Position numbers and translations under genes: made by a program
Shown here: positions 1 through 64,000 of the stretch, in pieces
Layout: each line of letters begins with the position of its first letter
How positions within the stretch are numbered: the stretch's first letter is position 1
The notes under the pieces: generated by a model
The model's database searches: none
What the model saw: the letters and a program-made list of their open reading frames with translations, nothing else
What the model was told of the DNA's origin: nothing
Source of the DNA: Malacoraja senta
Lineage: Eukaryota
Length of the DNA: 64,000 nt
Assembly (NCBI GenBank): GCA_038087875.1
Contig: JAXLNO010003434.1
Location: forward strand, 62,001-126,000
Direction: 5' to 3'

Positions 1-146
1 CCCCCAATATCGGGAACATTTTTCCTGCATCTAACTGTCCAATCCCTAAAGAATTTTATGTGCGTCTATAAGATCCCCTGTCATGCTAAATTCCAGTGAA
101 TATAAGCCCAGTCAGTCCATTCTTTCATCACATGTTAGTCCTGCCA
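1..146 (-). mobile_element. CR1 LINE fragment (window edge)
   Basis: Matches the RT C-terminal region of the CR1 copies at 27061-28077 and 60491-61117. Confidence 0.7.
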
Positions 147-1296
147 TACTGGGACAATAAATATTTTACTTTTTTATGAACAATATCCTTGATTTTATTG
201 CTTTAAAAAAAAATTCTGTTCCAGTCCCACCACAGAGATTTTTTGCCGTATAATTGTTTGGCTCCTTTCCGCCTTCAATCAAATGAAAGCCAGAGTGGTA
301 AAGAAGCCACTATTCATAGCATTGAGTGTGAGAGTCAGGAAGTCATATGCTGCTTTATGGAACTTCAAAGATAGACACAAAATGCTGTAGTAACTCAGTG
401 GGACAGGCAGCATCTCTGGATAGAAGGAATGGCTGACATTTCTAGTTGAGTCCCTTCAGGCTGAAGAGGAAAGGGAGACATGGAGATAAGGAAGTGTAAG
501 GTATGAAAGAATGACATCAAAGGAGGTGTAGTACAAGGAAAATGTAGAATAGATCATTGTTAGCTAGGAGTAGGTGTGAACGAAGCATACATAGATAATG
601 TTTAATCAGGGGGACAGTCAGACTGGTCGGAGAATAGAACTTCAGATAGGCCACAATAAGAATATTATCGCCATTTCTGGTTGCCCCAATGCAGGATGAA
701 TTTGGAAGCATGGAATTAGTGCAGAGGTGGTTTGCCAGAATGATGCACAGATTAGATATTAGCTAGGAGAGGTTGGACAGACTTAGATTGTAATCGCTAG
801 AATACTGGAGGTTGATACAAGTATATAAAATTATGAGAGGCATAGATGGGATAGAGAGTCAGAACCTTTTCCACAGGGTGTAAATATAAAGTAATGGAGA
901 TCATAGCTTTCAGGTGAGTGGGATATGGTGTAAAGGGCCATGTATTAACAGAAGGCTCAATGAGAGATTTCTGCGCTGATGTTGAGACGGCGCTGCACAT
1001 TTACACCTAGACACAACTTTAAACTGAGCTCATGTCTCTCCTCCCAGCTGAAAAAAAAGACGCATGGTATTACCTCAAATAAGGGCTGGGAAATTATTAC
1101 ACATGCATTGTCCAATTTTTATTACTTAAGCAATAACAAAGTGGACTAAAGAGAGACACAAAAATGTTAGATGGAGCTCTAGGGGCTGGTGGAATCAAGG
1201 GATATGGGGAGAAGGCAGGCATTGATTGGGGACGATCAGCCATGATCACCATGAATGGCGGTGCTGGCTCGAAGGGCCGAATGGCCTCCTCCTGCA

Positions 1297-1505
1297 CCTA
1301 TTTTCTATGCTTCTAAAAAGCTGGAGTAACTCAGCAGGTCAGGCAGCACTTCTGGGAAAAAGGAAAAGGTGACGATTTGTGTCGAGACCCTTCCCGAAAT
1401 GTCACCTATTCCTTTTCCCCAGAAATGCTGCCTGACCCGCTGAGTTACTCCTGCTTTTTGCATCTGCCTACAGTAAAACAAGCATCTGCAGTTCCTTCCT
1501 ACACA
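1297..1505. repeat. Inverted pair of Penelope-derived tail repeats
   Basis: gctggagtaactcagcaggtcaggcagca mirrored by tgctgcctgacccgctgagttactcc around a degenerate gtcgagaccc core. Confidence 0.7.
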
Positions 1506-1699
1506 GGAAAGTAGACTATCTGGTTTATCTAAAACTGCAGTTTGTGGAATTGACTGCATTCTGAATTGTAAAATAGTTATACTTTGAGAAACATCTATTC
1601 GGTTGTAAGATGCTATGTGAAATATGATTTTGTAATTGTTGTCCTTAAAACACCAATATAATCCCTACCATAAAACCTGATCCTGAAACTGTATTCACT

Positions 1700-1877
1700 G
1701 GCAATTAGTGACCAGAACAAGTGGTCTCATTCCCATTGGATCTAGTTATCAGGTTTGTGTATACATGGACCAATAATTAGCTTCACACCAGAGTTCTGTT
1801 AAAAAAGTGCAAGAGATTAAGTTACTGTTGCTGCATTTACTCTGCTGGTTAAATATTGTTGTGGGCGGCTGTTAAAC
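1700..1877 (+). promoter_or_regulatory. Candidate proximal promoter of the MHC class I-like gene
   Basis: Non-repeat DNA upstream of the leader ATG, with ATTGG (1735-1739), CCAAT (1770-1774) and GGGCGG (1863-1868); short motifs, could be chance. Confidence 0.3.
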
Positions 1878-1929
1878 ATGCTTCTTTTTACCTTACTCAA
1901 CACTTACGGTGTGGCCACTGTCTCCTCTG
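1878..1929 (+). CDS. Exon 1, signal peptide MLLFTLLNTYGVATVSS
   Basis: aaacATG, 17 mostly hydrophobic codons ending VSS, G|GTAAAC phase-1 donor matching the alpha1 acceptor (G+AT=Asp); 9 kb upstream so linkage is inferred. Confidence 0.6.
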
Positions 1930-4900
1930 GTAAACAATGCTCCTTCTACTTGTGAACTTTGAGGAAACAACAAAACTGATTCTATTTACTGTTGCACAGT
2001 ACCTGTGTTTGCCCTGGGTACATTGTCTTGGATGTATTAATTGAATGATTGAATTGAATGTATTAATAATTTTGGGTAACGGTCATTCCTGAGTTGTAAA
2101 AGCTCCTGTGGGAAGTTATATATACTATGGTTACCTTGGCAATCCATTGAACAGAGGAACTGAATACAGGGAAATAATGAACATAGAACATAGGACAATA
2201 CAGCATAGGAGCAGGTCCTTCAGTCCTTCAGTCTGAAGAAGGGTCTCGACCTGAAACGTCACCTATTCCTTTTCTCCAGAGATGCTGCCTGCCCCGCTGA
2301 GTTACTCCAGCATTTTGTGTCTACCTTCGGCCCACAATGTCTGTGCCGAACAAAATAAACTAATCTCCTCTACCTGTATGTGATCTGTATCCGGCCATTC
2401 CCTGCCTATCTATGTACCTATCTAAAAGCCTCTGAAATGTAACTGTTATATCTGCCACCACCATCACCACCACTGGCAGCGCGTTACAGATGTCCACCAC
2501 CCTCCACATAAAACAACTTGCTCCGCTCATCTCCTTTGAACATTGCCTCTCCAACCTTAAAGTGATGTTCTCTGGTCTTCAACATTTCCACCCTGGGAAA
2601 AAGGTTCTGGCTGTCCACTCTGTCTGTGCCTCTTACCATGTTGTGCACTTTCATCAGGTCTCCCTTCAACCTCCAGTATACAAGAGAAAACAATCCATGT
2701 TTGTCCAATCTGTTCTTGCACTAATACCTCAGACAGAATTCAGGTAAACCGGCGATGTGCACTTTCAATAAAGAAGTGACTTCTGCATTAGTAGGTGTTC
2801 CACCTCTCCAAGATTTCCTCAGCTGGTGTTAGACAGCCACATGATGGTAAAATTCAGCCTGCATTAAATGACCAATCAATGTTGTGTTAATGTTGTTGCC
2901 ATCTTGTTGTTTGTTACATGCTTCCTGTCCTACAGACCCTATCCATTACCCCACCACCACTTCCATATAACCATATAACCATATAACCATTACAGCACGG
3001 AAAGAGGCCATCTCGGCCCTTCAAGTCCGTGCCGAACACTTTTTTTTTCTTCCCCCTTCTTTCTTCTTACTTCCCCCTAGTCCCATCTACCTGCACTCAG
3101 ACCATATCCTTCCATTCCTTTCTCGTCCATATACCCATCCAATCTATTTTTAAAGGATAAAATCGAACCTGCCTCCACCACTTCCACTGGAAGCTCATTC
3201 CACACAGCTACCACTCTCTGAGTAAAGAAGTTCCCCCTAATGTTCCCCCTAAACTTCTGTCCCTTAATTCTCAAGTCATGTCCCCTTGTTTGAATCTTCC
3301 CTACTCTCAATGGGAAAAGCTTATCCACGTCAACTCTGTCTAACCCGCTCATCATTTTAAAGACCTCTATCAAGCCCCCCCTTAACATTCTGCGCTCCAA
3401 AGAATAAAGACCTAACTTGTTCAACCCTTCTCTGTAACTTAGTTGTTGAAACCCAGGCAACATTCTAGTAAATCTCCTCTGTACTCTCTCTATTTTGTTG
3501 ACATCCTTCCTATAATTAGGCGACCAAAATTGTACTCCATACTCCAGAATTGGCCTCACCAATGCCTTGTACAATTTTAACATTACATCCCAAATTCAAT
3601 ATTCAATGCTCTGATTTATAAAGGCCAGCAAACCAAAAACTTTCTTACCACCCTATCTACATGAGATTCCACCTTCAGGGAACTATGCACAGTTATTCCT
3701 AGATCCCTCTGTTCAACTGCATTCCTCAATTCGCTACCATTTACCATGTATGTCCTATTTTGATTTGTCCTGGCGAGATGTAGCACCTCACCTTTATCAG
3801 CATTAAACTCCATCTGCCATCTTTCAGCCCACTCTTCCAAATGGCCTAAATCTCTCTGTAGACTTTGAAAATCTACTTGATTATCCACAACACCACCTAT
3901 CTTAGTATCATCTGCATACTTACTAATCCAATTTTCCACACCATCATCCAGATCATTGATGTACATGACAAACAACAGTAGACCCAACACAGACCCCTGA
4001 GGCACCCCACTGGTCACCGGCCTCCAACCTGACAAACAGCCATCCACCATTACTCTCTGGCATCTCCCATTCAGCCACTCTTGAATCCATCTTGCTACTC
4101 CACCATTAATACCCAACAATTGAATCTTCTTAACCAACCTTCCATGAGGAACATTGTCAAAGGCTTTACTGAAGTCCATATAGACAACATCCACTGCTTT
4201 ACCCTCATCAATTTCCCTAGTAACCTCTTCGAAAAATTCAAGAAGATTAGTCAAACATGACATTCCAGGCACAAATCCATGTTGACTGTTCCTAATCAGA
4301 CCCTGCTTATCCAGATGCTTATATATATTATCTCTAAGTATCCTTTCCATTAATTTGCCCACCACTGACGTCAAACTAACAGGTCTATAATAGCTAGGTT
4401 TACTCTCACAACCCTTTTTGAACAACATGCGCTGTACGCCAATCCTCCGGCACTATTCCCGTTTCTAATGACATTTGAAATATTTCTGTCATAGCCCCTG
4501 CTATTTCTACACTAACTTCCCTCACTGTCCTAGAAAATATCCTGTCAGGACCTGGAGACTTATACATTTTCATATTTTTCAAAAGTGTCCGCACCTCCTC
4601 TTCTTTGAATCTCATAGTTTCCATTGCTACTCTGCTTGTTTCCCTTAGCTCACATAATTCCATATCCTTCTCCTTGGTGAATACCGACGAAAAGAAATTG
4701 TTCAATATCTCCCCCATCTCTTTTGGCTCTGCAGATAGCTGTCCACCCTGACTCTCTAATGGACCGATTTTATTCCTTGTTATCATTTTGCTATTAATAT
4801 AGCTGTAGAAACCCTTTGGATTTACTTTCACCTTACTTGCCAAAGCAACCTCATATCTTCTTTTAGCTTTTCTAATTTATTTCTTAATATTCTTTTTACA

Positions 4901-7900
4901 TTCTTTATACTCCTCAAGCACCTCATTTACTCCATGGTGCCTATAATTATTGTAGATGTCTCTCTTTTTCCGAACCAATTGTCCAATTTCCCTTGAAAAC
5001 CATGGTTCTTTCCAATTTTTACTATTTCCTTTCAACCGCACAGGGACATAAAGATTCTGTACTCTTAAAATGTCACCTTTAAATGACCTCCATTTCTCTA
5101 CTACATCCTTCCCATAAAACAACATGTCCCAATTCACTCCTTTTAAATCCTTTCGCATCTCCTCAAAGTTAGCCTTTCTCCAAACAAAAATCTTAACCCT
5201 AGGTCCAGTTCTGACCCTCTCCATAATTATATTGAAACTAATGGTATTGTGATCACTGGACCCGAAGTGCTCCCCAACGCCTACCTCCGCCACCTGCCCT
5301 GTCTCATTTCCTAACAGGAGGTCCAGCACTGCCCCTTCTTTAGTAGGTACCTCTATGTATTGCTGCAAACAACTATCCTGCACACATTTTACAACTCCAA
5401 ACCATCCAGCCCTTTTACAGAATGTGTTTCCCAGTCTAAGTGTGGAAAATTGAAATCTCCCACAATCACTACCTTGTGCTTACTACTAATATCTGCTATC
5501 TCGTTACATATTTGCTCTTCCAATTCTCGCTCCCCTTTGGTGGTCTATAATACACCCCTATACGTGTTGCTACACCTTTCCCATTTCTCAGTTCCACCCA
5601 AATAACCTCCCTAGACGAGCCCTCTACTCTATCCTGCCAAAGCACTGCTGTAATATCTTCCTTGACAAGCAATGCAACACCCCCATCTCTTGCCCCTCCA
5701 ATTCTATCACCCCTGAAGCAACGAAATCCTGGAATATTTAGTTTCCAATCACAGCCCTCCTGCAACCATGTTTCACTGATCGCCACAACATCATACTTCC
5801 AGGTGTCAATCCATGCTCTATCCACGACTTCCCCAGAAGACGATAATGAGATTTAAGAAGCTTGAGGATAGGCACGTGGATATGTAGGGACTTGAGGGAT
5901 ATGAATCATGTACAAGCATGAAGAGTTTAGTTTAACTTCACATCATGTTCGGCACAGACATTGTGGCTCAGCTCTAACCCATTACACCCTTAATGAACAA
6001 AAATATATCAATCTCAATCTGGAAATGTTCATGTGGGCAACATATTCAACAGATTACAGAATCGAGAACCAGAAGACATAGGTTTAAATTGAGGGGGGGG
6101 GAAGATTTAATGGGAATCTGATGAGCAATTTCTTCCCACACAATGCTTCCTTTCTAACTGTTCTGACAATCGTCAAGGCTTGGAGATTACAAACCTACTC
6201 GTCCTGAAAGTTTAATCCCATTGTTATCAGATGACAGTAAATATAATGGCGATTCCCCTGTTGAAATAATAACATATAAAACAAAAATCCTTGGCTGTGG
6301 ATTGTTTTGGGAAGTCACATGGATTTTATCATTACTGTATTCCACTAGCCTTCTTATGTTTCTCCTGGTAAGACTGAAACAGACACTTCTAACTCTCCCT
6401 TTGGGGCCCCTTCTCACCTCACTTTGACACTGAACTTTGACACTGTCTGGTGTGCTGCATGTAAACTTAATCACAGAACAAATACTGCTTATTCATGTAG
6501 AAACAAGAAAATGCAGATGCTGGTTAATACACATAAAATGCTGGAGTAATTCAGCAGGTCAGGCAGTATGTCGGGACAACATGGATAGGTGATGTTTCAG
6601 TTTAGACATCAGTTTAGATGTGTAAGAAGGAACTGCAGATGCTGATTTAAACCGAAGATAGACACAAAAAGCTGGAGTAACTCAGCGGGACAGGCAGCAT
6701 CTCTGGAGAGACGAAATGGGTGATGTTTTGGGTCTAGACCCTTCTTCAGACTGGTGATGCAGATGCTGGTTTACACTGAAGATAGACACAAAAAGCTGGA
6801 GTAAATCAGGAAGTCAGGCAGCATCGCTGGAGAAAAGGAATAGATGGCGTTTCAGGTCAAGGGACTTCTTCAGACAAAGTCGGGGGTATATCTTTTATTA
6901 ATTTGTTCTATGTACCTTTTCGTATCGCTTGGTTCCCTGTCTCCTGATTCTCAGTCTGAAGAAGGGTCTCGACCCGAAACGTCACCTTTTCCTTTTCTCC
7001 GGAGATGCTGCCTGACCCACTGAGTTACTCCAGTATGTTGTGTCAAGTTTCAGTTTAGACCCTGTTTATTATAGTCTCCTCCCAGACCAAGTCATACATT
7101 GACACCCTCCCACAACCACCCCCCCACCCCCACCCCCCCATCCACCCCCCCCCCACCCCACCCAAGCCTTGATAGTCGGGACTCACAAGTAAGGTCTTCT
7201 TTACACTTACTGCTCCGATTTACAGAATCCCAATGTCCTCATAAGTCAGAAGTGTCCCATTCCATGCAGAGATTTCCCACCAGATGGGCGTTTCAGGGTT
7301 GCAGCTCATAGAGATGGTGCTTATGAGGACCTGGACTCAATCCCGATCTCTACTACAACCTGTGTGGCATTTTTATTCTTTCCCTGAAACCATGTGTGCT
7401 TCCTCTGGTTATTCCAGTTTCTCCCAATATTCCAAAGATGCCTGGGCTGAGAGGTAAATTGGCCAGTGTGAATTGATCGTACATACTGTGACCTCCATAA
7501 TGTTTCGGACAAAGACCCATCATTTATTTATTTGCCTCTGTACTCCATAATTTGAGATTTGTAATAGAAAAAAATCACATGTGGTTAAAGTGCACATTGT
7601 CAGATTTTTAAAAAGGCAATTTTTTAATCATTTTGGTTTCACCATGTAGAAATTACAGCAGTCAATTTACACAAAATACATAGTCTGCCCCATTTTAGTG
7701 CACCATAATGTTTGGGACACAGCAATGTCATGTAAATGAAAGTAGTCATGCTTAGTATTTTGTTGCATATCCTTTGCATGCAATGACTGCTTGAAGTCTG
7801 TGATTCATGGACATCGCCAGTTGCTGGGTGACTTCTCTGGCGATGCTCTGCCAGGCCTGTATTGCAGCCTGTGCTTGTTTTGGGGGCTAGTCCCCATTCA

Positions 7901-10900
7901 GTTTTCTCTTTGGCATATCAAAGGCATGCTCAGTTGTGTTCAGATCGGGTGATTGACTTGGCCACTCAAGAATTAACAATTTTTTAGCTTTGAAAAACTC
8001 CTTTGTTGCTTTAGGGATCATTGTCTTGCTGTAGTATGAATCGCTGGGCAATGTGTTTTGAGGCCAATGTGTTTGAACTTGAGCATATAGGATGTGTCTA
8101 TACACTTCAGAATTCATTATGCTGCTACCATCAGTAGCTGAATGGTCAACAAAGCTAAGTTAGCCAGTACCTTCAGCAGCCATACATGCCCAGCCCACAA
8201 CACCCCCACCACCGTGTTTCACAGATGAGGTGGTCTGCTTTGGATCTAGGGCAGTTCCTTCTCTCCTCCATACTTTGCTCTTGCCATCACTCTGATATGT
8301 TAATCTTTGTATCATCTGACCAGAAGACCTTTTTCCAGAACTGTGGTTGCTCTTTTAAGTACTTCTTGGCAAACTGTAACCCGGCCATCCTGTTTTTGCG
8401 GCTAAACAGTGGTTTGCATCTTGCAGTGCAGCCTCTGTATTTCTGTTCATGAAGTCTTCTGCGGACAGTGGTCATTGGCAAATCCACACCTGACTCCTGA
8501 TGAGTGTTTCTGACCTGTCAGTCCCTTTGTGATTAGTAAAGGATTGGGGTTTTGTCTTTATTATAGAGAGAAGTCTTCTGTCATCAGCTGTGGAGGTGTT
8601 CCTTGGCCTGCCAGTCTCTTTGCGATTAGTAAGCTCACAGTGCTCTCTTTCTTCTTAATGATGTTCCAAACAGTTTGATTTTGGTAAGCCTAAGGTTTGG
8701 CTGATGTCTCGAACAGTTTTATTCTTGTTTCTCAGTCTCATAAAGAAGACAGAGGTGATATTGTTTGGCCCCAATGGCTGCCGTGAACCTCCCCTTGTTG
8801 ACTTGGGTCCACTGGCACGGTACGTGAAGTCAACAGTTTTGAACCTAGGTTTTAGGATGGACAGTGATTTTAAATTAGATCATCAAATAGGCGCGGTGGT
8901 TAAGTCCAGCTTCTTTCACCTAAGGAAGCTGGCAAAGGTGAAGCCCATTCTCGAGCGGCAGCATTTTGAAACAGTAATCCATGCCTTTATTACATCTAGG
9001 CTGGATTACTGTAACGCACTCTATTTTGGAGTTGCACGATCTTCACTGGCTCGTCTCCAGTTGGTTCAAAATGCTGCTGCTCGCCTTTTATCTGGAACTC
9101 GAAAGAGGGAGCACACAACGCCAATTCTGGCCTCCCTACACTGGCTCCCGGTGCACTTTCGGGTTCATTTTAAAATTCTTTTATTTGTTTTTAAATCTCT
9201 AAATGGGCTCGCCCCGCCTTACCTCTCTGAACTGCTCCACCCATACGCTCCTGCCCGGTGCCTCAGGTCAGCTGATCAGCTGCTCCTGGAGGTACCGAGG
9301 TCTAAGCGGAAGCTCAGAGGGGATAGAGCCTTCTCTGTTGCTGCTCCAGCACTCTAGAACACCTTGCCGTTGCACATCAGACAGGCCCCCTCACTGTCCA
9401 TCTTCAAAACCAGTATTAAAACACATTTATATTCCTTGGCTTTTGACACTGCTTGAGACTTTGCTCCTGTTTTAAGTGCTTTTAATGTTTTTAATTTTAT
9501 TGTTTTTACTCTTTCGTTTAATATTTTTATTGTTATGTAATAATTTCTTGTCCATGATTAGTCATGTACAGCACTTTGTTGCAACTGTGGTTGTTTTTAA
9601 AGTGCTCTATAAATAAAGTTATTATTATTATAATGGTCTCTTTTACTTTCATTGGCACAACTCAGGTCCTCCTGTTGATGAACAGCAATAAAAGTTTCCA
9701 AAGGTGATTGAAAGACTGGAGGAAAGACTAGATGCTGAGTTCTCTTATACCTGCATTAAGGAGGCATTTAAATACCCCTGAGCAATTACATACATCTGCG
9801 AAGCCATGTCCCAAACATTATTGTGCCCTGAAATGGGGGGGACTATGTATAAACACAGCTGTAATTTCTACATGGTGAAACCAAAATGGGCAAAAAATGA
9901 ATACATAAGTTTAAAATGAGGGGGGAAAGATTTAATAAGAACCAGAGGCATAGCTGTGGTGGGAGTACTGAATGAACTGCCGGAGAAGGGAGTTCAGGCA
10001 GGTACTATCGCAACATTTAAGAAACATTTAATCTGGTACATGGATAGATAGGTTTAGAAGGATATGGGCCTCCTCAGACAGCCTTGGAGCCCACGTCAAT
10101 GGATATTTCTCAGGTGGATATTGACAGATTCTTGATCAGTATGGGTGTCAAGGGTTATGGGGCGAAAGCAGGGAATGTGGTTGAGAGGGCGAGATAGAGC
10201 AGCCATGATTGAATTAGGCCATTCAGCCGTAGGTCCTGATTCCCTGCTGTATGACTCTTTGACTTTACCTCTCTATGATTTTATAAAATCTCCTTGACGT
10301 TGTCCATTTTCTTAATATAATAAAATATTCTTTGAATTTTGGAATATTGTAACTAGTAGGCTATATCGACATGATAGATAATAATAGATCTTTGAAGATG
10401 GGAAGCAATCCAATAGGATCATTCAATACCTCGACCACAATTGGTGGAATAGGTATCAGAGCCCATCTAGCCAACTCTTGAAGAAGGCTCAATGGTGCAG
10501 CATTAGAGATGCTGCCTTATCGCCCTTACAGCACCAATGCCCAGGTTGGATCCTGACAACGGGTCCTGTCTGTATGGAGTTTGTACATTCTCCACCTGAC
10601 CGGGTGGGTTTTTCCTGAGATCTTCAGATTCTTCCCACATTCCATGACGTACAGGTTTGTAGTTTAATTGACTTGGCGTAGAATGTAAATTGTCCCTTGT
10701 GTGTGTAGGATAGTGTTAGCGTGTGGGGGTTGCTGGTCAGTGTGGACTCAGTGGCCCGAAGGGCCTGTTTCCATGCTGTATCTCTAAGCTAGAAACTAAA
10801 CTAAAGGCTCCTGACACAAATTGTCACCTGATCATTGATGCTGCCTGCCCCACTGAGTTCCTCCAGCACTTGCATCTGCAGGTCCTTGTGACTCCCTTAT

Positions 10901-13900
10901 TCAAAGTTATTGTATTGTTATCAGTTTTAGCATTAATAACTTAGTTATTTTCAGTGAATGATACAATCATACTTATTTTTGTTTATGCATTGCAGATTTA
11001 CACCATCTTGCATTTTACTACCTGTTGAACCATGGATTGAATGAGCTGCCTGAGTACAGTATGGTAGCAATGCTGGATGACCTCCAGATAGCATATTTTG
11101 ACAGCACACTAGAGCGGGCTGTTGCCAGACAGCGATGGATGGCCCAGTCTTTCCCGCAGGATCACTGGGATTCAATGGCCATCACAGTTGCAGGTTTTCA
11201 TGGGATTGTCAGAGGAAATGCTGAGATAGTCTACCAACAGCAACATGGTATCTCGAGTAAGTGTCGTGAGCGGACCTGGGGTAGACACTCAGTGATGACA
11301 CAGATGGATTTTGTTTTAGTTTTGTTGCTGTCACATGATTCTCTGATACACTTTTTTTGCATGTTAGTCAATCACATCAAAGAAAACTATTCATAAATAC
11401 AATCAAACCAAACTCGTACAATAGGTAGAGCAAAGAGTGCAGAATGTAGTTCTCAGCTTTGTAAGGCACCAGTGCCAGAGACAAAGTCCAGTGTCTACAA
11501 TGGGATTGAGGTGAACCCTAGCATAAGGGAGGACTGTTCAGAAACCTGATAACATAGGGGAGGAAACAGTTACTGAGTCTGGTGGTGCACGCTTTAATGC
11601 TTACGTACCTTCTGCAGGAAGAAGAAGGAATGACCAGAGCGGGATGAATCTTTGATTATGTTGTCTGCTTTCCTGAGCCAGTTGAAATATAGATGGATTC
11701 ACTGGTGGGGAATCATGTTTGTGTGATCGACTGTGCTACATCTCCACCTCTCTGCAATTTCCAGCGGTCTTGGGCAGAACTCTTTCCAAACTAAGTTGTG
11801 ATGCAACCTGTCAGTATGCTTTCTATGGCACATTTGTAGAAGTTTGTAAGAGTCATTGGAGATGCCACATTTCCTTAGTCTCCTGAGGCAGTAGGTGAAC
11901 CAGAAGCTCTCAACCTTTTTCACTTCAGCACCATTGATGCTGTTTCAGACATTTACTCCATCACATTTTGATAGAGACACGGCCCATCGTCTATATTTAA
12001 TGTGTCCTAACTGCTGAACACCCATTGATAACAGTTGGCTGGTGATAGTCACTTTATGGGTTAAGCATTTGATATTCAACACCAGTAATAAGTGGATGGA
12101 TTGGATCATCTGTTTTATTGGGCTGGAATGAGGGAGAAACCATTAGTTTACTTATAGCCTGATCACCTAGAGATGGGACCTTGATTTAAGCTGGTTGATG
12201 GTGACTATGATGTATTCCCTCAACAATAATATTCTGTTAATCCAGCATTCCCTCAATATTGGCAACAATCCACAGAGGGTGTAGCAATCCCACACAGTGC
12301 AACAGCCTTGATGTACTTCCCATCTGCATTGCCTTAACCTTCAGACTGACCTGTTGGCTCTGTAGCATTGCCCATCTGACAATGCACTCCTTCCTCTGTT
12401 CTTTATGTACGACAGTGCAGAAATCTGAGTTCTACCCTTCTGACATAGCAGAACTCCTTTAGTGTTACATCCGCAACAGTAAAGCTTCCCCCCTCAACAC
12501 TTGAGGTTAGTCCATGCACTCAGTATATAAACCATGGGTCATTGAGTCATTGCGTCACACAGCATGGAAACTGGCCCTTCTGCTCACTGAATCCACACTG
12601 ATCATCCATTGTGCTAAGATGGAGTCACAGCAAACTGCAGATGCTGCCAATCTGAATTAAAAACAAACAGGAGGAACTCAATGAGTCAGGCAGCATGCTG
12701 TGGAAAAATGGACAGAAAACATATGAGACCAGGACCATTTAGAGTGATGGGGTAGAGTGGAGAAAGCTGGAAAGAAAAGTAGTCTGTGTGGGATAGTGTT
12801 AATATGCGGGGATCACTGGTCACTGCGGACTCGGTGGGCCGAAGTAAACCTCTGAAGTAAACCTCTGAAGTAAACCTGCTCCTGTGCTGTACAGCTCTAT
12901 GTTGTGTTCTGTTATGCCTGTTTGTACCATGCTGAGAACTGATTTGTAAATTGCCTCTCCCTTCCATCCACTCTCCCCAACCAAAATTCCCCACCTCAGC
13001 CCCAGCTGTTTTCTTTGTGCAGGGTTTCTGCGGCTGTGAAGTGGACAGTGACAATTCCACTGATGGGTTTGTCAGACTGGGTTATGATGGGGAGGATGCC
13101 TGTGCTTTTGACAAGGACAGAATGCGCTGGATTGCACTACGTCCAGATTTCCAGATGCTAGCAGATCGGTGGAATATCAACACCTTCATGAACAAGTATT
13201 TCAAAGATCTCCTGGAGAAGGACCGTGTGAAGTGGCTGCTGATATATCTGGAGTGTGGACAAGAAGCACTACAGAGGAGAGGTATACGACGTACGCACTC
13301 TGACTGATGGGCCAGAGGATATCCTCTGGATAGATCAGGTGGGAAATATCATGCACGTCAGGCTGTCACTTGAGTAATTATTTAGTTTAGTTTAGAGATA
13401 CAGCTCGGAAACCCACCGACACCGCACCGAGCAGCCATGCCCGCACACTAACACTATCCTACACACACTAGGGACAATTTGCATTTATACCAATCCAATT
13501 AACCTACAAATTTGTACGTCTTTCGAGTGTGAGGGGAAACCAAAGATCTCGGATAAAACCCACGCAGGTCACAGGGAGAACGTACAAACTGCGTAAAGAC
13601 AAGCACCCGTAGTTAGTAACAAACCCAGGTCTCTGGCGCTGTAAGGCAGTAGCTCCACCGCTTCGCCACCCTGTTCTACAACGTGGGTATCAGTAAATTG
13701 TCTGGCAACGTGCCTCTTAGATGGAGCCAGTGGGTAGGAAGTGCAAGTGAAAGATAAATATTGTACCAGCGTCCTCTATCCACAGTCATATAGATATTCA
13801 AGAAATGGAGGGATATGTATCTTGGTCTTATGTTTAGCATTGACCTTGTGGCCTGAAGGGTCTGTTGCTGTGCTGATCAGAAACCCAATCAGATTCTCTA

Positions 13901-16900
13901 TTTGCCTCTATTACTCCTTGGGATGGTGACATTCAATTTCCAACAGTTCTCTGGTTGAAGAACTTCTTTCTCCCATTCCCTCTTGGAATATTTTGTGTTA
14001 TTATTCAGCAGAGATTCATGAACAAGTAGAAGCAATCATGTCTACAGTATCAATCCCAATGGTGAGTTATACTCCTCCATTGGGCCCTGCATTCTCCTTT
14101 CATCTGCGCTGTCAGTTCAAGTCTGGAGCTAAGATAAGGAGCATGTCAGTGATATTAAAACTAAATGTTTTGTTGTTTTGCCAGAAATGCAAAATGAAAA
14201 GAGAAAAGGCTGTAAACTTTGTGCAAGATAGAACTGCAGATGATGGTTTACACCGAAGATAGAAGATGTTGGAGTACCTCAGTGGGTCAGATAGCATCTC
14301 TGGGCATTCCTTCTCTCCAGAGATGCTGCCTGACCTGCTGAGTTATTCCAGCATTTTGGGTCTAGGCTGGAAACTTTGTTCAGCTGGAGAAAAAACTGAT
14401 TGGGAAAGAGGTGAGTTGCAGTGATCTTACAATTGAAGGCTTTTGTTCATGTCTTCACTGATTCTGACGCTTCCTACACTTGCAGAAACCCCTGAGGTGT
14501 TTATTGGGATTAAACGTGATGAGTCACTATCACTGAGACTCTCCTGCCTTGTCACAGGCTTCTACCCACGGGGCATCGATGTAACGTGGCTGAGAGATGG
14601 TGAGGGAGACCACGAGTCTGAATCCAGTGATGATCTGTTGCCCAATTGGGATGGGACTTACCAGCTGAAGAATACAATTCAACTGAGTAGAGAAGATGTG
14701 GCAAAATTCTCCTGTTACATCGAACATGCAACTCTGCTGCAGGGAGTCAATGTTCCACAGGGTAAGTGGCAAGTCAATGAGGCTGATCACTTGAGACAAT
14801 AAACCTCCTGGACTGAGATAACAGCCTCAACACACTCTTAACTAAACTGTGCATTTAGATTTTAGACTTTAGAGATATGGTGCAGATACAGGCCCCACAG
14901 CTCACTGAGTCCTCGCTGAACAGTGATCATCCCGTACATTTACACTAACCAACACACTGGGGACAATTTACAATTTTACCTAAGCCAAGTAACCTTCAAG
15001 CCTGTATGCCTTTGGAGTGTGGGAGGAAACCGGAGCACCCGGAGAAAACCCACGCAGTCACAGGGAGAACATACAATGTCCTTGCAGACAGCACCTGTAG
15101 TCAGGATCAAACCCAGGTCTCTGGTGCAGTAAGGCAGCAGCTCTACCGCTACGCCACTGTGCCACCCATTATTAATTTGTGGTTATCTAATTGCCCAGAA
15201 TTATTGATAGTCAATGGAATGTGGTTTTACTTTAAGAGATACAGCGCAGAAACCGGCCCTTTGGCCCACGAGTCTGCGTCAACCAGCGATCCCTGCACAC
15301 TTACATTATCGTACTTATTAGGGGACAATTTACAATTATACCAAGCCAATTAACCTACAAACCTGTATGTCTTTGGACTGAGGGAGGAAACCGGAGATCC
15401 AGGGTAAAACCCACGCAAGTCCCGGGGAGAAGGTACAAACCTCTGTACAGACGGGACCCGTAGTCAGAATTGAACCGGGTCTCTGGCGCTGTAAGGCAGC
15501 AGTTCCACCGAGTGGGCAAAGCAGAGCCAAATGGAATACAGTGTAGCAAGTGTCTGGTTTTACATTTTGGCAGTCGGAATAAAGACATAGACTATTTAAT
15601 AAATGGGGAGAGAATTCAGAAATCTGAGCTACAAAGTGGGAGTACTAGTGCAGGATTCCCAAATAGTTCATTTGCAGATTGAGTCAGTGGTAAGTAAGGC
15701 AAATGCAATGCCAGCATTCATTTAACCATATAACCATATAACAATTACAGCACGGAAACAGGCCATCTCGACCCTTCTAGTCCGTGCCGAACACGTATTC
15801 TCCCCTAGTCCCATATACCTGCGCTCAGACCATAACCCTCCATCCCTTTCCCGTCCATATAACTATCCAATTTATTTTTAAATGATAAAAACGAACCTGC
15901 CTCCACCACCTTCACTGGAAGCTCATTCCACACAGCCACCACTCTCTGAGTAAAGAAGTTCCCCCTCATGTTACCCCTAAACTTCTGTCCCTTAATTCGG
16001 GGGGACTAGAAGTTTAGGGGGGACATTTCGGGGGGACTAGAAGATAAAAACAATGATATAATGCTGAGGATTTATCGGGCACTGGTGAGGATACATTTGG
16101 AATATTGTGAGCAGTTTTGGGCTCCATATTAGAAAGGATGTGCTGGCTTTGGAGAGGGTCCAGAGGAAGTGTGTCCTGGGGATGATTGATTTAACGTATG
16201 AGGAATGTTTGAAGTCTCTGTGCCTGCGCTCGTGGGATTTAGAAGGATGAGGGGGGAATCTCTGAAACATACCAGTTATTGAAAGTCCCAGTTAGTGGAT
16301 GTGGATAGGATGTTTTCAGTAATGGGAGAGTCTAGCACAGCCTCACAATAAAAATACGTACTTTCAAAATGGAGATGAGGAGGAATTTCATTAGTCACAG
16401 GGTGGTGAATCTGTGGAATTCATTGATACAGACAATTGTGTGGGTCAAGTCATTGCATATTTTAAAGCAGAGAATGATAGGTTCTTGATTAATATGGCTC
16501 CCAAAGGTTACAGGGAGAAGGCTGGAGAATGGGATTCAGAGGTAAAAATAGATCTGCCATGACTGAATGGTGGAGTAGACTCAATGGACTGAAAGGCCTA
16601 CTTCTGCTCCAATGGTAAAAAATATTCTTATGTCACCCTTAACTCACAGATCCAAATGTAGGAAGCAAGATAGGCTGATCCTGGCCAAGGTCTCTTATCT
16701 TATTTCTTGGGCATCTAGCTAATTTTTTTATAGTAGCTAGTTGCACAAAAGGCCAATAGTGGTGCCACATCCAACCCCATTATCAGTCTGAAGTAGCAGC
16801 ACCTGTTCTGTAGCTGACTTATTTGTTCCAGTCAAAACCTCTGCAAATATCTTCACACCAGGGCCAAGCTGACATGGTTAAAATTGCTGGTCACTACAAA

Positions 16901-19900
16901 TAGACAGTAGTGTTAATGTCTGAGTGTGCCTATGTGTGTGTGTGTGCGCGCGCGTGTGTGTTTGTGTGCGCTCATGTGTGTGAGACAGAGAGAGGGGGAG
17001 AGGGAGGGAGGGAGGGAGGGAGGGAGGGAGGGAGAGAAAGAGAGTGTGTGTGTGTGTGAGAATATCAAACTCTCAGATATTGAAATATCAGCAAAGTTTA
17101 AAACCTTTGAAGTTTTATCAACTATAAGTGGGTTCACTTTTATTTGCTAAAATAACAATGGTCAACATAAGAAAATAGCCTTGTTGACCTCTACACTGCA
17201 TATAGTCATCTATTTCTGACATATGCTTGATTCTTTAAATTCATAATTAAATGCTGCAGATAAAATCTCAACGCTAATATGAACTTCAAAGATTTTTCAT
17301 TGATCTATTTAAACATCCATCGTCTGGACAATTACATAAATCTAAGACTTTGTTATTTTTATTTAGATGTGAACAATGCTAGTTTAATGTAGATAATAAA
17401 ATCATTACAGGACTTCCGGTGGGGGCGACATGCTGGAGTAGTCGCACTTTTCCACGCTCCCGACCTTTTCACCTCCAACTTTTATTACAGCTCAGTCTAA
17501 GTTTTTTAACCACCCACAAACATTTAAACATCATTGTGAGTACCTCTCTATGCTGTAAAGATGCCAAACAAAGGAAAGAAAGCGGAGCAAAAGACAGAAG
17601 ACCCGGCGGCCAGCGCCAGTATGGCCACGCTAGCAGCCATGTTAACAGAACATAAGGTATTGTTACTGGCAGAATTCAACACTGCGTTCACCAAATTGGA
17701 AACGAAGCTGGACAATATCCAGACCACTATGTTAGACCACCAACACCGTCTCTCATCATTAGAGTCTTTTGCCGCTACCACTAGCCAAGATATACGAGCT
17801 ATAACGTTAATGTTAACTACGGTGACCGAAGAGAACGCCAAGGTAAAGGCTAAGCTTATTAGCCTGGAAGGCAGGAGTTGCCGAAATAACGTAAGGATAG
17901 TGGGTCTTCCCGAGAATATCGAGGGCTCCCAAACAACAGCGTTTTTTTCTCAACTTCTGCTCGAGACTCTTGGCGAACACATACTGGAATCAACCCCGGA
18001 ACTAGACCGAGCCCACCGTACGCTAACAGCCAAGCCAAGCCCTGGTGAGAAACCCAGAGCAGTTGTGATCTGCTTTCATAGATACCAGACCCGTGAGTTC
18101 GTGGTACGTGAGGCTCGGAGGCAGAGGGGTAAGCTGAAATACAAAGATACCCCGTTCCACATTTTCGAAGACCACTGTCCCGACATAGTTGAACAACGCT
18201 TCGCGTACCGAGACGTTATGAAGGAGCTGTATAACCTGGGTTTCAAACCCTCCCTTCATTATCCAGCCAAGCTGTTCATAATGTCCGGGGAGGGAAAGAG
18301 GCGACGACTAACATCTCCCGAGGACGCTCGGGATTTCATCTCATCTCACCATCGACGCAGACCGGGACCCACAGATGACTGACTTCGTTCAGTACGTCTA
18401 TATTCGAGTGGCACAGGGGCCCGGTTAACCTATGGTTACATGGACTAACTTTAGCTTGACTGTTCCTAATAACTAGCTATGGTTAGCGTTCAGCATTGCT
18501 GATTATACTAGACCCCGGTTTCGAAATGTATGAGGCAGGTAAGGAATCACCAGGATTTGTGAATGTTTTATATCAACTTTTTCTTATATTGGTCTATGCA
18601 TAATCGTGCTTGAGGGGTCCCTCACCAGCATATGCTATAAAGCTGGGCTTAAGGGACCCACTTTGTGGTTTGTGATTTGGTCTCTGCCTTCCTGTTCTTA
18701 GCAGCTGGCCGCTAACGCTGTCAGCACCTGGCTAGTTTGCTTATACTAATCTTCATAACGAACTGTCTGGGGCTGATAAGAGCTCATTACAGCCAGGGCG
18801 GTGTTATACAAATCTTATCTTATACCTTTTTTGTTTAACAAAACATAATTGATGCCTTTAGCGCTGTGCTTTAATCCAACAGCCCAGTTTGTAATTTGCT
18901 AACTTTTCCAACGCCAACTCTCTCTTTATACTTTGTCGATTTTAAGACATACTATGCAACACCAAAGGAAGTTATTCTGGCTCCACTTACACGTTAGCCG
19001 GTTTATTTAGTATCACCATTTTGTTAATAGGCTTTGTCTTATTGTGACTATCATCATTGCTATTATTACTATAAGGGTTAGCAATGGTACTGGCAGTGCA
19101 ACCATTATGGCTATTATTTTAACCTTGCATTTACCAATGTATGTTTATCTTACTTTATTCCTACTCTGTTTTTCAAATTATTATCATCACCGTCATTATT
19201 ACTATTACTATACTTATTTTATTTCATGTTACCTTATCGACACTGAGTGACTCCATCGCTTTGGGAAGCTGTGATATAGGGAGTTAAGATCGGATATCTC
19301 CATGCGGAAGCGAGGACAACGCACCTTGGTGCAAGGGGCACTTAAGGTTCAGTTGAGACATGGGGGATCTCAGGTCTGGAGACTCAGGTTTGAAAGATGG
19401 TTAAATGATATGTGTTCCACTTGTTTGCCGTGTGTGTATGTTTTTGTTCTTGTTTTTTTTTTTTTTTTTTTTTTTGTTGTTGTTTTATTTTACTTCACAT
19501 ATATATATTCACCCCCCCCCCTCCCCCTCCACATCCCCACTCTCGGCAGCTGGCTTCGATGCGCTCTTCCGTCTCGTTTTGCAGAACTACAGCGCATTAC
19601 CCATATAGCTAAAAATGGCCAACACAAACGATACTTTTAGATTTGTCTCGTGGAACGTGAGAGGGATGGGAAGTCCTACCAAAACTGATAGGATCTTGGC
19701 CCATTTGCAACAGCTCAAAGGCGATATATTCTTTATCCAAGAGACCCACCTTCGCAACAGAGAGGTAACACGGCTTAAGAGAGGCTGGATTAGTCAACTA
19801 TTTCACTCGAAATTTAATAATAGGGCCAGGGGCACCGCTATCCTGATTCGTAAGAACATTAAGTTCGAACCACAGAAAACTGTGGAAGACCCTGCTGGTC

Positions 19901-22900
19901 GCTTTGTCATGGTGTCGGGCAAATTGCAAGACACACCTGTCATATTGGCATGCATTTATGGACCCAACTGGGATGACAGCTCATTTATAACTAAATTTTT
20001 TACATCTCTCCCAAATATTGAAAATCACCATGTCATTGTGGGTGGAGATTTTAATCTGGTCCAAGATCCTATACTGGATAGATCTTCGAATAAAGCCTCT
20101 ACTTTAACTAAATCCGGTAAGACTCTGCATGTTCTCGCCAAACAACTGGGGCTCACAGATCCATGGAGATTTATATTCCCCACGACTAAATTATTTTCAT
20201 TTTTCTCCCACGTACATCGTATGTTTACCCGTATAGACTTCTTTCTTTTAGATAATAGATTGCTTTCCAAAATCAAATCCAGTGAGTACCATAGCATCGT
20301 AATATCAGATCATGCTGCGACCTCCCTTGATCTTCATTTTCGTAAACGAACTAACCCCTTTAAGTGGAGGTTCAACTCCTCATTATTAGCAGAGGCTCAC
20401 TACATGCAATTCTTGCACTCCCAAATCACCCTATATTTTGAGCTGAATGACTCGCCGGACATAGAAAGAGGTATACTTTGGGAAGCTTCAAAAGCCTATA
20501 TTAGGGGCCAACTCATTTCCTTTATCTCCAACCTGAAAAGAACGGAGACGTTCCAAACGGCAGATCTGTTACAAAAAATAAAGGACATTGATGACAAATA
20601 TGCATCTGACCCAAACCCTAATCTCTATAGAGAACGCCTTAGGCTACAAACAGACTTTGACCTCATATCCATTAATAAAGCCAAACTACGACTGCTTAAA
20701 TCTAGGCAAATACTTTTTTGAATCTGGGGATAAAGCTGAAAAGCTTTTGGCCCATCAGGCCAGAACAGATGCGCCTTCACGGTTAATTCCAGCCATTAGA
20801 TCCAGCTCAGGGGAGACTCATACTGATCCTCTCAGAATTAATGAAGCATTTGCTAAATTCTACACTGAACTATACACTTCCGACTGTCCCCCCACTGCAG
20901 GTGACATGTTCAGTAGTATGACGCTTCCCCGAATAGACGAAGAAGCCATGAGAGACTTGGGTGGTCCCATAACTGTAGCTGAGGTCCAAGCAGCCATCAC
21001 ATCGCTGCAAAGCGGAAAGTCACCCGGCCCTGACGGCTTCTCTGTAGAATATTACAAAGCTTTCTCTGACCTCCTTGCATCAGTCCTGAGAGACATGTAC
21101 AACGAGGCGTTTTTAAATCGTCGCCTACCGCCCACCTTGTCGTGGGCTACCATCTCCCTAATTCTTAAAAAGGAGAAAGATCCCCTGCTTTGTGGTAGCT
21201 ATAGACCAATCTCACTCCTGAATGTGGACCTCAAAATCCTTTCTAAAGCCCTTGCGCTTCGTCTTCAGCGAGTGATGCCCTCTATTATCTCGTTGGATCA
21301 AACAGGGTTTATACCTGGTCGACAGTCTTCCCATAATACTAGGCGTCTCCTTAACATCATTCACTCTTCGAGTAATGAGACCCCGGAGATGGTGGTCTCC
21401 CTCGATGCCGAAAAGGCCTTCGACAGGGTCGAGTGGAGGTACCTATATGAAGCGATGGATAGGTTTGTCCTCGGTAACAGTTTTATTCTCTGGGTGAGCC
21501 TATTATATTCATCCCCGGTGGCTTCAGTACAAACAAACGACATACTGTCGCCCCACTTCACACTTCAGAGAGGTACCAGACAGGGTTGCCCGTTATCTCC
21601 ACTCTTGTTTGATGTTGCGATAGAACCCCTGGCGGTCTGGTTACGCGCAGAGAAGGGCTTTAAAGGTATTACACGGTTTGACACAACTCATAAAGTCTCA
21701 TTGTATGCGGATGACCTGCTCCTGTTCATCTCGAACCCAGTCAGTTCTCTCCCTGTGATTATGAATATTTTAGAACGGTTTGGTGCATATTCTGGTTATA
21801 AACTTAACTACCAAAAGAGTGAGCTATTACCGATTAACTTACCGGCTAAGCAGCTCCCTCGCTCTTTAACCTCATTCAAAAGGGCAGAGGATGGGTTTCG
21901 CTATCTCGGCGTTTTTATCACAATTCCCTTATCTGATATGTTCCGCACAAACTTTTTGCCTCTGGTTGAGAAAGCCGAAAAAGATTTTGATCGCTGGTCA
22001 GTCTTACCACTATCCCTCGTGGGCCGGATAAATCTGGTTAAGATGGTTGTCCTACCCAAATTCCTGTATCTTTTCCAGCATGTCCCCATACTTATCACCA
22101 AATCTTTTTTTGACAAATTAGAAAGGACAATATCTAAATTCTTATGGGGTAGCAAACCGGTCAGAATCCGAAAGGCGATACTGCAGTCGCCTAAGAGTGA
22201 TGGCGGTTTGGCCCTCCCTGATTTTAGGCGATACTACTGGGCAGCTAACTTGCAAAAACTCCTGTATTGGATGAATGATGATTGCGAGCACCCACCGATC
22301 TGGGTATATATGGAAAAGGCGAGTTCACGTCTCCCATTGCGGTCTGTCCTATGCTCCCAACTCCCCCTTTCTATAACATCTGTGGGTGCAGGCCCAATTG
22401 TGTCCCTTTCGCTCAAGATATGGAGTCAATTTAGGAAAAACCGGTTTACAGGGTCCTTCCATCTTGACCCCACTGCTTAAAAATCACATTTTTAAACCTT
22501 CAAGTATAGACCACGCATTTAAAACCTGGCATAGTAATGGCATCAGTAGTATTAAAAACCTATATAAGGATGGTATCTTCTCATCTTTCGCGGCGCTCTC
22601 GTCTAACTACAACCTCCCAAACTCCCACCTTTTTCGGTTTTTCCAGATTAGGGATTTTGTGAGGAAGACATTTCCCTACTTCCCAAATCGCCCTCCTGAA
22701 CCCCTGACTGATATCATCTTAGCTTTAGACCCCAATCGGAAGAAATGCATCTCTATTTTGTATAATTTGCTAGGGTCGGTTTTATTGAAACCTCATACCT
22801 CATTAAAAGCTGCGTGGGAGGGAGAGCTGAATACGAAATTAACAGACCAGCAATGGGACTCTGCCTTGGATTTGATCCACTCTTCTTCCATATGCGCTCG

Positions 22901-23625
22901 TCATGGCCTAATCCAATGCAAAGTCCTTTACAAAGTCCACTATACAAATGCAAGATTAGCTAGAATGTACCCAGCTGTCAATGACACCTGTAACAGATGT
23001 AGTCAATCTCCTGCCAACCATAGCCACATGTTTTGGTCTTGCCCTAAGCTAGCAGCCTTTTGGAGGAGTGCTTTTGAATTGATAAGCAGAGCTTACGACC
23101 AGACTATTCTTCCAAATCCAATGTCAGCCATTTTCGGTACCCCTCCCAATACCAACCTCTCTGTTGCGGTGAAACGGGTCCTAGCTTTTACAACCTTGTT
23201 AGCCCGGAGACTGATCTTGCTTAGTTGGAGGCTCACCTGTCCCCCGACACACGCCCGTTGGATTAAGGAGGTGCTTTACAATCTGAAACTTGAAAAACTT
23301 AGGTTCTCTCTCAAAGGCTCTACCAAGACATTCCTAGATACATGGAACCCTTTCTTTGAACTGGTTAACTCTCTTACCTTGTCCCCGGACTCGGAAGAGG
23401 ACTGAGTGTTCTCCATCATCGTTTTGTTCTACAGCAGCTGCTTTCCCCTTAATCCCCCCTCCCTACAATTGTTTATTTAGATATATATGTATATATATAT
23501 ACTTTTTTTTTAAATTTTCATTTTATTTTATATATTTATATATAAACAACACTCACATACGTACACATCCGCACACAAATGGTAGAATAGACGAAACAAA
23601 ATGTGCTATATAAAAGAAATAAAAA

Positions 23626-23675
<50 letters not shown>

Positions 23676-24222
23676 TTTTTATTTCTTTTATATAGCACAT
23701 TTTGTTTCGCCTATTCTACCATTTGTGTGTGGATGTGTACGTATGTGAGTGTTGTTTGTCCCCGTTTGGCTCCGACCTGACTTGGGTGGGTTGAAGGTGG
23801 GTATGGGTAAAGGTTTTGAGGATCGCTTACATACTGTTGTACAATTATGCCTTGATTATTACTGTCTGTTATTATTGTATGTATGTTAATTGCCGTGAAA
23901 TTCAAATAAAAAGATTAAATTCAAAAAAATAAAATCATTACAATGTCGTTATTGATCAATAAATGTTTAAAATGCCCTATATCTGCCAACAGAGAGGGCA
24001 GCGAAAGAAGATATAAAGATTAGGATCGTGACTGGAGCTGTAATCGTTCCTCTTATTCTCCTGGGGATCATCCTTGGAATTGGTTGCTGGAAGAAGAGGA
24101 AAAGGAGAAAAATTCTCAATGAACAGGGACCAGCTGACAACAGCAGAGACCAGGAGAGGACTGCAGTGACCATGAAGCACAACCAGCTTCCGTTGGGAAG
24201 CAGAGGAGGTCTACCGGAATGA
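1878..24222 (+). CDS. Non-classical MHC class I-like heavy chain gene, join(1878..1929,10996..11256,13006..13281,14486..14761,23993..24222), 364 aa
   Basis: Five exons, all phase-1 GT-AG introns, lengths 52+261+276+276+230=1095 nt, open throughout; domain order leader-alpha1-alpha2-alpha3(C1-set Ig)-TM-cytoplasmic tail. Confidence 0.8.
2233..2260 (+). ncRNA. Minimal type I hammerhead ribozyme motif in a Penelope-derived tail
   Basis: CTGAAGA-A-GGGT-CTCG-ACCT-GAAAC-GTC: full core, stem II with one G-U pair, palindromic ACGT helix III; helix I only 2-3 bp. Confidence 0.55.
2963..5821 (-). mobile_element. 5'-truncated CR1 LINE with near-complete, frameshifted ORF2 (APE endonuclease + RT)
   Basis: ORFs 5496-5825 (VAISETWL, GGVALL), 4877-5383, 4406-4843, 3616-4428 (PQGS, YADD), 3077-3583; (TTATATGG)n 3' tail; possible 9-bp TSD ccaccactt 2954-2962 / ccacgactt 5822-5830. 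Confidence 0.93.
6500..7045. repeat. Cluster of Penelope-derived tail repeats in both orientations
   Basis: Several gaaggaactgcagatgctgg..gctggagtaactcag..ggcagcatc units. Confidence 0.75.
6956..6983 (+). ncRNA. Minimal type I hammerhead ribozyme motif, best-preserved copy
   Basis: CTGAAGA-A-GGGT-CTCG-ACCC-GAAAC-GTC; all core nucleotides, perfect 4-bp stem II, GUC cleavage triplet. Confidence 0.65.
7115..7163. repeat. C-rich tract (G-quadruplex-prone on the minus strand)
   Basis: Multiple C4-C9 runs separated by single A/T. Confidence 0.7.
7486..9890 (-). mobile_element. Decayed Tc1/mariner transposon with IR/DR-type long TIRs, interrupted by an L2 LINE
   Basis: TA|ctgtgacctccataatg left end; internal direct repeat ccataatgtttsggaca; inverted copy of the inner TIR at ~9806-9890; transposase remnants VFWSDDTK (8287-8487) and WPSQSPDLN (7887-8117). 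Confidence 0.9.
8744..9630 (+). mobile_element. 5'-truncated L2-clade LINE nested in the Tc1 transposase
   Basis: KTEVILFG..SRLDYCN..LQLVQNAAARL..LHWLPV..RAFSVAAP; one TGG>TAG stop at 9355-9357; aataaag(tta)n tail; Tc1 sequence resumes on both sides. Confidence 0.9.
10491..10805 (+). mobile_element. tRNA-derived V-SINE (HE1-like)
   Basis: Degenerate A/B boxes, V-domain-like core, CR1-like tail gggcctgtttcc..(actaa)n. Confidence 0.8.
10996..11256 (+). CDS. Exon 2, MHC class I alpha1 domain
   Basis: ttgcag|AT acceptor, A|GTAAGT donor, 261 nt; DLHHLAFYY..LPEYSMVAMLDDLQIAYFDS..RQRWM..DHWD carries class I alpha1 motifs (H3, DD, FDS, W51, W60). Confidence 0.9.
11330..11945 (-). mobile_element. 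Rex1/Babar LINE 3' fragment in intron 2
   Basis: KVESF..LRRLRK remnants, homologous to 46020-46755. Confidence 0.7.
13006..13281 (+). CDS. Exon 3, MHC class I alpha2 domain
   Basis: ccccag|CT acceptor (in-frame alternative AG at 12998-12999), G|GTATAC donor, 276 nt; Q96, GC101, GYDGED, W133, W147, W167, Y171, LQRR. Confidence 0.92.
13381..13673 (-). mobile_element. tRNA-derived V-SINE in intron 3
   Basis: Head ggtggcgaagcgg..gggtttgtt, core, (tttag)n tail. Confidence 0.85.
14486..14761 (+). CDS. Exon 4, MHC class I alpha3 (C1-set Ig) domain
   Basis: ttgcag|AA acceptor, G|GTAAGT donor, 276 nt; LSCLVTGFYPRGIDVTW..LLPNWDGTYQL..FSCYIEH. Confidence 0.95.
14855..15510 (-). mobile_element. Two tandem V-SINE copies (about 14855-15165 and 15228-15510)
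   Basis: Each has the ggaggaaaccggag core and an accc(g/a)ggtctctgg B-box region. Confidence 0.8.
15510..16600 (+). mobile_element. Old CR1 fragment split by a younger antisense CR1 3' end (15725-15997)
   Basis: Host CR1 reads through on both sides; insert has the same ccatataa tail and body as 2963-3260. Confidence 0.75.
16925..17058. repeat. Compound microsatellite (TG)n-(CG)n-(TG)n, (GA)n/(GGAG)n
   Basis: Direct reading. Confidence 0.9.
17561..18382 (+). CDS. L1 ORF1p (coiled coil + RRM/CTD), 273 aa, intact
   Basis: LEGRSCRNNVRIVGLPE, LDRAHR, PRAVVICFHRY, IFED, YPAKL motifs. Confidence 0.88.
   Translation: MPNKGKKAEQKTEDPAASASMATLAAMLTEHKVLLLAEFNTAFTKLETKLDNIQTTMLDHQHRLSSLESFAATTSQDIRAITLMLTTVTEENAKVKAKLISLEGRSCRNNVRIVGLPENIEGSQTTAFFSQLLLETLGEHILESTPELDRAHRTLTAKPSPGEKPRAVVICFHRYQTREFVVREARRQRGKLKYKDTPFHIFEDHCPDIVEQRFAYRDVMKELYNLGFKPSLHYPAKLFIMSGEGKRRRLTSPEDARDFISSHHRRRPGPTDD
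19615..23405 (+). pseudogene. L1 ORF2 (APE endonuclease, RT, C-terminal Cys-rich domain) with two frameshifts
   Basis: VSWNVRG, IQETH, GGDFN, SDH; QGCPLSP, YADD; CNRC..H..FWSC; frame changes at ~20708-20719 and ~22436-22442; no in-frame stop along the repaired reading path. Confidence 0.92.
23544..23757. repeat. 214-bp near-perfect AT-rich palindrome
   Basis: 87-bp arms (23544-23630, 23671-23757) with 2 mismatches around a self-complementary (TA)20. Confidence 0.95.
23993..24222 (+). CDS. Exon 5, connecting peptide, transmembrane helix and cytoplasmic tail with stop
   Basis: caacag|AG acceptor in phase with alpha3; ERAAKEDIKIR-IVTGAVIVPLILLGIILGIGCW-KKRKRRK..GLPE*. Confidence 0.75.
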
Positions 24223-24675
24223 TGTCTGGATTAGTGGGGTATTAGCCACAGGGAGAAGTTGGACAGACTTGGATTGTTTTCTCTGGAATGTCGGGGATTG
24301 AGGGGAGACCTGACAGTAATATATCAAACTGGGAGGAGTACAGATAGTGTAGACCATCAGACTTTTTACCCAGGAAGGAAATATCAAATAAGAGCAGGTA
24401 TAGCTTTACAATGAGTGGCAAAGTTTAAAAAAGATGTGCAGGTCAAGTGTTTTACGCCAAGGGTGGCGAGTGACTGGAATGTGCTGCCGGGGGTGGTGGT
24501 GGAAGCAGATATGATAGTGGCATTTAAGAGACTTTTAGATAGGCACATGTATATGCAGGGAATGAATGGATATGGATTATGTGCAAGCAGATAACAATTG
24601 GTCTTGGCATCATGTTCGGCACAAACATTGTGGGTCAAAGGGACTGTTATTGTGCTGTACTGTTCTATGTTCTAT
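24193..24675 (+). mobile_element. CR1 3' fragment overlapping the end of MHC exon 5 and forming its 3' UTR
   Basis: QRRSTGMMSGL..ISHREKLDRLGLFSLE from 24201 matches QRRFTRLIPGM..LSYEERLDRLGLYSLE of the CR1 at 27061-28077. Confidence 0.85.
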
Positions 24676-26403
24676 GCTCTTTATTGTATCAATGCTGACT
24701 GATGGCTTTACATTCAGCCATTAATTTTTCAACTGCTGTCTTCACCAGTTACCCTGTGATTCCAAAGTCATACATTGTGCCACATTTTGGAATAAGAGGT
24801 CGCCTATTTGACTGATTGATACTTTATTATCACATGTGACATGTCACAGTGAGATTCTTTGCTTTGCATAACATACACAAGGTATAGAAAGAGTCACCAT
24901 GTATAGGGTGCCGACACAGTTACAAAGTAATCATTACAGTCCCCAATGGTCCCTCTTTGTTCTCGGCAGCCCCTCCATGTTGGGTTCACCTGTGTTATCC
25001 GCGCCCCCTCCCCCCCCAACCCCGGGACCCACTTTGTTATCTTTGTTCTCGGCAGTCCTCCCATGTTGGGTCCCTCTTTAAAATAGTTACGAAGAAGATT
25101 TATTTTCCAGGAGGTGTATGATTTGCCTGAACATTCTATTCCAGCTGTGAAGACAAGGTGAATGAATATTTTCCAGGTTGAGATATAGAGAATTTTAGAT
25201 CAGAAATGAATCAAAGGTAGCAGGAATAATGCAGTAAACTGATCAAAATCAGATTGGACATAATGTTATTGAATGATGCAGTCTGTTCAAGGGGGCTTAC
25301 AGCTGATTACTAATCTTATTTTATAAAAAACATAAAAATATTCATCTCAGGAAGAGGCCCTTTGGCCCACAATGTCTGTGGTGAACATGATGAGATGCTA
25401 AACTGATCCCATCCAACTGCAACATGATCCATATCCCTCTATTTCCTGCAGATCAGTTTGTCGATCTAAAAGCCTCTCAAACATCATATACATATCTTGC
25501 CAGAGATAGACACAAAAAGTTGGAGAAACTCACCGGATCAGACAGCATCTCTGGATACAAGGCATAGGTGACATTTCGGGATGAGACCCTTGTTCAGACT
25601 CCAGAAATGCTGTTTGACCCGCTGAGTCACTTCAGCTTTTTGAGCCTATCTTCGGGTTAAACCTGCATCTGCAGTTCGTTCCTAGTTATTTTGCCACTTC
25701 TCTTTGTCACATACTGTAACCTGCATTCCTTGTTCACATACCTGATGGTGTAGTGGAGAAGTAATTGCCTTTGCATTTAATGCTTTACTCAGTGCTTCAA
25801 GTATTTGATGGGCCAGTCAACAAGGATCTTTGTTTTCAATACGAACCACGCTCTACACCACAGCTTAGATAATATTGCTTAGTTTAGTTGAGTTATACAG
25901 CATGGATGCAGAGCCTTCAGCTCATCGAGTTGATACCATCCATCCTGCACACCAGTTCTATGTTATCCCTCTTTCACATCCGCTTTCCATACACTAGGGC
26001 AATTTTACAAAGGCCAACTCACCTACAAACCTGTACATCATTGAGATGTGCGAGGAAACCGGAGCACCGGGAGAAATCCCACGTGCTCACAGGGAGAACA
26101 TGCAAACTCCACATAGACAACATCCCAGTACCATGTCCAGTGAATATTTATGGAACATGGTAACGTATGGGGGCTGTGTTTTGTTGACCTGACAGAGCAC
26201 TGGGAACAATACTCATTATCAAAGATGTGGTGTAATAGCTGTGGAAGTGTTTTATGTGCAACAGACCGAGAATTTCATTGTATATCCACCAGTGTCATTT
26301 CTGAATTATGAGCATTTAATAAAATACTTTTGAATGAGTTTTACCAAGACGTTAGCATGCTATATACTTGTTTTGTCATTGTTAATACTGCAGACAGCTA
26401 TTT

Positions 26404-26830
26404 ACTCAATCATAAGATCATAAGTGATAGGAACAGAATTAGGCCATTCATCCCATCATTCATGGCTGATCTATCCTATCCTCCAAACCCCATTTTCCTG
26501 CCTTCTCCCCATAACCCCTGACACCCATACTATTCAAGAATCTATCTATCTCTGCCTTAAAAAAATATCCATTGACAGCCTCCACAGCCTTCAGTGGCAG
26601 AATTCCACAGATTCACCACCTTCTGAATAAAGAAATTCCTCCTCATCTCCTTCCTAAAGGAGTGTACTTTAATTGTGAGGCTTTTCCCTCTGCTGAGATG
26701 CTCCCACTAGTGGAAACATCCTCTCAACATCCACTCTATCCAGGCCTTTCACTATTCGGTAAGTTTCAATGAGGTCCCCCCCTCATCCTTCTAAACTCCA
26801 GTGAGAAGAGGCCTAGTGCCGTCAAACGCT
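26404..26830 (-). mobile_element. CR1 3' fragment
   Basis: cataagatcataag tail, typical 3' UTR and RT end. Confidence 0.75.
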
Positions 26831-26967
26831 CATCAGAGTGGAATAACAACAACTTTACTCTTCATATAACCAATTGTCAAAACTCACACCTCCACATTCA
26901 GGGGCAGTCTCTTCCCAATTGTTATCAGGCAACTGAAACCATCCTACCTACAACCAGGGTGCAGTCT

Positions 26968-28100
26968 TACATAGATACATAGAAAATAGGTGCAGGAGTA
27001 GGCCATTCGGCCCTTCGAGCCTGCACCGCCATTCAATATGATCATGGCTGATCATCCAACTCAGTATCCCGTACCTGCCTTCTCTCCATACCCCCTGATC
27101 CCTTTAGCCACAAGGGCCACATCTAACTCCCTCTTAAATATAGGCAATGAACTGGCCTCAACTACCCTCTGTGGCAGAGAGTTCCAGAGATTCACCACTC
27201 TCTGTGTGAAAAAGTTTTTCCTCATCTCGGTCTTAAAGGATTTCCCCCTTATCCTTAAGCTGTGACCCCTTGTCCTGGACTTCCCCAACATCGGGAACAA
27301 TCTTCCTGCATCTAGCCTGTCCAACCCCATAAGAATTTTGTACGTTTCTATAAGATCCCCTCTCAATCTCCTAAATTCTAGCGAGTATAAGCCAAGTCTA
27401 TCCAGTCTTTCTTCATATGAAAGTCCTGACATCCCAGGAATCAGTCTGGTGAACCTTCTCTGCACTCCCTCTATGGCTATAATGTCCTTCCTCAGATTTG
27501 GAGACCAAAACTGTACGCAATACTCCAGGTGTGGTCTCACCAAGACCCTGTACAACTGCAGTAGAACCTCGCTGCTCCTATACTCAAATCCTCTTGCTAT
27601 GAAGGCCAACATACCATTCGCTTTCTTCACTGCCTGCTGCACCTGCATGCCTACTTTCAATGACTGGTGTACCATGACACCCAGGTCTCGCTGCACCTCC
27701 CCATTTCCTAATCGGCCACCATTTAGATAATAGTCTGCCTTCCCGTTTTTGCCACCAAAGTGGATAACCTCACATTTATCCACATTATACTGCATCTGCC
27801 AAACATTTGCCCACTCACCCAGCCTATCCAAGTCACCTTGCAGTCTCCTAGCATCCTCCTCACAGCTAACACTGCCCCCCAGCTTAGTGTCATCCGCAAA
27901 CTTGGAGATGTTGCTTTCAATTCCCTCGTCCAGATCATTATATAAAATTGTAAATAGCTGGGGTCCCAGCACTGAGCCTTGCGGTACCCCACTAGTCACT
28001 GCCTGCCATTGTGAAAAGGACCCGTTTACTCCTACTCTTTGCTTCCTGTTTGCCAGCCAGTTCTCTATCCACATCAATACTGAACCCCAATACCGTGTGA
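26968..28100 (-). mobile_element. Young 5'-truncated CR1 LINE
   Basis: Uninterrupted 338-codon ORF 27061-28077 (PQGSVLGP, FADD, HLEYCVQFWSP), catagatacatag tail. Confidence 0.93.
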
Positions 28101-29140
28101 TTTAAGTTTGTATCCTAATCTCTTGAACTACTGTCTCCTGCATTGGAGATCCTCGGGCAATCTTTAATCGGACTTTACTGCCATTATCTTGCACCAAATG
28201 TTATTCACGTTATTCCCTTTATCATATATCTGTACACTATGGATGGCTCGATTGTAATCATGTATTGTCTTTCCACTGACTGGTTAGCACATTTAGTTTA
28301 GTTTAGTTTAGAGATACAGGGTGGAAACAGGGTCCGCACCAATTCCCGCACACTAACACTATCCTACACACACTTGGAACAGGTTTACATTTATACCAAC
28401 CCAATTAACCTACATACCCATAGTCAAGATCAAACCCGGCTGTGTGGCACTTAAGGCAGCAACTCCAGTGCTGCATCACCATGCTGTCCTTATTGTTGTA
28501 GGATGTGCAGGGAATGGAGGTATATTATGTGCAGGCAGATAGGAGTTGGTCTTGGCATCATGTTCAACACAGACATTGTGGGCCAAAGGGCCTGTCCTGT
28601 GCTGTACTGATCTATTGTGGTGATTGTGAAAACACATAATAATTACTTGATTGCTGATATCTTAAGTGTATTTACTAGGTACATTAAATATTTAGACAAA
28701 ACTAAATTCCACTCCCGAGCCATCTAATTCCCACACCCCATTCAGCGTGAAACATCAACTTTATTGAGGTAATGATATATTTATTTTCTGTTAATATTTA
28801 ACTGTGAGTTTAATGTTACACCAAATGATAATTGGCTTGTTTCCATCAGTGTTTGCAATCTGGATGACCCTGAATTTATTGCTTAGGTGTGAGATTCATC
28901 GCAAGGACTGAGATGAAGCAGAAACTTGACTGTTACAGACTTTTTGGAGGGGTTTGCAAGATTTTGACCCAACACCTCTGAAGGCAAGACAATATATTTA
29001 CAAGCAGCCTCAACCGCACCTCAGACAGTGCCATCCAGGCACTCGTCACTGTCTGTGAAAAAACATGCCCTGCACATTTCCTTTAAACATTCATCTTAAA
29101 ACTATGCCCTCTTGTATTTAATGTTTCCATCCATGTTGAG

Positions 29141-29456
29141 TTTAGTTTATTTTAGTTTAGAGATACAGCGTGGAAACAGGCCCTTCGGCCCACCGAGTCC
29201 GCACCGACTAGTGATCGCTGGGCATTAGCACTATCCTACACACACTCGGGACGATTTACACATACACCAAGCCAATAATCTACATACCTGTACATCTTTG
29301 GAGTGTGGGAGGAAACCGAAGATCTCGGAGGAAACCCATGCTGTCATGGAGAGAACGTACAAACTCCACACGTACAGCACCCGTGGTCGGGATGGAACCT
29401 GGGTCTCCCACGCTGCAAGCGCTGTAAAGCAGCAACTCTACCGCTGCGCCACAGTG
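29141..29456 (-). mobile_element. tRNA-derived V-SINE
   Basis: Full head-core-tail, gtggcgcagcgg A box. Confidence 0.88.
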
Positions 29457-30071
29457 ACTGCCCCTGTTCTGACTATCTATCCTATCTATACCTCTCATAG
29501 TTTTATGTACTTCTATCCGGTGTCCCATCAAACTCCGGCATTGTAGCGGAAGCAATCCATGTCTGTCCATATGTTTTCATGTAGCCAACACACCCTAGTT
29601 GAGGCATCATTCTTGTAAACCTCTGCACCCTTTCCAATGCCTCTACATCCTTTATGTAATGGGTCAACAAAAACTACACATAATACTCCAAATGTGGACT
29701 ACCCAGCCCTATAAAACTGTATTATGACTTCCTGTCTCTAGAAACCCAAGATTCAACCCCAAGATCTCTCTGTAGATTAATGCTGTTAAGGGTCTTGCCA
29801 ATAACTGTATACTTTTCCTTTACATTCGACCACTCAAAGTGTAACATACTTGCTCAAAATGAACTCCATTTGCAATTTTCTGCCCATTTCTGTATCTGAT
29901 GTATTTCCCATTGTACACTACAGCCTTCTTCACTGTTCGCAACTCCATCAATGTTGGTGGCGCCTGCAAACTAACTAACCAACCCAACCACTGGGTGGCG
30001 CCAGCAATGGCTGTCTCGCCAACAGTCTGTCTGTCCCTTCCTTCTTTGTGTTTTAATAGTATGTGTTAAAC

Positions 30072-30629
30072 CACGGGTTTGCAACCTACGGCCCACGGGC
30101 CGGATCCGGCCTGTAACCCGAAATCATCCGGCACGCAGGCGTAACACAAAACACACACAACACTTACCCGAGAGTAGTTCTCACACACACACACACACAG
30201 CCAATTCCATATCACAACACCTGCCGACACACTCTCTCTCTCCGTCCCTACCCTCCCACCCCGTCTTCCATCCTCCCGACCACCCGGAGTGAAAGCGCCC
30301 CCCCCCCCCCCCCCACCTCGGTGCTGCGGCTTGTGTGAAACTGCAGCGGGATGAGAGCGACTTCGACAACGCTGTGCTGGAGCGGTTTCTTCGGGAGCCC
30401 AGCGGCGGACGGGTTGGAGGAAAACAAAGCATCAGCGAGGTCGGTGAGTAATTCCGCTCCAGCCACAGTGTTGCACTTTAGTCGTATTTGTCGCAGGGGT
30501 AATTGTCTTTTTGTTGCGATTTTTAAAACTATAATTGATTAATTATTAACTATGGTGACAGATGTGGCCCTCCATCCACTCACAGACATGGGTCCTGGCT
30601 CCTATGCAGAACAAGGTTGTCAATCCCTT
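30072..30629. mobile_element. Non-autonomous hAT (Charlie-like) MITE inside another repeat
   Basis: Left end cacgggtttgcaacctacggcccacgggccggatccggcc, degenerate right end aggttgtcaatccct, 8-bp flanks tgttaaac / tattaaat. Confidence 0.6.
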
Positions 30630-30969
30630 TATTAAATTATGTTTTAAGTGTTCTTTAGCTTGTTTTACGTGGGGAGGGGTGGTGTGGGGTTGGGGGAAAC
30701 TTTTCTAATATCTTACCTCAACGGAGATGCGATTTTTTTCTGTATCGTATCTCGGTCCGCACTGCAGCCTAACATCCAGGAGTTGGCGGCCTTTGGTGGA
30801 GACCGACTTTTGACAGCTCCACCACGGGAGCCTGCGGAGTTACCATCACGCAGCTCACGATCCCTTTGCCAGGGATCGACCTCGGAACTCCAACCGTGGG
30901 TGCTTGCGGACTTAACATCATGGAGCTCGCGGTCTCTGGTCAGAGTCCGACCTCGGGAGCTCCAAGCCG

Positions 30970-31055
30970 CAGGTGCTTTGACCACCCGAACACAGGAGCT
31001 TCAATCGCCCTGACACAGGTGCTTCAACCGCCCGCTGCAGGAGCTTCGATCACCC
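30970..31055 (+). repeat. Degenerate ~23-bp minisatellite, 4 units
   Basis: cagg(t/a)gctt..a.c.ccc cores at 30970, 30993, 31016, 31038. Confidence 0.75.
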
Positions 31056-33059
31056 CGACAATGGTTCTACTGCCCCGACCGCGGGAGAAAAAAAGAAAGA
31101 AGATTGGACTTTATTGCCTTCCATCACAGTGAGGAATGTGGGAATCTGCCGTGGTGGATATTTATGTTAACTTTTATGTCATTGTGTCTTGTTGCTTGTC
31201 TTGGGCCAGGGGTGGGATCCAGTACAAGCAAGGCCAACAACTTTAATGACACATGGATAAACAAAATCAAAATAAGAATGCAAGGAAACAACAAGAGATC
31301 CAATCAGAACATAGACACAACATGCTGGAGTAACTCGTCGGGACAGGCAGCATCTCTGAAGAGAAGGAATGGGTGACATTTTGGGTCGAGACCCTTCTTC
31401 AGACTGATGTCAGGAAAATGGGAGGTCGATAGATAAGGAAGTGTATAGATAAGGATGTGTGAGATGTGAAAACAGGACAAAGGGAATGGAGATCAAGGAA
31501 AATGTAGCAACAAAGCAAACAGAGGTAAAGAAGGGAAACTCTGGGAAAAGTTTGACAAGGGGGGGATCTGCTACATAGTGAGAAGCTGTGGTAAATATAA
31601 CACCTTTATTTAACAGCAAGCTGCTTCGATAAACAAATAAGTAACAAGCCAACAGATGGTTACACTGATAAAGTTATACCAACAAGGGTGTTTGCAGGTT
31701 CAAGTGCAACATAAACTCTGGCCTTGAAGTATGATACTGTTTGGTTGGTTTCTGTGTGCGTACACAATGAGATTCTTTACAATGTAAATCAGAATATGAA
31801 AAACGGAGAAAAAAGTAAAATATATAGATTCATTCTTGTAAAACCTTTCACAACATTTTAAAAACATTTAGAACCACTGAGTATTTCTTGAAATGTAAAC
31901 ACTATTGAATGAATAAACAGAGAACATTGAGCAGGATCACACAGGGATAAGCCCTAGCATCACAACGTCTGTGCTGGCTATGTTGCCTTTACAAACTAAT
32001 CCCATCTTCCTGCACATTGTCTATCCAGACTGAAGAAGGGCATCGATCCAAAACATCACCCAGTCCTTCTCTCCTGAGATGCTGCCTTTCCCGCTGAGTT
32101 ACTCAAGATTTTTGTGTCTACCTTTGGTTTAAACCGGCATCTGCTGTTCCTTTCCACACACCCCTTCATTTCCTCTCTGTTCACATGTCACGACCCAAGA
32201 GAGACAAGAGAAAGCTTCTTTAATGAAATGTCTAATTAAATGTTCCAACAACAGAACAATTACATTATTACATGCAGCAGCCTAACAGGCCCATAAACAG
32301 AGTATAAATAGATAAACAAGATAATAATAAAAATAAAAAATAAAAGAGCCACTGTGTGGCGTGACAGTCAAAATCAATTTATTAGTTAACATAAAACATA
32401 GAGCAGTACCACATACATGCCTGTTTAAATGCCTTTAAACATTGCTATCATATCTGTTTCCACTACTTCCTCTGAAAGCATGCTCCAAGCACCCACCACT
32501 CTCTGTGTAAAAAATAATTTAAGATTTACTCCTCTCTACTCTGTGTCTCTCATAATTATATATACTTCCATCAGGTGTCCCCCACCCCCCTCATATTCCA
32601 ACTCCACAAGAGCAAATGATCTAAGTTTGTCCAACCTGTCCTCACCGCTGACACTCTCAAACACTGCTTTCAATTTTCATTCAAAGGGAAATGTGATGAG
32701 CGACAGATGATCTGTGTTCTTCGGTGGTATCAACTGCAAGATAAATATCAATGAGGATTCTGGGATTAACCTGTATTCCTTAAATAACGTTTTGGGATTA
32801 TTTTTTAGAGGGCTGAAATATATATCAGTCCATTCAGCCCAGCGAATCCACACCAGTCATTGACCATCCGTTCACACCAGTTCAGAGTTATCACATTTAT
32901 GCATCACATTTTGACTTCACGGAGGGCCAATTAAGCAACAAGCCAGCATGTGGTGTACGAGGAAGCTGGACCACCTGGAGGTAGCCAGCGCAGTCACAGG
33001 GGGAAGGTGCAAACTCCACACGGACAGTACTTGAGGGCAGGATCAAGGCCAGGTCATAA

Positions 33060-33600
33060 GGAATGGGTGTAGAATTTAGGCCATTCGGCCCATCTAGTTC
33101 ACTCCACCATTCAATCATTACTGATCTATCTCTCCCTCCTCACCCCAATTCTCCTGCCTTCTCCCCATAACCTCGGACACTTGTACCAATCAAGAATCTA
33201 TCTATCTTCGACTTAAAAATATCCAGACGGCCTCCACAGCCTTCTGTGGCAACAAATTCCATGGATTTGCCACCCTCTGCCTTAAGAAATTTCTCCTCAT
33301 CTTCCTAAAAGAACGTCCTTTAAATCTGAGGCTATGGCCTCCAGTCCTAGACTCTCTCACTAGTGGATACATCCTCTCCACATCCACTCTATCCAAACCA
33401 TTCACTATTCTGTAGGTTTTAATGAGGTCCCCCCTCATTCTTCTAAACTCCAGAGAGTACAGGCCCAGTGCTAACAAATGTTCATGATAGGTTAATCTAC
33501 TCATTTCTGGGATCATTGTTGTAAACCTCCTCTGGACCCTCTCCAGAGCCAGGACATCCTTTCTCAGATATAGTGCCCAAAATTGCTCACAATATTCTCT
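33060..33600 (-). mobile_element. CR1 3' fragment
   Basis: ORF 33202-33687 YLRKDVLALERVQRRFT..GDLIKTY. Confidence 0.85.
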
Positions 33601-35066
33601 AGCACTGAGGGAGCAGCTCTGCCAGTTGTGCCATTGTGCCGGCCTGGTAGTATTTTGTTTTAACATGTGGTTGTAAAATTGCATCACAAACTCTGCAGAA
33701 CGTCCCGTATAGCACTAGATTCCACTGGTGTTTCTTTGGTGGGATATTGACCCGTGGCTCTCTGACTGAGAATGGAGATATGCTGTGGCTGACACCGCAT
33801 GAAAAAAATGTTTTGCACACAACTCACAGTTACTTCTTGCCTGGGTGGATGGAGCCCGCAGCGGGGGCTTGGGTCAGTGCCACAAAGGTGTCCGGAGATC
33901 ACCCGGCAGCGTTAATGAAAAGGCCAGTGTGGCGGTCGATGATGGCGCCGACCAATGGACGAGAACGGACTCATGGAATTGAGGACGCCGCTGCTGAGGG
34001 AAGGAGCAAAGGAGGACCCGGCGTGGGGGACGGAGATTTGTAACTTTGTAAACGCCCTTTATGAGCAAATATTTCCATACCTTGTGTGTGCAAGCAAAGA
34101 ATGTCACTGAGACTTGTCACATGTGACAATAAAGTATTCAATTCAATTCAATCAACAGCCACCTCTCATAATCTATTGATAACAGGCCTTTTGTTACAAG
34201 ATGGCATTCTCTGGAAAGGCGTAGGTTACTTAAAAATGTTTTAATCAATTTCTCTGATACAAGTGCACTGACCTCTTGTTCTGCTTTAGCTGTAAGTAGA
34301 CACACTCTCTACAATACCTTTCTCACACGACCGAACTTTGAGGATCAGTTTGCACATGGTATGTTTGAGAGCTATTTCCATTTACTGGGAGACATCACAG
34401 CCTAGCCTGAACTAGACTGCATGCTACTCTATAGTTAATGGTGAGATCAAGGCTTTTTGTCTGTCAGTCTGATATTGATTACAGTTGAATTCAGGAAACC
34501 CAATACCAAACAGCCTTTCACAAGGAAAAGCAAACAAATTGTGGCATTTACTTCAAGAAATACTCACACTCCCTATTGGACAATGTTAATGAATTCTGCT
34601 TTCAAACAATGAGTTCAAACCATGCTAAACAAGTCCAAGGAATTCTTAATGTAAACAAAGGAACTGCAGATGCTGGTTTAAGCTGAAGATAGACACAAAA
34701 TGTTGTAGTAACTCAGAGGCACAGGCAGCAGCTCTGGATAGAAGGAATGGGTGATGTTTTGGGTTGAGATCCTTTGGGGAAAAAATCATCCTGGCCTATG
34801 TGTAAATCGCATGTCAATGAGAATGGAGATGTTGACTGAAATGTGAGTCAGTGGGATTTGGATGGAAATGTGAATGCACAGAATTTAAAAGTAGTCTATT
34901 GGATCTGAACACATCTTGGTCTGAAGTAGGGTCTCGACCCACAATGTCACCCATTCCTTCTCTCCAGAGATGCTGCCTGTGAGTTACTCCAGCATTTTGT
35001 GTCTGTCTCCCGTGTAAACTGGCATCTGCAGTTCCTTCCTACACATTTGGTATGTGAATCAGTATT

Positions 35067-35204
35067 GTGTGAATGGATAATTTTTTGAATGGGTATAAGC
35101 TTCAGAATGGTGTTGGTGGGGGCATTTTTGAATGGGGTATGTGATTCAGAATGGTGTGAATGGAGGAATTTTTGAACGGGGTATGTGATTCAAAATGGTG
35201 TGAA
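35067..35204 (+). repeat. ~44-bp tandem repeat, about 3 units
   Basis: gtgtgaatgg..tttttgaa(t/c)gggg tatgtgattca(g/a)aatg recurs. Confidence 0.7.
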
Positions 35205-35749
35205 CAGATCAAGTTTATCAATGACAGATACATTTATGCAATTAATCTATATTTATCATATCTAATTTTATAACATAAATATGAACCAAATTGAATTAAT
35301 TACGTTCCACCCTGTTACTTGATCTTTTAGATAGTTGAGAAGGTATTGAAAGAGTGCCTTGTTCACTCAAGAACCCAGGCAATAGTGGACAGTTTATCAG
35401 CAAACACTTGGCCCAGTGCCCGAGGTGCTCCAGTCACTAAGTGATGGAAATGTATTTGTCATTCCACAAATCTCACATTGTGTAAGAGGTTGTGGTTGGA
35501 GTCTCAGCCCAACAGATCAGTCAGAAGAGGTACAGGAACAGAGGCAGGGTGAATGTGTGATTTGTAGACTATCAGATACAGAATATTACAGGTCAGGAAC
35601 TCACCCTTTGGCCCACAATGTATATGCCGAATGTAATGCCAAGATAAACTGACCTAGTCGAATGCAAACAGAAATTTTACATTCGATGAACACTTTCACA
35701 TCATACAACCCATCTCCAATGAAAATTATCTCCTTCCTTCCATGACTTT

Positions 35750-36960
35750 TAGTTATGGAGTCATAGAGTGATACAGTTTGGGAACAGGCCCTTCAGCCCA
35801 ACTTGTCCACACTGGGCAACATGTCCCAGCTACACTAGTCCCACCTGCCTGCCTTTGGTCCATATCCCTCCAAACCTGTCATATCCATGTACATGTCTAA
35901 CTGTTTCTTAAACGAGGGGATTGTCCCAGCCTCAATTACCTCCTCTGGGAGCTTGTACCATACACCCACCACACTTTGTGTGAAAACGTTACCCTTCGGA
36001 TTCCTATTAAATCTTATCCCATTGACCTTGAAACTATGTCATCTGGTCCTCGATTCCCCTACTCTGGGCAAAAGACTCTGTGCATCTACCCGAACTATTC
36101 CTCTGATGGTATTGTATACCTCTTACAAGATCACCCCTCATCCTCCTGCGCTCCAAGGAATAGAGACCCAGCCTACTCAACCTCTCCCTATAACTCACAC
36201 CCTCTAGTCCTGGCAACATCCTTGTAAATCTTTTCTGACCAGTTTCAAGCTTGACAATATCTTTCCTATAACATGGTGCCCAGAACTGAACACAATATTC
36301 TAAATGCGGTCTCACCAACATCTTATACAACTGCAACATGACCTCCCAACTTCTGTACTCATTATTCTGACTGATGAAGGCCAATGTGCCAAAAGCCTTT
36401 TTGACCACCTTATCTACCTATGACTCGACCTTTAAGGAACCTTGCACTTGTACTCCTAGATCCCTCTCCTCTCAACACTCCCCAGAGACCGACCATTTAC
36501 TGTGTTAGACGTCCCAAAAAGCAACACCTCACACTTCTCTGTATTAAATTCCATCAACCATTCCTCGGCCCACTGGCCAATCGATCCAGATCCTGCTGCA
36601 ATCGTTCACAACCCATTGTCTACCTGCAACCGTTCACAACCATCTTCACTATCTGCAAAACCACTCCCTTTTGTATCATCAGCAACCTTGCTAATCTTGC
36701 CCCGTATTATATCATCCAAATCAATTATGTAGATGACAAACAGTAACGGGCCCAGCACCGAACCCTGAGTCACACCACTAGTCACACGCCTCCAATCAGT
36801 GAAGCAACCTTCCACCATCACCCTCTGCTTCCTTCCATGGAGCCATTTGCTATCCATTCAGCTATCTCTCCTTGGATCTCATGTGATCAAATCTTCCAGA
36901 GCAGCCTACCATGCGGAGCCTTTTCGAATACCTTTCTGAAATCCATGTACACAACATCTA
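35750..36960 (-). mobile_element. CR1 LINE fragment, decayed RT
   Basis: ORFs 36034-36408 and 36606-36857 (GVTQGSVLGP, KVADDTK). Confidence 0.85.
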
Positions 36961-38819
36961 CAGCTCTGTAGAGCTTCCACAGCTTGAGTTGTGCAAAGTC
37001 ATGGAGAACACATCTCCGGTCAGTCAGCTAATTTCCATTGTGTTCAGTGTGTTGGACTGAGGGAAAAAATGGGATTAAAGGATGAGATTCTTTCTCCAGT
37101 TGCTGTGATACATTGTAAATGGATCGATTGTAATGTGTACGAAGGAACTGCAGATACTGGTTTAAACAGAAGATAGTCATAAAAAAGCTGGAGTAACTCA
37201 GCGGGGCAGGCAGCATCTCTGGAGAGAAGAATTGAAGAAAGTCTCAACCTGAAACGTCACCCATTCCTTCTCTCCAGAGATGCTGCCTGTCCTGCTGAGT
37301 TACTCCAGCTTTATGTGTCTATCTTCAGATCGATTACAATCATGTATTGACTTTCTGCTGACTGGTTAGCACACAACAAAAGCTTTTCACTGTAAACAGC
37401 TTTCACTATTTCACAATAAACTAAACTGAACTGAGACTATTAATACTTCATACCTGTGCATAAACCTGGGCAAATGAATTTTAAAATAATTCTTGTCTAT
37501 AACCTGCTTATGTATTCAAGTGACAGTGGGTGCATTGATTCAATGGTTCAATGGTTACTTTATTGTCACATATACCTGGGTTCAGTGAAATTACTTTTCC
37601 TACAGTTCTGTCAAACATTTACAATACACAAGGACAATCATACTTTAGTACAAGACTACAGGAAATATAGATTACATTGAGACAATACACAATTTGTATT
37701 GATTTCCACTAACATTTTGCATAAATCAAAACTCCAAAGTTATAAACAATGTAGAGATTTAACTTGACCTGATAACCTATTGCTTTGGTGGCAGCACCGG
37801 TTTGGAGCTGCAGGGTTTAGCCCACAATGTTTGGTATTAGTGTAAAGTTCATAATATCAGGATTATTCTTGCATGGAACAGACACTGGTCCACAACCCCA
37901 ACTTGAATCTGATTTCATGAATTAATTGGCCATTGTACACTTGGCCAGACATTCCTTATCAAGATTACCATAAGGGACAACCTGCCCTGCCAATGTTACC
38001 TCAAAGTGACTATGAGTGTGGTGAACATGGATTGACTTGGAAAGTTTCCTGAAAGATCAGCACACATTGAAATGATAACGCAATCAACTGTTATTCGATG
38101 CACAGAGACTTTGCCCAGAGTAGGGGAATCGAGGACCAGAGGACATAGGTTCAAGGTGAAGGGGAAAAAGATTTAATAGGAATCCGAGGGTCAACATTTT
38201 CACACAAAGGCTGGTGGGTGTATGGAACAAGCTGCCAGAGGAGGTAGTTGAGGCTGGGACTATCCTATCCTTTAAGAAACAGTTAGACAATCGCAGGCAA
38301 GTGGGACCAGTGTAGCTGGGACATTGTTGGCCGGTGTGGGCGAGTTGGGCCGAAGGACCTGTTTCCAAACTGTATCACTCTATGACTCTATGATATTATT
38401 AATAAAATTAATTAACAACAATCAAGTAGATTGTTTGAAGCTGTTCCCATTCCTTATGCAGATCCAAGTAACCCAATCAAGGTAAATCAATGTTAGGTGC
38501 CTGGAAGATGTGGAGTACTCAATAATCAAGATCTGGTACTTTAGTGACCTTCCTTCCATTATAAAGTCAAAAGTGATTGTCTGTTGTTGATTGCACAATG
38601 CTCAATTTCATTTCCTCATTTATTCACTGCACCACAAGCTTCAACCAGTGACAAAACACACTGCAGATACGTGTCATCTAGTCCATCAGAACATTCCAAA
38701 CTCAACATCTCAAGCACAAGAACAACAAGGTCAGCAGATGTGTGGGAACCTGACCTGGGATCCATCCTGACTTAGAAATGAATCACCATTTGTTCATAAT
38801 TGAGTTTGGTTTAGAGATA

Positions 38820-39410
38820 TGTCATGCCAGCAGTTCGAAATAAACAGGTCGCAGAGGGTAGAAGGCTGGCACAGGGGGTCAAAGAGGATGGGGTTTGTAG
38901 GATAAGGAGGACTGTGTTTTCACCGGGAGGTGAGGACTCCTTCCCGTAGAAAAAGGCTTGGAGGCGGAGGCAACTGAAGAAGATCTCTACATCATGGTGA
39001 GCCCTGAATTTGTTGAGGTGGGGGCGTAGGGATACAAAGATAAGGCCTCAGTTGAAGACTGACTGTTCTGTATCAGAAGGAAGTCTGGGGGGAAGGACCC
39101 CGGAGAGCTTTACTGTATATTGTCGGGGCCAGCAGCGTAGAGGCCCAAGGCCGGAAAAGGGGCTTGCAAACCATGTGTTGATGTCTTTGGCCGACTGGTG
39201 GCCAGTGAAGAGGCGAGGATCGGCGGAGTCAATGGGCCCACGAGTGGCTAGAGTACAGGTAAAGGTTGGCGGCAAACATGGCCTGGAAGCTTTGTGGGCC
39301 GATGGTGGCATGATCAACAGTGTCAGTAGGTCAGGCCTGGAAGCTCCATTAACCATTCTTCAGCCCACTTGTCTCACTGATCACGATCCAGCTGTAATTT
39401 TTGATAACTT
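38820..39410 (-). mobile_element. Penelope-like element, N-terminal ORF fragment
   Basis: LPSDTEQSVFN*GLIFVSLRPHLNKFRAHHDVEIFFSCLRLQAFF resembles the pre-RT region of Penelope ORFs (recognition from memory). Confidence 0.6.
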
Positions 39411-39419
39411 TGTTCACTG

Positions 39420-40260
39420 TTTATGATATCAACTAGGTCAATGTCATCTGCAAAGTTTCTAATCATGCCGCACATTTTCATCTAAGTTGCTCATATAAAC
39501 CACAATCAGCAATGGGCCCAGCACTGAACCCTGAGGGATACCTCTATTCACAGGCCTCCAGTGTGAAAAGCACTTCCACTATCACCCTATGCTTCCATGA
39601 ACGTAATTCTTTGTTTAGGCAGCTAGTTCTCCCTGAATTCCATGAGCTCTAATCATCCAGAGCAGCCTACCATGCAGAAACGTATCAAAGGCCTTGCTAA
39701 AGACCATATGTACAATGTCTATGACCTTATCATCATCAACCTTCTTGGTTACTTTTTCCAAAAACTACCAGATTGGCGATGCATGATCTCCCACGTACAA
39801 AACCACACTGACCAGCCCCTGTCTCTACAAATGCATATTTACCCTATCTCTCAGAATCCTGTCCAGTAACTTCCCTACTGCAGATTGTAGACCCACTGAT
39901 TTATAGTTTCTAGGCTATGCCCTGTAGTCCTTCTAACAATGATTCATATCTCTCAGTCAGGGCGCTTGCAATTTTTTCTCTAGCTCCCCACAGTGTCCTC
40001 TGATATATCTGATCAGGTCTGGGTGAATTATCTACTTTCATATGTCTTAGGATGTCCAGCACATCATCGGCCATAACACGGACTGTCCTCCAGACATCTC
40101 CATTTCCTGTTGCAAGCTCCCTCATCTTCAAATCTTTCTCCACAGTAAAAACAGGGGAGAAATACTCATTGAAAATCTTGCTCATCTCATGCAGCTCCTC
40201 ACAGAGATGACAGCTTTTATTTTCTGAGTGGATTTATTCTTTATCAAGTTACCCTCATTC
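39420..40260 (-). mobile_element. Old CR1 fragment
   Basis: FNEYFSPVFTVE..VDNSPRPDQIY and QGSVLGPL remnants. Confidence 0.75.
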
Positions 40261-40274
40261 ATTTAATATAGGAG

Positions 40275-40770
40275 CGAAGAAGTCTGTAAAAACTTGTGAA
40301 CACTGCCCAGTCCATCACGGGTTCTGACCTCCCCACCATCGAAGGAAGCTCAAAAAGGCAGCAAGGATCATCAGAGACCCACACCACCCTGGCCACACAC
40401 TTATTTCACCCCTGCCATAGGGTAGAAGGTACAGGAGCCTGAAAATTGTAACGTCAGGTTCAGCAATAACTTCTACCCTACAGCCTTTAGGCTATTAAAC
40501 ACTACAGCCTTAAACAAGCTCTTAACTACATAGACTATTATTGTTATTGTTGCACCATTATTGTTTGTTTTTTGTGTGTACATATGAGTGTGTGTGTGTG
40601 TATATATATATATACGAATATGGTCTCTATATATGTGTATTTGTGAGTATGTGTATACATACACACCCAGATATTTTTATTTCATGTTTCTTATATTGTT
40701 TACAGTGTACTATGTTTACATATTCTGTTGTGCTGCTGCAAGTAAGAATGTCATTGTTCTATCTAGGACA
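40275..40770 (+). mobile_element. Rex1/Babar 3' fragment; tail resumes at 41299-41330 after the Helitron
   Basis: cccagtccatcacgg..atcagagacccacaccaccc; tail gtaagaatgtcattgttc..ggaca|tatgacaataaaac. Confidence 0.75.
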
Positions 40771-41298
40771 TCTCTATATAACTAAAAGTCTTTGGCTTGT
40801 TTGTGCCCACGATGTGTCTGTGTGTGTGTCAATCTGGTAAATTCCTGTCTTCTTCCTAATGCTAGGCCACAGCCTTCCTATTTTCACACATCTTACTCAC
40901 ATTTTTCCCGTGGTGGCAATAAACATCTTCCCATCACATTTCCACCTATATTTCCGAAGTTATTAATCGTTAAATTTTAAAAACAGTTTGATTTCTTCAA
41001 ACTCTTCCATTTTGGAAACAAAATCCGAGTGACTTCACAATGCACTCGCGAGGCAGGACAGGGCCACTCCAGGAGGGACGGACACTCCAGTGCTCCAACC
41101 CTCCTTCCCCCCTCCCCACCCCCCTCCAGTGCACCAATCACGATGGGCTCTCAAGCTGCCGAGTGCCACACCCCCTGCCCCCTCCCCCTCATCATGATTA
41201 AAGTGTTTTTTTAAGCCAAACGGGTTGCGTTGGGGGACGGGTGAGTGCTGGAATATTGCGTTGGGGGAGCAGACCCAACGGGTCTGCACTTGGTCTGG
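40771..41298 (+). mobile_element. Non-autonomous Helitron (528 bp)
   Basis: A|TC 5' end, CTGG|T 3' end (CTRR), 8-bp hairpin gcagaccc-aac-gggtctgc 7 nt before CTRR, no TSD; removal restores the Rex1 tail. Confidence 0.85.
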
Positions 41299-42169
41299 TA
41301 TGACAATAAAACAATATTGATTCTTGAATGTACATAAAGTATCTTTGGATTCTTCTTTGCCAGAGTTGACAACAAAATTGATAAGTATATTAGGTAATGA
41401 TAATTGTTATCTAAGATTACAAAATAATGTTGATCAACCGGAAAGGTATGGAGGTGAGGGGATGGGAGGTGAGGGGGGGGGAAGGAATGCCAGTTGAAAT
41501 CTAACTCAAACAAGTGTGATTTGATGCATTTTGGGAATTCAAATCATGACTGGCCAAATCTATTGCAGGATTGTAAATGGAGCTGTACCTTGGTGTACAA
41601 TTACATAGTTCCCTGAAAATGGCATCATAGTTTGATAGGGTAGTGAAGGGAATATATGTCTGAAGAATCGCCTCAATCCAAAACGTCACCCATTCCTTCT
41701 CTCCAGAAATATTGCCGCTGAGTCTCTCTAGCTTTTTGTGTCTATCTTCGGTTTACATTAGCATCTGCTGTTCATTCCTACACAGAGTATATGTTGTGCC
41801 TTGTTTCCTCAGCCATGGTACTGAGGACTAGGGTTGGGGTGTCGTGTTACAGTTGTACAGAATGTTGAACAGGCAACCATTAATCTGTCCAGGGGCTCAG
41901 CTGATTTGCTGCACAATAGACTCTAATCCAAGTTCTGAACTCCGAAAAGAAAATCAAGAAATTCAAGTTGCCACTCATCCAGGGACTGAATAACAAAACA
42001 CATCTTAGTGTTGCTTATCTGGCTTGAGAACTCTTAACATTGATCTATTTTGCTTCATACTGTAGTCCATTTAATAAACTGGTCATCCCCAGACATCCTG
42101 TGTCCACACTTTCCCAAGGGCACCTCACCTATTTTCAGCTCTGCTCTCAACAAGTATCAATCACATTAT

Positions 42170-42305
42170 CCCTCTCTCTATCTATCATCTCTCTCCATCT
42201 CACTATATATCTCTCTCTCTCTATCTCCCTATTTCCCTCCATCTATTTATCTCTCCATCTCTCATCCCTCAGCTCTATCTCTCTTTCCTTCATCTCTTTC
42301 ATTTC
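42170..42305. repeat. Pyrimidine-rich (CT)/(ATCT) low-complexity tract
   Basis: Direct reading. Confidence 0.8.
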
Positions 42306-42544
42306 TGCAAATTGAAATCATTAATCAGTCTGAGAGCACTGTGTGTGACTGAATGACATCAGAGCATCAGTCCCTGAGGCATACCACTGGTCACAGGCTT
42401 CCTATGTAAAAAAAACAACCCTCCACTACCACTCTCTGACTCCTACCACCAAGCCAACTTTGTGTCCAATTGACTAGCTCACCCTGGATCCCATGTTTTC
42501 CAACCTAATGGACCAGCCACCCATGTGGGGCCTTGCTGAAGGAT

Positions 42545-42855
42545 GGCATGGTGGCATAGTCGTAAGGCTACTGCATTACAGTGCCAGAGACCTGGGTTCA
42601 ATCCTGACTACAAGTGCTTTTCTATATGGAGTTTGTACGTTCTCTCCGTGACCTGCGTAGGTTTTCTCCAAGATCTTCGGTTTTCTCCCACACTCCAAAG
42701 ACGTACAGGTTTGTACGTTAATTGGCTTGGTATAAAAGGTAAAATTACCCCTAGTGTGTGTAGGGTAGTGTTAAAATGCGGGGATCGCTGGTCGGTGCAG
42801 GCCCGGTGGGCTGTAGGGTCTGTTTCCTCACTGTATCTCTAAACTAAACTAAACA
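42545..42855 (+). mobile_element. tRNA-derived V-SINE
   Basis: ggcatggtggcatag..gggttcaatcc head, (aaact)n tail. Confidence 0.85.
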
Positions 42856-43098
42856 TAGACAACATCTGTCATCCAATCACACACTGGGCAATTTACAAAA
42901 TTCAATTAACCAACCAACTCGCATGTCTTTGAGATATAGGAGGAACGGAGCATTTGGTGGAAATCCACGTGTCATAGGGAGAACAAGAAAATGATACACG
43001 TTGTACCCGAGATCAGGATTGAATCCAAGTTGCTGTAGCAGAGGGGCACCAATTCTGCCAGTTGCCTCAATGTACTGCCTTTTAAAAAGAAAATTCAA

Positions 43099-43413
43099 AG
43101 CCTGTCCCAATGTACGAGGTAATTCAAGAGCTCTCCCGAGTTTAAAAAAAAATCAAACTCGTGGTAAGCACGTAGATGGTACGTAGCAGGTACGTCGGAG
43201 CTCGGGACATCTCCTAGCGGCTCGTAACGCTAACGGCAGGTACTCGGGAAACGCGGTAAGCTCGTGAAGACTCGTGAAGATTTTTCAACATGTTGAAAAA
43301 AGTCCACGAGAGCCCCAAGTACCTACGAGCGGCTATTACCGTAATTCTCCGAGTTCGAATCAGGGGAAACTCGGGAGAACTCTTGAATTAGCTCGTACAG
43401 TGGGACAGGGCCT
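43099..43413. mobile_element. PIF/Harbinger-like MITE
   Basis: ~45-bp TIRs (cctgtccca.tgtacgag.taattcaagag.tctcccgagttt), central palindrome tttttcaacatgttgaaaaa, TTA right flank. Confidence 0.75.
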
Positions 43414-43460
43414 TTAAGCTGTGTCTGCGTTGTCCATGCACACACTCTCTGGGCAGAATT

Positions 43461-43760
43461 AGTTTAGTTTAGTTTAGAGATACAGCATGGAAACAGGCCT
43501 TTCGGCCTACCAAATTTGCGAAGACCAATGATCCCTTTACATTGGCACTTTCCTACACACACTAGGTACAAATTACAATTTACAAACCAATTAACCTACA
43601 AACCTGTACGTCTTTGGAGTGTGGGAGGAAACTGGAGCACCTGGAGAAAACCCATGCGTTCACCCAACATACAAACTCCGTGTGGACCGCACCCATAGTC
43701 AGGATCGAACCCTGGTGTCTGGTGCTATAAGGCAGCAACTCTACCGCTGCGCCACCCTGC
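43461..43760 (-). mobile_element. tRNA-derived V-SINE
   Basis: Full head-core-tail. Confidence 0.85.
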
Positions 43761-44167
43761 CGCCCCTAAGTATAGATATAGGGAAAGATACAGCAGCCTG
43801 AAAACCGTGACAACCAGATTCAAGAATAGTCTCTTCTCAGCAATCATCAGGCTCTTCAACACCACACAAAACTAACTTCAGCATCTATGATCATCTACGG
43901 ACTGTCTTTGAATGTAATATGAATTTAGTTTTTTGCACTATTATGATAGTCCAGTATTACAGTTATTAATTTATTGTTATATTGGTTGTTTTATATTATC
44001 TCTGTGTTATTGCAGTTACATGCAGGTGAAGCTGCAGCAAGTCAGAATTTTGTTGTTCTATTGTTGATACATATGACAATTAAACAACTCTTACCTCACA
44101 TTTGATTTTGGGTAAAGCTCACTCCATATTACCCCCACCATACACTCAGGAAAAGTACAAGGAACAA

Positions 44168-45210
44168 GTACATGTTTAAGAAAGAACTGCAGATGCTGGA
44201 AAAATCCAAGGTAGACAAAAATGCTGGAGAAACTCAGCAGTGAGGCAGCATCTATGGAGCAAAGGAATAGGTGACGTTTTGGGTCGAGACCCTTCTTCAG
44301 ACTGATATGGGGGTGTGGGGCGGGAAGAAGAAAGGAAGAGGTGGAAATAGTAGGCTGTGGGAGAGCTTCGAAGGGGAGGGGAAGGAGGGAGAAAGCAAAG
44401 ACTACCTGAAAATGGAGGTCAATGTTCATACCGCTGGGGTGTAAACTACCCAAGCGAAAAATGATATGCTGCTCCTCCAATTTGCGGAGGGTCTTACTCT
44501 GGCCGTGGAGGAGACCCAGGACAGAAAGGTCGGATTCTGAATGGGAGGGGGAGTTGAAGTGCTGAGCCACTGGGAGATCAGGTTGGTTAATGCGGACTGA
44601 GCGGAGGTGTTGGGCGAAGCGATCGCCAATCCTGCGCTTGGTCTCACCGATGTAGAGCAGTTGACACCTAGAGCAGCGGATGCAATAGATGAGGTTGGAG
44701 GAGGGGCAGGTGAACTTCTGCCTCACTTGGAAAGACTGCTTAGGCCCTTGGATGGAGTCAAGGGGGGAGATAAAGCGACAAGTGTAGCATTTCCTGCGGT
44801 TGCAAGTGAAAGTGCCAGGGGAGGGGAAGGTTAAGGAACGGGGCTTCTTCTCTTCGACTGCAGATGAGGCTCTCAGCAGGGTCTCTTCTATATCTCGTTG
44901 CTCCGCTCTCACTCCCCATCCCCCCACTCGTGACAAGTTCCCCTTGTCCTCACATTACACCCTACCAGCCGTCACATACAACAGATAATCCTCCGACATA
45001 TTCGCCACCTCCAACGGGATCCCATCACTGGCCACATCTTCTCATCTTCTCCCCTTTCAGCTTTCTGAAGAGACTGCACCCTCTGTAACTCCCTGGTCAA
45101 TTTGTCCCTTCCCACCCAAACCACTCCCTCCCCTGGTACTTTCCCTTGCAACTGCAGGAAATGCTACACTTGTCGCTTTACCTCCCCCCTTAACTCCATC
45201 CAAGGACCTA
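44168..45210 (-). mobile_element. Penelope-like retroelement 3' part (GIY-YIG endonuclease + tail) with inverted 5' segment
   Basis: ORF 44091-44936: CNRRKCYTC..NLIYCIRC..LYIGET.R..DRF.QH..VAQHF..E..I.RLGSL.P.GMN; hammerhead-type tail at 44273-44300; upstream part present on + at ~44880-45210. Confidence 0.9.
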
Positions 45211-46019
45211 GGCATGCCATGCTATCCAAACAGATTGGATATACCATACACAGATATAATCAATTAAAAGGGGAATAATATCATGCAGCATAACAATCTC
45301 AGCATTGTAGCGCATCAGTTCCAGTGAGAAACACCAATGATCTCGGTGGATAGACGTAAATCATACTTACCATAACCTACAGAAAAACTGTTCAGTAGCC
45401 AGATAACAGAGGGGAAGAAGCTGTCGCTGAGGCTGGTGGTACGTGCCTTCAATCTTCTGCACCTTCTGCCAAACGGGAGCCAAACTTATCCATGCCTTTC
45501 ATAATTTTACATACTTCTATCAGGGCTCCCCTCAACTAATTGGAGCAGGGAACCAATGTAAGGACAGTTTTGGCAATGATACAAAAATAGATGAAATGGC
45601 ACGGTTTAATGAGGAAAGTATGATTTTACAACAGGATATAGATAGCTTGAGTGATTAGTCAAAACCTGGCTAATGTGTTTAATGTGGGAAACTGTGAGGT
45701 CATGCTGAAGATAGACACAAAATGCTGGAATAACTCAGCGGGACAGGCAGCATCTCTAGATAGAAGGAATGGGTGACGTTTCAAGTCGAGACCCATTTTC
45801 GGACTGTAGAACTCTCGTTGGAGAGAGGAGAACTTCTTCAAAGTAGGCATACCTTGAGGAGATTTCTCAGTGGAGCAGCCAAATTGTGTAGGAAGGAACT
45901 GCAAATGCTACTTCACACTGAAGATAGACACAAAATGCTGGAGTAACTTAGCAGGACAAGCAGCATCTCTAGGTAGAATTGGTGATGTTTCGAGTCATGC
46001 TCTTTGGCATGAGGAATCA

Positions 46020-46755
46020 AGTCAGCTTGCCTCAATCAGTATCAATGGTGCCAAAGTAGAAATGGTTGAGAGCTTCAAATTCTTTGGTGTAAATATTACC
46101 AACGAACCTTGATGGACCAACCACATTGAAGGGACAGCCAAGAAGGCACACCAATGCCTCCATTTCCTCAGACGACTGAGGAAATTTGGTATGTGTCCAA
46201 TGACTCTTACCAACTTCCATAGATGCACCATAGAAAGCATATTATCAGGTTACATCACAGCTTGTTTTCAGAATAGCTTTGCCCAAGACCACAAGATATT
46301 GCAGAGAGGTGTAGATGTAGCACAGTCCATCACACAGACCAGACTGCCCATCATTGTCTCCATTTACACTTCCTGCCTCTTCAGGAAGACAGCCAACATA
46401 GTCAAAGACCTTTCTCACACTAGTGATTCCTTTTTTCTCCACTTCCATCAGGCAGAAGATGCAGAGCTTAAAGGTGTAGAGCACCAGACACAGGAACAGC
46501 TTCTTCTCCTCTGTTATCAGGCTTTTGAATGTTCCATGTGCTAGGACCCATTCCCAATTCTCCTTTACCTCAATATGGCCATTGGATTTTGTCTCTGGAA
46601 CTGTTGTACAATAATGTTGAGAGCTATATTCTTCACTGTATCTTATCCTTCAGTCTGCCTATTGTACTTGTGTTTGGCTTGATAGTATTTATGTATACAA
46701 CAGCAAACACAATGCTTTTCACCGTACCTTGGTACACATCACAATAACAAACCTC
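46020..46755 (+). mobile_element. Rex1/Babar LINE 3' fragment
   Basis: VEMVESFKFFGVNIT..AKKAHQCLHFLRRLRKFGM..CTIESILSGYIT. Confidence 0.85.
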
Positions 46756-47502
46756 AAGCTAAACCTTAAATGGTGGATTCTTGTCTAAATGGAGAGAGAC
46801 TGTAACTGAGTGAAGTTCAGATGGGATCTTGGTATTCAAGTGCATGCATCAAATTAAGTTAGTAGCAGGCCCAGTAACCAATGGAAAAAATGCAGTCTTT
46901 ACTGCAAAGGGGATGGAATTTAAGAACAGGGAAGTTATATTGGAATTATGCAGGATGATAGTGAGTCAATAACTGGAAAACCGCACACAGTTTAACATTA
47001 AATAGGGTATAGGAGCATTGGATGCAGACCAGGTGAAATTCACCAAACTAAGTCAAGAGATGAAAAGGTTGTCCCATCAAGAGCGGTAAACACTTTAGGT
47101 CTGCATTCCTTGGAGTGTAGAAAGTGATGAGTGACCTTATTCACACATGCAATATCTTAAGGGGCTTTTCATGATAGATGTTGAGATGTTTCACTGGTGG
47201 GAAAGTCTAAAAACAATGGGAAACAACTACAGAATAAGGGACCAGTTGTTTAAAAGTGAGGTACATAAAAATTACTTATTTCAGAACGGTGTGAATCGCT
47301 GGAATTCTGTGCCCAGAGGTGGTGGTGGCTAAGGCATTAGATATGCTTATGAACAGATAGAGAAATCTTTGAAAGATTCAGGCAATTGACGGTTTTGGGG
47401 TAAAGGAACAGAGGAGTAGTCCACTTCTGCTATTTTTACTTGTGTTGTGGACGATTACCCTCATGAATAAAGTTAGAACTTGCAACCAACATTTCAATCA
47501 GA

Positions 47503-48020
47503 GGGGCACAGCAGTGGAGTTACTTCCTTGCAGTACCTGTGACTCCGGTTTGATCCTGACTAAGGGTGCTGTCTGTACCAACTTTGTATGTTCTCTCTGT
47601 GACTGCATGGGTTTTCCCTGGTGCTTTCGTTTCCTCCCAGTTCCAAAGACCTGCAGGTTTATAGGTTAATTGGCATCTGTAAATTGTCCTATGTGTATAG
47701 GATAGAACTGTGTAGGCAGCATGGTGACGCAAAGGGGTGGCACGGAGTAGCAGCGGTAGAGTTGCTACAGTGGCAGAGACCCAGGTTTGATCTTGACCAT
47801 GGGTGCTGTATGTATGGATTTTTTACGTTCTCCCTGTGACCTGTGTGGGTTTTCTCTGGGGCTTCCAGCTTCCTCCCACACTCCAAAGACATGCCGGTTT
47901 GCAGGTTATTTGGCCCCAGGTGTGTGTAGGATAGTGTTAGTGTGGGGGGGTCACTGGTCAGCACAGACTCAGTGGGCCTAAGGGCCTGTTTCAAGGCTGT
48001 ACCTCTAAACCAAACTAATC
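47503..48020 (+). mobile_element. Two tandem V-SINE copies
   Basis: Heads at ~47503 and ~47736, V core twice. Confidence 0.75.
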
Positions 48021-49813
48021 TAAGGAGCTGAGGCCAACTGAACAGTGATCATTTTATTGAATGGTGGGACAAGTTTGGTGACTATTCTCAGGGGCTGATA
48101 GCCTACTACTGTTCTATTTCCTCCTGTTCTTGATAGTTCCCCTCATGGAGGAAACTAGACCTTGGAGGCCAAGGTTTCAAACTGAGGAGAAAATTGTTTT
48201 ATTTTTCTCCCAGATGATAACGAATCATGGGAATTTTCAACTGCAGAGTGTAGATTCATTACGTTACTGAGAAGGATGGATTTGTTTCTTTGGGAAGTTG
48301 TTGGTTACTGGCTACAGACTCTTCTGGTCATGAGTAGATCAGTCATGACCTAATTGAGCTGCAGAACAGACTTTACTCATGGCCAACAAGTACTTCATTT
48401 TTCTTGTGATCTCTACAATTACCCACTACAATCATTGCACTCTTACTTGTTTATGATTGCACTCATGTATGGTGTATTATGACTGGATAGCATGCAAAAC
48501 ATGGTATTTCACCGTATTTTTGTACACATTACAATAATAAACTCAACTTTAGGGAGAAGGGAGCAGAATAATGTGGCCTCTATCAGTGGTTGAGTAATAT
48601 GGACTAAAACATTGGTTTGGACTAATTCTGCCAGTGGCTTGTGGGCCTATTCCTGCTTCTCCTTTCTTGTGTTCATGTATTTGATGTCTCTTGCTTACTG
48701 TGGTCACTGCTGTGAGTTATAACTCCAGTAACATAAGCAAATTAGTTCAGCACTATCCGAGCAAAATTAAAAGCATTTTTTAAAATGCAGACTTAAATCT
48801 GATGTAGTGAGGGAGAAACACAGACATCTTTGGGTTGATTGAAATGATTTTGGTTAAGAGCTGAAAATTAAAATGAATAGAAACTAACATTTTGACATTA
48901 GACTTCAGAGGTACATCACGGAAGCAGGCCCTTCGGCCCACCGAGTCCTCGCTAACTCCCCGTACAATAGTACTATACCACGACAGGTGACAATTTACAA
49001 TTTTACCAAAGCAAATTAACCTAAAAACCTGTACTTCTTTGAGATGTGGGAGGAAACTGGAGCACCCAGAGAAAAACAATGCAGTCACGCATGGAGATGC
49101 AGGGAGAATGTACAAACACCGTACAGACAGCACCGTTAGTCAGAATCGACCTGAGTCTCTGCTGCTATAGGCAGCAACTCTACCGTTGCAACACTGAGGA
49201 TATCTTGAATTACAAAAGCAATATTTTGGGCTCATCACCAACCATACCAGCACCTGCATTCTTTATATGGTACATTGATATGGAGTTTATTGCATTGAAA
49301 CAGGCCCACAAGCCTGCCCTGTTGTTCAATACAATCCCTCAGTCATTCCTGATCTGGTTTGATTAGGATGCAAATAAAAGCTTTTCACTATATCACAATA
49401 CAAGTGACAATAATAAACCAATACCAATGCTATTGTGTAAGTTCTCCCCATATCGGATATAGATCCTTGATAAATTTGTAGACACCATCGCCGTCTATAT
49501 CCACCACCATTTGCTGCACAGTTTCAATGTCCAAACTAGCTTCCAATATAACTGTTTTACAGAATTCCATTTTGAGTTGAAAGATACAACATGGAAACAG
49601 GCCCTTCAGCCCACCATGCTGACCACCGGTCACCCCTTCATACTAGTTCAATGTTATCCCACTTTTTTGTCCAATCCCCACACACGCTAGGGGAAATTTA
49701 CAGATGTCAATTAACTGACAAACCCACACACCTGTGGAATGTGGGAGAAAACCAGAGCACCCGGGAAGAACCCAGGTGGTCACAGGAAGAAGGAACAAAA
49801 TCTATACAGTAGC

Positions 49814-50017
49814 TAGACAAAAATGCTGGAGAAACTCAGGGGGTGAGGCAGCATCTATGGAGCAAAGGAATAGTTTTGGGTCAAGACCCTTCTTGGAGGG
49901 TTTCGACCAGAAACGTCGCCTATTCCTTTGCTCCATAGATGCTGCCTCACCCGCTGAGTTTCTCCAGCATTTTTGTCTACCTTCGATTTTTCCAGCATCT
50001 GCAGTTCTTTCTTAAAG
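49814..50017. repeat. Inverted pair of Penelope tails inserted in a V-SINE
   Basis: 60-bp arms 49814-49873 and 49920-49979 with 1 mismatch. Confidence 0.85.
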
Positions 50018-51060
50018 AAAATCTACACAGACAATACCAGAGGTCAGGATCTAACGCTGGTCTCTGGTGCTGTGAGGCAGCAGCTCTACCTGCTGTGTAC
50101 AGTGTTTGGTTTCCTCCTTTTTGTTCTGCATTGTAATGATTCAAGTCAGGATAGGCATTGGATTTATGAGTCTCCTGAATGGTAACATAAGGAGCAGTTA
50201 GCAGCATAAGAATGGAGTTATCTGAAACGTAATTACAGTTCCAGGCAACTACGCCCTGCCTTTCCATTCCATTTGCTATAGAGTGCGATAAAACCAAAGT
50301 GCTGGAGTAACTCAGCAGGTCGGGCAACATCTCTGGAGGACATTGACAGGCGCTGTTTCAGATTGGGACCCTACTTCAGACTGACAATAGTCACCTATCC
50401 TTTTTCTCCAAAGATGCTGCTCGACCCGTTGAGTTACTCCAGCGCTTTGTGTCTATCGTCACCTATCTATGCCCTCCGGAGTTGCGACCTGACCTGTTGA
50501 GTTACACCAGCACTTTGTGTCTTTTGTTGTTGTAAATCAGCATCAGCACCTCCTCGTGTCTCCATTACAGTCAATTGTTTCCTGCTGGTTCAATGACATC
50601 GCTCGACAACTGGTGACGACCCGTGGTATTTTTATTCTGATTGCATGATGAGATCCTGCTTTGATGTTGGTGAAGTTTGGCTCAGTTGCTGCTGTTGATG
50701 TGAGAGGTTGTGCGTGAAATGATTCTGTTCATCTTGTTGAGTTTCTTCCGCGTACAAGGGGCTCAAGCAGGCAAGTTAATGATTCTCATTTTATTCGCTA
50801 CTGGCTAAAAGCGTCTTGGCTTTATCTCAATCTTGACCGGAGGCGACTGAGTTTAAAAAAGCGCGCAATACACATTCAGTCTGATTCATGGTTCATGCGG
50901 ACGGACGTTAAAAGTGTTTAATCTCCACTGTTTCAGTACAATCCAGACTGGAATTTCTGCTTTGATTTGCACAATGCCCCGTTTCCTTTGTGGAAGAAGG
51001 AACTACAGATATTGGTTTAAACTGATTTTAACTCGTGTAAAACAAACAGGAGCGAGGCAT

Positions 51061-51975
51061 TCACTAGGGTTTCCTCGCTGCTCCGCTCTTGCTCTCCCTT
51101 CCCCCCACATTCGTAACAAGGACAGAGTCCCCCTTGTCCTCACCTTCCACCCCATCAGCCGTCGCACAGCATATGATCCTCCATCATTTTTTGCCACCTC
51201 CAACAGGATCCCAATACTGGCCACATCTTCCCATCTCCACCTCTTTCTGCTTTCCGTGGAGACCATTCCCTCCGAAATTCCCTGGTCAACTCGTCCTTTT
51301 CCACCCAAACCACCCCCTCCCCAGGTACTTTCCCCTGCAACCGCAGGAGATGCAACACGTGTCCCTTTCCCTCCCTTCTCGACTCCATCCAAGGACCCAA
51401 ACAGTCTTTCCAGGTGAGGCAGAGGTTCACTTGCACCTCCTCCAACCTCATCTACTGTATCCGCAGTTGCAGGTGTCAACTTCTCTACATCAGTGAGGCC
51501 AAGCACAGGCTCGGCAATCATTTCACTGAACTACTCCGCTCTGTCCATCTTAACCTACCTGATCTCCTGGTTGCTCAGCACTTCAACTTCCCCTCCCATT
51601 CACAATCTGACCTTTCTGTCCTGGGCCTCCTCCATTGTCAGGGTGAGGCCCAGTGCAAATTGGAGGAATAGCACCTCATATTTCACTTGGGTAGTTTACA
51701 CCCCAGCGGTATGAACATTGACTTCTCTAACTTTAAATTGCCCTTGCTTTCCCTCTCTATCCCCTCCCCCTTCCCAGTTCTTCCACTAGTCTTAGTGTCT
51801 TCAACTACATTCTATCTTTGTCCCGTCAACTCCCCTGACATCAGTCTGAAGAAGGGTCTCGACCCGATAGGTCGCCCATTCCTTCTCTCCAGAGATGCTG
51901 CTGGCCTGCTGAGTTACTCCAGCATTTTGTGTCTACCTTCGAGTTAAACCAGCATCTGCAGTTCTATCCTACACA
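51061..51975 (+). mobile_element. Penelope-like retroelement 3' fragment (GIY-YIG pseudogene + tail)
   Basis: RNKDRVPLVLTFHP..NLIYCIRSCRCQLLYISEAK..GSLHPSGMNIDFSNF; tail ctgaagaagggtctcgaccc at 51846. Confidence 0.9.
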
Positions 51976-54900
51976 AAGTGCATTGTTTGACAGGTTCAAG
52001 TTTATGGCCAAATTCCTCGTATGTTGCAAAACATACTTGGCGAATAAAGTGTGATTCTGATTCTGATTGATCTGATTCTGAAATGTGGGAAGAGAGCGAG
52101 GCACTAGTACAATGCAAAATCATTAAAAGATTAGCACACACTGTGGATTTTGCTATTGACTGAGTGACAACTCTTAGCTCCAAACGTGCGGTCGTCACGT
52201 TTATGTTGTTTAGTAGTGATGTGGCCAAGTTTGCAGATGATGCTAAAATAGGTGGAGGGGCAGGCAGTGTAGAGGATGCAAGGACTTTGCAGAAGGACTT
52301 GTTCGGGTTAGGAGAGTGGGCAGAGAAGTGGCAGATGAAATCCAGTATAGCAAAGTGTGGAGACATGCATTTTGGTAATAAGAATAAAGGCGTAGATTAT
52401 TTTACAAATGGAGAGAGAATCCAGAAATCGGAGGCACACAGTGACATGGGAGTGTTGGTGCAGGACTCCTAAAAGGTTAATTTGCAAATTGAATCGGTAG
52501 TCAGGAAGGTGATTTATATCAAGAGGACTGGAATACAAAAACAGAAAATGCCGCCCGATTTGTAAGAGTGTCAAAGGTCACAGGGAGATGACAGGAGAAC
52601 GGCACTGAGAGGGAACGATAGGTCAGCCATGATTAAATTGTGGAGTAAACTCGATGGGCTGAACAACCAAATTCTGCACCTTTGACTTATGAAGTGAGTC
52701 AAAGTTCAGAACATGAGGGATGATCTTTTTATTTCTCCCCAGACTGGTGTGTCTGGAACCAAAATTCACAGTTTAAAAATAAGGCTTCAGACATTCTTAT
52801 GGCACCAAAACATGGTGACACTTGTGTATTGCCTAGGTTAGGTCTGCTATATGATTTTACCGTTGTATGCGAAACAAAGTATTTCACTGTACCTAGGTGC
52901 ATGTGACAATAAAATATCATTGAATCGTTGAATTCAGTGCAGTAATGAGATGAAATCTTTTCACCCAGAGGGTAATTAGTCTTTCAAATTCTCTGTCCAA
53001 GAAGGCTGTGGGCATTCAGTCAATCAGATGCTTGAGGCAGGGATAGGAAGATGCTTGGATACAAAAGGAATCCAGAATTCGGAAAAATGGTTGTCTGCTG
53101 GAGGATCGGTTATGATCTTATAGAATATCAGAGATTGGGAACAAAGGATGAATGGCAACATTTTGCTTATGTTAGGTTTGATCCCACTCCACAAGAGAAT
53201 CCAGAAGGAAAGAGAGTATAGAGTGTTCAATTGTCATATGTGTTGACTACAAAACAATGAAATTCTTGTAGCAGCTTAGCAGACCTGTAAGACAAAACAA
53301 ATAGATAACATACTAAAAATCCAGTTAATTGATAATCCCAATACATGTGCAAAAACACCTCGAATGCTTAGTTTAACCAAAGACAGTCCATAGGTCTACA
53401 GGGTCCGACTTGACACATTACCTATCCATGCTGCCTGATCTGCTGAGTTACTCCAACACTTTATTTTGTTCATTAATCATAGCTGAGTGTAGTGTCGTTC
53501 AGGGTTCAATATACGGGAAGATTTTAATGATCACATTCCAGGACGCATCTCTAGAGCCAAACAAAACAATGACATTCTCCTTTGATGGAAATAATCTAAT
53601 TTGGTGAAAGGGGAAACAGGCTTAGATATAAAGAATAACATTTATAGCAGTTCCAATGTAGGAAAATGCTTCAATGAGATTCGTAAGAATATTATTCTGT
53701 AACATTTTACTTCGAGCAGTATAATGGCATGACATGACAATTAGCAAAATAAACATTTAAGGTGCATCTTAAAGGAAGGGATATTTAGACTTCTATGACT
53801 TAGGCCTGCTCTTCAGATGAAATACTTAAATTTGTGAATAATCAGGAAGTTGTACTGCCCGGTTCATCGTGGGTTCTGACCTCACCACCATCTAAGGGAT
53901 CCACACGAGACGCTGCCTCAAAAAGGAAGGCAACATCATCCCCCTGGCCACGCTTTCATTACCTCCCACCATGGGAAGAAAGTATAGGTGTCTGAAAACC
54001 ATGACAACCAGGTTCAAGAATAGCTTCTTCCCAACAACTATCACGCACTTGAACAATACACAACGCTAACCTCAACTGTGAAATTGTATGGACTGTATGC
54101 ATGCCGAGGGAGGAGCTGCGTAGGAAGGAACTGCAGATGCTGGTTTAAACCGAAGATAGACACAAAATGCTGGAGTAACTCAGCGGGTCCGACAGCGACT
54201 CTGGAGAAAAGGAATAGGTAGCGTTTCAGGTTGAGACCATTCTTCAGACTGATAGTCAGGGGAAAGGGAAACGAGAGATACAGGCGGTGATATAGAGATA
54301 TATAAGAACAAATGATTGAAAGATATGCTTTGAATGAAAGAGCTGTTGGTCTTAGATATTTAAATACAATGATCAGAGTTTAAAATCTGAATATTTTTCA
54401 ATCAGAAAGATGATGGGTGAATGGGATGGAGCAAGTTAGCACAATGATGACAAAGTTTGAAGAAGGGCCTCAATCTGATACATCACCCATTCCTATTCTC
54501 CAGAGATGCTGCCTGACCCACTGAGTTATTCCAGCATTTTGTGTCTATCGCTAAGTGCTGGAGTAACTCAGCTGGTCAGGCAGCATCTCCGGAGAACGTG
54601 GCTAGATGACGTTTAGGGTAAACACCCTTCCACAGAGTGAAGAAGGGGTCTTGACCCGAAACATCTATCCATCATCACATATCCGTGATCTCCAGGGATG
54701 CTGCCGGACCCACTAAGGTGCTCCAGCACTTTGCGTCTCTTTGTGAACCAACATTTGTAGTTCCTTGTTTCTTCAATGTAAATTGACTGTCATTTGTAGG
54801 TAAGTGATAGAATCTGGAGAGAGATGATGGGAACTTGCAGAGAATAAGAATGGGTTGGTCAAGAGCAAGAGTTTAATTGTCATCTGTACTGGCAATGGAA

Positions 54901-56280
54901 CAATGAAATTCTTATACACATATTAAATATACAACAATCAATGGTAAAATAAATTACTATTAGTTATACTAGGTAACCAGACCATAACAGTGGAAAAACA
55001 AACGTCCTTACTGCAACCAAAATAAAGTCCATCACAGATCAGAGTTGTTGAGGTAAGGTTGTGGTTAGTGTTGTGCAGTGTTTAAATGCCTGCTGCTCAT
55101 GAGAAAAAAGCTGCTCTTAAACCTGGAGCTAACAGTTCTCAGGCTCTCTAACCTCAGAGACAGTTGATTGGTTCAACGGTATTTTATTTGTGGCAAGTAC
55201 CGAGGTACAGTGAAATTCATTTTTGTATACAGTTTAGTACAAGTATCACTATATATAAGTCCTTAGATACATCTTAGATAAGCATCTCGGATACAGTATA
55301 AGTGTATAGCAGTAGTACGCTGAGACAGTATACAGTGTCGCCAGTTTTTTGTGCCATTTTCACGTCCCAGTTGTTGTAAGTGAGGGTTCTTGGGTTGACC
55401 ATGAGGCCCATTGTCCTGGTGTTGTTGCAGGGTTGACCTGTCCAATCGAAGCTGTGGTGTCCTCTACTGCTGCAGGGCGCAACTGGTCCATGTGCCCGGC
55501 CTCTTGGAGCAGCACCTGGAACAGCCGAGCCCCAGGCTGCTGCAGGGCCTCCAGCACCCACACCACTGTTGAGGCAGTCCATTCCCTCCCGCAGCCTGTC
55601 TGCCTATAAGCCATCCATCTGACTCCTTCCACTCTGGGCGGGCAAGCTGGGCCTTCCAGGTGGGTCCTCCATCCACGGTCCACAGCGAGCAAGAACTCAG
55701 TCCGTGATGGATGGGCCAGATCTTCCGGGCGAATTCCTGGTCCAGGGTGGCCGGCCCTGAGAGTATGGCCAGGGTGGTGTGGGTCTCTGATGATATTAGC
55801 TGTCTTTCTGAGGTAGCACCTCCTGTAGATCTATTCAATGGTGGGATGGAATGGTATGGAATGAGTGCTTCATGGTCAGAGTGGACTGTCGGCTGAAGGT
55901 TCTATTTGTGTGTCTCTGTGACTATATGTGTGGAGAAGGCTTCAAAAGAGTAGGCGAAGGGGCATTCTAAATGATGGGATGCACATATCATTGTAAACGG
56001 GGCCCTCAAAGTATTGATCTGTAAAATGCTAAATCTGCATTTCATTGCAGGGGACTAGAGTTTAATGGTAGCCAATCCACATAAACACTTGTCTCGTCTA
56101 TGGAGAGTTTTGCAGACTGCTCCAATTACAATAAATTAATATATAACGAGTGGGGTACAAGAAGATACATTCCTTTTATCCATAGATGCTGCCTGTTCCA
56201 CTGCGTTACTCCAGTATTTTGTCTCTATCTTTGGTGTAAGCCAGCATGTGCAGTGCCTTCCTACACAGACACAAGAAGGA

Positions 56281-56735
56281 TCCCAACAATGAGTTCTGTT
56301 TGTATGGAGTTGATACGTTCTCCCTGTGACCGCTCGGGTTTCCTCTGGGTGCTCAGAGGGCAGTGGAGGCCGGTTCTCTGGATACTTTCAAGAGAGAGCT
56401 AGATAGGGCTCTTAAAGATAGCGGTGTCAGGGGATATGGGGAGAAGGCAGGAACGGGGTACTGATTGGGGATGATCAGCCATGATCACATTGAATGGCGG
56501 TGCTGGCTCGAAGGGCCAAATGGCCTACTCCTGCACCTATTGTCTATTCTCTATTGTCTATTGTTTCGTCCCACGTTCCAAAGACGTGTGGGTTTGTAGG
56601 TTTATCGGCCGCTGTAAATTGCCCCTAGTGTGTAGGATGTGAAACAGGGAAAACATAGAACTAGTGTATGGGTGATTGATGGTCAGTGAAGACTCAGTGG
56701 GCAGAAAGGCCAGTTTCCATGCTGCATCTGTTAAA
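56281..56735 (+). mobile_element. V-SINE split by a CR1 3' end (~56355-56560)
   Basis: SINE core gggtgctc|..|gtttcgtcccac interrupted by CR1 UTR ending (ctattgt)n. Confidence 0.75.
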
Positions 56736-57523
56736 AAAGATTGGTGAGCATGATACCCGAATTCAAACGTCACAGAGAAACCAACACATTTTAGTTTGTA
56801 CAGACAAGAACACCCAAGAATGTTTGTATTCAAACAGACCAACAAAGTAATAAAGGTTTGCAGGTACAAAGACCAACAGTGAGCATTGCTTAATCTAATC
56901 TTATACTCAGAACATTGTAGACGTAGGGCATTCAGCACAGGGAGGCTGTCCCATTGAGGGGGACGAGAACAAATGAGGTACTGTGGGGATGGGGGCGCCA
57001 CCAAGAATGAAGGGGGAACTGGTGGGGATGGTGTCTGCTGCCATGTGCGGCAACAGGCAGTGGATAGGACTGTTCGGTACTTTGTAACTTTGTCTGCGCC
57101 AACACATGATGACATATTTGTACTGCCTAGGTTCAGTTTAATTTATTGTCACGTGTACCGAGATACAGTGAAAATCTTTTTGTTGCTTACTAACCAGTCA
57201 GTAGAAAGACAATACATGATTACAATCAATGCATTTACAGTGTAGAGACACATGATAAAGGAATAATGTTTAATGCAAGGTGAAGCCAGCAAAGTCCGGT
57301 CAAGGATAGACTGAGGTTGTGTGGAAAACAAAGCATTTCACTATACACAGATACCTTGGGTACATGTGACAATAGAGTATCATTCAATCATTCTTTCATT
57401 CATCAGTCCTATTCCTCCCAATTTATTTTCCATATAACACTGGCACCCATGGCCGCCAATGCTCCTTTGATTTTCTTTGCCATTTACGTGTGTTGATCTG
57501 GCTAATGGGTTTTGTGAAGTACA

Positions 57524-57832
57524 GCACAGTGGTGCAATGGTAGAGAGTTGCTGCCTCATAGCGCCAGAGACCCAGGTTCAATCCTGACTTCAGGTCTGTC
57601 TATGTGGAGTTTGCACATTTTCACTGTGACCGAGTGGGTTTCCTCCAGGTGTTCCGGTTTCCTCCCACAACCCAAAGGCATGCAGCTTTGTAGGTTAATT
57701 GGCCTATGTAAATTGCCCCTAGTGTATAAAGAGTGGACAAGAAAGTGGAATAACTAGAGTGAATGGGAGATCAATGGTCAGCATGGACTCAGTGGGCCGA
57801 AAGGCCTGTTTCCGCTATAACTCTAAACTAAC
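57524..57832 (+). mobile_element. tRNA-derived V-SINE
   Basis: gtggtgcaatgg A box, ggttcaatcc B box, V core, tail. Confidence 0.88.
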
Positions 57833-58904
57833 CTTAAAACCCACTAAAATTACTGATTTATTGCAAGTAGCTAGATTCAAAACTATTTAAACAACTGAAG
57901 ACGGGTCCTGACTCAAAACATTACCTGTCCATTCCAGCCACAGATGCTGCCTGACTCACTGAGTTCCTCCAGTATTTCATTGCTCAAGATTCCAACATGT
58001 CTCGATATATAACTACTTGTTTGAATAACACTGTTGTTTGGTATTTTTATGATCTTTTTACGGTAGAATTGCATGCTGAAATGTTCATACCTTGAACATA
58101 GTTGAAAAGGATAGTAATTCATTAATGCATGCAGGAATAGTATTATTAAAATTGACTTTAGTAAAATACCGAATACACTGGCAATATGCAGTAGGTCAGG
58201 CCGCATCTGTGGGCAGGAAAGCAGAGCTAATGTTTCAGGCCAGAGACCCTTCAGGACTGGGAAGGAGGAGAAAGAAGAAAGGAGGAACTGAAGATGCTGG
58301 TTAACATAAAAAGATACAGTGTTGGAATAACTCAGTGGGACAGGCAGCATTACTGGAGAGCGTGGGATGCTAAGGTTTTGGGTCAGGACCATTCTTCAAA
58401 CTGATTGTGGGGGTAAATAAAGCTAGAAGAGAGGAGGGGCAGAACAAAGTATGGCAGATGATAGGTGATAGATACCAAAATGAGAGAGCAGTCCTGAACT
58501 ACTATCTGCATCATTGGTGACCCTCGTACTTTCTTTGATCGGACTTTACTGGCTTTACCTTGCACTAAATGTTATTCCCTCATCATGTATCTCTACACTG
58601 TAAATTGTTAGTTTGTAATCATGTATTGTCTTTACACTGACTGGTTAGCAGGCAACAAAAGCTTTTCACTGTACCTCTGTACACGTAACAATAAACTAAA
58701 CTAAAATGTTGCAGAGAGGATTTTCCGACAGGCAAATGATTGGACAAAGGCCAGAGATGAAAAGACAAAAGGAATTAAAGAATGGTGAATTGTGAAAATA
58801 GAGGAATGGATGAAGGGGACGGGGGAGGGCAGAAATAGATGCAAGTCCAGATGGGGCACAGGGGAGGGCAAGAAATGGGGGGGTAGGTTACCTAAAATTC
58901 TCAT

Positions 58905-59790
58905 CACTTCCCACCCAAACCATCGCATCCCAGGTAATCTCCCCTGCAACTGCGGATGTAACATCTGTTCCTGTACCTCCTCTGTGGTCTGCCCCGAGGG
59001 ACCACAGCAGCCCTTCTAGGTGAGACGAGGTTCATGTACACCTTCTCTAAACTGATCTATTGCATCCGGTGTTCCCAATGTGGCCTTCTGTATATCGACG
59101 AGACCAAGCATTGACTCCACGACCATTTCGCCGAAAATATGCACTTGATCTGCCATGGACTTCTGCACTGGATCTCCTGGTTGCTAACCATTTGAACTTC
59201 CTTTCCCATTGCCATATTGACCTTTCTGTTTTGGGTCTCCTCCATTGCCAGTGTGAGGTCACATGCAAACAGCCCCTAACATTCTTCTTGGGTAGCTTTC
59301 AACCTGATGGTGTGAACATTGAACTCGCCAAATTTAGGAAACCTAAGCCCTACTCTCCTCCTCCTCCCCTTTCTCCCCCACACCCATATTTCTCCCCACT
59401 GTTGCCCCCCTCCCCTGTAGCCCACCTGGACTAGCACCTATTTCCCTCCTCATCCCCTTCCTTCTAAATTTGCCATTTGCAACTTTTCAATTATTTTGTT
59501 GCGCACCTTCTGTATTTTTAACTCTGGCCCTTGTCCAATAATCTCCCTATCAACTCCCCCCATTACCGCCTCCTCACCTATGTCCACATATTACCTGCCC
59601 CTCCTTTCATCCAGTTAATTTCATCTCCCCCTCCCCCTTCCCCCTCTACAATGCCCATACCAACCCGCCCCCCAACCTCCCACAATTAGTCTGAAGAAGG
59701 ATCCTGTTCCACAACACCACATATCCATGTTTTCCAATGATACTGCCTGACCCGTCGAGTTGTCCCAGCACTTTGTGTCTTTTTCCAGGA
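58905..59790 (+). mobile_element. Decayed Penelope GIY-YIG fragment and tail
   Basis: ctgatctattgcatccggtgttcc..gagaccaagc..ctggttgctaaccattt homologous to 51400-51720. Confidence 0.75.
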
Positions 59791-60343
59791 GAAAAAAAAG
59801 AAGCATGTTAAGCTGCAGGAAGTGTGGGGGAGGGAGAATGTCTTTCAATGATAGACACAGAAAGCTGGAGTAACTCAGCAGGACAGGCAGCATCTCTGGA
59901 GAGAATGAATGGGTAACGTTTCGGGTCGAGACCCCTTTTCAGACTTTCCAAGCCTTATCTGGTAGAATTTAATGAGATAGACATCTGTTTGTGGTCGAAT
60001 GCATTATCTGAAAGCTGAATGTAAATTGTACTGTTAAGGCTTTACAATACGTCATTGGTAAAAATGTGCATGGATTGAGCATATGGGCTTAATTGTCCTC
60101 CTGCTTTGAAGGAAAGCTCACAGCATGTCTCAATTGCATGTCAACCTAGTATCATAAAAACAACTACTGTAGGAACTCAGGTGGTAGAGGAACATCTTTG
60201 TAAGAAGGAACTGCAGATGCTGGTTTACACTGAAGATAGACACAAAATGCTGGAGTAACTCAGTGCAGCATTTCTGGCAAAAAGAAATAGGTGACATTTC
60301 AGGTTGAGAACTTTCCTCACATCTTCAAGAGTCAAGAGTATTA

Positions 60344-61095
60344 TAGACAATAGACAATAGGTGCAGGAGTAGGCCATTCGGCCCTTCGAGCCAGCACCAC
60401 CATTCAATGTGATCATGGCTGATCGTCCCCAATCAGTACCCCGTTCCTGCCTTCTCCCCATATCGCCTGACTCCGCTATTTTTAAGAGCCCTATCTAGCT
60501 CTCTCTTGAAAACATCCAGAGAACCTGCCTCCACCGCCCTCTGAGGCAGAGAATTCCACAGACTCACCACTCTCTCTGATAAAAAAGTGTTTCCTCGTCT
60601 CCGTTCTAAATGGCTTACTCCTTATTCTTAAACTGTGGCACCTGGTTCTGGACTCCCCCAACATCGGGAACATGTTTCCTGCCTCTAGCGTGTCCAAGCC
60701 CTTAACAATCTTATATGTTTCAATGAGATCCCCTCTCATCCTTCTAAACTCCAGAGTGTACAAGCCCAGCTGCTCCATTCTCTCAGCATATGACAGTCCC
60801 GCCATCCCGAGAATTAACTTTGTAAACCTACGCTGCACTCCCTCGATAACAAGAATGTCCTTCCTCAAATTAGGGGACCAAAACTGCACACAATACTCCA
60901 GGTGTGGTCTCACTGGGGCTCTGTACAACTGCAGAACGACCTCTTTGCTCCTATATTTGATTCCTCTTGTTATAAAGGCCAACATGCCATTCGCTCTCTT
61001 CACTGCCTGCTGTACCTGCATGCTTACTTTCATAGACTGATGTACAAGGACCCCCAGATCCCGTTGTACTTCCCCTTTTCCCAACTTGACTCCAG
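60344..61095 (-). mobile_element. Young CR1 3' fragment
   Basis: ORF 60491-61117 VQRDLGVLVH..HLEYCVQFWSP; (tagacaa)n tail. Confidence 0.9.
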
Positions 61096-61258
61096 TTAGA
61101 TAGTGTTTTATTGTCATATGTCCCAGATAGGAAATGAAATTCTTACTTGCTGCACAACAGAAGGGAATGAAATTTGGAGGGAATTAAGTTTTTCACAATG
61201 ATTTTTAACTGGTACAGTAAGTCACTTCTATTATTCATAAACCATTTGCTGGAGTATG

Positions 61259-62951
61259 TAGCAATGTTACAAAATTTTGAGATTTTAAAAATCAAGTATG
61301 CAATTTATCCCATCAGATAAAGCATAAAAGAAGTTTAATTTGACACCTAATTCACTTTCATATCTTCAGTATTAAAAAAGTTATGGCCATTTTCATACTC
61401 GTAAATTAGTATCTTGTTCCCTATTGCTTTTCCATTGACTTAACACAAAAGCTGTGATCGAGGACAGTCAAAAGCCCATAACGTTCTTAGAAATTAAAGG
61501 CCTGTCTCACGAGTTTGCGATCATTGGCGGTGAAACAGGAAGTATCTACCGCTCGTGGACCGCCAGAGACCACGGGTTCGGTCAAACGCACTCTGCTGGG
61601 GCCGTGCGGCGTTGGTCCCAACACCGCACGGTGCTCACAAAAAAACAACAATGTTGAAAAATCTTTTCCTACCGCACAGCCGCCGCCAGCGAGGCACAAG
61701 TGCAGCACGGGCACCGCCACTGCCGCCGCCAGTGCGGCACGAGCGCCGTGAGTCCAACTTTCACCGCCACAGCCGCCGCCAGTGAGGCAAGTGTGCGGCA
61801 CGGGCACCGCCACAGCCGCCGCCAGTGAGGCACGTGTGCGGCACGGGCACTGCCACAGCCGCCGTCACAGCGCCGCGATCACCACTACCGCCGCCACAGC
61901 CCCGCGATACGAAATGACGTCATCGTGTAGCGCGTCGCATTGCGCGATAATGTCATAGCGTAGCGCATCGCGTTGCGTGATGTCGTCATCACCCGACGCC
62001 GCAGGCTCGTGGAACCGGCCGTAAGGAGATCACTCGGCCCCCGCGCAGCATCCGTGCGGCGCTCTCGCGGTTGTCATGCGGTCCCCTCTTCCGGCGACGC
62101 CGTGCTTCACCGCCAATGACCGCAAACCTGTGGGACAGAGCCTTAAAGAGAACTTAATGAAATTTTCAGTTATTATAGATTGAAGCATTCTGAAACAAAT
62201 ATGAAACAATCTTACTTAGATGACCTGAAATTAAAGCATATAATTAGTTAGTTACCCAATTGTAGCTAATTACAAAATTCAATTACTAGATCTAAATATC
62301 TATCCATTTCTTAAGAAAAAGTTAACATTTTTAAAAAGCCTAAGTGTCCAAATAACATTCACACAAGAATTCACAATAAAACATTATTTTTTAATCTCAT
62401 TGTCATTAATTTATAGGCCAAATGGAAGGAATTTAGTGTTTAATTCCTGTAAATTAATGGCCATTTAAATCATCTTGCGAGTGGGATTTTGTGGAACGCG
62501 CTGGTTTGGAACGTTGCGGTTACACTGAATTAAACCCCAATATCGGCAGGAAAAATACTGCCGGTTGGTATATTTACATAATCACATTTTCGCAACTTGA
62601 AATTTTTATTAAAGGCATCCTAAGAAGCAAGTTTATATGAAAAAATAAACGGTGTACCTTGCCTTGTCCCGTGCGTGAAATCCGTCCCGTTGTCGGCGTT
62701 GACGGCATTTGAAGATGATTTTAATTTTACTCCAACAATTAAATTATAAAGCGCTAATTTTAATAAACTTAATAAAACGGCAGTCGAAGCGATTTTTCTT
62801 CATCAACTATTTAACCTGTTCAAGATCGTTTAGAACAGGCTGCTGAAATATCGCATTTTAAACCCGCCCCCCTCTCAAAGGCGCCAAAGTCGCGCACACG
62901 GGCAGTGACAGAACTGCAGCGCCGCTGAAGGAAAGTTTTGTAACATACCTA
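61259..62951. mobile_element. Non-autonomous DNA transposon, superfamily unresolved, carrying a nested MITE
   Basis: Imperfect ~20-bp TIRs (tagcaatgttacaaaatttt vs revcomp taggtatgttacaaaacttt), gagtatg direct repeat on both flanks. Confidence 0.45.
61498..62143. mobile_element. PIF/Harbinger-like MITE with GC-rich internal tandem repeats
   Basis: ~40-bp TIRs AGGC..tgtc.cac..gtttgcg.tcattggcggtgaa, TAA TSD (61495-61497, 62144-62146), ~43-bp repeats 61672-61870. Confidence 0.8.
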
Positions 62952-63068
62952 GAGTATGTAGTAATATTTTAAAAACAATATTTGAAATGACATAAGACCA
63001 AGACTGCATGAGAAGTCATCTTCTGATACAGTTTAGGATTTGGCAGGAAATGCTAAAAAATATGGTTT

Positions 63069-63361
63069 GGCACGGTGGTGCAGCGGCTGATCTGCTGCCT
63101 TACAGCGCAAGGACCCGGGTTTGATCCTGACTACGGTTTCAGTCTGCAAGGAGTTTGTACGTACTTCCTATGACAGGCGCAGGTTTCCTCCGGGTGCTCC
63201 GGTTTCCTCCCACACTCCAATGACATACCAATTTGCTCAGTAAAATTCTAAATTGTCCCAAGCGTGCATAGAATAGTGATGGTGTGCGGGGATCGCTGGT
63301 CGGCGAGGATTCGGTGGGCTGAAGGACAGGTTTCTGCACTGTATCTCTAAATTAAACTAAA
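63069..63361 (+). mobile_element. tRNA-derived V-SINE
   Basis: ggcacggtggtgcagcgg head, V core, tail. Confidence 0.85.
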
Positions 63362-64000
63362 TACCCAGAAAGCAAGGAAAAGTTCAAGCCTAAGGAGAGG
63401 AAATCCGAATTTGCGTTCTAGACCATCATCATTTAATTTGGCAACTAAATTGTTGCAACTCTATTTACCTCCACAGATGCTGTTGGATCATTTCCAACAT
63501 GTTATATTTCTGTGTCAAGTTTATAGCACCATGTCATTATTTTACCTTATTTTCCACTGAAAATGGAAAGGTTGTTTGATAGATTTGTAATGTAATCATA
63601 GCCTAGAACATGGGTCTTTTGCTGATTAATATTGAGAGTTGAGTCCAGCAATACATTCCTCAGGGCTTGAGCAATTGTGCTCTTGACCTGCTGTGAATAT
63701 ATCAGAGAGAAGAGTAAGGATGTGTAAAAGTGTAGTTAGGCCGGCTGAAGTATGTACATTTTTGAGATGGTAGAGAAAATGGGAAGATGAATCACTTCTG
63801 TTCAGAAGACATTTAACAAGGTTACACTTAAAGTGTTTATAAACATTTGTGAGGTAGGATCAGGTTATTTGACTGGAAGGTAATTTTCCCCAAGTGAATG
63901 TGGGTGGTGGGAAAATTGAGAGAGGAGATTAATTGGAATGTGAGATTTACATGGAAACATAGAAACTACTGTAGGTGCAGGAGTAGGCACGTAAGCCAGA

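What the first reader, a model, noticed from the sequence alone, without database searches (positions are those of the whole stretch)
10996..13281. Non-classical MHC class I with a hydrophobic, CD1-like groove in a probable cartilaginous fish
Seen: by eye alignment to HLA-A2 numbering, the nine peptide-terminus anchors (Y7, Y59, Y/R84, Y123, T143, K146, W147, Y159, Y171) read F, H, Q, A, L, R, W, L, Y, so only W147 and Y171 are kept. Groove-facing positions are almost all apolar: L5, F7, M24, I33, M63, V67, F70, I73, V74, I80, V81, V95, V114, L116, L143, L159. Several beta2m-contact and structural residues (H3, D29, W60, Q96, D119, G120, D122, alpha3 P235/D238/Q242) are retained. Known: this pattern marks lipid or small-ligand binders such as CD1; described shark lineages include classical UAA and non-classical UBA/UCA/UDA/UEA, and from memory a CD1-like UFA. 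Inference: a beta2m-associated, non-peptide-presenting class I molecule, either a known divergent lineage or an undescribed one.
Basis: partly seen in the sequence, partly recalled or inferred. Interest (0 to 1): 0.85.

Follow-up and report, generated by a model that had tools for sequence, protein, structure and literature searches.

The report
Skate non-classical MHC-I, sister of UGA

Summary
Window 10996-13281 holds the alpha1 and alpha2 exons of a four-exon MHC class I-like gene; alpha3 is at 14486-14761 and the TM/tail exon at 23993-24222. The 346-codon frame is open and the splice sites are canonical.

Only W147 and Y171 of the nine peptide-terminus anchors remain. At 44 groove positions 66% of residues are apolar, against 43-48% in classical-like sequences.

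The genome is a skate, collinear with Leucoraja erinacea. The gene belongs to a single-copy lineage ("X") found in 15 sequences from 14 shark and ray species. It forms a clade with 100/100 support that follows the species tree.

X is sister to shark UGA (PDB 9ch4, 39% identity; support 93/85). It is distinct from UFA (PDB 8gm8) and from classical genes. The sawfish gene taken to be the ortholog lies in the published MHC-Ib cluster, and the little-skate ortholog shares a 127-kb contig with a UGA copy.

Unlike UGA, X has no tyrosine sorting motif. It has an invariant, unpaired Cys99 on the groove floor. This skate alone has Arg at the canonical Cys164, and independent reads show no difference there.

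Lipid or hydrophobic-ligand presentation with beta2m is inferred, not shown. Whether X is the published "UDA" could not be tested.

The parts
10996..11256 (+). alpha1 exon (phase 1 at both ends); encodes xLHHLAFYY...QQQHGIS
   Evidence: Sequence and splice sites; translation; Pfam MHC_I; 95% identical to L. erinacea XP_055486430.1 alpha1; E 3e-21 to PDB 9ch4
13000..13281 (+). alpha2 exon. The acceptor at 12999/13000 is the one implied by NCBI batoid protein models (TPA-VFFVQ). The alternative in-frame acceptor at 13005/13006 gives the shark-like length.
   Evidence: Pfam MHC_I 53 bits; best PDB sequence match is MR1 at E 1.5e-14, with 9ch4 at 4.5e-11
13029..13031 (+). Cys99 codon (TGC), at a groove-floor position; invariant in all 15 X orthologs and without an invariant partner cysteine
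13053..13061 (+). N-S-T glycosylation sequon in the alpha2 loop. The usual N86 sequon is absent: position 86 is H/R/S in X and N in UGA and classical-like sequences.
13224..13226 (+). Arg codon (CGT) at canonical Cys164. All 15 orthologs have Cys, and L. erinacea keeps Cys164.
   Evidence: Contigs of two runs cover 13203-13300 and list no difference at 13224.
14486..14761 (+). alpha3 exon (Ig C1-set), acceptor ttgcag, donor gtaagt
17409..23928 (+). LINE (L1-like) insertion in the alpha3-TM intron; absent from L. erinacea
   Evidence: Endonuclease and RT ORFs; collinearity break against L001
23993..24222 (+). Connecting peptide, transmembrane and cytoplasmic exon, ending in stop TGA; acceptor ccaacag; the tail has no YxxPhi motif
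   Evidence: (co-linear with the L. erinacea protein's C-terminus)

Best explanation
The finding is the skate ortholog of an old, single-copy, MHC-linked non-classical class I lineage of elasmobranchs, here called X. NCBI names its members 'MR1-like'. X is the sister paralog of the shark lineage UGA.

Shown: the gene encodes a type I membrane heavy chain (alpha1, alpha2, alpha3, TM, and a basic tail without tyrosine) that is predicted with confidence to adopt the class I fold.

Shown: its groove has lost seven of the nine residues that clamp peptide termini. It is lined almost entirely by apolar and aromatic side chains over small floor residues (G69, G76, G97, C99, A123). These residues have stayed essentially invariant since sharks and rays split.

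Inferred: it pairs with beta2-microglobulin. It holds a conserved hydrophobic ligand, most likely a lipid tail or another greasy small molecule, as reported for UGA and UFA. It displays that ligand at the cell surface to T cells or related receptors.

Inferred: it samples the secretory or surface route rather than late endosomes, because it lacks the YQNI sorting motif of UGA.

Open: in this skate the C101-C164 disulfide cannot form because position 164 is Arg, so this species' copy may be less stable or functionally shifted.
For: Gene model: 346-codon open frame with canonical splice sites.

Orthology: 90% protein identity to L. erinacea XP_055486430.1, and locus collinearity at about 87-92% nucleotide identity including introns.

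Lineage: 15 sequences from 14 species, one gene per species, 54-72% identical, then a drop to 36% or less for full-length class I. The careful ML tree gives X 100/100, UGA-like 100/100 and X+UGA 93/85. Within X, batoids form a supported clade (99/96) holding the window, and the shark orders group as expected, though shark monophyly itself is weakly supported (82/31).

Structure: AlphaFold2 model of the L. erinacea ectodomain has pLDDT 87. Its best PDB match is 9ch4 'shark nonclassical MHC class I, UGA' with Z 28.2, rmsd 1.8 A over 267 residues, 39% identity.

Groove: anchors and composition as.

MHC linkage: the one Pristis gene named 'MR1-like' (taken to be P0133) lies between B2M/BRD2 and COL11A2/RXRB among MHC-Ib genes. 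X and a UGA copy sit on one 127-kb L. erinacea contig with consecutive accession numbers.

Ligand class for the relatives: PMC12562908 reports, as a personal communication, that crystal structures and mass spectrometry indicate UFA and UGA bind lipids like those of CD1d.

Constraint: alpha1 and alpha2 exons differ from L. erinacea at 2.6% of sites, against roughly 8-13% in introns. dN/dS is 0.57.
Against: No ligand, beta2m pairing or expression was shown; no RNA run was available.

No leader exon was identified in the 11 kb upstream, and the L. erinacea model is also 'partial'.

The window has Arg at Cys164, plus F2L and P47A at sites that are invariant or nearly so in X.

dN/dS of 0.57 overall, and 0.87 in alpha3, is only weak constraint on the skate branch.

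Many groove residues are bulky aromatics that could fill the groove rather than line a cavity.
Confidence: 0.6

Rival explanations
1. The groove is filled or closed, and the molecule does not present anything. It would act as a ligand for NK-type or other receptors, or in a non-immune role, like HFE, FcRn, MIC or ZAG.
For: Groove-facing positions include many large aromatics: F7, Y9, Y22, F70, F113, Y118, W133, W147, Y155, F156, W167, Y171. Near-total invariance over the shark-ray split fits a fixed receptor-binding surface as well as a fixed ligand. ZAG and chicken CD1-1 score almost as well structurally as peptide binders, at Z about 25.6-25.7.
Against: Small floor and wall residues (G69, G76, G97, C99, A123, A26) are invariant, which suggests retained space. 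The nearest relative, UGA, is reported to hold lipid.
Confidence: 0.17
2. It binds a small metabolite in the manner of MR1, possibly using the invariant free Cys99 for covalent or tight capture.
For: The best PDB sequence match of alpha2 is MR1 (E 1.5e-14). NCBI's automatic name is 'MR1-like'. Cys99 is invariant and unpaired on the groove floor.
Against: The defining MR1 Schiff-base lysine K43 aligns with Ala in the window. Identity to MR1 is only 29-32%. No MR1 sequence was in the trees, so orthology was not tested. The groove is more apolar than would be expected for polar ribityl-type ligands.
Confidence: 0.1
3. In this skate the gene is a decaying or already non-functional copy of lineage X.
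For: C164R removes the canonical alpha2 disulfide. F2L and P47A also hit sites that are invariant or nearly so in X. No leader exon was found. No protein from this window appears in the protein database. dN/dS is 0.57, and 0.87 in alpha3. A 6.5-kb LINE sits in an intron. An unchecked note of this scan reports a frameshifted UGA copy elsewhere in this genome.
Against: All four exons are open with intact splice sites. There is no rate asymmetry against L. erinacea: 14 versus 13 assigned changes, p = 1. Alpha1 and alpha2 are clearly more conserved than the introns. Contigs of two further runs show no difference at the Arg codon, and their alpha2 exon has no gaps. A large elasmobranch class I clade lacks both C101 and C164, so the fold can do without this disulfide.
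Confidence: 0.1
4. It is a peptide-presenting class I molecule, classical or Qa-1/HLA-E-like.
For: W147 and Y171 are kept, and the architecture is a full class I. Chicken peptide-binding BF2 molecules are near-top structural matches at Z about 27.
Against: Seven of nine terminus anchors are replaced, invariably, across the 12-15 orthologs with a residue at each site. Only two charged residues occur among 44 groove positions. The gene falls outside the classical-like clade.
Confidence: 0.03

Closest known systems
Shark UGA (PDB 9ch4, 'Crystal structure of shark nonclassical MHC class I, UGA', released 2026-03-18); skate members XP_032898133.1 and XP_055521885.1
   Same: Nearest solved structure: Z 28.2, rmsd 1.8 A, 39% identity. 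In alpha1, 40 of 81 aligned residues are identical, about 49%, at E 3e-21. Sister clade with 93/85 support. One contig holds both genes in L. erinacea. Shared groove residues are L5, Y9, Y22, I33, T66, G69, F70, G76, G97, A123, W133, M152, Y155, F156, L159, L160, D163 and Y171.
   Different: The clades are separate, and both genes occur in the same skates and sharks, so they are paralogs older than the shark-ray split. X has F7/H59/L143/R146/C99 where UGA has Y7/Y59/F143/K146/F99. X is 68% apolar against 50%. X has no N86 sequon. X has a long tail without tyrosine, where skate UGA has RRDYQNI.
Shark UFA (PDB 8gm8, 'Crystal structure of shark nonclassical MHC class I, UFA', released 2024-11-27); NCBI 'CD1d-like' in stingrays
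   Same: An elasmobranch non-classical class I described as CD1-like and MHC-linked (PMC10751288). The alpha1 motif LPE-SM-GMLDDLQI-Y-DS is shared.
   Different: Only about 29% identical, and a separate long-branched clade. UFA has a strongly divergent alpha2 and ends in a hydrophobic stretch with no cytoplasmic tail.
CD1 (tetrapods)
   Same: Probably works alike: an apolar groove without peptide anchors in a beta2m-type class I fold. Chicken CD1-1 scores Z 25.7.
   Different: 24% identity to a CD1b, with no phylogenetic affinity beyond a long branch. No tyrosine sorting motif. Orthology is not supported.
MR1
   Same: Best PDB sequence match for alpha2 (E 1.5e-14, ungapped over 86 residues). 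Source of NCBI's automatic name.
   Different: K43 is replaced by Ala. Identity is 29-32%. The groove is far more apolar.
Chicken YF1*7.1 (lipid-binding class I; PMC2998441)
   Same: A precedent that a class I molecule close to classical ones can bind lipids in a hydrophobic groove. Structural match Z 26.5-26.6.
   Different: Avian lineage, 28-29% identity, no orthology.
Elasmobranch UDA (Almeida et al. 2020, J Immunol 204:892; not held in the library)
   Same: Described as single-copy and lying in the same MHC-Ib cluster between B2M/BRD2 and COL11A2/RXRB (PMC10751288), which also fits X.
   Different: UDA is said to occur in holocephalans too. X has no clear Callorhinchus ortholog: the best hit is 36% identity, only marginally above other lineages. 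The AU test does not reject X + Callorhinchus (p 0.31). Identity of X with UDA is undecided.

Membership tests
MHC class I superfamily (heavy chain) | alpha1/alpha2 MHC_I domain plus a membrane-proximal Ig C1-set domain, with the class I fold | tested here: met
   Pfam MHC_I and C1-set. AF2 model of the 90%-identical ortholog has pLDDT 87 and Z 26-28 to many class I structures.
Classical peptide-presenting class I (UAA-type) | Conserved peptide-terminus anchors Y7, Y59, Y/R84, Y/F123, T143, K146, W147, Y159, Y171 | tested here: not met
   The window reads F, H, Q, A, L, R, W, L, Y; only 2 of 9 are kept.
Classical peptide-presenting class I (UAA-type) | High polymorphism and ubiquitous expression | not testable with these tools
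   No RNA runs. Only contigs of two runs were available; they show 3 differences in the alpha2 exon.
Elasmobranch lineage X ('MR1-like' single-copy Ib) | Falls inside the clade of the 15 ortholog sequences and shares their invariant groove residues | tested here: met
   Clade 100/100 with the window inside the batoids. All anchor-replacing residues are shared. The exception is R164 in place of the invariant C164.
UGA | Clusters with 9ch4-type sequences; Y7/Y59/K146/F99; short tail with YQNI | tested here: not met
   Sister clade, not inside it; 39% identity; residues differ; no YxxPhi motif.
UFA | Clusters with 8gm8-type sequences | tested here: not met
   The UFA-type model matches 8gm8 at rank 1. 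X is about 29% identical and in another clade.
UDA | Sequence identity or clade membership with the published UDA sequences | not testable with these tools
   PMC7002201 and PMC8454915 are not held. No UDA-named protein was returned by the searches.
CD1 | Orthology to CD1 and a deep lipid-binding pocket | tested here: inconclusive
   24% identity to a CD1b, and the long branch makes placement unreliable. Pocket depth could not be measured because no model coordinates were available.
CD1 | Tyrosine-based endosomal sorting motif (as in CD1b/c/d) | tested here: not met
   No YxxPhi in the window or in the 15 orthologs.
MR1 | Lys43 forming a Schiff base with the ligand | tested here: not met
   MR1 position 43 aligns with Ala of the window.
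Beta2m-associated class I | Physical pairing with beta2-microglobulin | not tested
   Contact residues are retained in the sequence.

The most novel reading that the evidence does not exclude
Lineage X may be an as-yet unnamed elasmobranch class I lineage: a third CD1-like molecule beside UFA and UGA. It would have the most apolar groove of the three, an invariant free thiol (Cys99) on the groove floor, and no endosomal sorting motif. Together with UGA (YQNI tail) and UFA (tail-less), cartilaginous fish would then have evolved, independently and before the shark-ray split, a division of labour between surface-route and endosome-route lipid presentation like CD1a versus CD1b/d. This skate's loss of the C101-C164 disulfide would be a natural variant for testing how such a groove is stabilised.
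Probability: 0.3. Interest if true: 0.6.

Novelty: new member of a known kind. Interest (0 to 1): 0.36.

Why it matters
Sharks and rays are the oldest living vertebrates with an MHC. Whether lipid presentation of the CD1 type is as old as peptide presentation is an open question. Structures for two CD1-like shark lineages, UFA and UGA, are already in the PDB.

This gene shows that UGA has an equally old sister lineage. Its groove is even more apolar and strikingly invariant, and its trafficking signal differs. That bears on how many separate non-peptide presentation systems the first jawed vertebrates had.

For genome annotation, the automatic name 'MR1-like' is misleading, because the MR1 ligand-binding lysine is absent.

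The value is limited. The lineage is already visible in public annotations and in a published MHC map, and may already be named (UDA). Nothing functional is shown here.

Tried and rejected
RNA evidence: no RNA run holds the stretch. The two runs laid are contigs, apparently DNA, of the same species or a close relative, so expression, the transcript start and splice joints could not be read.

Leader exon: scans for a signal-peptide ORF with a phase-1 donor upstream found nothing convincing. The one candidate shared with L. erinacea (window 1937-2033) is conserved only at the neutral level and supplies the wrong split-codon base.

Naming: the two papers that define UDA and UEA are not held. Literature searches for UFA, UGA, UDA or the PDB codes gave only two papers with brief mentions. 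The supplement of PMC10751288 labels genes only 'MHC-Ib'.

Callorhinchus: a search from P0164 returned only its own multicopy family. BLAST margins and AU tests leave its relation to X open.

Other tests: the relative-rate test for accelerated decay in the window lineage was negative. Model coordinates are not exposed, so no cavity volume or Cys-Cys distances could be computed. No second class I gene lies in the window; the other long ORFs are retroelements.

Full report
WHAT IS THERE

The coordinates of the finding are the exact limits of two exons. Alpha1 is 10996-11256 and begins after ttgcag. It carries a split first codon and ends before gtaagt. Alpha2 ends at 13281 before gt. It starts at 13000 or 13006, both in-frame acceptors.

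Downstream lie an Ig C1-set alpha3 exon (14486-14761) and one exon for the connecting peptide, membrane span and tail (23993-24222, stop TGA). I placed the start of the last exon by comparison with the little-skate protein.

Spliced together, the four exons give an uninterrupted 346-codon frame. Pfam finds MHC_I on alpha1 and alpha2 and C1-set on alpha3. No other class I exon lies in the 64 kb. The remaining long ORFs are retroelement reverse transcriptases, an endonuclease and a GIY-YIG domain. No leader exon could be identified.

HMMER aligns alpha1 without gaps to the solved classical shark class I 6lup. This puts Phe at Tyr7 and His at Tyr59.

In an 81-sequence alignment, the columns that read Y7, Y59, R84, F123, T143, K146, W147, Y159 and Y171 in classical-like sequences read F, H, Q, A, L, R, W, L, Y in the window.

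At 44 positions that line the groove in HLA-A2, 66% of the window's residues are apolar and only two are charged (R146, D163). The numbering is from my own knowledge of that sequence. The apolar share is 50% in UGA-type, 54% in UFA-type and 43-48% in classical-like sequences, and 61% in a CD1b.

WHOSE GENE IT IS

A search of 1.8 billion representative proteins with alpha1 found one close relative. It is XP_055486430.1 of Leucoraja erinacea, 95% identical in alpha1.

The L. erinacea locus is collinear with the window at about 87-92% nucleotide identity, introns included. The window is therefore from another skate. A 6.5-kb LINE in the alpha3-TM intron (17409-23928) is absent from L. erinacea.

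Searching with the skate protein gave orthologs, one gene per species. They come from sawfish, manta, stingray, sawshark, sevengill shark, catsharks, houndshark, basking shark, zebra shark, epaulette shark and bamboo sharks, at 54-72% identity. Identity then drops to 36% or less for full-length class I. NCBI names all of them 'MR1-like'.

A careful maximum-likelihood tree gives this lineage, which I call X, 100/100 support. The window sits beside L. erinacea and inside a supported batoid clade. The shark orders group as expected, although shark monophyly itself is weakly supported (82/31).

RELATION TO NAMED LINEAGES

The alpha1 exon matches PDB 9ch4 at E 3e-21 and 8gm8 at 1e-11. An AlphaFold2 model of the L. 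erinacea ectodomain (pLDDT 87) has 9ch4 as its best structural match: Z 28.2, rmsd 1.8 A, 39% identity. The entry title is 'shark nonclassical MHC class I, UGA'.

A model of a stingray 'CD1d-like' protein matches 8gm8 best, titled 'shark nonclassical MHC class I, UFA'.

In the tree, the 9ch4-type sequences form their own 100/100 clade, which is sister to X with 93/85 support. The 8gm8-type clade lies elsewhere. Both X and UGA-type genes occur in the same skates and the same sharks. In L. erinacea they sit on one 127-kb contig with consecutive accession numbers. X is therefore neither UFA nor UGA, but a paralog of UGA older than the shark-ray split.

The literature held says that UFA and UGA are CD1-like, MHC-linked and single- or low-copy. 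It also says that crystal structures and mass spectrometry point to lipids (PMC10751288; PMC12562908, the latter as a personal communication).

The one sawfish gene named 'MR1-like', which I take to be the X ortholog P0133, is listed as MHC-Ib. It lies between B2M/BRD2 and COL11A2/RXRB, in the cluster said to hold UDA, UEA and UFA.

Whether X is the published single-copy UDA could not be decided. The defining papers are not held. The elephant-shark class I family that might link them is only marginally closest to X, and AU tests reject nothing.

HOW IT PROBABLY WORKS

The fold, the retained beta2m and alpha3 contact residues, and the membrane anchor point to a surface heavy chain paired with beta2m.

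The groove has no peptide clamps. It is apolar and keeps small residues on its floor (G69, G76, G97, C99, A123). It shares the alpha2-helix set M152, Y155, F156, L159, L160, D163 with UGA. These residues are invariant across 15 sequences, which argues for one conserved hydrophobic ligand or ligand class.

I therefore favour lipid or greasy small-molecule display, at about 0.6. A filled groove with a receptor-ligand role is the main rival.

Three features set X apart from UGA:
- It has no YxxPhi sorting motif in any species, whereas skate UGA ends in RRDYQNI and UFA has no tail at all.
- It lacks the N86 glycan sequon and has an N-S-T in the alpha2 loop instead.
- It has an invariant cysteine at floor position 99 with no invariant partner.

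MR1-like chemistry is unlikely, because MR1's Lys43 aligns with Ala.

STATE OF THIS COPY

The canonical Cys164 is Arg (CGT, 13224-13226). All 15 orthologs have Cys. Contigs from two other runs of this or a very close species cover the codon and show no difference, so it is not an assembly error.

Two further changes, F2L and P47A, hit sites that are invariant or nearly so in X.

Against decay:
- The frame and splice sites are intact.
- Changes are split evenly between the window and L. erinacea branches (14 versus 13).
- Alpha1 and alpha2 differ at 2.6% of sites, against roughly 8-13% in introns.
- dN/dS is 0.57 overall.
- A large elasmobranch class I clade lacks both cysteines of this disulfide, so the fold can do without it.

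I put pseudogenisation at about 0.1.

VERDICT

The gene is a non-classical class I with a CD1-like apolar groove in a skate. It is not UFA but a sister of UGA, from a lineage already visible in public annotation and in a published MHC map. Function is inferred.

Novelty is that of a new member of a known kind. There is a moderate chance that the lineage itself is still unnamed.

Noticed in passing
window 17409-23928: L1-like LINE in the alpha3-TM intron, same strand as the gene. It has endonuclease (19615-20721), RT (20588-22480) and zf-RVT (22386-23405) ORFs. It is absent from the orthologous L. erinacea locus, with about 14 bp of overlap at the junction that suggests a target-site duplication. 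It ends about 65 bp before the TM-exon acceptor at 23992.
   Followed up: partly
proteins P0225, P0227 (skate UGA) and P0016, P0026, P0235 (UFA-type): The three related lineages have three different C-termini. X has a long basic tail without tyrosine. Skate UGA has a short tail ending RRDYQNI (YxxPhi). UFA-type proteins end in a hydrophobic stretch with no cytoplasmic tail, which may mean a GPI anchor or no tail.
   Followed up: partly
window 13029-13031, 13101-13103, 13254-13256: Extra cysteines in alpha2. Cys99 is invariant in lineage X. Cys124 occurs in 4 of 15 orthologs (the batoid sequences among those printed) and Cys174 in 9 of 15. With R164, this skate has four alpha2 cysteines and no canonical pair.
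   Followed up: partly
window 13175-13176 and 13240: Contigs of two other runs differ from the window in the alpha2 exon. The changes are a synonymous T>C (partial), I>V at the codon starting 13176 (the L. erinacea state), and L>R at the codon 13239-13241. This is either allelic variation or a sister species.
   Followed up: no
window 3616-4428(-), 27061-28077(-), 44091-44936(-): Reverse-transcriptase fragments and a GIY-YIG (Penelope-type) ORF. Repeats of the 13380-13680 and 14190-14460 type reach contig depths 1000-fold above the exons in the laid runs.
   Followed up: no
Callorhinchus milii proteins P0164, P0173, P0179, P0237-P0248: The elephant shark carries a multicopy class I family: 15 database clusters, four of them on one 49-kb contig. 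Its best elasmobranch match is lineage X by a small margin, and its placement in the tree is unresolved.
   Followed up: partly
alignment columns 101 and 164, 45-sequence 'F10 alpha chain-like' clade (e.g. P0027, P0147-P0207): A large multicopy elasmobranch class I clade has Val/Ile at position 101 and Leu/Phe/Ser at 164, so it lacks the alpha2 disulfide altogether. It may be the multicopy UEA lineage; this was not verified.
   Followed up: no

What the first reader, a model, noticed from the sequence alone, without database searches (positions are those of the whole stretch)
13224..13226. Canonical alpha2 Cys164 replaced by Arg (CGT), with three extra cysteines nearby
Seen: LLEKD-R-VKWLLIYLE where class I has C164; CGT is one transition from TGT. 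C101 remains, and extra Cys occur at ~99 (FCGC), ~124 (DACAF) and ~174 (LECG). Known: the C101-C164 disulfide is nearly invariant and needed for normal class I folding. Inference: a null or hypomorphic allele, early pseudogenisation despite an open CDS, a consensus error, or an alternative disulfide pattern or covalent dimer.
Basis: partly seen in the sequence, partly recalled or inferred. Interest (0 to 1): 0.7.

Follow-up and report, generated by a model that had tools for sequence, protein, structure and literature searches.

The report
Lost disulfide cysteine, decaying skate MHC-I copy
One copy of an old shark-and-ray immune gene (a non-classical MHC class I gene, sister of the lipid-type "UGA" gene) has changed the cysteine that normally staples its binding groove into arginine. 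The copy looks like a duplicate drifting towards being a dead gene, not a new way of folding.

Summary
Codon 13224-13226 is CGT (Arg) at the Cys164-equivalent column of an MHC class I alpha2 exon. Cys101 is kept, and extra cysteines sit at about 99, 124 and 174.

The gene is a complete five-exon, 364-codon member of an elasmobranch lineage sister to shark UGA (PDB 9ch4).

- **Ancestral state:** all 12 other species in the lineage have LLEKDCVKW. The closest relative, Leucoraja erinacea XP_055486430, has TGT at the same base, so Arg is a recent T>C change.
- **Extra cysteines:** they are lineage features that coexist with Cys164 (C99 in all species, C174 in most, C124 in batoids). They are not compensation.
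- **Relaxed constraint:** window versus L. erinacea gives dN/dS 0.68, against 0.16-0.23 on long branches. The window copy also has private V238D, P61A, a one-codon insertion, a 6.5-kb sense L1 in intron 4 and a weakened first donor.
- **Paralogue:** a second L. erinacea paralogue has TGA at this very codon.

Most likely this is a real substitution in a decaying or hypomorphic duplicate.

Reads from the window's own sample were not available, so an assembly error is not excluded.

The scan has already noted this lineage on other pieces of this genome, including another reported lesion at Cys164.

The parts
1878..1929 (+). Leader exon (MLLFTLLNTYGVATVSS, phase-1 end); donor G|GTAAAC
   Evidence: Local alignment to the leaders of P0153/P0155, score 55; the same exon is present in L001. 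The donor differs from L001 (GTAAGC) at +5.
10996..11256 (+). Alpha1 exon
   Evidence: tblastn of P0001 gives 94% identity; weak Pfam MHC_I hit; splice sites ttgcag| and |GTAAGT.
13000..13281 (+). Alpha2 exon. The acceptor at 13000 is the one used by batoid gene models; an in-frame alternative AG gives a start at 13006.
   Evidence: Pfam MHC_I 53.2 bits; 95% identical to P0001; acceptor comparison.
13029..13037 (+). CGC motif: extra Cys99 (13029-13031) and canonical Cys101 (13035-13037)
   Evidence: Codons TGC and TGT. CGC is present in all 13 sequences of the lineage and absent from UGA.
13101..13103 (+). Extra Cys at about 124 (DACAF), found in batoids only
   Evidence: sharks have Y or F here.
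13224..13226 (+). CGT = Arg at the Cys164-equivalent position (the finding)
   Evidence: L001 has TGT and L002 has TGA at the aligned codon.
13254..13256 (+). Extra Cys at about 174 (LECG), at the end of the alpha2 helix
   Evidence: Cys in 8 of the 12 other species (9 of 13 counting the window).
14486..14761 (+). Alpha3 (C1-set Ig) exon. The Ig disulfide cysteines are intact (14545, 14713). Private changes: G209E, Q211L, V238D (14608-14610) and an extra codon at 14629-14631.
   Evidence: Pfam C1-set 52.9 bits; polarised changes; organism A lacks the 3-nt insertion (table 4).
17410..23928 (+). Full-length sense L1 in intron 4, flanked by the 14-nt target-site duplication ATAAAATCATTACA (17396-17409 and 23929-23942). 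It ends 64 nt upstream of the TM-exon acceptor; 50 nt remain after the downstream target-site copy.
   Evidence: Long ORFs; the insertion is absent from the collinear L001; duplication coordinates.
23993..24222 (+). Connecting peptide, transmembrane and cytoplasmic exon, with stop TGA at 24220-24222
   Evidence: 87-89% identical to the P0001 tail.

Best explanation
The window holds one skate copy of the elasmobranch non-classical MHC class I lineage that is sister to shark UGA. A recent germline T>C transition turned the invariant Cys164 codon (TGT) into CGT (Arg).

In class I molecules this cysteine bonds to Cys101 and ties the alpha2 helix to the sheet floor. Without it, Cys101 is left unpaired next to the lineage's own extra Cys99, and a long charged side chain sits where the bond used to be. 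The expected result (inferred, not shown) is slower or failed folding, poor beta2-microglobulin assembly and little surface protein.

The change is tolerated because this copy is a redundant duplicate under relaxed selection. It is best read as a hypomorphic or null copy at an early stage of pseudogenisation whose reading frame is still open. Whether Arg164 is fixed or polymorphic in the species is unknown.
For: - **Invariance of Cys164:** all 12 other species of the lineage have LLEKDCVKW (Leucoraja, Pristis, Mobula, Hypanus, Pristiophorus, Heptranchias, Scyliorhinus, Stegostoma, Hemiscyllium, Mustelus, Cetorhinus, Chiloscyllium). UGA and classical class I also have the cysteine.
- **Polarity:** the window and L001 are sisters (100/100) inside the batoid clade. 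L001 has TGT, and L002, Pristis and Stegostoma have T at the first base.
- **Relaxed constraint:** dN/dS between window and L001 is 0.68 over alpha1-alpha3. Skate-Pristis, skate-Stegostoma and Pristis-Stegostoma give 0.16-0.23. Polarised counts are N10:S4 on the window branch and N11:S5 on the L001 branch. The pooled 21:9 rejects omega 0.17 (p=0.0004) and 0.23 (p=0.006) but not neutrality (p=0.19).
- **Conserved-site hits:** of 153 sites at least 90% conserved in 11 outgroup species, the window has three private departures (C164R, V238D, P61A) and L001 has none. The window also has a private one-codon insertion in alpha3.
- **Other handicaps:** a 6.5-kb sense L1 in intron 4 and a +5 G>A change in the first donor; neither is present in L001.
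- **Duplicates of this gene decay in skates:** L. erinacea locus L002 has TGA at the same codon, and no alpha1 or TM exon was found there.
- **Published knowledge:** mutations at positions 101 and 164 abolish HLA expression (PMC7233585, citing Warburton et al. 1994).
Against: - The 364-codon frame is fully open, and every splice site is canonical.
- The L001 copy shows the same raised dN/dS yet keeps Cys164, so relaxed constraint alone does not single out this copy.
- 3 versus 0 private hits at conserved sites is not significant (Fisher p=0.69).
- Large shark class I lineages lack the alpha2 disulfide altogether, so a class I fold can exist without it.
- There is no expression data for the window's species. 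The one RNA run laid was from another organism and only about 6% of it was read.
- The base call could not be checked against the assembly's own reads.
Confidence: 0.6

Rival explanations
1. This is a working gene with a tolerated or newly useful change. The molecule folds without the alpha2 disulfide, as many shark non-classical class I molecules do, and Arg164 alters the groove or its dynamics.
For: The reading frame and splice sites are intact. About 55 of 80 shark class I hits carry V101 with L/F/Y/S/G at 164, so they have no alpha2 disulfide. The rest of the alpha2 domain is very well kept: the only other differences from L001 are at variable sites.
Against: The natural disulfide-less lineages replace both cysteines with hydrophobic residues. 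Here Cys101 stays and residue 164 is a charged Arg. Cys164 is invariant across 12 other species of this particular lineage. dN/dS is near neutral, and the copy has other private radical changes (V238D, P61A).
Confidence: 0.2
2. This is an assembly or consensus error, or a rare or somatic variant. The animal's true germline codon is TGT.
For: It is a single-base difference from the ancestral codon. No reads of the window's own sample were available.
Against: The context is not a homopolymer or other error-prone run. The window differs from its nearest relatives at many other sites in the same 3.8 kb: at least 21 window-specific substitutions were polarised. One more real substitution is therefore unremarkable. 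Substitution errors in modern consensus assemblies are rare (general knowledge, not tested here).
Confidence: 0.07
3. The protein adopts an alternative disulfide pattern or forms a covalent dimer. The free Cys101 pairs with one of the extra cysteines (for example a strained Cys99-Gly-Cys101 bond) or with another chain.
For: After C164R the alpha2 domain has four cysteines. Cys99 and Cys101 lie on the same face of one strand in the model of the orthologue (strand 91-101 of P0001, pLDDT about 95). C-X-C disulfides are known in other proteins (my own knowledge).
Against: All three extra cysteines predate the change and coexist with Cys164 in the orthologues, so nothing evolved to compensate. A 99-101 bond would not tie the helix to the floor. 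By homology, positions 124 and 174 lie at opposite ends of the platform. No model coordinates were available to measure distances.
Confidence: 0.05

Closest known systems
Shark non-classical MHC class I UGA (PDB 9ch4, released 2026-03-18); UFA and UGA are described as CD1-like lipid binders in PMC12562908
   Same: It is the best sequence and structure match in the PDB. The phmmer E-value is 2.9e-60 for the L. erinacea orthologue. Foldseek ranks it first, with TM 0.87 by target. It forms the sister clade with 99/98 support. It shares the domain layout, the anchor-poor hydrophobic alpha1 motifs and the LLE(K/N)DC motif.
   Different: Identity is only about 38-45%. UGA has Phe, not Cys, two residues before Cys101 and keeps Cys164. 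The window's lineage is a separate, unnamed sister lineage. Lipid binding has not been shown for it.
Leucoraja erinacea XP_055486430.1 (locus L001) and XP_055486496.1 (locus L002)
   Same: L001 is collinear with the window over about 30 kb at 87-93% nucleotide identity and has the same five exons. Alpha2 is 95% identical and all extra cysteines are shared. L002 is a third, more distant copy.
   Different: L001 has TGT (Cys) at codon 164 and lacks the L1. L002 has TGA (stop) at the same codon, and no alpha1 or TM exon was found in it.
Engineered and natural HLA class I variants that lose Cys101 or Cys164
   Same: The same bond is lost through a change at the same position. Published work reports lost or much reduced expression (PMC7233585 citing Warburton et al. 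1994). From memory, low-expression HLA alleles with Cys164 changes also exist; I could not find them in the library.
   Different: Those are peptide-presenting classical molecules in mammals. The effect on a skate non-classical molecule is inferred, not measured.
Shark multi-copy non-classical class I genes annotated 'F10 alpha chain-like' that lack the alpha2 disulfide
   Same: They are class I heavy chains of elasmobranchs with no Cys at 164.
   Different: They have lost both cysteines and put hydrophobic residues at both sites (V101 with L/F/Y at 164), a paired replacement conserved across species. The window has a one-sided, charged replacement that is private to one copy.
MR1 (the name that automatic annotation gives these genes)
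   Same: It is the best-scoring mammalian structure for the alpha2 exon (E 1.5e-14).
   Different: The window's gene is not an orthologue. Identity is about 30%, and the ligand-binding Lys43 of MR1 aligns with Ala in this lineage. The tree places the lineage with UGA.

Membership tests
MHC class I heavy chain | Alpha1-alpha2 platform domains | tested here: met
   Pfam PF00129: the alpha2 exon scores 53.2 bits (cut-off 28.3); the alpha1 exon alone scores 22.3 bits. The model of the orthologue shows the usual strand and helix order with pLDDT above 90.
MHC class I heavy chain | Membrane-proximal C1-set Ig domain with its disulfide, then a TM segment and a tail; one exon per domain in phase 1 | tested here: met
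   C1-set 52.9 bits; Cys217 and Cys273 are present; the spliced 364-aa product has a TM segment.
MHC class I heavy chain | Alpha2 intradomain disulfide Cys101-Cys164 | tested here: not met
   Cys101 is present, but position 164 is Arg. This feature is not universal in elasmobranch class I.
Elasmobranch UGA-sister lineage (unnamed in the papers read) | Groups with the one-per-species clade of sharks and rays, sister to UGA | tested here: met
   ML tree: window plus L001 100/100; within batoids 100/100; 13-row clade 100/99; sister to the UGA orthologue P0027 99/98. P0027 matches 9ch4 at E 1e-138.
Elasmobranch UGA-sister lineage (unnamed in the papers read) | Hallmark motifs CGC (99-101) and LLEKDCVKW (159-167) | tested here: inconclusive
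   CGC is present. The second motif is present except for its cysteine (LLEKDRVKW).
Pseudogene (disabled copy) | Stop codon, frameshift, lost exon or lost splice site | tested here: not met
   All five exons are open with GT-AG sites. The only lesser defects are a +5 G>A change in donor 1 and an intronic L1.
Pseudogene (disabled copy) | Loss of purifying selection (dN/dS near 1, hits at invariant sites) | tested here: met
   Omega is 0.68 against 0.16-0.23 on long branches. The pooled N:S of 21:9 rejects the baseline (p=0.0004-0.006) but not neutrality. Private C164R, V238D and P61A. The signal is shared with the L001 branch.
Pseudogene (disabled copy) | No expression | not testable with these tools
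   No RNA run of the window's species was served. One RNA run of another organism gave no exon reads.
MR1 | Orthology and the Schiff-base Lys43 | tested here: not met
   Lys43 aligns with Ala; the tree places the gene with UGA, not with tetrapod genes.

The most novel reading that the evidence does not exclude
The Arg164 copy is expressed and works. In this lineage the invariant Cys-Gly-Cys on the groove floor is a reactive thiol pair. Removing the Cys164 partner frees Cys101, so the groove could hold a ligand covalently or switch with redox state. A weaker variant of this reading is that codon 164 is a recurrent target when copies of a massively amplified skate class I array are silenced. CGT occurs here and TGA in L. 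erinacea; the scan also reports a 2-nt deletion elsewhere in this genome, which I did not check.
Probability: 0.06. Interest if true: 0.7.

Novelty: new member of a known kind. Interest (0 to 1): 0.25.

Why it matters
On its own this is a small result: one more decaying copy in a duplicated immune gene cluster.

Its value is as context for the UGA-sister lineage, an old, strongly conserved, probably non-peptide-presenting class I molecule of sharks and rays.
- In skates the gene is no longer single-copy, and its copies evolve almost neutrally.
- The lineage's three 'extra' cysteines are ancestral features, not repairs.
- The conserved Cys-Gly-Cys on the groove floor deserves a look when the protein is studied.

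It also cautions against treating the Cys101-Cys164 bond as universal, since most shark non-classical class I sequences retrieved here lack it.

Tried and rejected
- **Raw-read check of 13224.** The two run searches found no holder of the window's own sequence. The single read-laying run showed organism A at about 97% identity, organism B at about 93% (L001-like at every polarised site), and an RNA run of organism C with reads only on transposons.
- **Inference from the missing row.** I first took the absence of a 13224 row to mean that organism A shares the C. I then saw that single-contig rows appear only when at least 31 nt from a contig end in some run, and 13224 is 19 and 15 nt from the ends. 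The state in A is therefore undetermined, and I withdrew that inference.
- **Short protein fragments.** A search for predicted protein fragments of the alpha2 exon from other skates found nothing.
- **Baseline dN/dS among close rays.** The baseline therefore rests on Pristis and Stegostoma.
- **Cys-Cys distances.** The structure tool returns no coordinates, so distances could not be measured. I used only the secondary structure and confidence of the orthologue's model. The window's own spliced protein could not be folded because it has no single reference.
- **Papers.** I found no paper naming this lineage or describing 9ch4. PMC7002201 is not held. Searches for low-expression HLA alleles at Cys164 found nothing usable.
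- **A second class I gene in the window.** None was found.
- **Rejected reading.** A lineage-wide loss of the disulfide was my first guess at 60%. The orthologue alignment refuted it.

Full report
**What is in the sequence**

Codon 13224-13226 is CGT. It lies in an open exon (13000 or 13006 to 13281) whose translation matches Pfam MHC_I at 53.2 bits. The exon aligns without gaps to the alpha2 domain of human MR1, with the Arg opposite the helix cysteine of the alpha2 disulfide. Cys101 is present (13035-13037).

**The gene**

It is on the + strand and complete:
- leader exon 1878-1929;
- alpha1 exon 10996-11256;
- alpha2 exon 13000/13006-13281;
- alpha3 exon 14486-14761;
- one exon for the connecting peptide, membrane anchor and tail, 23993-24222.

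Spliced, it gives 364 codons with no stop. All junctions are GT-AG in phase 1, and the Ig-domain cysteines are intact. It is the only class I gene in the window.

Two blemishes are private to this copy when compared with the collinear Leucoraja erinacea locus:
- The first donor reads GTAAAC instead of GTAAGC.
- A 6.5-kb sense L1 (17410-23928) sits in intron 4, flanked by the 14-nt target-site duplication ATAAAATCATTACA. Its 3' end is 64 nt upstream of the last acceptor, and 50 nt remain after the downstream target-site copy.

**Which lineage**

An exhaustive HMMER search with the alpha2 exon found one 95%-identical protein, XP_055486430 of L. erinacea. A search with that protein found one relative each in Pristis, Mobula, Hypanus, Heptranchias, Scyliorhinus, Stegostoma, Hemiscyllium, Mustelus, Cetorhinus and Chiloscyllium. 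In Pristiophorus it found one full-length relative plus a shorter fragment model. Identities are 54-72%, and all are auto-named 'MR1-like'.

In a maximum-likelihood tree these form a 13-row clade (100/99) that broadly groups sharks and rays as the species tree does, though several inner forks are unresolved. The window and L. erinacea are sisters (100/100) inside the batoids. The sister group (99/98) is represented by a Pristiophorus protein that matches PDB 9ch4 at E 1e-138. Foldseek's title for 9ch4 is 'shark nonclassical MHC class I, UGA'.

A 2025 review reports, as a personal communication, that UFA and UGA are CD1-like, single- or low-copy, lipid-binding molecules (PMC12562908). An earlier paper mentions UFA as unpublished (PMC10751288). 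I found no published name for the window's lineage. It is not MR1: the ligand-binding Lys43 of MR1 aligns with Ala.

**Is Arg164 a lineage feature? No**

Every one of the 12 other species has LLEKDCVKW. The aligned DNA reads TGT in L. erinacea L001 and CGT in the window. Pristis and Stegostoma have TGC. Arg is therefore a recent T>C transition on the window's own branch.

The same alignment settles the 'extra cysteines':
- The Cys two residues before Cys101 (CGC) is in all 13 sequences of the lineage.
- The Cys at about 174 is in 8 of the 12 other species (9 of 13 counting the window).
- The Cys at about 124 is in the batoids only.

All three sit beside an intact Cys164, so none is a response to its loss. 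In the AlphaFold model of the L. erinacea protein (pLDDT about 95 over alpha2):
- the CGC pair lies on the first alpha2 strand;
- Cys124 lies on the third strand;
- Cys164 lies in mid-helix;
- Cys174 is the last helix residue.

No coordinates were returned, so distances were not measured.

**Is this copy under selection?**

L. erinacea has at least two loci:
- L001 is intact.
- L002 has TGA at the very same codon 164. No alpha1 or TM exon was found within 10 kb on either side.

Over 1.37 kb around alpha2 the three sequences relate as ((window, L001), L002).

dN/dS between window and L001 is 0.68 over alpha1-alpha3, and 0.54 over the whole CDS. The same exons give 0.16-0.23 between skates and Pristis, skates and Stegostoma, and Pristis and Stegostoma. 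Polarised with those outgroups, the window branch has 10 replacement and 4 silent changes, and the L001 branch has 11 and 5. The pooled 21:9 rejects omega 0.17 (p=0.0004) and 0.23 (p=0.006) but not neutrality (p=0.19).

Of 153 sites at least 90% conserved in 11 outgroup species, the window has three private departures (C164R, V238D in alpha3, P61A in alpha1). L001 has none, although 3 against 0 is not significant. The window also has a private extra codon in alpha3, which the nearest relative in the read data lacks.

On such a short branch (about 14 substitutions in 801 nt), an open frame is weak evidence for function. By my rough estimate, a neutral copy would still be open in perhaps one case in four or five.

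**Reads**

The runs served do not include the window's own sample.
- Organism A (two samples) holds sequence about 97% identical.
- Organism B holds sequence about 93% identical. It matches L001 at every polarised site, so it is L. erinacea or a near relative.
- Position 13224 is covered by contigs of A, but it is only 19 and 15 nt from their ends. Single-contig rows in the table all lie at least 31 nt from an end in some run, so the state in A cannot be read off. I do not claim that A shares the Arg.
- The RNA run (organism C, about 6% read) gave reads only on transposons.

One oddity remains. Over unique intron and exon bins the k-mer depth is about 1300-4300 and 150-440 in the two A samples, but about 2-15 in B. 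Scaled to the transposon bins, the locus is about 70-fold more abundant in A in both samples. Either those libraries are targeted or the segment is highly amplified there. Earlier notes of this scan, which I did not check, say that a class I-like family exceeds 100 copies in this genome. They also say that several other pieces carry intact or broken copies of this lineage, and that one has a 2-nt deletion 'at Cys164'. The ancestral context ACTGTGTGAAG contains a (TG)3 run, which could explain a 2-nt slip but not the two point changes.

**How it most likely works**

In class I molecules the Cys101-Cys164 bond ties the second half of the alpha2 helix to the floor. [quoted passage not shown] 1994).

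Here the loss is one-sided and non-conservative. Cys101 is left unpaired beside Cys99, and Arg replaces a buried bond. I infer slow or failed folding and little surface protein, in a copy that selection no longer protects.

This is a real germline substitution in a decaying or hypomorphic duplicate (confidence 0.6). The steps shown are the substitution, its polarity, the invariance elsewhere, the raised dN/dS and the dead paralogue. The steps inferred are the folding defect and the lack of function.

**Rivals**

1. A working disulfide-less molecule (0.2). About 55 of 80 shark class I hits lack both cysteines (V101 with L/F/Y/S/G at 164), so the fold can do without the bond. Those lineages, however, made a paired hydrophobic replacement that is conserved across species.
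2. An assembly error or rare variant (0.07). This is untested. The context is not error-prone, and the window has at least 21 other private substitutions in the same 3.8 kb.
3. An alternative disulfide or dimer (0.05). The extra cysteines are ancestral. Only a strained Cys99-Cys101 bond is sterically conceivable, and it would not replace the lost tie.

**Verdict**

The finding itself is ordinary: a new member of a known kind, a missense-damaged duplicate. The lineage around it is the more interesting object, and the scan has already met it on other pieces of this genome.

Noticed in passing
window 13029-13037; alignment A1: The UGA-sister lineage has an invariant Cys-Gly-Cys: an extra Cys two residues before Cys101, present in all 13 sequences from sharks and rays. 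UGA (9ch4) has Phe there. It is an odd-numbered, probably unpaired thiol on the groove floor.
   Followed up: partly
L002:11725-11997 (L. erinacea JAMYXN010000412.1): A second L. erinacea copy has TGA at exactly the codon that is CGT here and TGT in L001. It also has several radical changes, and no alpha1 or TM exon was found in the 24-kb locus. NCBI models it as a 263-aa protein that skips the second half of alpha2.
   Followed up: yes
window 17396-23942: A full-length sense L1 with a 14-nt target-site duplication (ATAAAATCATTACA) sits in intron 4. It ends 64 nt upstream of the TM-exon acceptor (50 nt remain after the downstream target-site copy) and is absent from the collinear L. erinacea locus.
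   Followed up: yes
window 1929-1935: The donor of intron 1 is G|GTAAAC, whereas L. erinacea has G|GTAAGC. This is a +5 G>A change that should weaken the site. The leader exon lies 9 kb upstream of alpha1, with transposons in between.
   Followed up: partly
window 10950-14800, runs X1/X2 against X5: K-mer depth over unique parts of the gene is about 1300-4300 and 150-440 in two samples of organism A (97% identical) but 2-15 in organism B. Relative to the transposon bins, that is about 70-fold more in A. The cause is either a targeted library or a roughly 100-copy amplification of this segment.
   Followed up: partly
proteins P0164-P0224: About 55 of 80 shark class I proteins retrieved (auto-named 'F10 alpha chain-like') have Val at 101 and Leu, Phe, Tyr, Ser or Gly at 164. 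Whole elasmobranch lineages therefore lack the alpha2 disulfide. A few have V101 with a lone Cys164.
   Followed up: partly
window 13219-13229: The ancestral context ACTGTGTGAAG holds a (TG)3 run across codon 164, and the T>C change made a CpG. An earlier scan note reports a 2-nt deletion at Cys164 in another copy of this genome; a slip in this run would explain it.
   Followed up: no
L001:12983-13020; P0001 residues 181-192: The NCBI model of the L. erinacea gene carries 12 residues (GTRPRHSDWWNG) read from the intron after alpha2, and they have very low model confidence (pLDDT below 50). The conserved donor (GAG|GTACAC) gives a normal alpha2-alpha3 junction, so this looks like an annotation artefact.
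   Followed up: partly
window 14629-14631 and 14608-14610: The alpha3 domain has a private extra Asp codon and a Val>Asp change at a position that is Val in all 11 outgroup species.
   Followed up: yes

Follow-up and report, generated by a model that had tools for sequence, protein, structure and literature searches.

Wallace et al. reportedly found, in 1991, an Alu element 44 bp upstream of an NF1 exon that led to the skipping of this exon. Among the L1 elements, the mouse mutation Glrb-spa is a full-length copy located in intron 6, with reduced expression and exon skipping, and Lama2 dy-Pas is another intronic L1 case (PMC6466679; PMC4859970). The sense strand of mammalian L1 is A-rich, a feature blamed for elongation defects and premature polyadenylation (Perepelitsa-Belancio and Deininger, 2003; Han et al., 2004; both as cited in PMC6466679). 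Within the window (the whole stretch of 64,000 nucleotides analyzed here), we have found a comparable situation in a cartilaginous fish. A full-length and recently inserted L1 lies, in sense orientation, in the last intron of an MHC class I gene of a skate and ends a few tens of nucleotides before the acceptor of the terminal exon.

The host gene could be recognized by homology. A search with the translation of the alpha3 exon against 1.84 billion protein representatives led to P0076, a Leucoraja erinacea protein of 359 aa whose gene carries the Pfam domains MHC_I and C1-set. The comparison of P0076 with the window by tblastn recovered four open coding exons, with amino acid identities of 76 to 94%. 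These exons, together with the last intron, are the following:

10998-11252, + strand: alpha1 exon (tblastn of P0076).
About 12978-13281, + strand: alpha2 exon (tblastn of P0076).
14486-14761, + strand: alpha3 (C1-set Ig) exon, with its donor GT at 14762-14763 and ca. 83-84% amino acid identity to P0076.
14762-23992, + strand: last intron, 9231 nt, ca. 2.7 kb when the L1 and one copy of the target site duplication (TSD) are subtracted.
23993-24222, + strand: coding part of the terminal exon (connecting peptide, transmembrane [TM] helix, cytoplasmic tail and stop), with 87% amino acid identity to P0076 residues 281-359.

The reading phase from 14761 to 23993 gives ...VNVPQ-E-RAAKEDIKIRIV..., and the splice predicted in the window between these two positions reads ...VNVPQ-E-RAAKEDIKIRIVTGA...GGLPE*. 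At its own alpha3-to-TM junction, P0076 has ...VNVPQ-E-RAAKDDIKIRIVTGA... and ends in ...GGLWE. Since P0076 has the same junction, the assignment of intron, exon and acceptor is right, and the start of the TM exon at 23993, spliced from 14761, that had been put forward in a preliminary description of this DNA is borne out. The acceptor AG (23991-23992) is found exactly 50 nt past the right TSD, with the exon running from 23993. Judged by this homology, the host is a non-classical MHC class I gene of a skate, and the exon at 23993 is its terminal coding exon.

The last intron contains, between two copies of the same 15-mer, an element of more than 6 kb that can be described, from left to right, as follows:

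17395-17409, + strand: left TSD, AATAAAATCATTACA (repeat search, 100% identity; single in L. erinacea).
17410-23927, + strand: L1-clade LINE of 6518 bp, full length as judged by TSD, ORFs, domains and sibling alignment.
17410-17560, + strand: L1 5' UTR, 151 nt, its first base being the first base of the L. erinacea sibling.
17561-18382, + strand: ORF1, 273 aa, open (ORF list; 2ykp match; 85% to an L. erinacea protein).
18383-19614, + strand: spacer between ORF1 and ORF2, 1.2 kb, including a T-rich tract at 19435-19492.
19302-19640, + strand: ORF of 112 aa that overlaps the start of ORF2 (ORF list).
19615-20721, + strand: ORF2 piece 1, APE-type endonuclease (PF03372), frame lost at ca. 20709-20711.
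20588-22480, + strand: ORF2 piece 2, in a second frame, reverse transcriptase (RT; PF00078), frame lost at ca. 22441-22442.
22386-23405, + strand: ORF2 piece 3, in a third frame, candidate C-terminal zf-RVT region (PF13966), running to the ORF2 stop.
23406-23927, + strand: L1 3' UTR, which includes AATAAA at 23905, ATTAAA at 23914, an A tail of ca. 5 nt (23923-23927) and, at 23618-23690, an (AT)n microsatellite.
23928-23942, + strand: right TSD, which includes an AATAAA of the original target.
23943-23992, + strand: remaining original intron, 50 nt, with the branch-point candidate TTGAT (23952-23956), AATAAA at 23958, a weak pyrimidine tract and the AG at 23991-23992.

The two copies of the 15-mer are identical at 15 of 15 positions and start 6533 bp apart. 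In a direct-repeat search of the region from 17200 to 24200, they were the sole direct repeat of at least 15 nt with an element-sized spacing. Every coordinate of the preliminary description was reproduced, i.e., the 6518 bp of the L1, the perfect 15-bp TSD, the end of the right TSD at 23942 and the position of the acceptor AG. All the long ORFs of the element are on the + strand, as are the MHC exons, so the L1 is, as had been claimed, sense to the gene. Its 3' end reads ...AATAAA(23905)AAGATTAAA(23914)TTCAAAAA; the AATAAA that the element was said to bring is indeed found there, accompanied by an ATTAAA. Only ca. five A precede the right TSD, the first two bases of which are also A. At the edge of the left TSD the bottom strand, read directly, is 5'-TTTTATT/A. 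Such a T-rich/A nick is of the type cut by the L1 endonuclease, according to the consensus from established L1 biology. Several hallmarks of L1 insertion are, in this way, present together: a 15-bp TSD, within the typical range of ca. 7-20 bp, AATAAA and ATTAAA followed by the short A tail, and a T-rich/A nick.

The coding capacity of the element points to the same class. ORF2 starts with an APE-type endonuclease that covers the full length of the profile (PF03372, E 4.8e-19), continues with a reverse transcriptase (PF00078, E 1.8e-38), and ends in a zf-RVT segment (PF13966, E 1.3e-05) whose 26.2 bits are just below the gathering score of 27.5. The RT piece scored much better against human L1 ORF2p (PDB 8c8j and 8sxt; E 1e-111, 377 bits) than against R2 proteins (E 1e-27), which places it in the L1 clade by database scores rather than by RT phylogeny. 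ORF1 had no Pfam match at E 0.01 (Transposase_22 was weak, E 0.028), and it was assigned to L1 because of its PDB and homologue matches instead. Its RRM and CTD match human LINE-1 ORF1p (2ykp, E 1.5e-10, residues 107-262), its closest database protein is an uncharacterized one from L. erinacea (85% identical), and the names given to its homologues are "L1 RRM-domain" or "LINE-1 type transposase" protein. Given the ORF1p match, the APE endonuclease and the RT with its large difference in score between L1 and R2, we classify the element as an L1-clade LINE.

A sibling of this L1 is present in L. erinacea (GCA_028641065.1, contig JAMYXN010000918.1, locus L001, 7855-14504), at a different genomic place. 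It aligns with bases 6 to 6514 of the window L1 at 87-89% nucleotide identity, with ca. 585 bp extra in the spacer and ca. 208 bp of ORF2 missing relative to the window copy. Both have a common first base, the start motif GGA..TCCG.TGGGGGC and a 3' end of the AAATTCA type. Because the sibling starts at the same base and with the same motif, the window L1 is full length for its family, in agreement with what had been proposed; its ORF2, however, has been frameshifted twice. Taking the frames as found, with no repaired or consensus sequence built, ORF2 extends over three successive frames (19615-20721, 20588-22480 and 22386-23405), and the two breaks between them are length differences of 1 nt and 2 nt from the sibling. 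No in-frame stops were found elsewhere in the ORF2 of the window. In terms of uninterrupted ORFs, ORF1 is open and ORF2, with its two breaks, is not. Both breaks lie outside long homopolymers, the type of sequence that assemblers miscount, and an error of assembly is therefore not their likeliest source.

This last point bears on whether the L1 could be an active source element, with frameshifts that are just assembly errors, able to retrotranspose and to 3'-transduce the TM exon. ORF1 and the three pieces of ORF2 are open apart from the two breaks, the TSD is perfect, the poly(A) tail is very short, and the terminator could be bypassed. However, the breaks are small differences from the sibling, outside long homopolymers, and the TM exon is single copy in the window (a second one was found neither there nor in the three fetched loci), so we regard an active source element as very unlikely. 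The window L1 is most likely no longer autonomous, as with two frameshifts in ORF2 it would be unlikely to retrotranspose or transduce by itself. There is no second copy of this L1 in the window, nor a same-species copy in the protein database, where the best ORF1p match is the one at 85%. The age of the insertion can thus be constrained only through the empty sites, the perfect TSD and the pair of indels in ORF2.

The empty site was located in the L. erinacea locus that encodes P0076 (L002), which is colinear with positions 10310-30000 of the window at 87-92% identity. Window 17152-17409 corresponds to L002 21641-21897 and window 23928-24876 to L002 21883-22827, and these two alignments overlap by exactly the 15-mer. 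The three-way alignment of the empty site (L002 21818-21960) reads ...GCTAGTTTAATGTAGAT-AATAAAATCATTACA-A(C/T)GT(T/C)GTTATTGATCAATAAATG..., with the 15-mer only once, and the last intron of L. erinacea is ca. 2.7 kb long. Three Logan contigs, from three other organisms, could be added to the comparison:

Window 23928-24250: contig X2, 682 nt, with 359 unmatched letters to the left.
Window 23928-24271: contig X8, 719 nt, with 375 unmatched letters to the left.
Window 23928-24026: contig X1, 117 nt, with 18 unmatched letters to the left.

In all of them, the match extends rightward from exactly 23928, and the letters on the left do not fit the end of the L1. Relative to the window, X2 and X8 show a difference of 4-7% at this locus. 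For X1 the value is 4-7% over the exon, but only ca. 1.2% (nine of 781 letters) in the unique 3' flank. As the orthologous sites are empty, the insertion is lineage specific and young, and it arose after the separation from L. erinacea and at least two other taxa. The preliminary description had already supposed a young element, and fixation across species, which it had named as the observation that would speak against its proposal, is not what we see, the L. erinacea site being empty. That the insertion is also absent from a very close relative or a conspecific haplotype is only suggestive, since X1 is a single contig, short and of low depth. Youth is also consistent with TSD copies that are still identical and with an ORF2 free of stops and interrupted by just two indels.

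L1s are repeats that can be misplaced, and this one might have been misjoined into the intron during assembly. Such an artefact is, nevertheless, hardly credible, given a perfect 15-bp TSD located exactly at both ends of the element, a target of the endonuclease type, and an L. erinacea locus with exactly one 15-mer and contiguous flanks. The assembly misjoin was rejected, as the TSD and the empty-site geometry are the signature of a true retrotransposition. The best explanation is a recent, canonical L1 retrotransposition in which target-primed reverse transcription began at the bottom-strand 5'-TTTTATT/A. This event placed a full-length L1 in sense in the last intron of the skate MHC class I gene, with duplication of 15 bp of the target, after the lineage had split from L. 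erinacea and the other sampled relatives. The copy now carries the two frame-breaking indels of ORF2, the timing of which we infer. The intron grew from ca. 2.7 to 9.2 kb, but the probable branch point, the pyrimidine tract and the acceptor are all downstream of the insertion point, and the 3' splice-site unit of the last exon has been left as it was.

The branch point is expected inside the AG-exclusion zone, and branch point, pyrimidine tract and AG are usually within the last 40 nt (PMC1431707). Counting back from the acceptor, the next AG is found at 23912 in the filled allele and ca. 70 nt upstream in the inferred empty allele. Within this AG-free zone, TTGAT is the only yUnAy in both the filled and the inferred empty allele. 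Its A is 38 nt from the exon, the motif is 10-14 nt downstream of the right TSD, and it is unchanged in L. erinacea. The L1 had been described as lying in or beside the branch-point region. With the sole yUnAy candidate downstream of the insertion, it is beside the probable branch point and not in it, so the second of these options holds and the first has to be dropped, and the unit formed by branch point, tract and AG is intact. On the other side, the acceptor of the terminal exon is weak, with 11/16 pyrimidines and an A-rich tract, which leaves some room for interference. When splice sites were scored by simple consensus and pyrimidine counts rather than MaxEnt-type models, the L1 had two donor-like sites versus 1.4 in shuffles and three acceptor-like sites versus 0.8, i.e., counts near chance. 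One acceptor-like site at 23696 and one donor-like site at 23797 delimit a potential cryptic exon of 101 nt.

As for polyadenylation, the sense strand of the L1 has six AATAAA versus 2.8 expected from composition and three ATTAAA versus 3.1 expected. In the part of the intron that precedes the L1 (2.6 kb) there are five AATAAA and one ATTAAA. The original target had another two AATAAA, not more than 65 nt from the acceptor: the TSD contains the first, the second is at 23958, and L. erinacea has kept both. Since the target and the upstream intron already carried AATAAA, the one at 23905 would not be a qualitatively new hazard, and the L1 would add little new polyadenylation risk. The sense strand of the element is 27% A and 30% T.

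These data allow the possible damage, which the preliminary description had put forward, to be weighed. A large share of the transcripts could be diverted from the TM exon by the poly(A) signals of the L1, by the 6.5 kb that it adds to the intron or by its cryptic sites. The MHC class I mRNA would then be unstable, or truncated and possibly soluble, or else an L1-TM chimeric RNA would be initiated at the L1 promoter. A sense L1 with AATAAA and ATTAAA 70-90 nt before a weak acceptor, followed by U/GU-rich sequence after the A tail, would fit such an outcome, and so would the excess of sense AATAAA, the acceptor/donor-like pair that may form a cryptic exon, and the mouse mutants in which an intronic L1 lowers expression or causes exon skipping (PMC6466679). 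However, the branch-point candidate, the AG-free zone and the acceptor are untouched and conserved, the AATAAA of the pre-insertion intron, two near the acceptor and five upstream, were evidently tolerated, the composition of the sense strand is unlike that of the A-rich mammalian L1, and the cryptic sites are close in number to chance. On balance, we consider diversion on such a scale unlikely. With the splice signals before the terminal exon unchanged, the insertion is probably tolerated, neutral or mildly hypomorphic, with splicing from 14761 to 23993 giving the main product. Against this preference, it should be noted that the strong terminator of the L1 (AATAAA plus ATTAAA) is only 70-90 nt upstream of a weak acceptor, and that intronic L1s may lower expression or cause exon skipping from any intron position (PMC6466679). 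Most likely there is little effect on RNA processing, as judged from the DNA. We see in this copy an ordinary species-specific intronic L1, i.e., a routine transposable element insertion, and on present evidence it would be wrong to take it for a functional lesion.

Run searches with the TM exon and its flanks, and with the alpha3 exon, retrieved no matching RNA dataset. The polyA RNA run X22 had zero depth on the TM exon and on the unique 3' region; it was obtained from organism D, and the DNA run of that organism, X8, shows the empty site. Coming from an organism without the insertion, X22 is uninformative on the carrier allele. The open frame of the host gene also tells little about harm, as decay would not yet be visible after so recent an insertion.

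The exact empty site of a second genus documents that the L1 family of this skate has inserted full-length copies recently, and the insertion provides a dated presence/absence marker inside a cartilaginous-fish MHC class I gene. Were it polymorphic, and were the terminal exon used differently because of it, nature would have provided a test of the effect of a non-A-rich L1 on host RNA processing. We regard as improbable a scenario in which the L1 is still segregating and shifts part of the transcripts to intronic polyadenylation, leaving carriers with a TM-less secreted form, or simply with reduced amounts, of a non-classical MHC class I molecule that has a hydrophobic groove. If true, an active fish-type L1 would have made the expression of an antigen-presenting gene polymorphic in nature.

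Compared with the described systems, the skate element shares with vertebrate L1s the layout of two ORFs, an ORF1p with RRM and CTD, an ORF2p with APE endonuclease, RT and a candidate C-terminal zinc-binding region, the 15-bp TSD, the T-rich/A target and the terminal AATAAA. It departs from human and other vertebrate L1s in the 1.2-kb inter-ORF spacer, the tail of ca. 5 A, the 27% A, the 151-nt 5' UTR and, in this copy, the two frameshifts of ORF2. As in the mammalian Glrb-spa and Lama2 dy-Pas cases, a full-length, or nearly full-length, L1 is located in the intron of a functional gene, where effects on splicing, polyadenylation or elongation are possible. In those mutants the RNA defect has been demonstrated, whereas the skate L1 is known from DNA alone, is not A-rich and has left the splice-site unit intact. 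With the NF1 Alu it shares the location of a retroelement a few tens of nucleotides upstream of an acceptor, but the skate exon is terminal, and so not simply skippable, and the probable branch point still stands between the insertion and the acceptor.

The orthologous MHC class I locus of Leucoraja erinacea (L002, empty at the L1 site) carries, at L002 13663-18480, ca. 4.8 kb of extra sequence relative to the window, a repeat-rich stretch in the intron between alpha2 and alpha3. Evidently, this MHC class I gene has received separate TE insertions in each lineage. We also found a second L. erinacea locus (L003, contig JAMYXN010000412.1, 10001-14232) with 86 to 89% identity to window positions 11426-14819. 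The gene modelled there (P0077, 263 aa) extends from alpha3 into the intron and lacks a TM exon; this second locus could represent either a paralogue that has been truncated or a haplotig of the MHC class I gene itself.

In the window itself, an AATAAA is located at 14798, 37 nt past the alpha3 donor (stretch 14762-14803); its L. erinacea counterpart is CATAAA. Read-through at this donor would add GKWQVNEADHLRQ, followed by a stop, and could thereby yield a TM-less isoform. Around and beyond the TM exon, organism A (run X1) diverges from the window by ca. 1.2% over the unique 3' flank (24979-26323) and by 4 to 7% over the TM exon plus the preceding 65 nt (stretch 23928-24328), with a 9-nt deletion at position 24159. 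The pattern would fit an allele lineage that has diverged, a gene conversion event, or a paralogous copy.

The 3' UTR of the L1 contains an acceptor-like site, with its first exon base at 23696 and a T-rich tract before it, and a donor-like site at 23797 (AAG/GTGGGT). The interval that they delimit, 23696-23796, could form a cryptic exon of 101 nt, located 200 nt upstream of the TM exon. In a polyA RNA-seq run from a related organism without the insertion (X22), the reads mapping to the 3' end of the L1 (window 23700-23900) had the first mate on the minus strand at a ratio of ca. 10:1, a bias that in most stranded libraries would correspond to sense-strand transcripts of the L1 family. Upstream of 23726, the sequence of these transcripts differs from that of the window (447 loose ends), which suggests that they come from another L1 subfamily.

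Further upstream in the element, the inter-ORF spacer holds an ORF of 112 aa (19302-19640) that runs 26 nt over the ORF2 start codon (19615). Over its entire length, the L1 ORF1p (17561-18382) shares 68 to 69% identity with teleost ORF1-like proteins, the matches being as follows:

Entelurus aequoreus LOC133657643, ORF1-like

One Logan contig, ORF1-like

Across the split between cartilaginous and bony fishes, such a level of identity is high for an L1 ORF1; it could be explained either by a slowly evolving L1 lineage of fishes or by horizontal transfer.
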